Shown: positions 1-64,000 of the stretch, piece by piece
Layout: each line of letters opens with the position of its first letter
Numbering within the stretch: the stretch's first letter is position 1
Source: Macrostomum lignano
Taxonomy: Eukaryota
Direction of reading: 5' to 3'
DNA: 64,000 nt
NCBI GenBank assembly: GCA_002269645.1
Contig: NIVC01000393.1
Span: forward strand, 248,001-312,000
Notes under the pieces: generated by a model
What the model was told of the DNA's origin: nothing
Database searches by the model: none
The model's input: only the letters and a program-made list of their open reading frames with translations
Made by a program: the position numbers and the translations under genes

Positions 1-27139: not shown

Positions 27140-28095
27140 CTGTGCTGGGGAGAATTACTGAGACGTCAAGGCTCACAGAGAATAACTGAGATTACAGGGG
27201 GGTTTCTGAGATGTTAAAGCAAAAGTCAGAAGCTACTTCAAAGTACATGTACTTTACTTAAGTTTTTTATTGCATTCTTTGTTGGCTTGCCACGGTGGGG
27301 GGGGCGCTGATAGAAGAAGAGTCATGTAAAAATAAAAGGAGCACTATGTATACATAAAATAAAAGTCATGTCAAAGTTAAAAGATTCATTTGGGAATTGC
27401 TACGATGTCAAAGCTTGGAGGGAATCGTTATAGTGCTGTGATTCTTAAAGAAGGAATCACTTAAATGCCAAGGCTTAGGGAAGAAGAATTGCTGTGATTT
27501 CAAGGCTTTAGGTTGGGTGAAAGTTAGGTTTACGTCAGGTTTGGGTTGAGGGTTAGATTTTAGCGCGTTTCAAGGTTAACAGGGGATTTTTTAGATTTCA
27601 AGGTTTATGGGGGCATCGCTGACATGTCAAGGCTTACGAGGGGAATCTATCTATCTATCTATAGCTGAGATGTCAAGGCTCACGGGGGAATAAATGAGAT
27701 GTCAAGGCTAATGTCAGAAGCTACATGTAGTTTATTGGAAAAAAGTTATTACATTATTTGTTGGCTCCTCACGGGAGGGATCGCTGATAGAAAAAGCGTA
27801 ATGTAAAAAAAAAAGAAGCTTCATGTCAAAGTTAAGAGATTCATTTGGGAATCCCTACGATGTCGAGGCTTGCAGGGAATCGCTATAATGCTGTAGTAGT
27901 GCTATAGACTCTTAGAGAGAATTACTGAAATTTCAATGCTTTAGGGTTAGGGTTAGGGTTAGGGTTAGGGTTAGAAAATAGACAGATTTTTTAAGATTTC
28001 AAGGCTTGTGGGAGCATTGCTGAGATGTCAAGGGGGGAGTTGATATGTTAAGGCTTGTGGGGGGGATTGCTGACATGTCAAGGCTTACAAGGGTA
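27140..28095 (+). mobile_element. Dispersed repeat of two tandem modules containing (TTAGGG)n
   Basis: The second module is the reverse complement of 46810-47300; TTAGGG x5 at 27939-27974. Confidence 0.7.
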
Positions 28096-29142
28096 CTGGT
28101 AGCGTACTGAAGCATACTGGTAGAAGTAGCTCTGAAAGAAGGCAAGTATGGTTGAATTTCAATGTCTGTTATAAAATTCTGCACAAACATGTTTTATTGG
28201 TACATAAGCCTGGAATTAAAATGAGAATTCGATTCCTAGCCCCCCTCCCTAAGAATTTTTTTTCATTTAAAAGGATTCGTCCCTTGCTTATTGGCCACCC
28301 CGAAGGCCATTTTTTATCAAAAATGATAAAAATAATTTTTATCAAACACGTTGACATATACAGGGCTCTAAACTAAAAAACTGTAAAAAGTTGATAGTTT
28401 TGTTTTACCTAAAATGCGTTATTAACGATCTCCAAAAATTCCTATTTTAAGCTTAAGCTTAAGAAAGACACTTAAAGTACTCCTGCTAAAAGGTATATTA
28501 TATTAGACGAATATTAATTATTTCTGCTCCCCGAAGGGGGGCAAAACTTTAGCTAGTAAATAGCTAAACCAGAGGATGCAATAACGTCGCTTCTAAAGCT
28601 TAGAATAGAACAGACGGCCCATCGTAAATTGGCTTTATCGCGGAATTCTAAGAAGTCGTGCGGGACTGCGCACGGCCCTCAAGATTAGGACCACTAAGCA
28701 GAGGCGTGCGCGCGCAGAGAGCGTCTTTCGTCCGTTTGATCGCGCTGCACGCACGCCGCGATTTGTCACACTTGGCCACGAGTTCAACCTGATAGCTTTC
28801 GGTTTGCGTACACCGTGCGATAGGCCAACCCCAGCCACCCCCTACTCCGTACCGAGAGGCGGCATTTTCTCTACAAACACAGCGCTGGGCCCACACGAGC
28901 GCCGTACGTACGTCGTTCGCTGCAGACCTCCACCACCCCCCTCCCGCGAGGAACCGTCGCATTACATATTCATATAAACACATTTGCGCACCATAAGGCA
29001 GCCAAAGGTTCCACAGTGCAACTAAGACGGGCGTTGGCCGGTCCCTAGAGCAGCGATAGCCTCGTTGAAGTTTCTAAGGATATCTACAAGCTAAGAATAT
29101 CATTATCAAAGTGTCTACTGACGAGACCCGAGGCGGACAGGC

Positions 29143-30270
29143 ATGGCTCAATACCTCTACGACCTCTTCTGGACGGACAGTTTCTGGCTGCCTCAGGGAT
29201 ACACCTGGCAGAGTCTGCAACGACGATCTGATCCGCCGCCAACGGTGTTCAAAGCCTGCTTAGCCGACCTGAAATATTCGTTCGCCTGTGCGCTGGTGCT
29301 GTTCATCATCCGGCACCTGCTGGACCGGCTTCTGTACCGCCCGCTGGGCTGCTGGCTGGGCCTGACAGATCCGGCAGTCTATCAGCCGAGAACCAAAGAG
29401 GACCGCCGCTTAGAAATGGCTTTCCAGAACGGCAAACGGAGCGGCAAAAGTGTCGATTATCAGGCCCTGTCGCGCAGCATCGATCGCTCCGAGGTGTTCG
29501 TCAGCAACTGGTTCCGAGTTCGGCGCAACCGCGACCGGTCCAGCCAGCTCACCAAGTTCACCGAGAGCGCCTGGCAGATTTCTTTCTACTCCGTCAGCTT
29601 CCTCTATGGCGTCGCCATTTTGTGGAACAAGCCCTACCTGTGGAGCACCATCGAAATTTGGCGCGGATGGCCGGAGCATCACGTGACGTCGGATGTTTAC
29701 TGGTACTACATGGTGGAGCTCGGCTTTTACTGGACGGCTCTCGTCACCGTGTTTAGCGACACAAAGCGCAAGGACTTCAAAGAGATGCTGCTGCACCACT
29801 GCATAACCATAGTCCTCATGGTGTTCAGCTGGTCTCTGAACTTCACCCGAATCGGCGCGCTCATCCTTGCCCTGCATGATGCTGTTGATCCGCTTTTTCA
29901 CCTGGCCAAAATCGGCAGCTACACAAAACTGCGCTGGCTCAGCGATCCGTCGTTTGTCACCTTTATGACAGTGTGGTTCGTCACCCGGCTGATTCTTTAT
30001 CCGTTCCGAATCGTGCTCACCGCACTCACCGAGCTGGAGTCCGAATGTGGCATCAGTCCGGCTCTGCGGGGCCTTCAGGCCTGCCTGCTGGTGCTGCAGG
30101 CGCTCCACGTGATCTGGTCCTACTTCATCGTCAAGGTGGCCTTCAGGGTGGTGTTCAAAGGCAATCGGCAGGACTCTAGGTCGGACTCGGAGGAATCTAC
30201 CGAGGAGTGCTCAGAAACTGTGAAGGCCAATGGCGATAGCACTGTGGACAGCAAAGCTAAGTCAACTTAG
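29143..30270 (+). CDS. CERS: Ceramide synthase (LASS/CerS; Hox-like domain plus TLC/Lag1 domain), intronless, 375 aa
   Basis: FW.D.FWLP N-terminus, NWFRVRRN homeodomain-like segment, KFTESAW, Lag1 motif RKDFKEMLLHH...HDAVD, C-terminal DSRSDSEE. Confidence 0.95.
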   Translation: MAQYLYDLFWTDSFWLPQGYTWQSLQRRSDPPPTVFKACLADLKYSFACALVLFIIRHLLDRLLYRPLGCWLGLTDPAVYQPRTKEDRRLEMAFQNGKRSGKSVDYQALSRSIDRSEVFVSNWFRVRRNRDRSSQLTKFTESAWQISFYSVSFLYGVAILWNKPYLWSTIEIWRGWPEHHVTSDVYWYYMVELGFYWTALVTVFSDTKRKDFKEMLLHHCITIVLMVFSWSLNFTRIGALILALHDAVDPLFHLAKIGSYTKLRWLSDPSFVTFMTVWFVTRLILYPFRIVLTALTELESECGISPALRGLQACLLVLQALHVIWSYFIVKVAFRVVFKGNRQDSRSDSEESTEECSETVKANGDSTVDSKAKST

Positions 30271-31260
30271 TTCCCCCAGCACTGCAAATGCATGCAATGA
30301 TTTGTATTTGATTTTAGTTAGACCTATAATGCATGCACCGGCTTTGCAAATGGTATTTCTTAACTTTGTAAGCGTCGTCCTTCCGCTTTGACCTTATTAG
30401 CCAGAAGACACCTGTTCTATGCAGTCATTATTTAGTCAAATATTTTAATACGGTTCCAGCAGTTTGGAAATCATTACGCATATTTCCATGCGCCCGCCGG
30501 ATTCCAGAGATCAAAGCTTTGTCTGGTGCAATCTTTTGCGCAGAGAAAATTATCGAAATCCTTCACTGGCGTCGCTTTTTGATTATTGAAATCATTAAGG
30601 ACCTTTTGTTGTTTTGATTAAATTTGTAAATCGTAATCGTTTTGCATAAAATATTCATGCCAATATCGGTCTAAAATACTATTTTTAATTGATGCTAACT
30701 TGCTTCACATCCTGATACGTCTCATTTTCCTTGATAAAATTCCAAGAAACACAAGAAATGACGTCCATACGGAAGTCATACAGACAGTCTACAAACAGAC
30801 ATCAATATTTCCGTATAGATTTTTGCTATTTTTGTTAGACAGAAAGTCAATTCCAGAGGATCAACTATTCCAGCTTCTTAAGAGTCGATGAAGAAAGACA
30901 CATTCTTTTACAGAAAAGAAACACGGAAGATCCGTGACATTTTGCATGGCTCATGTGACTTGAAATTAACGGGAATTAACTGGATCAGGACTGAAGGCTT
31001 ATGGTTGAGATTGCCTTGGATTTTTTTGCTTCTTTGTATCAGTGCATCGGCGCCTATTTGTGCCAAGGCAGGCCGTAAGAAGCTTAGGGAAAGCCCGAGC
31101 GTGCCACGGCTGACTGAAGAAGGTTTACCTTGCTTGTGCGCATTACGTCTGATAAGAAAAAACCAACCAGAGCGTAATTAAGACACAGACTGTTGGTCGA
31201 TGCACCTGCAAGGATGAGGGATCAAAGGAGTATATTTAATTTTAAACGACACACGACTGC

Positions 31261-32240
<980 letters not shown>

Positions 32241-32979
32241 TCGCCAGACTCCCCAGTATAACAAAGCCACTCCAGAGTCACGCTATGGTCCGACCAGCCC
32301 AAACCGGACCAGGAGACAGCACTTTACTCACCTGTAAAGCTTCAGCTTGAGTCAGCAGTCCGACAAGTTCGAATTGTGCGCGAACGGCAGTGCTTTTAAT
32401 CTTGATAAGTTGGCGCAAACACCGATAAGAGCTTCGTTTGTACGGACTTGATCGAACACAAATATTGAACTACTAACAGTAGGCTATATAGTTTATGTAT
32501 TATATCTTCGCAGAGAAGTCCAATAAGCAATAATTCTCTTTGAGTCTCTTAATTACGCTTTTTATTTAATATAGCTCTTATTATCTATTCAATAAAAATG
32601 GACACCCGTCATGCAGGCACGCTTGACAAGTTCTTCATTGTCCAGTCTGAATGCAAATTGTCACGCTGCATGAGGCAGCGCTTATTAAATTGCATGTATT
32701 CTGTGCGACAACTGGATAATTAGTTGAAAGTTTTCGAGCACATAATTGCACACAGGCCTTCTCAAAGCGTAGTTGAAATCTTCACCAACTGATGCCTGCA
32801 AGCATCTGACCGCGCAAGAAAACAAGCATTTGGCTATTTTTATGTTTTTATTGAAATACATGTAGTATTGTCATACAGTAGATGAAAATGAAAATGAAAA
32901 TGAAATACATTTATAACTCAAATATCCCGTTTCTCAGCGATGATTTTTCTATCTTGGAGTGGCGCCTTTTGATACAAAG

Positions 32980-33330
32980 GGGTGCCATTTCAGTCGGGAG
33001 GGTGCCAGTTCAGTCGGGAGGGTGCCATTTCAGTCGGGAGGGTGCCATTTCAGTCGGGAGGGTGCCATTTCAGTCGGGAGGGTGCCAGTTCAGTCGGGAG
33101 GGTGCCATTTCAGTCGGGAGGGTGCCATTTCAGTCGGGAGGGTGCCAGTTCAGTCGGGAGGGTGCCAGTTCAGTCGGGAGGGTGCCATTTCAGTCGGGAG
33201 GGTGCCATTTCAGTCGGGAGGGTGCCATTTCAGTCGGGAGGGTGCCAGTTCAGTCGGGAGGGTGCCAGTTCAGTCGGGAGGGTGCCAGTTCAGTCGGGAG
33301 GGTGCCAGTTCAGTCGGGAGGAGTGCCATT
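32980..33330. repeat. 20-bp minisatellite (GGTGCCATTTCAGTCGGGAG)
   Basis: About 17 units. Confidence 0.95.
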
Positions 33331-33512
33331 TCAGTCACCCTCCGCGAGGTGCAAAAGCGATCCGTCCCGCTCGAAAAGTCAAATCTATAAGTATAGAAGC
33401 ATTGCCCAGCCTAATTGCTCAATGCTTAATTACAGAGTAGGCGCTTATTTCCGTTTTGCACGTACACTCCGTGTACACTCAGAACCTCGGGCATTCGGAG
33501 GTTGTTGTACGA

Positions 33513-33800
33513 GTAGCCCAGTGGTCAGAGCGTCGGACTCCCGATTGAAAGGTTTGAGGTTCGATTCTTGAGCCACTCGGAACAATTTGTGTCCTTGGGC
33601 AAGACACATAACTCTGCATTGCTTCAGTTCACCCAGCTGTAAAATAGGTGCCAGCATTAGCTGGGGTAATTGAGGGTGTGTGGTGACCCCCCAGTCCTTG
33701 GACTGCAGCTTGGTACGCAGCTTTCAGATACACCGCGCACTAGCTGCGGCTGAGCTGTCGGTTGCAAATCTGGCCATTAGGGCAGGTGTAATCAACTATT
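33513..33800 (+). mobile_element. tRNA-derived SINE with a CORE-like central domain, family A
   Basis: A box TAGCCCAGTGG, B box GGTTCGATTC, then GTGTCCTTGGGCAAGACAC...CCCAGCTGTAAAAT; copies at 41211 and 53129. Confidence 0.8.
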
Positions 33801-34454
33801 CTCATTATTAATATTACATTCGAGTGGTATTGTTAGCAAAAGTACGCGCGGTTATATCTCCATATGCAAAACTGGGTCCGAATTCGCAACCCGGAAAGAT
33901 CACACTGCAGACTCGGAACTGGGAGCCGCGGTAGCATGGAAAATATAAAAAAAAGTTTTGTCTTTGTCTAATCCACCGAGCTGCGAATTGGCCTCTACTT
34001 GGAACCTGATTTCTCCCAATCGCACAAAGAAGGTGTGAGCATCTTTGCCCAGATTCTGCTGCTCCAGTCCAACTGCCTACGGATACACCAGCTACACCCG
34101 CTGCGCTACAGCTGCTCGAACTGTCGCGTCATCTGAAATCCATTTCCACCTCTTCTCCTGGATTCTGACATAGCTGCTTCGATAAGTACAAGACGCGGCG
34201 ATGGTAAAAACAAAGAGACGTTGGCATCGAAAAGCGCACGAATAACCCCCTTCAATCGAGCTCAATAATGAAAAGGTGGACGAAATCGTAGCGCACCTAC
34301 TAATGTTGCAAGAACTGTCAGTTTTCGCTGAGCCACTGTGCTGAACTGATGCAGGACAAATCAGAAAAGTGTTTTACGGTCTTTAAAACTCCAGCGCATC
34401 GTCACTTGGAACAGCATTTATTACGGACGGATCGATGCGCGATACATTCCCGTA

Positions 34455-34620
34455 CAGCAATCCGACGTCTAACGACGTCATTAACAAGTATGTTGTACTT
34501 TTACATTACACTGACGTTCAGCCGACGTAGCGCGTCTTTATCTGTTGATTTATTGTAAAAGTACATGCTTGTCAGCGACGTCTTTAGACGTCGGATCACA
34601 TCGGCCGACGTCGTTGTCAC
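34455..34620. repeat. Dispersed repeat rich in GACGTC palindromes; homologous fragment at about 61425-61515
   Basis: Shared GACGTTCAGCC...GATTTA.TGTAAAAGTACA...TGTCAGCGACGT. Confidence 0.55.
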
Positions 34621-35412
34621 TGGTTTGCTGTAAGGGTTTAGCATCAGTAGTTGCCAGCATGGAGGCTATTATTCAAAAGCACCGTGGCTTCTAACATAGC
34701 TTGGATAATTATAATCAGACTTTTGACATAAACTGATTATTGTTATATCCTAAAGAATCAAATTAAAATTGTTTCTTGTGATCTTCAGATAAAGATTCCT
34801 GATTTGTTAGCTTGGTTGAACATGTAAACTGTCATAACTTATTATTGTTTTTTTAACCCCGAGGATTAAAAACTAATCTTAAAAACTTTTAAAACTAATC
34901 TATTTTTCTATACAGAAAACATTTGTGAATCACGGTCAACGAGTTTTTCTATCTGATGAAGTCATTTTTAATAAGAAACAGTAAAATCAAGAAGATAAAT
35001 TGCTATAACGTATAAACAATGTTTAACAGCTAAACAGCAACAATAACATAACCTGTTTATAACCAGATGGCATATTGGGTATAACTTCGGTTTCTCGCTC
35101 TAAATTATTTTCTTGATTTTCAGAAATTAATACTTTTATGCTTATAAACCTGCGTTACTGATTATTTTCCGGCCTTTCCAGATTAGGAATTCAGAAACCT
35201 GCTTCATTTCCTGCTTTGGAGTTTTGACTATTACATTGTGTCACTGTTGACTTTTTACCCTGTGACTTTTTACTTGTTTCTTTTACATTTGTAGACTGTA
35301 AGTTTAAAAGAATCCGGAAAATAATTTAGAGCGGGAAACCGAAGTTATGCCGCATATTGTTTGTCAATTAAATATGAGCTGCCTTTGGCTTTGAAAACTA
35401 AAAAAAATTAAG

Positions 35413-37018
35413 TTACACCTGAGCGGCATGCCAGTCGGCAAAGCAGGGGGCTGCGCACAGTCCATGGTTCCCTTCACATGATCCGCGGCAGAAGACTGTT
35501 TTCTTGGCCTGGCCGTTCTTGTAGCACTGCCTGCACCGCTTCGTTGGTCGGGCTTGCGCTTCGGTGGTTTCGAGGCTTCGAGAGGAGTCAATAAAGTTCT
35601 TGATTATGGTCTCCAGAAACTTTAAAAACTCCAGTGTACCTCCGCACGATCGGTACACAACCCAGCCGTTTCTGGCCAATACAAGAAAAAGGTGCGCGCC
35701 GAGCTTTGTGGGCCACTTCTGAGTCCGCCGGCATGGGTTGTATGGCTGCAAGGCAGAATCCAACCTGTCGATACCACCCACAAGTCTGTTGTACGACACA
35801 ACTGTCTGTTGCTTCTGCTGGATGACCAGTTCGTTTCGCACGATTCAGTGAACAGGGTGAAGTTGGGCTACGCCTTGCGTGTCAAGGAAGTAAACTTTAT
35901 TTAGGCCCGAGCTCTTCCTGTCAACTATTTTCAACGCTAGCACGTTTCCTTTGCGCATAAACATGTAGCTTGGAGCTTGGTTTCCCTGGATACCACGAAG
36001 GCCATCTGGGACACCGCGATCGGCGCGAACTGTGCATGTCAGCATGGTGCTCCGCCGCAGCAGATACATCGCAAGACGATAAGATCCGAACCAGCTATCG
36101 CAGAAGATGTGATAACCTAAATTCAATACGTACCTAACTGCCTCCACCAGGACTTTCTCACTCAGAGACAGTCCCCCACACCCGATACCTTGACCGAATC
36201 GCTCATTCTCAGCTCTACTAGAGTGCACTAAAAAGTTGCTGACGTAACCAGATCTAGCTTCGCAGAGACAATACAGTTTGATGCCATATCGCGCTTTCTT
36301 GGATGGAATATATTGACGAAACATGACGCGACCCCTGAACAGAACAAGCTCTTCGTCGACACTAATTTCTTTTTCTGGCATGTACACACTGCGACATTTC
36401 TCAGCTACACCCGTAATAAATGGTCTTGCCTTTGCTAGCGGGTCGTTTCCATCGAAGTTGCTGCAGTCATAGAAGCGCAGCTGGCTACTGATCTGTTGGT
36501 ACCTGTCCCTTGTCAGGCAAGCCAGTTGTTGGAAGAAAGGTGTTGCGTAGAAATCATCTTTGCTCCAATAGTTGGCGATCTCGGGCTTTTTAACTATTCC
36601 CATGTAAAGCGACATGGCGACAAACTTCTTCATCTCGTCCACGGTCACGTCTTTCTACGCAGAGAACCTTTGAGGCAGGTTTGGCATCGGGATTGGTCCA
36701 AGCGCAGAGCTGTTGCAGCAGGTCAGCAGTCAGAAACAGCTTGAAAAACGCAGCTGGATCGTCATCGGCGGTCTCTGGCCCCGGCAAGTCAGGATCCACA
36801 CCAGGCATTCCCAAGAATTCGGGCTCTGCATCTGGCCGTTGATCCTGCCCAGCTTCCCGTGCCACCCAAGCATCATTTGGCAAGCCTCCGGCGTCTTCAT
36901 TTGGCTGGAGATGCAGGTCCTCCTCTTCTTCATCTTCACCCTCATCCGCTGTTAGCCAGCCTTCCTCCTCCTCTAGTTCGGAGTCGGTATCCGGATCAAA
37001 ATGCACTTGAGCAGCCAT
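35413..37018 (-). pseudogene. Decayed piggyBac (PGBD4-like) transposase
   Basis: Catalytic motifs SVDEELVLFRGR, FCDSWF and GGIDRLD; YIPSKKARYGIK; Cys-rich tail. Disrupted by a frameshift near 36680, TAG at 36657-36655 (W to stop) and TGA at 35847-35845. Confidence 0.9.
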
Positions 37019-37828
37019 GACAAACACTGTCCGATACTTGGAAATTATTGCACTAAATAAAGCTCCTGATCGATGATTCAATTAACTAATTGGCACTTGA
37101 CTTTTATCATGTAGCTTCAAGCTTTCTTGATTTGATGAATCCCACAATTTTGCTGTGTCATTTATACCCACCCACCCGTCCATCCACCCCACCCCACCCC
37201 ACTTTGTTTTTTGCTTTCATGTTTATCCTTTATTGCTACGAGTATAAGCTAATCCGCAAGCTACGTTGGTGAATAGAATCCCAACCAAGCACCAAATCCC
37301 AATCATTTGAATTCTTGCTCTTATGGTCTGATTTCTATAAAAATATCAGCACGATTATTATTGACACTTGTTGTAAGCTCAAGCCACGAGTGAAGCAGAT
37401 GCAAATTGACAGCCCATTGTTCGTAGCTTCTTTTCTCGCGCAGAGGCTTGTCCCCAGCAGCCCAGTGGGACAGCTCCATCGCCCGGGGCAACGCGGAATG
37501 TCTGGCTAGAACTTTTCCGTCAATATGTGATTGTAGGCTGTTTCCTACAGGCAACTCCGAGACTGGCAGCAGAAATTCAAAGGCTTTCTGGAAAGGAAAG
37601 CACTTCGTAGAACACATTGAGCGTTTTTGGGAGTGGTTGAGAGCCAATGGGCTTAGTGAGCTGTGTGGTTAGTAGAGTGCGGGAGTCTGTACATTCGCGG
37701 TGAATTGAGTAGCACCTGCAGATGACTTTCCCTTCTCCATTGGCTGGGCCATGCTTCTAGTCCATATTTTATGCGCTTCTGAAGCCAAAGTATGGTAAAA
37801 CAGGCTCGCTTTTTGTTGCACTTTCAGA

Positions 37829-38182
37829 TCCGACCCAAGCAGAGCCATGAAAGCCAAAGCAAAGCCGGACAAATTGGCCAGCAAGTCGAAGCAACACAAA
37901 GACGGAAAGGCGAGGCAGCAAAAATCAAAGCAGCCATCGAAGGAGGCCGTGATCAGGTCGAGGTCGGAGCAGCTGCAGCAACAGCAACAGCAGGAGCAGC
38001 AGACTTCGCAGCCTCAGGAGACACCTCCGGAGCAGCAGCAAGCCAGTAAGCTGAGCGGCTACACCAGAGTTCATCAGGCGATTGACGCGACCCACACTGT
38101 GGCGCAGGCGCTGAGTCTGCTTGGCCTGCGGGAGGCGCCAAAACCCAAGCTGCCAAGGAGGCAGGGAAGGAGGAAAAAGTAA
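37829..38182 (+). CDS. Possible terminal exon or ORF of an unidentified K/Q-rich protein
   Basis: ctttcag acceptor at 37827 and GC-rich coding-like ORF; upstream exons could not be joined in phase. Confidence 0.25.
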   Translation, partial: SDPSRAMKAKAKPDKLASKSKQHKDGKARQQKSKQPSKEAVIRSRSEQLQQQQQQEQQTSQPQETPPEQQQASKLSGYTRVHQAIDATHTVAQALSLLGLREAPKPKLPRRQGRRKK

Positions 38183-38535
38183 CGACGCGCAGCGTACGAA
38201 GTGTCCTAACGACGTACAATTATCATTTTTGTGTTTAACATTTCTTTAAACTCTCTTTAGACTCTTTTGTATGGAATTGTATCCGTGTTTCACGGAGCTC
38301 TACGGTGTTTTTATTGTCGTGAGAAGCGTTCAAACAGATATAAATATTTTCTGGCAAAAATCTAAATTAGGAAAGGAAACGCGTGAAAAACTTTTTTTTT
38401 GCATTACGACTCGTCAGTCTGTCCAGTTCATCCAATCGAATGCTTAGGCTTTTTCACGCACTGAAGGTGTTTATGATAAAAACGCTTTGATTAGTTCGTA
38501 TTAATTAACTATTCGTCCGTCATCTGATCTTATTG

Positions 38536-38876
38536 TCACGCCGTCAGATCCGCTTTCTTTCCATTGTCCTTTTTCAAGTCGTAGGCGGTGATAACATCCG
38601 GCATGGCTTTCTGTACGTACATCATCGGGTCGCGAGGTCCGTCGAGCAGGAAGTGTGTTGTGAGGTGACCAACGCCCTTAACAGTGATGGAGCCCCTGGT
38701 CTCAAAGCTGTAGCCTCTCTGTTCCAGGCCTTCCCGCACGGTTCCCGTCACCTGTATGCGATCTTGAAGTCCGCTGCTCTCCATTCTTGAAGCGATGTTG
38801 ACCGTGTCGCCCCAGATGTCGTACTGGGGCTTGCGCGTGGCGATCACTCCGGCGATTACCACGCCGTGGTTCACTC
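38536..38876 (-). CDS. Adenylate cyclase exon 12 (end of C2a)
   Basis: [36 protein letters not shown]. Confidence 0.92.
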
Positions 38877-41800
38877 CTGGGTTGTAAAGTGCTTAAATTT
38901 AAAGTAGAACTTGAACATACGCAGATGCGTTACTTCTCAGTCGCAATAATTTTTACACTCGGTGGAGCAACTAACATCCTGATGTTCTTGGCATTCGACA
39001 GCTGAACAATCGCAGACAGTTTTAAGTATCTCTACATCACCACGAGAACTAAAAGTTTAGTCAATCACTTCAATCAATTTATATGGTTTTAATGCGAAAG
39101 GTGTGTGCGATTTTCGCTAAATTACTTAAGCAGGGAAGGCACAGTTTCAATTACTTTTAAATGTGACAACATCCCATACTCTATAAAATGTATTCATTTC
39201 AGGAAAATCTGAACAACTGACACAATACCAAACAGACACAACTGACACAATAGCAAACAGACACAACTGACACAATACCAAACAGACACAACTGACACAA
39301 TACCAAACAGACACAACTGACACATTACTAAACAGACACAACTGACACATTACTAAACAGACACAACTGACACAATAGCAAACAGACACAACTGACACAA
39401 TACCAAACAGACACAACTGACACAATAGCAAACAGACACAACTGACACAATACGCTCGTAGCAAACAGACACAAGATACCAGAGACCAATCAGAGAAGTG
39501 GACTCACCGATGCGCATCTTGAACGAGGCGAACAGGTTGCGATTGTGAATGCAGATGAGACGCAGCAGGGCGAGAGCAAAATCCGCTGTGTCTTCCAGGT
39601 GGCGCTGCCGTTGTTTCCTGCGCAGCTCCTGGCCGTCGCCCGGGTGCCGCTGGGTGTCGGCAGACAGGCCGGCAGCCGCCATGTAGGTGGAGCCGATTGT
39701 TTTAATTTTCTCCACGCAGCTGAACTGTCGTTGAAGATCGTCGAAATCTGAGATGATCTCGTTGAGCACTAGGCAGCAGGTCTGCTCATCGAATCTAGCC
39801 ATGTCCATGTAGTACTCTGAGAAGTTGCAAATGGAAGCGAAGATCACGGTGGTCTCCCAGCAGTGCTCCGAGTAGATTTCCTGCGAGTTGAGAAAGTGCT
39901 CGGCCACGTGAGGCGGCAGGATGTTATTCACAAGCCGTTGATTTTTTCGCTTCATCTTCTCCGTGCTCTTGTTGGCCTCGTAGGCTTGAGATTTCCACAT
40001 GAAGTCGAGCCGGACGGTGATCTCCACCAGGTGAGACTGGACCACCACGATGAGCAGAGCGGACAGGATTAACAGGTTGCAGTTGATCCACTGCAGAGGG
40101 AAATTATCCCGGTCAGCGCAGCAGTGCTTCTGCACCAAATCCACGCTGCGAAAGTCCGAATGAAAAGCGAAAAAGCTGGACAGAAGGTAGACGACGAACA
40201 TGACCAGTCCGATGGCGGATTTCCACAGGAAACTGCTGTAGGTGAAGCAGGTCAGGCTGAGGATGGACAGCGAGGCCGAAAATGTCGTGTACTGGAAGTT
40301 GGGTTGGAAAACGGTTTAGGGATGATTGCAATCGATTACTGGAAAATCTGTGCTGTTTGCCTATTTTGGTATTGTTTCAGCTGTGTCAATTTAGTATTGA
40401 GTCTGTTTTTGTCTATTTAGTCTGTTGTGTGTATTTGGTATTGTGTCAGTTGTGTCTGTTTGGTATTGTGTCTGTTTGGTAGTGTGTCAGTTGTGTCTGT
40501 TTGGTATTGTGTCAGTTGTGTCTGTTTGGTATTGTGTCAGTTGTGTCTGTTTGCTATTGTGTCAGTTGCGTATATTTGGTAGTGTCGAAGTATTGATTTG
40601 GTATTGAATGCGACTCGAACACAAATACTCTGAAACCCATAGTCAGATACTCCAAATACTACTAACAGTAGCTTAAATGCGTGCAAACTTGTCTGGCAAT
40701 TTTAAATTTCACACACAGAGCTGAACTCTCACCTCGGGCATCGCCAGCTCTGCTCGATGGCAGACTCCGTCCGTCAGTGCGCTGCTGTTCAGGCAGTAGG
40801 AAGTCCAGTTGCTGTCGTGTTGGCTGTTGACGTGGACCTCCAAGTCCAAGCAACCAGTTTCTGTGAACTGTAAACGAATTCTTACGCGAAATATAACTTG
40901 CGCTTAATTTGAAATTCAAGGCTTGCATCAAGGTGAGCCATCTCTCGGTCATTTAGAAAATATCAGCTGTAAAAACGGAACAACAAAAAGTCAACATTTG
41001 TGCTTTTTTGCTCTTCAAGTTTAAACAGTTGGCAGTTCAGCAGCTGCAACTGGGCTGGCTGGGAGATGTTTCTGGCTCCAGCTTACAGCCCAGACACATA
41101 TTCTCCATGGCAAATATCTATTTTTTTATTGCTAACCAACTTTTTGATTAACAAATTTATTCGCCAGCGAAGACGAGTTGAAAAAGAGAATTTGGATGTC
41201 CAAATCTCAAGGGGTTGTAGCCCAGTGGTCAGAGCGTCGGACACGCGACTTGAAGGTTGAGGGTTCGATTCCTGATCCCACTGGAGCAATTTGTGTCCTT
41301 GAGCAAGACACTTAACTCTCTGCATTGCTTCAGTTCACCCAGCTGTAAAATGGGTGCCAGCATGAGCTGGGGTAATTGAGGGTGTGTGTGGCGACCCCCC
41401 AGTCCTTGGACTGGACAGCCGTACGCAGCCTCCAGGTGCGCCGCGCAATAGCTGCGGCTGAGCTGTCGGTTGCACATCTGGCCCAATTATTATTTATTAT
41501 TATCCAAAGATGGCAAACTTTACAGATCAGGCTTGGAGCGGCTTGTAACTAATTTGCAGGCTGTCATTGCATGCAGTTAATTAAATATTACAAATAATTA
41601 TTTGGCAAAACTGTGTTACCTTGGGAACCAAGATTGACACGAGATTAGCCACCATTCCGATCAGTATAGAGCCGTTGACAAAAATTGACCAAATGTGTCC
41701 GCTCGCGATTTTCTGAAAATAAAAAATAAAAATGTGCCAAAATGCTTACCTCTACTATGTAAGTAGACTAATGCGGATTTTAAATTCGCAACTCACCATT

Positions 41801-44800
41801 CGATCGGTGGTGAAGGCCACAGCGCAGGCGAACAGCGTGGATAAGGTGACGAACGAGAACAGGTAAATTGGCACCATGGTCATCGAGCTGGAATGAGCGC
41901 GAGTAAATTGGTGAAAAGCATCTCATAAAACCAGCCTAAATGCTGGATTGTTTGCATTTGATTGGCATTGGGAAATGACAATAAGGGGAAAAAGGCTGAG
42001 TTGAGCTATCGACACTTCAGGATTCAAGTCGGGTGCTCTGCAAAGTTTGCAATACGCACTTTATGAGTCTCATTTAGAATAGAGAGCAGGGCTCGTAACA
42101 GTTAAAAAATTTATGGTCAAGTGAGAGACTTGGAAACTTTTTCAGTCTGTCTCTGGGGATGATGAGCAGCTTTGATGAGCAGGTTGGTCCAAATTTGATG
42201 GCACTGTTGCCAAAACTAGAAATTCACTCGCTTTAATAGTTCAATATTAGTCCGCACCTCGAATCCACCGCCAGTCTGCATACCCTCAACCTGTCTACCA
42301 ATATGTGTTCCTATCTACCAATCTGTGTTCCTATCTACCAATCTGTGTTCCTATCTACCAATCTGTGTCCCTATCTACCAATCTGTGTTCCTATCTACCA
42401 ATCTGTGTCCCTATCTACCAATCTGTGTCCCTATCTACCAATCTGTGTTCCTATCTACCAATATGTGTCCCTATCTACCAATCTGTGTTCCTATCTACCA
42501 ATCTGTGTCCCTATCTACCAATCTGTGTCCCTATCTACCAATCTGTGTTCCTATCTACCCTATTTAGCTCCCTATCTACCAATGTCTTCTTACCAACCTA
42601 TAGCAATCTGCCTCCCTATCTAGTACACATTAATCCACAATCAATTATCTATCTCCAACTATACCCACACCGAACTTACCTTCGCTGAGTCAGAATTTGA
42701 ACGCAAAACGTGCCAGTGAGAAAGGCCAGCAGAAGACAGCTGACTTCAATGGAGAAGTAGGGATCTCTCACGGTGCCGAACTGCAGATAGAAAGTTGCAG
42801 CGAAATGAAAAAATATATAAAGATGGTTTTTTTGTTTTTTTTTAGAGGCAGGGGGGTTGTGTGCACCCTGGCGCACTTTAAGCGACATTGTCACACAACC
42901 GGCAAGAAGGCATTACTGCCCAATTCCGCCGACTCCCCTGAGCAGGCACACAAGCGCGCGGATACGTACGCAGGCACACACTCACACAGGAGTGTACAGC
43001 GGCCCTAACTTTATATTATCGTTAGGCATGTACACTTCACTGCGCCTTGGAGGGTTGGCTCTCAAGGCCGTTAATTGCACGAGCAGAGCCAAGCCGAGAT
43101 TCCAATTCAGCCCCAAATTAATGTGACTGCACTTGGAATCGAGCCTGGGCCGCTGACACACCAGAGCAGCTGCGCTACCGCTGGGCTACGGCCCCCCCCC
43201 CCTATAATATAAAGATGGTTAGGCTGTAACTATGAAGTTGACCCAGCTTATAATCCAAATTTTAACTCACGCAGTGGGCAATAGTCTGACCCAGACTGTG
43301 ACCCAGACTGTGACCAGACTGTGACCCAGACTGTGACCCGACTGTGACTCAGACTGTGACTCAGTCTGTGACCAAGACTGTGACTTAGACTGTGACCTAG
43401 ACTGTGACCTAGACTGTGACCTAGTCTGTCAACCAGCCTGTGACCCAGCCTGTGACCCAGACTGTGACCCAAACTGTGACCCAAACTGTGACCCAGACTA
43501 TGGCTTTTATCAACAATAATCCTGATAGAATTTTTCCCGACCTTCTTTTCCAGCCGGGGAAGCTTGAAACGCAGGTTGACGGGGTGGCAGTGCTCCTGGT
43601 ACAAGCTGTCGATGGAATGAGACTGGATTGCCGAGCTCAACGCTTCGTTGATTACGTCATCATTGACGCTTCGAGTTCGGTTGCCGTGATCGTCGACTCC
43701 CATTCTAGTGGGGATGATTTAGAGTAGAGTAAAGTCGAGAAGAGTAGAATAGAGTAGAGTATAGAGTAGAGTAGAATAGAGTAGTATATAGTAGATTAGA
43801 GTAGAGTAGAGTCGAGTCGAGAAGAGTAGAATAGAGTAGAGTAGAGAGTAGAGTAGAGCAGAATAGAGTCGACTAGAGTAGACTAGAGTAAATTTGAGTA
43901 GATTAGAGAAGAGTAGACTAGACTAGAGTAGAGTAGAGTAGAGTAGAGAAGAGTAGATTAGAATTGAGTAGAGAAGAGTAGAGTAGAATTGAGAAGAGAA
44001 GAGTAGAGTAGAATTGAGAAGAGAAGAGTAGAGTAGAATTGAGAAGAGAAGAGTAGAGTAGAATTGAGAAGAGAAGAGTAGAATAGAATTGAATAGAGAA
44101 GAGTAGAGTAGATTGGAGAAGAAACAAGCAGAGTAGAGCAGAGAGTAGAATAGACAGTAGCAAAGCACCAATGAAACCAGGTGGTATGCAAAAGCAAAAC
44201 TGACCCAGCCACCTTTTATGAATGTGAGATGCCGGCCGCCTTCCCTGACCAGCAGGTTCTGCTGCATCGCCGCAGTGCTGAGGCTGCTGCTGCTGGTCAG
44301 CCGGCACCACCAGAAAAGTTTTCACCCGATGCTCTCTTAGATAAGCGTGCCGGCTTTCACCTTCGCCGTCCTCAAAGCTGTAATCTCCGCCGAGGCTGTC
44401 GCGGGTCACCTCGGTGATGTGCACCCGGCCAGGCCGACCGCTGGACTCCAGGATCTCCGCCAGGTAGACGTCGCCCGACCAGACGTCGAACTGCAGTTTG
44501 TCGCGGCCGAGAACTCCGCAGATCACCGTGCCGGTGTGAATACCGATTCTCATGTCCACCGGGGCGTTGGTCATCACGCGGACTAGTCTGCCGATATGTA
44601 TCGATAATAGAATTAAAGCCCAGCAGATTTTTTAAAATATGCCGATACGTATCGAAGTTAAAATAAAATCCTGTCTATTATACATGGCCTATCTTATATA
44701 AATGTTCCCGTACATAGATAGGGTTTGCCTATTAGGAGCCTTAGCCCTGCGGTCTAGCGCGGCGCTCTGATGTACCAGCGGCCCAGGCTCGATTCCCAGT

Positions 44801-47800
44801 GCAGCCACACATTAATTTGGAGCTAAATTGGAATCTCGGCTTGGCTCTGCTCGGGCAATTAACGCCCTTGAGAGCCAACCCCCCCCCCCAGGCGCAGTGA
44901 AGTGTACATGCTTAATGATAAATAAAGTTAGGGCCGCTGTACACTCCTGTGTGAGTGTGTGCCTGTGCGTATGACTGCGTACGTATCCGCGAGCTTGTGT
45001 GCCTGCTCAGGGGAGTCGGCGGAATGGGCAGCAATGCCTCTCGCCGGTTGTGCGACAATGTCGCTTAAAGTGCGCCTAAAGTCCAGTTTAGGAGTTTAGG
45101 AGTTTTACCGATATGTATCGAAAGTCAATTTAAATTACACGTTCAATATGTATCGAAGATTGAGTGGGAAAAGCACTCATTTTAAATCAGACCCGATATG
45201 TATCAAAACTGAGCTCACTCATAAATCATTTTCAAGCTCGTACTCGTATTTTAATAAGTAGTGAGCATAAACTGACACTTTAAAATTTTATTAGCCCGCC
45301 CGGGGAGTCATATTTTATCGATGATGAGGAGCTGCTCCACAGTCCAATAAATTATGCTGGAGTTCGGCCTGAAGCCGGGCTGCCGTCCGAAATTCGGGAC
45401 TTCCGCTGCTGAATTTGGGCCGTCACTGCCCAGGATTTGGACCGCAAAAGCATGTACACTCTGAGCCATGTTGGCTGGCCTTCATGGGTGTAAATTGCAG
45501 GACACCCCCAAGCACCAAACGAACACGTTTACGCACAAAATCCAACCAAGGGCCGTGTGGTGCGAGTGTCAGAAATAAATTTTCAAGCTCATGAAACTCT
45601 AAGCTTGTGAAAGTCGCACGAAAAAAATCTGTGCACAGGTACTAAATTTTAATAATCTTAATTATTAAACGTTTGAGGCCCACTCACGATATGGTGGAGA
45701 TCATGTCCAAGCCCATTTCAACGCAGCACTTGGCGTGGTCGGCCCTGGGTTCCGGCAGTCCGGACACGCAGTAGTAGCAGTCACCCAGCAGCTTGATCCG
45801 CAGGCAGTTGTTGCTTTCAGCCAGCTGGTCAAATCTGGCAAACAGAACGTTGAGCAGCCGGACAATGAACTCCGGGTCGTTCTGACGACACAGCGTGGTG
45901 AAACCGCAGATGTCCGCAAACAGAATGCTGGAAATGCCGAGTCATCTTGGTTCAATTCTGTGCATTCAAATAACTAAGCATTGATTAGTTAACGAGCCAA
46001 CACGACACACTGTAGCACTGACACACAGTTCTCATTCATGGTCATTGTGACACGAGGCGAAGTCGGAATTTTGCAGGAAATGTGAAGAGGCCATCAAGAT
46101 AAGTCGAGTGCTTAGGTCGAAAAGTGCATAAGTACCTCTCTGGGATTTTAGAGATGCCAACAGCCTTGAGAGCTGAAAAGTGGCTGCTTAAGGATTAAGA
46201 AGTTCTTAATGACGACAGGTAAAAGTCTCAGTCAGAGCCGGCTACGGCCTGTTGACCTGAGTTTGAGGGAGTTATTCGCACTGCATAGTCTCTGCAATTC
46301 CGCCCTTGTCTTGCCTCATCCTCTTTAGGCTCTTCTTCTCCGTCTAAAGCTGTCTGTTTTCCCTTCGTGACTCCGACTTTGAATTTTCATTTCCAGCATC
46401 TTTGCTCGTCCCCTCCTGTTCCTCGTTCAGCCTCCACCAGAGATTAAAATAGCCTGCATTATACCTGTAAACCAGGCATGCAGCTACACCTGTTAAAGTC
46501 AACGAATCAAAAAACAGCCCGACCTAGCTTGTGAAATGCAAACATGCAGCTACTGTATGCATGAAGTAGAAAGTTCCACTTTAACTATTTTATATTTGTA
46601 CGAATTCTTTTTGGCTACCAGTTTAGAAGATGTTTAATCTAGTAGGTAAAGTTGGTATAGTAAGCCTCAGCATTAGCTTCAGAAGTTGCTAAAATCAAAA
46701 TTAGATTGTATCTTACTTAAGTACGAAAGGTACTTAAATATACTTCAGTATTATTCATTTTTCGCACTCAGTAATGCGTAAAAAAACAAAATTTAGATGT
46801 ACACTAGCAATCTACGCCCCCGTTGGGGAGCCAAAGAAATGCAATACACGTTTTTTTAATAAGCTACATGTATCCTTGAAATCTTAAAAAATCTCCTGTC
46901 AAACCTTGTAAGCCTTGACATGTCAGTAATTCCCCTCACAAGCTTTAACATATCAACTTCCCCCCTTGACATCTCAGCAATGCCCCCAATAAGCCTTGAA
47001 AATCTAAAAATATCTGTCAACCTTCTAACCCTAACCCTAGCCTAACCCTAACCTTAGCCTAACCCTAACCCCAACCCTAACCCTAACCTTAACCCTAACC
47101 TAGCCCTAACCCTAACCTAACCCTAAAGCATTGACATTTCAGTAATTCTCTCTAAGAGTCGTTATAGTACTACTACAGCATTATAGCGATTCCCTGCAAG
47201 CCTCGACATCGTAGGGATTCCCAAATGAATCTCTTAACTTCGACATGAAGCATTTTTTATTTTTTACATTACGCTTTTTTTATTAGCTATCCCTCCGCTG
47301 AGGAGGGACGAAATTCAGATGTACATTTGGCCTTCGCGGGGACGAAATTCAGATGTACATTTAGCCTTCGCGGGGGGACGAAATTCAGATGTACATTTAG
47401 CCTTCGCGGGGGGACGAAATTCAGATGTACATTTAGCCTTCACGGGGCGGGGCGAAATTCAGATGTACATTTGGCCTTCGCGTGGGGGGACGAAATTGTA
47501 TATACCAAGAAATTAATTAATTAAACAAAAACATTAAAAACAAAACACGTCTTAGAAACCGAATGTTGCTACTCACCTAACATTTTCATGTCTCTGTATG
47601 TAAACTTTGTTAAACATCGATCTGTGCGCTGGATTCTTCTCGGGATGTAGCAGCGGAGACGCCACGTACTCCGGCAGAAGCGACAGTATCAAACGGTCCT
47701 TGGGTAAATCAGTTTGTTAATTTTACTATCACATTTTACACAGAAGAATGTTAAAATCATCACTTTTTACTCCTCTTGACTGAGCGGTGCTGTTTATCCC

Positions 47801-50594
47801 GAATCGATTTGAGGATCTGTGGTGACCACTAGGAATGATTCGAAAGTTGCTACGCAAGAAAACCATTGAAGAAAAAGTAATTAATTCCCTTTGGTTTTTG
47901 CAGGGCTTCTCGTGTGGGGGAAAAGTATCAGCAAGAAATCATTGAGTAGAATAGACTCACTTCGGTTGCCTGGATACTTTAAGCTCTGGACCTCAACTTC
48001 GATCTTATTGTGGCCAATGTGACAGCAGACCCTAATGCATTCGCTCTCATTTCCTTTGAGTTTATAAGGCTTCCTGTTTTGGTTTTTATCTTATGGATTT
48101 TGTGCTTGTTAGTCTCATCAAAATGAAATATTCGCAGGCCTTCACTTCCCGCCATTTCTCTTTGCAGAATTTCCTTAGCCGGCGCTCACCAGCTTCTCCA
48201 TTTCCAGCTTGGCGCGCAGTCCGGCTTCGTAGTAGCGCCTGGTTTCCAGGAAAGTCTGCCGGCGGCCCATCTCCACGGGGCCGTGCACGAAAACGCCCAC
48301 TATGTTGGCGGCGAGCAAGTAGAACGCGTTGGCCGCAAGCTGCATGCAAGGGCAATGGGGGTTCCAATGTACACCAGCCAGCTGCTAAGGGGTGAATAAT
48401 TAAAAAAAATATTGGCCATGCCACTTGGGGGTGGGAGTTTAATGTACATTGGCCAGCCTATAGGGGGGGAGTGGGAGTTCAATGTACATAAGCTAGCCAC
48501 TGGGGGGATGGGAGTTCAATGTACATTGGCCAGTCGCTGGGGGATGGGAGTTCAATGTATATTGGCCAGTCACTGGGGGATAGGAGTTCAATGTACATAA
48601 GCTAGCCACTGGGGGGATAGGAGTTAAATGTACATTGGCCAGCCGCTATAAGAAAGGAAATTTAAAGTAAATTATCCAGGGTATGGCAAATTGTTGTACC
48701 GATTAGCCAATCAATCTGTCAATGCGAGTTACGTGATTCAATATTACGGAAACTAAAGGTCGATATGACGATATCAGAACAGAAAAGTGACAAAAAAGCT
48801 TTTATCACACACAAAAATCTTGACTACCAGCTCGGTCACGAATGTGATTTCTAATCCGTGTTCTCTAATGCGGGAGAATTAAGGAACCAGTTTGAGAGCT
48901 TAATCTCTACAGAAAGCTTGCTAGATCCGATCCAAAAGAATGCAGAAATGTTCTGTCTACCTTCAGCCTGCGAGCGTCAGTCGATGTGACTGACTCGGGG
49001 ACGGGGTGGACTCCGCCCCCCCATCCCAGAGGCATGAGAGGCAGGACTTCTCACAGCTGAGTGCGCAGGCGAGTGGACGACAGGCCTTTTTCCCGTGATC
49101 TTGTCGGGCCTAATTAGAGCGAGGCGGCCGTCAGGGTGTGAAAACGGGAGAATGTGGAGCAAAGATAAGATGCCGCTCGCTCCATTCAGCTGCTCAGTTC
49201 CTACTGGCACTGATACATTTTCTGACGTGACCTCCAACCAATAAAAGCTGCATTTTCGTGCAAGGTTCTTTGGCTTGGGCTGACATCGCGTTTAAAAAGC
49301 AGTGAGCTGTTTACGCTTGAGCAGCCATCAATTTGAGAACGGTCGCCCGCGTGTCCGGTGGATATTCAGGTGGGGGCGAAGTGACCTCGGATGACCTTTT
49401 AGTGCTTAATTTTGGGAGAAAATCACACGCTCTTCTAATTGCACTCAAACGTGGACTGTTGATAAATTACCCGTTTACTCTGACTACAACCCGGGTGTAG
49501 CGGCCAAAATCCCAAGATTTCGACGTTACCCTAATTTATTAAATTAAATCGGGATTCGGGCAGACAAGATGATTTATTTGCTGCTGAGCCATCGAGTGTC
49601 TCTGAAATCTGGTTGAAAAGCAATGAGCCTACTCGCAGAATTGCTACAAACTGTAGCGATGGCGAAGATGCTGGTTCAAGCGAGAGACGCCACCCCACTC
49701 CAGCTCGCGTACCCGAGCACCGAAATCCGGTCGGTTCATTCCAGAAATTCTAGACAACAGGTGCAGCATCATGATGAGGCCGCAGCAGGCCAGCAGGCTG
49801 CGAACACGCAACGGCAAGAACAGGTAGGCGATGACCGTCATCAGCGAGCTGGTGAACAGCCCGCTGCTCGGCTTCCAGCACAGCGGATCCGGCTCCTCGC
49901 CGATGCGAATGACGCTGGCGCCCTGCAGCAGCAGGAAGCAGATAGCCAGTCCGTAGCTCAGGTGCTGCTGCCGGGCCAGGCCGACCCGACAGCGCAGCAT
50001 GCCGATCAGGAGACCGCTGAAGCCGGCGAAGGCGACAGTGGAGAGGCTCAGGTGCAGCAGGGTGTTCTCAGATGGACCGCGGGCCGTCTGCGGCAACTGC
50101 GTGACGGCGGAACCGGCGCTCAGAAGCGTCAGCGTTGCCACCAGAACGAGCAGGGAGCGATGGTTCAGCCGGCGAAAGTACATCTGGTAGAGCTGCTCAA
50201 GCTCGGCGCCTGGGAACACCTTGGAAGAAAAGAGGCACTTGAACAGGATGGCCAGGAAGCGCCAACTTTCAGCGCAGTTCGCCGGCGGCTTGGTGTGCAG
50301 CAGGTCGCTGATTGTGTCCCGGTTCGGGTCCAGGCGCTGCAGGGCAGAGCTGTGCGACGATTCGGAGTCTCTGGGCCGAGTTCTCCATCGACCGCTGCTA
50401 CTGCCAACGTTGCCGCCGCCGCCGCTGCCACCAATTCTGACAATTTTCGTCGTTCTCTGAAGTCGCTGCCAGCCCGACGGGCGATCCGGGTTTCTTCGAA
50501 GCATTCGGGCGACTTCCTTCGGCGCCGATATTTGGTCGCCGTTGCCGACTGAAACTGGATCGGCGTCCACCATCGGGGCCGGGTGGACGCTCAT
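38536..50594 (-). CDS. ADCY: Transmembrane adenylate cyclase, 12 exons, 1158 aa. Exons: 50594-49713, 48339-48190, 47698-47577, 45927-45688, 44587-44213, 43704-43542, 42780-42680, 41887-41797, 41712-41620, 40867-40733, 40291-39508, 38876-38536
   Basis: Two TM clusters; C1 motifs [20 protein letters not shown] and MRIGIHTG; C2 motifs [12 protein letters not shown] and [16 protein letters not shown]. Exon lengths sum to 3477 nt in one frame. The start ATG is inferred. Confidence 0.93.
39213..39480. repeat. 25-bp minisatellite (AAACAGACACAACTGACACAATACC)
   Basis: About 10 units; exact reverse complement of the array at 40400-40580. Confidence 0.9.
39508..40291 (-). CDS. Adenylate cyclase exon 11 (last TM helices and first half of C2a)
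   Basis: cttccag acceptor, G|gtgagt donor; [24 protein letters not shown]. Confidence 0.92.
40400..40580. repeat. 25-bp minisatellite (GGTATTGTGTCAGTTGTGTCTGTTT)
   Basis: About 6 units. Confidence 0.9.
40733..40867 (-). CDS. Adenylate cyclase exon 10 (extracellular loop)
   Basis: 135 nt, phase 0 at both ends, GAG|gtgaga donor. Confidence 0.75.
41211..41485 (+). mobile_element. SINE family A copy
   Basis: Homologous to 33513-33800. Confidence 0.8.
41620..41712 (-). CDS. Adenylate cyclase exon 9 (TM)
   Basis: 93 nt, [34 protein letters not shown]|gtaaca donor. Confidence 0.75.
41797..41887 (-). CDS. Adenylate cyclase exon 8 (TM)
   Basis: Hydrophobic segment, ATG|gtgagt donor. Confidence 0.8.
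42295..42600. repeat. 20-bp minisatellite (CTATCTACCAATCTGTGTTC)
   Basis: Direct reading. Confidence 0.9.
42680..42780 (-). CDS. Adenylate cyclase exon 7 (TM7)
   Basis: ctgcag acceptor, AG|gtaagt donor. Confidence 0.8.
42871..43200 (-). mobile_element. tRNA-derived SINE family B, minus-strand copy
   Basis: Reverse complement of 44735-45076 and 58169-58481. Confidence 0.8.
43275..43500. repeat. 12-bp minisatellite (CCCAGACTGTGA)
   Basis: Direct reading. Confidence 0.9.
43542..43704 (-). CDS. Adenylate cyclase exon 6 (C1b)
   Basis: Phases match neighbours; ...[12 protein letters not shown]. Confidence 0.85.
43730..44150. repeat. (GAGTA)n-type pentanucleotide satellite
   Basis: Direct reading. 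Confidence 0.9.
44213..44587 (-). CDS. Adenylate cyclase exon 5 (second half of C1a)
   Basis: [18 protein letters not shown]...FDVWSGDV...[12 protein letters not shown]. Confidence 0.92.
44735..45076 (+). mobile_element. tRNA-derived SINE family B copy
   Basis: Head ...GCGGTCTAGCG...GGCTCGATTCCC; three copies in the window. Confidence 0.8.
45688..45927 (-). CDS. Adenylate cyclase exon 4 (first half of C1a)
   Basis: [10 protein letters not shown]...[16 protein letters not shown]...[13 protein letters not shown]. Confidence 0.92.
46810..47300 (-). mobile_element. Second copy of the TTAGGG-bearing dispersed repeat, with (CCCTAA)n at about 47025-47125
   Basis: Reverse complement of 27770-28095. 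Confidence 0.7.
47305..47495. repeat. 37-38-bp tandem repeat (GGGACGAAATTCAGATGTACATTTAGCCTTCGCGGG)
   Basis: About 5 units. Confidence 0.85.
47577..47698 (-). CDS. Adenylate cyclase exon 3
   Basis: DRLILSLLP...[13 protein letters not shown]; AG|gtgagt donor. Confidence 0.9.
48190..48339 (-). CDS. Adenylate cyclase exon 2 (TM6 and helical linker)
   Basis: [15 protein letters not shown]...RQTFLETR; 150 nt. Confidence 0.9.
48345..48640. repeat. About 36-bp degenerate tandem repeat (GGGGATGGGAGTTCAATGTACATTGGCCAGTCGCT)
   Basis: Direct reading. Confidence 0.8.
49713..50594 (-). CDS. Adenylate cyclase exon 1 (N-terminus, TM1-5)
   Basis: [16 protein letters not shown] pattern followed by hydrophobic helices; CGG|gtacgc donor. 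Confidence 0.85.
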
Positions 50595-52006
50595 TGCCGT
50601 CCTCAGGATGAAGTTTCTGTGGCTTCTGAGTGCTGATTTAATTGGATCCTGCAGCAACATAGAAATGGAATAGTTTTGTTGGTGCTCTACAGGTATTAGC
50701 GGGTTACCGTGTTCAGCAACGACGCAAAAAAGGTCTGTGTTGTCACAAAATATAAGCAGCATCCTAGGGCAAACGTGGTGTGTGTTCAAAAGTACTCAAA
50801 GTACTTATAAAGGTCATTCAAACCAAAAATCAGTTAAAAAGTCACAAGGAAGACCTCAATCTTGTCTAGAAGGTCATCTTCCTTCACGGATCAAGAATCA
50901 TGCAGACACACAGACAGGCATAACCAATTCTGTATATTTCAGGTAGGGACGGTTAACGGTATTCAAATGGGAATACCTACTAATTTTCAAACGTTGTAGC
51001 TGGAACCTTGAATCAGACTTGGCTTTGCTGCCGCTCCCGAACTCGAAGAGCTCTTTCTTCTTTTGCCATGCAACTCGGGCAGATGGAGAGCTGTTTAAAT
51101 AGCCGTTAAAGCCTCCAGCTTCGATTAAATGCATTGGTGCAATGCTGCCGCCCCGGCTCGGCTGTTTGCTCACCAGAGTTGATAAGGAAGCAGAGTCGGA
51201 CTTGAGCAAGTGAAGCAACAGTTGAGGCCGAACTAAGATTTCGTATGAGATTTGATAATAAAGAGAACACGTGTGTTTCTGAGATTCTGGGCCACCCACA
51301 TCCTTAGGCTTATTCTACTCGTACTCCCGTAGACGTGCCGCATCGATATGAATTTTGTCAGGCCCAGCTTCCCAGCTGCATCACACATTGGAGTAGTGCT
51401 TCAGACTCGATAGGCAACAGTCTGACTGAGGTTGGACTTAGCATAAATCCCGAGCTGATACCGCTGGGCCTTCGAACTCAGACTTTATGAAGTCTTTTCC
51501 CGTGAAACATAAGTCAACTCTGGTTGAGCAAGCATGAGATAAGAGCACAAATCTGCTGAGGCAAAATGTCAGGCATCGTGGTGTGACGGAAACTCTTTTT
51601 CTCGGAAGCTTATCTGTCACTGAAATTCGAAAGACAGCGAAAATTTCGCTTACAGTGTTGATGAAGCGGGATTCTGTGTGGGGTATGAAAGAAAAGCACA
51701 GAAATGCAATTGAAAATTTTATGCATGCGGGCTTCGCACATTCAAAAATCAATTTCGATGATTGCGGTGAAGTCATCGCCACAATCAGTCATTTTGCCTG
51801 TGGTTTATTGTCATCTCGTTTAACGGTTACTCAGATTGCTGAATAAGTAGTAGAAATTATTTATTAAAGCTGCTTGCAAATGACTTTATTGACCATTTTG
51901 GCAAGTAAAATAGTCAATTTTCACTTGAATCTCAAATAGATGACAAGTTTGCTTTCTTTAAGTGATCGTGTTGTCAGTTGGTCATTCATTTCTGGATCCT
52001 TGGCTG

Positions 52007-53489
52007 TCACTCCGAACGCTTTTTTAGGATATCCCGGTCCAGCATGAAGTCGGGGTACCTGGTGAACCGTTTCTTCAGAATGCCCCGGTCCAGCATGAAG
52101 TCGGGGTACCTGGTGAAGCGCTTCTTCAGAATGCCCCGGTCCAGCATGAAGTCGGGGTACCTGGTGAACCGTTTCTTCAGAATGCCCCGGTCCAGCATGA
52201 AGTCGGGGTACCTGGTGAAGCGTTTCTTCAGAATGCCCCGGTCCAGCATGAAGTCGGGGTACCTGGTGAAGCGCTTCTTCAGAATGCCACGGTCCAACAT
52301 GAAGTCGGGGTACCTGGTGAACCGTTTCTTCAGAATGCCCCGGTCCAGCATGAAGTCGGGGTACCTGGTGAAGCGTTTCTTCAGAATGCCCCGGTCCAGC
52401 ATGAAGTCGGGGTACCTGGTGAAGCGCTTCTTCAGAATGCCACGGTCCAACATGAAGTCGGGGTACCTGGTGAACCGCTTATCAAGGTGCTTGATGCCGT
52501 CGTCCTGGTGAACGTTCTTCGTATCATCATGGTGCTTCTCTGCACCAGTTACATCCAATCTGCAAGGGAGAATGCAAAACTTCAGAATTAGACCACATGT
52601 AGCTGAAGGTCAAGCAAGTCCAGTTGCATTCAGTGCCAGTATTTTCTTCAAGGGGCCACCTTATCACGAGCTAAACTTAATAAAAATGTAATCAAATCCG
52701 TCTCTGCGACCCTGGGCGTCTGTCTCTTGTCACGGAATTTTGTGTTACTACGCAGGCCAAAAGCTCCTCAGACATCTCAAGAGCTCTTCTGGTAAAAAGA
52801 GACCTTGGGCTTCTCAGTTTAGACCACAGACGCCCCTATTTATTCCAGATTATGTAAGCCCAATGATTAAAAGTTTATATACATTTTACAGTCCACTGGG
52901 ACTGCAGGTGATCTCTTGTCAGCGTGTGTCCCATCCCAAATCTTGGGTTTCAGATCTGAAGTCGCATAGGAAAGACTAATGCATTGAGAAGCTCTACAAT
53001 GAAAGCTCAAAGGCCAGAGGTGTCAACTCAGAATTTCGCTATCCGTTCAAGAATTCGTGTTCTATCCGCTTTCCTAGTTTTGAATTGGGTCCTCGCAGCA
53101 AGAGGCGGTCTGTTGTTAGACCAAAAATGTGTTGTAGCCTAGTGGTTAGAGAGGGGTTCGATTCTCAACCTACTTAAAAAATTGTATCCTTAAGCATGAA
53201 ATTTAATTCTGCATTGCTTCACTACACCCAGCTGTAAAATGGGTGCCAGCATTAGCTGGGGTAATTGAGGGTAAGTGTGGGGACCCCCAGTCCTTGGACT
53301 GAACAGCCGTACGCAGCCTTCAGATGCTTCAGAGCTGTCGGCTGCACATTTTCCCATTATGGCAGGTGTAATGAAAAATACAAATTTTAAGACGTGTCAT
53401 TTAAACTATTTAGCTAGGCAGATAGTTACTACAGGAACTCACACCACGGCGCCGAGCAGGACTATCGACAGAATCAATGGCGATCGCAT
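52007..53489 (-). CDS. Secreted neuropeptide-type precursor, 199 aa, exons 53489-53443 and 52559-52007, with 9 copies of FTRYPDFMLDR(G/D)IL
   Basis: Signal peptide MRSPLILSIVLLGAVVLDVTGA assembled across a phase-2 intron; KR/KKR sites; synonymous variation between repeats; AATAAA about 140 nt after the stop. Confidence 0.85.
53129..53371 (+). mobile_element. SINE family A, degenerate copy in the intron of the neuropeptide-type gene
   Basis: CCCAGCTGTAAAATGGGTGCCAGCATTAGCTGGGG shared with the other copies. Confidence 0.7.
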
Positions 53490-54014
53490 GGCAAAGCACT
53501 TTCTATAGTCAGAAGCGGAGCCTCTTCAGAAAGTTCCTTTCAGAAAGAGGGTCTTTTTAATTGTTGAGAGACTCTATCGCTGGGAAGCAGATGGCTCGGT
53601 AATGAAGACAAATGCGCTTGGAATAAAGGAAAAAGTTTTTATGCCAGCGACTCGGCTCTCTGGGCTAGAATGCGCCGTTATAAAGGGAAGCGTCACTGGG
53701 AACTCGCGCGCCTCCACACTCCCCGTCCCCTGCAGCAGTCGCAGCCATCGCATCCGCGCCTTCTCTCATCTTCCCAACCTTCCATTGGCTGCTGGGCCTC
53801 CTTGCCATTTTCCTATGCCTTTGCGGGAAAGAAATTGAGAAGCGTTTGAAGGATCGCCCGGTCTAAAGATGATTAATTGACAGGGTCAGAAAAGTGACTT
53901 CATACTGGCCATCTTAATTTAAGAATTGAGGGATGACCTGAAAGCGTATTGAAACTCAAAATTTGAAACTTAAAAAGTTAAGCGATTGGCATTAGCGCTG
54001 CGGTGGGATTTTAA

Positions 54015-56110
54015 CCCTCAGGTGGCAGAGGTGGGATGTGAACCCTCGGGTGGCAGAGGTGAGATGTGAACTCTCGGGTGGCAGAGGTGGGATGTGAACC
54101 CTCGGGTGGCAGAGGTGGGATGTGAGCCCTCGGGTGGCAGAGGTGGGATGTGAACTCTCGGGTGGCAGAGGTACATGTATGATGTGAACCCCCAGGTGGC
54201 AGAGGTGGGATGTGAACCCTCAGGTGGCAGAGGTGGGATGTGAACCCTCGGGTGGCAGAGGTGGGATGTGAACCCTCGGGTGGCAGAGGTGGGATGTGAA
54301 CCCTCGGGTGGCAGAGGTGAGATGTGAACTCTCGGGTGGCAGAGGTATGATGTGAGCCCTCGGGTGGCAGAGGTGGGATGTGAACTCTCGGGTGGCAGAG
54401 GTACATGTATGATGTGAACCCCCAGGTGGCAGAGGTGGGATGTGAACCCTCAGGTGGCAGAGGTGGGATGTGAACCCTCAGGAGGCAGCGGTGGGATGTG
54501 AACGCTCGGGTGGCAGAGGTGGGATGTGAACCCTCGGGTGGCAGAGGTGGGATGTGAACCCTCGGGTGGCAGAGGTGGGATGTGAACCCTCGGGTGGCAG
54601 AGGTGAGATGTGAACTCTCGGGTGGCAGAGGTATGATGTGAACCCTCGGGTGGCAGAGGTGGGATGTGAACTCTCGGGTGGCAGAGGTGGGATGTGAACT
54701 CTCGGGTGGCAGAGGTGGGATGTGAACTCTCGGGTGGCAGAGGTATGATGTGAACCCTCGGGTGGCAGCGGTGGGATGCGAACCCTCGGGTGGCAGAGGT
54801 GGGATGTGAACCCTCGGGTGGCAGAGGTGGGATGTGAACTCTCAGGTGGCAGAGGTGGGATGTGACCTCTCAGGTGGCAGAGGTGGGATGTGAACCCTCA
54901 GGTGGCAGCGGTGGGATGTGAACTCTCGGGTGGCAGAGGTGGGATGTGAACCCTCGGGTGGCAGCGGTGGGATGCGAACCCTCGGGTGGCAGCGGTGGGA
55001 TGCGAACCCTCGGGTGGCAGCGGTGGGATGCGAACCCTCGGTGGCAGAGGTGGGATGTGAACCCTCGGGTGGCAGCGGTGGGATGCGAACCCTCGGGTGG
55101 CAGCGGTGGGATGCGAACCCTCGGGTGGCAGCGGTGGGATGCGAACCCTCGGGTGGCAGAGGTGGGATGTGAACCCTCGGGTGGCAGCGGTGGGATGCGA
55201 ACCCTCGGGTGGCAGCGGTGGGATGCGAACCCTCGGGTGGCAGCGGTGGGATGCGAACCCTCGGGTGGCAGAGGTGGGATGTGAACCCTCGGGTGGCAGA
55301 GGTGGGATGTGAACTCTCAGGTGGAAGCGGTGGGATGTGAACTCTCAGGTGGCAGAGGTGGGATGTGAACCCTCAGGTGGCAGCGGTGGGATGTGAACTC
55401 TCGGGTGGCAGAGGTACATGTATGATGTGAACCCTCGGGTGGCAGCGGTGGGATGCGAACCCTCGGGTGGCAGAGGTGGGATGTGAACCCTCGGGTGGCA
55501 GCGGTGGGATGCGAACCCTCGGGTGGCAGCGGTGGGATGCGAACCCTCGGGTGGCAGCGGTGGGATGTGAACCCTCGGGTGGCAGCGGTGGGATGTGAAC
55601 TCTCGGGTGGCAGAGGTACATGTATGATGTGAACCCTCGGGTGGCAGAGGTGGGATGTGAACCCTCAGGTGGCAGAGGTGGGATGTGAACCCTCGGGTGG
55701 CAGAGGTGGGATGTGAACCCTCAGGTGGCAGCGGTGGGATGTGAACCCTCGGGTGGCAGCGGTACATGTATGATGTGAACTCTCGGGTGGCAGAGGTGGG
55801 ATGTGAACTCTCGGGTGGCAGAGGTGGGATGTGAACCCTCGGGTGGCAGAGGTGGGATGTGAACTCTCGGTGGCAGAGGTGGGATGTGAACCCTCGGGTG
55901 GCAGAGGTGGGATGTGAACTCTCGGGTGGCAGAGGTGGGATGTGAACCCTCGGGTGGCAGAGGTGGGATGTGAACTCTCGGGTGGCAGAGGTGGGATGTG
56001 AACCCTCGGGTGGCAGAGGTGGGATGTGAACTCTCGGGTGGCAGAGGTGGGATGTGAACCCTCGGTGGCAGCGGTGGGATGTGAACCCTCGGGTGGCAGC
56101 GGTGGGATGT
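54015..56110. repeat. 28-bp minisatellite (GGGTGGCAGAGGTGGGATGTGAACCCTC)
   Basis: About 74 units. Confidence 0.95.
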
Positions 56111-57324
56111 GAGTCTTCAACCTTTATTCAAGATCGTCTCAAATTCAGAAGCCACATAACATTCACTTACTTCTCGGCACCTCGATAATATGCTGAAAAT
56201 ATTTTTCCCACCCCTCCCCACAAAACAAGTGCACCCACTGAAACTGAAAATAATTGATTTGGCTAGAGAAATCAATCACTTTATTGTGGGTGGCAGTGAT
56301 GTATCTATTTTATTCCCTTCAATTCTCTCTCTCTCTACTTGTAATCCCGACCCTTTTTCCCCCAGTTTCCTTCTATATCGTTTCTCCTTCCAGCATCTAT
56401 CGCGAAACAGATGAAGCGAGCGGGCATAAACTGCCTGGATATTTCAGCTCGCACAGACAGGCAGGAGATCCCAGAACAATCCCTGTTCCCCCGACCCCAA
56501 TTGCACTATTTGATCAGCAAGGGGGAGGCAGCACACGGCTTGCTCTCTTTATCAGCCCCTGCTCGCGCTAATTGAGTTATAAGCGGACAAGAATGATGCA
56601 GGGAGTTGAGCTCTTGTCTGACCCTGTCAGGACTGAGGCAATTTAAATCCGGGCCCTGAGAGCCCAGAGCCAGGTTTAAAGTTTCTCGCTCCTGTGTGAT
56701 GACTTTTTCGACTAAAAACTTGCTTAAAAAGCTCATCGGCTAAACTTGTTCCGGACTTGTTACTGTAGGGGAGACTTTCTGAGTTTGTTAGAGTTCTCTC
56801 ATAGCTGCAAGCTCGCAAAAAAAGGTTATTAAAGTTTCAAGTGAACTTTTGCAACACTGTCCCGATGGGGCGTGGATAATCTGAGATTATTCAGACCTAG
56901 CGCACAAAAATCCATCATCCAAACCAGACACCGATAGCGGTGTTTGCAGTTGAAATATTGTGTCAATATGTACGTTTAATTAAGCAAATCGAAAGGTTTC
57001 ACCTGATTGGTCTGATAATTTATGGCGTCCGCGTTCTCATTTGAAAAACAAGTTTGACTGATCGGTCGGTCTGACTATTTTGAGCTGAACTGAGAAATTC
57101 GAACAATTTTATTTTTTTGCATTTCTCCCACAGCCAGCGGTAAGGCAGATCCGCCCCGTTCTGCTGACTCCCGAACACGCGCTCACGCAGGGTGTACCGG
57201 TACAGCTGCCCTGACTTTATTAATCATCAGGCATGTAAACTTGGAGGTACACCTTGGATGTTGGCCCTCATGAGTATGAATCGTACGACAAGACTGACCA
57301 ACTTAGATGAGTCCGCTCATGGAG

Positions 57325-57890
57325 GGTTGAGCAGCATACAGAGGGTTGAACAGCATACAGAGGGTTGAACAGCATACAGAGGGTTGAACAGCATACAGAG
57401 GGTTGAGTAGCATACAGAGGGTTGAGCAGCATACAGAGGGTTGAACAGCATACAGAGGGTTGAGCAGCATACAGAGGGTTGAGCAGCATACAGAGGGTTG
57501 AGCAGCATACAGAGGGTTGAACAGCATACAGAGGGTTGAGCAGCATACAGAGGGTTGAACAGCATACAGAGGGTTGAGCAGCATTCAGGCAGTTGAGCAG
57601 CATACAGAGAGTTGAGCAGCATACAGAGGGTTGAACAGCATACAGAGGGTTGAGCAGCATACAGAGGGTTGAGCAGCATACAGAGGGTTGAACAGCATAC
57701 AGAGGGTTGAGCAGCATACAGAGGGTTGAACAGCATACAGAGGGTTGAGCAGCATTCAGGCAGTTGAGCAGCATACAGAGAGTTGAGCAGCATACAGAGA
57801 GTTGAGCAGCATACAGAGAGTTGAGCAGCATACAGAGAGTTGAGCAGCATACAGAGGGTTGAGCAGCATACAGAGAGTTGAGCAGCATAC
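57325..57890. repeat. 19-bp minisatellite (AGCAGCATACAGAGGGTTG)
   Basis: About 30 units. Confidence 0.95.
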
Positions 57891-58168
57891 CTGTATAGCT
57901 AGCAATAGTTACGTGCCTGTAAACAGAGCGAAATTAAGATAATTGGCTTCCGGCATCAGAACTCAATGCCAGCCAGCAAGTATAAATACATATCACCTAA
58001 TTAGCAAGCCTGAAGCATTGTTAGAAAACAAGTTCATTCATCCCAATGCGAGTAGAAATATCTGGGAATTATATTTTTAAAAGGCAGGCGCATTTGCCTA
58101 TTTTCAGCCTTTATATATTCACCTCTTCTGTTTGCTAATTATGCAAGCGTCACAGGTGCCACAAATGA

Positions 58169-58481
58169 GGGGGCGTGGCCTAGCGGTCTAGCGTGGCGCT
58201 CTGATGTGCCAGCGGCCCAGGCTCGATTCCCAGTGCAGCTACACTTATTTCGGGGCTGAATTGGAATCTCGGCTTGGCTCTGCTCGGGCAATTAACGCCT
58301 TTAAGGACCAACCCCCAAGGCACAGTGAAGTGTACATGCCTAACGATAAATAAAGTTATGGTCGCTGTCTGTGCGTGTGACTGCGTACGTATCCGCGCGC
58401 TTGTGTGCCTGCTCAGGGGAGTCGGCGGACTGGGCAGTAATGCCTCTCGCCGGTTGTGTGACAATGTCGCTTAAAGTGCAC
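58169..58481 (+). mobile_element. tRNA-derived SINE family B copy
   Basis: Homologous to 44735-45076. Confidence 0.8.
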
Positions 58482-58919
58482 CCAGTTCCCTGCCAGTAAC
58501 AATGCATTATTCTACTCATTGTAGCAAGCAGACTTGGATTTTACATCAACCTAGAAAATATGAAAATAAGAATATTCCGCTTTAACTACGCGTTGCCTTT
58601 ACTACTACTAAAAGTAGCTGAGAAAAGAAAACTCTGATTGCATTAAATTCCAAAAGCTGGACGTTTGTTAAAATAATCTGGAATCAAAGATTGCATTTTA
58701 TTTTACTGGGTGCCTGCAGGCATGCAATTGAGTGAAGGAGGTGCTCAATGCTTTGGAAAAATCTGATTTGTTTGCTAGCAAACAAAATGCTACAATATGA
58801 TCACAATAAATTACAGAATGTGAGCTGAGCTATGCTAAATTGCTTGAGTAAATAAGGTGACAAGAGAATCTTTCAGATGTGCAGTCTCTTCTTCATCGTC
58901 GATAGACAGTTCTCGTCAC

Positions 58920-59650
58920 TATGACTATCCTCATCACCATGATCATCCTCATCACCATGACCATCCTCATCACCATGACCATCCTCATCACCATGACCAT
59001 CCTCATCACCATGACCATCCTCATCACCATGACAATACTCATCACTATGACCATCCTCATCACCATGACCATCCTCATCACCATGACCATCCTCATCACC
59101 ATGACCATACTCATCACTATGACCATCCTCATCACTATGACCATCCTCATCACCATGACCATCCTCATCACCATGACCATCCTCATCACCATGACAATAC
59201 TCATCACTATGACCAAACTCATCACAATGACCATCCTCATCACTATGACCATCCTCATCACCATGACCATACTCATCACCATGACCATACTCATCACCAT
59301 GACAATACTCATCACCATGACCATCCTCATCACCATGACCATCCTCATCACTATGACCATACTCATCACTATGACCATACTCATCACCATGACAATACTC
59401 ATCACTATGACCATACTCATCACTATGACCATCCTCATCACCATGACCATACTCATCACTATGACCATACTCATCACCATGACAATACTCATCACTATGA
59501 CCATACTCATCACTATGACCATCCTCATCACCATGACCATACTCATCACCTTGACCATCCTCATCACCATGACCATACTCATCACCTTGACCATCCTCAT
59601 CACCATGACCATACTCATCACCTTGACCATCCTCATCACCATGACCATCT
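58920..59650. repeat. 18-bp tandem repeat (CATCACCATGACCATCCT), open in a His-rich frame (HHHDHP)n
   Basis: About 40 units; coding status unresolved. Confidence 0.85.
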
Positions 59651-59858
59651 TAATCAGAATTAGCAGCTTCATCACTAAGAAAATTTGCATCACCATCAAT
59701 AGGATCCTTTCCAAATGAACACCAGAAAAGCTTTACGAGTCCAAGTAGTTCCCAGAGCTTGCATGCCTGCAACAAAATGTCATCATTAAACGTCTGTGAC
59801 CACTACTGTCTGCATTCCATTGTATCAGGACCTCCCCACAGAGTGACCGAGTGACTTC

Positions 59859-62800
59859 CTAGGCCAGACTGAAGTGCAGCTGCGTATTTGCCGGCAGCGC
59901 GGCCCGGGCGCTAAGAACCGCGTGCGGTGACACGCTGCAGCCCAGCAGGTTGAGGTAGACTAGATTCGGGCATCCGTTGGTTGCTAAGGCCGACAGGCCC
60001 TGTTGAAACGGAACCAAAATAACAATTTTAACATTGGTGAATATTCGTGAAGGTACCGAGATATTCACGCAATCGCATTGCAACTCTCACCTAATCCAAC
60101 TCTCAACCACCTGATCCGTGACGCAATCGCATTGCAACTCTCATTTGATCCATGACGCAATCGCATTGCAACTCTCATTTGATCCATGACGCAATCGCAT
60201 TGCAACTCTCATTTGATCCATGACGCAATCGCATTGCAACTCTCACCCACCTGATCCATGACGCAATCGCATTGCAACTCTCACCCACCTTATCTATGAC
60301 GCAATCGCATTGCAACTCTCACCTAATCCAACTCTCAACCACCTGATCCGTGACGCAATCGCATTGCAACTCTCACCTGATCCATGACGCAATCGCATTG
60401 CAACTCTCACCCACCTGATCCATGACGCAATCGCATTGCAACTCTCACCTACCTGATCCGTGACGCAGTCGCATTGCAACTCTCACCCACCTGATCCGTG
60501 ACGCAATCGCATTGCAACTCTCACCTGATCCATGACGCAATCGCATTGCAACTCTCACCCACCTGATCCGTGACGCAATCGCATTGCAACTCTCACCCAC
60601 CTGATCCATTATGCAATCGCATTGCAACTCTCACCCACCTGATCCGTGACGCAATCGCATTGCAACTCTCACCCACCTGATCCGTGACGCAATCGCATTG
60701 CAACTCTCACCCACCTGATCCGTGACGCAATCGCATTGCAACTCTCACCCACCTTATCCATTACGCAATCGCATTGCAACTCTCACCCACCTGATCCATT
60801 ACGCAATCGCATTGCAACTCTCACCCACCTGATCCATTACGCAATCGCATTGCAACTCTCACCCACCTGATCCGTGACGCAGTCGCATCCGCGAAGGCTC
60901 AGTCGGGTGAGTCTGGCTGAGCAGCCGCCGGCGCTGGCCAGTGCAGAGACGGCGTCATCCGTGACGTCGCAGCCGCCGAAGTCCAGCTCCAGCGGCGGCC
61001 CGGCCGGCCCGAGTCCGCGAGAGAGCCGCTCGACGCCCAAATCGGTGACGCGTCGGCAATCGCGGAGGCTCAGCTGCCGCAGGTTGGTCGCTCGGATCGC
61101 GATGTGAAAGAGGACTTCGTCGTTGATCTGAGAGCGATTGGTTACGGTTGGCATCTTGCATCGTTAAAACTTGATGTATATTGAAGTTTGATTGCAAAGT
61201 GTTCTCAAACTAATTTGCGCTGAAACTCTTAGGTTTTATAAATAAAGTTCGATTTAAAAGACTGTAGTCTTAGCTCGTGTTCTGTTTTGGTAGATGATTT
61301 TATCGGCTCTCCCAGTCTCTGGCCAGACCCCTCTAGGTGGAAGGTCCGCTAGACGCGAGCAGAAAGGTGGGTCTGCTGTTTCCATACCCGCGGAGAATAT
61401 GACAATGAAGCCTCCATATCCTGTACAGCGACGTTCAGCCAAAGTATGACGTCGATATCCATCGATTTAATGTAAAAGTACACGTCTGTCAGCGACGTTG
61501 CTATGCTAGACGTGTGCAGTCATTCACTCCAAGGTTCAGTGACTGGTGGACTCCCTGAAGGCTGGGTGCAGCGAATCAGACGCACGCACACACAACACAG
61601 CACACAACAGCAGGGCAAGCAATGAGGACTTACACCCTCGCAGCGGACCAGAGCCAGACTTCGCAGCCTTCGTCCGCACCGTCGCAGCAGCCGCTCCAAG
61701 CCGATTTCGCTGATCTCACGGCCGCTGTCGGCAAGCCGGAGCTCGCGGAGGCCGGGGCAGCCGCCGCCGGAGCCCAGCGCCGCCAGGCCGCTGTCGGTAA
61801 CATTCGGGCAGCGGCGCAGGCAAAGGCGGCTGAGGCGCGGGCACATTCCATCGCCGAGGGCGCGCAGGCCAGAGTCGTCGACGCCGCGACAGTCGGCAAC
61901 TTCGAGGCTGATAAGACGCGGCGCCGTCACCGGCAGGGCCAGGGTGACGCCGTGACAGGCCGCCAAGCGCAGATGGCGAAGGCGCTGGCAGCCGTGGAGC
62001 AGCTCGCGGGCGCCGAGCGCTGTCAGGCGCGGACAGGCGCGAAACGCGGCTCGCTGGAGACGCGGGCACCGGGAGCCAAGCAAGCTGAGCGCCCTGTCGG
62101 TCAGGGTGATGGAATTCGCCACGCTGACTCGAAGCAGGCCCAAGCAGTGCGGGTAGCTGGCGTAGCTGAGAATCTTCGTCACGCTGTCGATGGCCGCGTT
62201 GGCATCCAGGCGAGGATCGTGCAGCTCCAGGCCGGTCCACAGAGCCGGGTGCCAGGCGAGGCGGTACCAGGAGCGGCAGACGGCGGCGCAGCGGCACAGC
62301 TGAGGCGAGTCCAGGTAGCTGAAAGCCAGCAGGAGGACTCGGTCTGGCAGCTGCGGCTGCGCTGGCTCCTTCCGCTGCTGTTCCCGGAGCCAGCGCATGC
62401 ACTTTCCCGACGGGTTCAGCGCTGTCGCTTGGCAGTCCTTGACGTTCGCCTGTGGCTCTGCTCATGACATATGGTTTGGCAACTTTTTTGTTACTTTGTA
62501 GCTATTAAAAGAATTCCTTATAAAATTTACTAAAAGCATAAGTGAGACTTGTCAAAATCAAGGGAGCTGAAGTACGTACCTAAGCTTATACTGCCTAATT
62601 GCATTTTCATGATTTAACTCCTACCCTTCAAGTGACTAGATAAGACGGGCGCTAGTCAGTCGGGTGATGTATATCTATTGTGGTCCTGAATGTACGATGA
62701 ATACCTACAACCACCAAGAAAGCTTTTGTGTGGCTGTTTGTGCATTTATCGTATCACTTATCTGAATAGTTTGAGAATGGAGTCAGTTGAGGGCAACAGA

Positions 62801-64000
62801 TACACATGCGCATATTCAGCCCTCCCCACAGATTCTATATTACCGACATGTCCCTAATGTACTTGGCAGCCGTCTCCGAGGCCCCGAAAACCCAGGGGTT
62901 TCGGCCATAGACACCAGCTGCTGCTAATGTCTTAAGAGCGGCAGAAGCAACAGTCTATGGTCAAAACCCCGGGGTTTTCGCGCTGCCACCAGTCTGCTGA
63001 AGTGGGCAATTTAGGTAATATAATCTGAGGCTTAACCACTAGAGTAACTAACTAAACTAACTAATCCGAAGCCAAGGGAAGCAAGTATCGCTTTTGTCGA
63101 TCTAAATGGGAATTTGGACAATCAAAGCGGGACGCCATAGACATTCAAGCCAGGCCACAGCTCACACTCTAGTCATGGACTCAAGCAGTTTAGCAAAGTC
63201 TACTGAGGGAGCCTTGGCCATAGACTATAACTTTGGACATTCAATAGGGGAAAAAGCCATTCAAAACGGGAATCGGACTGAGATTTCATCATAGCTCTCT
63301 GTCCCTCTCTCCCCTGTTTGCTCGTCTTTGGCCTGAAAGCGACCCCCATTCAATGGCGCCACCAATTCTTGCAGCAGATTGCCAGCGGCTGATTGATGCG
63401 ATTGAACAAAGGTCATCCATCGCATGAGCTGCAAGAATCGTGCAAACAACCGAATTCTGAATCGCTGCCAACTTTCGACTCGATGGCAGAGTGCAGAATC
63501 CCTTCCACGCGGTGGTCGGAAAGAAGGATTGTGCAAGGCCGGTCAGGAAATGAGAGAATTCTTCGTTGAGAAACTCGATGAAATTCCTTTCCTGACGCTC
63601 AAGGAGTTCTGACTTAATTTTGTTTTGCTTTCTGTAACGAACACTTTGTTCACTTTTAAATATTTCAGTGGCCCAGAGATATAAAGAGTACATCAAGTTG
63701 GGTGAATTCCAGTTTTAAATGGCTTTTTCCCATTTCGATTGTCCATTCCACAATCTATGGTTGTGTATTCCCAAGCAGCCCAAGTCTGTGGCCTGGCTTG
63801 AATGTCTATGGCGTCCCGTCTTGATTGTCCGAATTCCAATTTAGATCGTCAAAAGCAAGTAGTGCCCCCGCTAGACCAAGTGAGCTAACCTTGCGCTGTC
63901 GGAGCTGTTCCGACGCCTCTGCAGCTGCTGCCGCTGGCACTGGCGCTGTCCAAATTGTAGCACAGCCGGTAGAATCGCCGACCTGCCTCTGAGTTGCTAA
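59859..64000 (-). CDS. FBXL7: F-box/LRR-repeat protein 7-like, 5'-truncated by the window. Exons: >64000-63890, 62457-61634, 61127-60867, 59999-59859
   Basis: F-box LPDRVLLLAFSYL...QLCRCAAVCRSWYRLAWHPALW, then C...LTDR and cysteine-containing LRRs; all junctions are phase-compatible. Confidence 0.88.
60070..60866. repeat. About 38-bp tandem repeat made of the exon end plus 5' splice site of the FBXL7-like gene
   Basis: Minus-strand unit TGCGATTGCGTCACGGATCAG|GTGGGTGAGAGTTGCAA, about 20 copies. Confidence 0.9.
62864..62988. mobile_element. Small foldback or MITE-like inverted repeat
   Basis: TGGCAGC...CGAAAACCCAGGGGTTTCGGCCATAGAC versus GTCTATGGTCAAAACCCCGGGGTTTTCG.GCTGCCA. Confidence 0.5.
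63088..63859 (+). mobile_element. Internally deleted Tc1/mariner-IS630-like element with long TIRs (about 180 and 150 bp)
   Basis: Inverted arms at 63088-63267 and 63712-63859, TA on both sides; broken HTH-like ORF CQRLIDAIEQRSSIA*AARIV...LPRGGRK...EMREFFVEKLDEIPFLTLKE. Confidence 0.65.

What the first reader, a model, noticed from the sequence alone, without database searches (positions are those of the whole stretch)
52007..53489. Unrecognised multi-copy neuropeptide precursor: 9 x FTRYPDFMLDRGIL
Seen in the sequence: a 47-nt exon (MRSPLILSIVLLGAV + GT|gtgagt) joins in phase to cccttgcag|A-TTG-GAT..., giving signal peptide, a short acidic/His spacer, nine 17-aa units separated by KR/KKR, then SE-stop. 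The differences between the 51-bp units are synonymous in this frame (CTG/TTG, CGG/CGT/CGC, AAA/AAG, ATT/ATC, CTG/CTA), except one G-to-D change in the last copy. That is the pattern expected from selection on the peptide rather than a drifting satellite. Established knowledge: signal peptide plus repeated dibasic-flanked units is the prohormone-convertase precursor layout, and the lack of Gly before KR predicts a non-amidated peptide. Inference: I cannot assign a family; the hydrophobic ends and D..LDRG recall pedal peptide/orcokinin only weakly. The ORF track misses the signal exon, so automatic annotation could discard this locus as a repeat.
Basis: partly seen in the sequence, partly recalled or inferred. 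Interest (0 to 1): 0.85.

Follow-up and report, generated by a model that had tools for sequence, protein, structure and literature searches.

The report
Flatworm multi-copy secreted peptide precursor
This is a real two-exon gene of the flatworm Macrostomum lignano that most likely encodes a secreted precursor cut into nine copies of a 14-residue peptide; it is already in GenBank as a truncated 'hypothetical protein', so it is a useful but fairly ordinary addition to flatworm neuropeptide catalogues.

Summary
On the minus strand, a 47-nt exon (53489-53443) joins through a GTGAGT...TTGCAG intron of 883 nt to 52559-52007. The product is 199 aa: a signal peptide, an acidic/His spacer, then 8 x FTRYPDFMLDRGIL and 1 x FTRYPDFMLDRDIL, each followed by KKR. 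Nine of ten variant states among the 51-bp units are synonymous in this frame (P about 1.6e-4). Other arrays in this repeat-rich window reach only 0.2-0.56. The window is Macrostomum lignano contig NIVC01000393.1. The gene is already annotated from RNA evidence as hypothetical protein BOX15_Mlig001732g5 (PAA83947.1). That model has the same splice and the same stop but only 4 units, and a 255-nt GT..AG gap inside the array explains the difference. Searches of 5.8 and 1.84 billion proteins found no homologue, and no held paper contains the peptide. Its closest relatives are the planarian pedal-peptide-like prohormones PPP-1 and PPP-2, which rank first among mass-spectrometry-confirmed planarian peptides (shuffle P 0.02-0.05). 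However, it lacks the IGxG core of the pedal peptide/orcokinin family, so membership is unproven. Verdict: a real, probably peptidergic precursor and a new member of a known kind. Neuronal expression and processing are untested.

The parts
53443..53489 (-). Exon 1, coding part (47 nt): ATG plus most of the signal peptide (MRSPLILSIVLLGAV + GT)
   Evidence: It is the only ATG-started hydrophobic mini-exon with an in-phase GT donor in the 3.9 kb upstream of exon 2, and an in-frame TGA lies 39 nt upstream at 53526-53528. GenBank PAA83947.1 has the same N-terminus.
52560..53442 (-). Intron, 883 nt, GTGAGT...CTCCCTTGCAG, phase 2
   Evidence: GC is 0.44 against 0.55 in exon 2. The junction is reproduced in the transcript-derived GenBank product.
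52007..52559 (-). Exon 2, coding part (553 nt including the TGA stop): end of the signal peptide, the spacer, nine peptide units and SE-stop
52475..52540 (-). Acidic/His-rich spacer propeptide EKHHDDTKNVHQDDGIKHLD followed by the first dibasic site KR
   Evidence: Predicted signal cleavage is VTGA|EKHH.
52016..52474 (-). Nine in-register 51-bp units, each encoding FTRYPDFMLDRGIL + KKR (unit 9: FTRYPDFMLDRDIL + KKR)
   Evidence: 9 of 10 variant states are synonymous; control arrays reach 0.2-0.56.
52059..52466 (-). Zone in which four alternative canonical GT..AG gaps of 255 nt (52466-52212, 52415-52161, 52364-52110, 52313-52059) each turn the 199-aa product into the 114-aa GenBank product
   Evidence: Each unit contains CACCAG|GTACCC, so a spliced aligner can skip 5 units in frame.
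51860..51890 (-). Two AATAAA polyadenylation signals, 117 and 142 nt after the stop
   Evidence: This is a sequence motif only; poly(A) site usage was not tested.
53637..53643 (-). TATA-like CATAAAA, 154 nt upstream of the ATG (possible core promoter)
   Evidence: Motif only; weak.

Best explanation
This is a small two-exon gene of Macrostomum lignano that encodes a 199-aa secreted preproprotein of the prohormone type.

Shown:
- The gene structure.
- Transcript-based support for the splice.
- An N-terminal signal-peptide-like sequence.
- Nine identical-length units bounded by KR/KKR.
- Purifying selection on the peptide sequence.

Inferred mechanism:
- The signal peptide is removed after Ala22.
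- In the regulated secretory pathway a PC2-type prohormone convertase cuts after KR44 and after each KKR. M. lignano has such a convertase, expressed across its neurons.
- A carboxypeptidase trims the basic residues.
- This releases eight copies of FTRYPDFMLDRGIL ([M+H]+ 1743.89) and one of FTRYPDFMLDRDIL (1801.89). No Gly precedes the basic site, so the C-termini are free rather than amidated.
- KKRFTR|Y forms an R-x-x-R site, so an 11-mer YPDFMLDRGIL (1339.67) is a possible alternative end product.
- The peptide then acts as a neuropeptide or peptide hormone on an unidentified receptor.

Its closest relatives are the non-amidated, multi-copy pedal peptide/orcokinin-type peptides of planarians (PPP-1/PPP-2). 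It may be a very divergent member of that family or a lineage-specific family.
For: - Structure and phase of the splice.
- The same junction and stop in PAA83947.1, encoded at the identical 1,483-bp span.
- That annotation is purely RNA-derived: PMC5730564.
- Signal-peptide layout. The n-region is MRS and the h-region is PLILSIVLLGAVVL (9-residue Kyte-Doolittle windows score 2.4-3.3 for starts at residues 3-11). The c-region is DVTGA, with T at -3 and A at -1.
- 9 of 10 variant states synonymous only in this frame, P about 1.6e-4. Control arrays reach 0.2-0.56.
- GC3 of 0.82, against an intron GC of 0.44.
- A PC2 homologue exists in M. lignano, is nervous-system-expressed and is essential: PMC4490696 and PMC12435804.
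- Planarian precursors with the same layout (short spacer, KR/KKR-flanked, non-amidated 11-12-mers) are confirmed by mass spectrometry: PMC2953531 Tables S2 and S5.
- The six best global matches of the 14-mer among about 47 planarian peptides are all PPP-1/PPP-2, with shuffle P 0.02-0.05.
- BLASTP against PPP-1 gives E = 0.005.
Against: - No expression pattern, peptidomic or receptor data could be obtained.
- SignalP was not available, so the signal peptide is judged from hydrophobicity and the -3/-1 rule only.
- No orthologue was found in any other species, so conservation across species is unknown.
- The transcript-derived model has 4 units rather than 9, so the true copy number in the mRNA is uncertain.
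- Similarity to PPP is weak. BLASTP against PPP-2 gives E = 1.7, and the IGxG core of the pedal peptide/orcokinin family (PMC4990251) is absent.
Confidence: 0.72

Rival explanations
1. The gene is real and secreted, but the product is not a neuropeptide. The KKR-flanked peptides would be made in a gland or epithelial cell by a furin/kexin-type protease and released to the outside, for example as a pheromone or a defensive, antimicrobial or mucus-associated peptide.
For: Nothing in the sequence specifies the cell type. Multi-copy dibasic-flanked precursors also occur outside nervous systems (general knowledge, for example yeast alpha-factor and amphibian skin peptides). KKRFTR contains a minimal furin motif R-x-x-R.
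Against: - The peptide is near-neutral (pI 5.96) and not cationic or amphipathic like typical antimicrobial peptides.
- The layout and peptide length match mass-spectrometry-confirmed planarian neuro-prohormones.
- The best sequence matches are neuropeptides.
Confidence: 0.15
2. It is a secreted repetitive protein that is not cleaved at all. The 17-aa repeat would then be a structural module, and the KKR triplets simply part of it.
For: Processing has not been shown. The genome is extremely rich in tandem repeats, about 35% of this window.
Against: - Perfect conservation of a 14-mer bounded by canonical KR/KKR.
- A short acidic spacer ending in KR, and a 2-residue tail after the last KKR. This is the standard prohormone architecture, not that of a structural repeat protein.
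- No Pfam domain was found.
Confidence: 0.06
3. It is a non-coding 51-bp minisatellite that happens to be open in frame. The upstream 'exon' and the GenBank model would then be transcriptional or annotation noise.
For: There are 34 tandem arrays in the 64-kb window. Four of the six frames of the unit are open. The GenBank model disagrees with the genome on copy number.
Against: - Variation is synonymous only in one frame (P about 1.6e-4), unlike the control arrays.
- There are no indels.
- Only one signal-peptide-like exon in 3.9 kb upstream fits in phase, and it has consensus GTGAGT/YAG splice sites.
- An RNA-derived gene model has the same junction.
Confidence: 0.04

Closest known systems
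Schmidtea mediterranea pedal peptide prohormone-like PPP-1 and PPP-2 (Collins et al. 2010, PMC2953531; peptides RSFYDPIGGGLL, FRYFDKIGSDLL and others)
   Same: - Flatworm origin.
- A signal peptide followed by a short spacer ending in KR/KK.
- 5-8 tandem copies of a non-amidated 11-12-mer separated by KR/KRR/KKR.
- Shared residues F.RY.D near the N-terminus (PPP-2) and G[IL]L-COOH at the C-terminus (PPP-1).
- These are the top-ranked matches among mass-spectrometry-confirmed planarian peptides. BLASTP against PPP-1 gives E = 0.005.
   Different: - The M. lignano peptide is 14 aa, needs 2 gaps to align, and lacks the D-x-I-G core (it has PDFML / LDRG instead).
- BLASTP against PPP-2 is not significant.
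- phmmer and word-based searches do not connect the two.
[quoted passage not shown]
   Same: - Multi-copy precursors.
- Peptides of about 12-20 residues, mostly non-amidated.
- An acidic residue after an N-terminal hydrophobic or aromatic residue, and a hydrophobic C-terminus.
- LDRG in the M. lignano unit resembles the oyster (F/L)DRLG motif.
   Different: The shared 'IGxG' core is absent: there is only one Gly, with no I/L before it. No statistically secure similarity was found. The receptor of the family had not been identified as of the 2018 review, so no receptor-based test is possible.
P0008, an unnamed precursor from Logan assembly ERR550402 (organism unknown): 7 x MLDPIGxxLL separated by KKR/RKR
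   Same: KKR spacers, non-amidated 10-mers, and the string MLD followed by G..L-KKR (compare FMLDRGILKKR).
   Different: P0008 has the canonical DPIG core and is clearly PPP-1-like (E = 6e-16 to PPP-1). Aligning it to the M. lignano unit needs a 3-residue gap and scores low.

Membership tests
Prohormone-convertase-processed multi-copy (neuro)peptide precursor (generic class) | N-terminal signal peptide | tested here: met
   n/h/c regions and the -3/-1 rule give cleavage VTGA|EKHH. SignalP itself was not available.
Prohormone-convertase-processed multi-copy (neuro)peptide precursor (generic class) | Repeated short peptide units each bounded by dibasic or tribasic sites | tested here: met
   KR before unit 1 and KKR after each of the 9 units.
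Prohormone-convertase-processed multi-copy (neuro)peptide precursor (generic class) | Selection acts on the peptide sequence, not on the DNA repeat | tested here: met
   9 of 10 variant states are synonymous in the coding frame only, P about 1.6e-4. Control arrays reach 0.2-0.56.
Prohormone-convertase-processed multi-copy (neuro)peptide precursor (generic class) | Transcribed and spliced as predicted | tested here: met
   Indirect. RNA-derived GenBank model PAA83947.1 at the identical span has the same junction. The reads themselves were not seen.
Prohormone-convertase-processed multi-copy (neuro)peptide precursor (generic class) | Expression in neurons or endocrine cells, and detection of the mature peptide | not testable with these tools
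   No expression or peptidomic data for M. lignano were reachable. PC2 is present and neural.
[quoted passage not shown] | Multiple copies of a non-amidated peptide of about 11-20 residues | tested here: met
   Nine 14-mers with no Gly before KKR.
[quoted passage not shown] | Core motif: hydrophobic-D/E-x-[IL]-G-x-G ('FDSIGxG', 'IGxG', '(F/L)DRLGSG') | tested here: not met
   The motif is as described in PMC4990251. The unit has LDRG and PDFM but no [IL]-G and no second G.
[quoted passage not shown] | Statistically supported sequence similarity to accepted members | tested here: inconclusive
   - BLASTP: PPP-1 E = 0.005, PPP-2 E = 1.7.
- PPP peptides rank 1-6 among planarian peptides, with shuffle P 0.02-0.05.
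- No link by phmmer against 1.84 billion proteins.
Non-coding minisatellite | Variation indifferent to reading frame; no gene context | tested here: not met

The most novel reading that the evidence does not exclude
FTRYPDFMLDRGIL would define a peptide-signalling family not yet described in any animal. It would be either a Macrostomum or macrostomorph-specific invention, or an extreme derivative of pedal peptide/orcokinin that has lost the IGxG core. It would have its own, still orphan, receptor in a genetically tractable flatworm.
Probability: 0.4. Interest if true: 0.45.

Novelty: new member of a known kind. Interest (0 to 1): 0.35.

Why it matters
- M. lignano is the one flatworm with routine transgenesis, and I found no catalogue of its neuropeptides in the papers I could search or read. 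A highly expressed-looking, nine-copy precursor with a short promoter-proximal region is a ready candidate for a peptidergic-neuron reporter, for RNAi, and for GPCR deorphanisation.
- If the peptide proves to be a derived pedal peptide/orcokinin type, it would extend the known sequence range of a family. That family's receptors had not been identified in any phylum as of the 2018 review (PMC5818035).
- There is also a practical annotation lesson. The public model (PAA83947.1 / A0A267GET4) under-counts the peptide copies, 4 instead of 9, because each unit contains CAG|GT and allows a false in-frame GT..AG junction. Other tandem-repeat precursors in short-read-based annotations may be truncated in the same way.

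Tried and rejected
- The search for homologous proteins with the 199-aa product found only the gene's own GenBank model.
- phmmer of the 114-aa model against 1.84 billion representatives gave 6 further hits. All were TPR proteins or translated simple repeats, so they were rejected as spurious.
- The search for homologous proteins with Smed-PPP-2 found nothing at E <= 10. With Smed-PPP-1 it found two unnamed pedal-peptide-like precursors from Logan assemblies plus one borderline hit (P0010, E = 9.9), but no M. lignano protein and not this gene.
- Pfam found only sub-threshold noise, HTH_45 at 21.8 bits against a cutoff of 25.5.
- Rfam and ARAGORN found nothing in the window.
- Literature searches for the peptide strings and for the gene ID returned 0 papers.
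- McVeigh 2009 and Koziol 2016, the two flatworm neuropeptide surveys most likely to list M. lignano precursors, are not held. A prior description there cannot be excluded.
- The organism behind ERR550402 could not be identified.
- 4-mer motif searches of the planarian prohormone supplement (LDRG, YPDF, RYPD, DFML, LDRS, IDRG) gave no hits.
- I considered and rejected real alternative splicing as the main reason for the 4-unit model. The internal GTACCC donor and the pyrimidine-poor acceptor are poor compared with the true GTGAGT/TTGCAG intron. It is not excluded.

Full report
**1. What is there**

- The ATG is at 53489.
- Exon 1 is 47 nt (53489-53443) and is followed by the donor GTGAGT.
- The 883-nt intron ends in CTCCCTTGCAG.
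- Exon 2 runs from 52559 to the TGA at 52009-52007.
- The join is in phase and gives 199 codons plus the stop.

The product is MRSPLILSIVLLGAVVLDVTGA-EKHHDDTKNVHQDDGIKHLD-KR, then nine 17-residue units, then SE. Eight units are FTRYPDFMLDRGIL+KKR and the last is FTRYPDFMLDRDIL+KKR.

TRF reports the array as period 51, 8.7 copies, 95% matches and 0% indels. The unit is found nine times in the window, all of them in this array, with none expected by chance.

An in-frame TGA lies 39 nt upstream of the ATG. A scan of the 3.9 kb upstream of exon 2 finds only one ATG-started, hydrophobic mini-exon that ends in an in-phase GT, and it is the proposed exon 1. AATAAA signals lie 117 and 142 nt after the stop.

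**2. Is it more than chance?**

This matters because the window is about 35% tandem repeat: 34 arrays with TRF score of at least 200, about 22.7 kb in total. Four of the six frames of the 51-bp unit are open, so an open frame alone means nothing.

The informative signal is the pattern of variation.

- Ten variant states occur at nine columns. Nine are synonymous in the coding frame, against 2, 1, 1, 6 and 1 in the other frames.
- If transitions and transversions are placed at random in the unit, the probability of nine or more synonymous changes is about 1.6e-4.
- The same test on other arrays in the window whose period is a multiple of 3 gives lower values. The three well-registered controls reach best-open-frame synonymous fractions of 0.20 (45-bp), 0.33 (21-bp) and 0.56 (18-bp).

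One caveat applies. Units 1-3 are identical to units 4-6, so part of the array is a recent 153-bp duplication and the variants are not all independent events.

**3. Where the window comes from, and transcript evidence**

The only database hit for the 199-aa product is 'hypothetical protein BOX15_Mlig001732g5 [Macrostomum lignano]' (P0001, 114 aa; PAA83947.1, UniProt A0A267GET4).

Its gene lies on NIVC01000393.1 of assembly GCA_002269645.1 and spans 1,483 bp. The fetched locus is base-identical to the reverse complement of the window, and the gene sits at 52007-53489. The window is therefore M. lignano, and the locus is already annotated.

According to Wudarski et al. 2017 (PMC5730564), that annotation was produced only from transcripts. 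The pipeline was STAR/StringTie/TACO, the de novo assembly MLRNA150904, TBONE boundaries and TransDecoder ORFs. The GenBank protein contains the exon 1/exon 2 junction (...LLGAVVLDVTGAEK...), so this counts as indirect RNA evidence for the predicted splice.

**4. Why GenBank has 114 aa and the genome 199**

The difference is 85 aa, which is five units or 255 nt. Every unit contains CACCAG|GTACCC. Four different canonical GT..AG gaps of 255 nt inside the array (52466-52212, 52415-52161, 52364-52110 and 52313-52059) each reproduce the 114-aa protein exactly.

The likely cause is repeat collapse or a false junction in short-read transcript reconstruction. The internal donor and acceptor are poor compared with the real intron. 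True alternative splicing is not excluded.

**5. Mechanism**

Shown:
- The N-terminus has a basic n-region (MRS) and a 14-residue hydrophobic core. Nine-residue Kyte-Doolittle windows score 2.4-3.3 for starts at residues 3-11.
- The c-region DVTGA fits the -3/-1 rule, with cleavage before E23.
- KR precedes unit 1 and KKR follows every unit. No Gly precedes the basic residues.

Established background:
- M. lignano has a PC2 homologue. It is expressed in the nervous system and is essential for post-embryonic development (PMC4490696).
- Its promoter drives expression throughout the neurons (PMC12435804).
- In the planarian S. mediterranea, precursors with the same architecture are processed into non-amidated peptides that have been seen by mass spectrometry (PMC2953531).

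Inferred:
- Signal peptidase, then PC2-type cleavage and carboxypeptidase trimming, release eight FTRYPDFMLDRGIL ([M+H]+ 1743.89) and one FTRYPDFMLDRDIL (1801.89).
- KKRFTR|Y is an R-x-x-R site, so an 11-mer YPDFMLDRGIL (1339.67) is a possible further product.
- The peptide then acts as a neuropeptide or hormone. No expression, peptidomic or receptor data were reachable.

**6. Comparison with known families**

Direct searches found no homologue.
- phmmer of the 114-aa model against 1.84 billion representatives returned only TPR proteins and translated simple repeats.
- Pfam gave only sub-threshold noise.

The planarian prohormone tables provided a fair test set. The 14-mer was aligned globally against 9 PPP-1/PPP-2 peptides and 38 other mass-spectrometry-confirmed or predicted planarian peptides.
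- At standard gap costs the six best scores are all PPP peptides. The best are YSYYDSIGSGLL and FRYFDKIGSDLL; the latter aligns as F-RYFD-KIGSDLL to FTRYPDFMLDRGIL.
- Shuffling the 14-mer gives P = 0.02-0.05, depending on gap costs.
- BLASTP of the precursors gives E = 0.005 against PPP-1 but 1.7 against PPP-2. The PPP-1 alignment leans heavily on G[IL]LK[KR]R.
- A search with PPP-1 found an unnamed precursor from a Logan assembly with 7 x MLDPIGxxLL/KKR. It shares MLD...G..L-KKR with the C-terminal half of the M. lignano unit.

The pedal peptide/orcokinin family is characterised by an 'IGxG' core, with variants such as FDSIGxG, LERIGSG and oyster (F/L)DRLGSG (PMC4990251). The M. lignano unit has LDRG, but it has no I/L before the Gly and no second Gly.

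I therefore treat PP/OK, and specifically planarian PPP-1/2, as the closest known family and as the best model for how the gene works. I do not file the gene as a member: one defining feature is not met, and the similarity statistics are only suggestive.

**7. Novelty and score**

No paper in the held library contains the peptide or the gene ID. However, the two surveys most likely to list it (McVeigh 2009, Koziol 2016) are not held.

The gene model is public but unnamed and truncated. Lineage-specific multi-copy precursors are common in flatworm neuropeptidomes; Collins et al. list 51 prohormone genes, many of them simply numbered 'spp'. So this is a new member of a known kind. It is useful for work on M. 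lignano, mildly interesting for PP/OK evolution, and not surprising to a specialist. Interest 0.35.

Noticed in passing
window 52059-52466 (GenBank PAA83947.1 / UniProt A0A267GET4): The public gene model for this locus has only 4 of the 9 peptide units. Each unit contains CAG|GT, so four in-frame canonical GT..AG gaps of 255 nt reproduce the shorter protein. Other tandem-repeat precursors in this transcript-based annotation may be truncated in the same way.
   Followed up: yes
window 1-64000: About 35% of the window (about 22.7 kb, 34 arrays with TRF score of at least 200) is micro- or minisatellite, with periods from 3 to 456 bp. Many arrays give long spurious ORFs in several frames.
   Followed up: partly
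window 54002-56112: A 28-bp minisatellite (GGTGGGATGTGAACCCTCGGGTGGCAGA, about 74 copies, with a 230-bp higher-order period) starts only about 0.5 kb upstream of the peptide gene's ATG. It therefore bounds the likely promoter region.
   Followed up: no
window 53131-53300 (+ strand, inside the intron): A tRNA-like fragment (GTAGCCTAGTGGTTAGAG...GGTTCGATTCTCAACC, D-arm joined to T-arm with no anticodon arm) is followed by SINE-body-like sequence. ARAGORN and Rfam do not call it. It is probably a decayed tRNA-derived SINE.
   Followed up: partly
window 38536-50789 (- strand): A multi-exon transmembrane adenylyl cyclase gene lies directly downstream of the peptide gene on the same strand. AC_N is at 49644-50789, and the Guanylate_cyc catalytic exons are at 43918-44577, 39353-40201 and 38536-38874.
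   Followed up: partly
window 35413-37081 (- strand): A piggyBac-type transposase (DDE_Tnp_1_7 plus zf-Tnp_2) is split across at least two ORFs (35845-36648 and 35413-35841). The frame is therefore interrupted, which suggests a decayed or intron-containing copy.
   Followed up: no
window 29143-30270 (+) and 61520-62398 (-): There is an uninterrupted 375-aa TLC-domain (TRAM/LAG1/CLN8) ORF and a 292-aa F-box ORF. Both are ordinary host genes.
   Followed up: no
L002 105-641 (Logan ERR550402) and L003 3001-3561 (Logan SRR16599576): These are two unnamed pedal-peptide-type precursors from unidentified organisms. One is 7 x MLDPIGxxLL/KKR. The other has 3 x DPIGGG[Y]LL peptides with long spacers.
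   Followed up: partly
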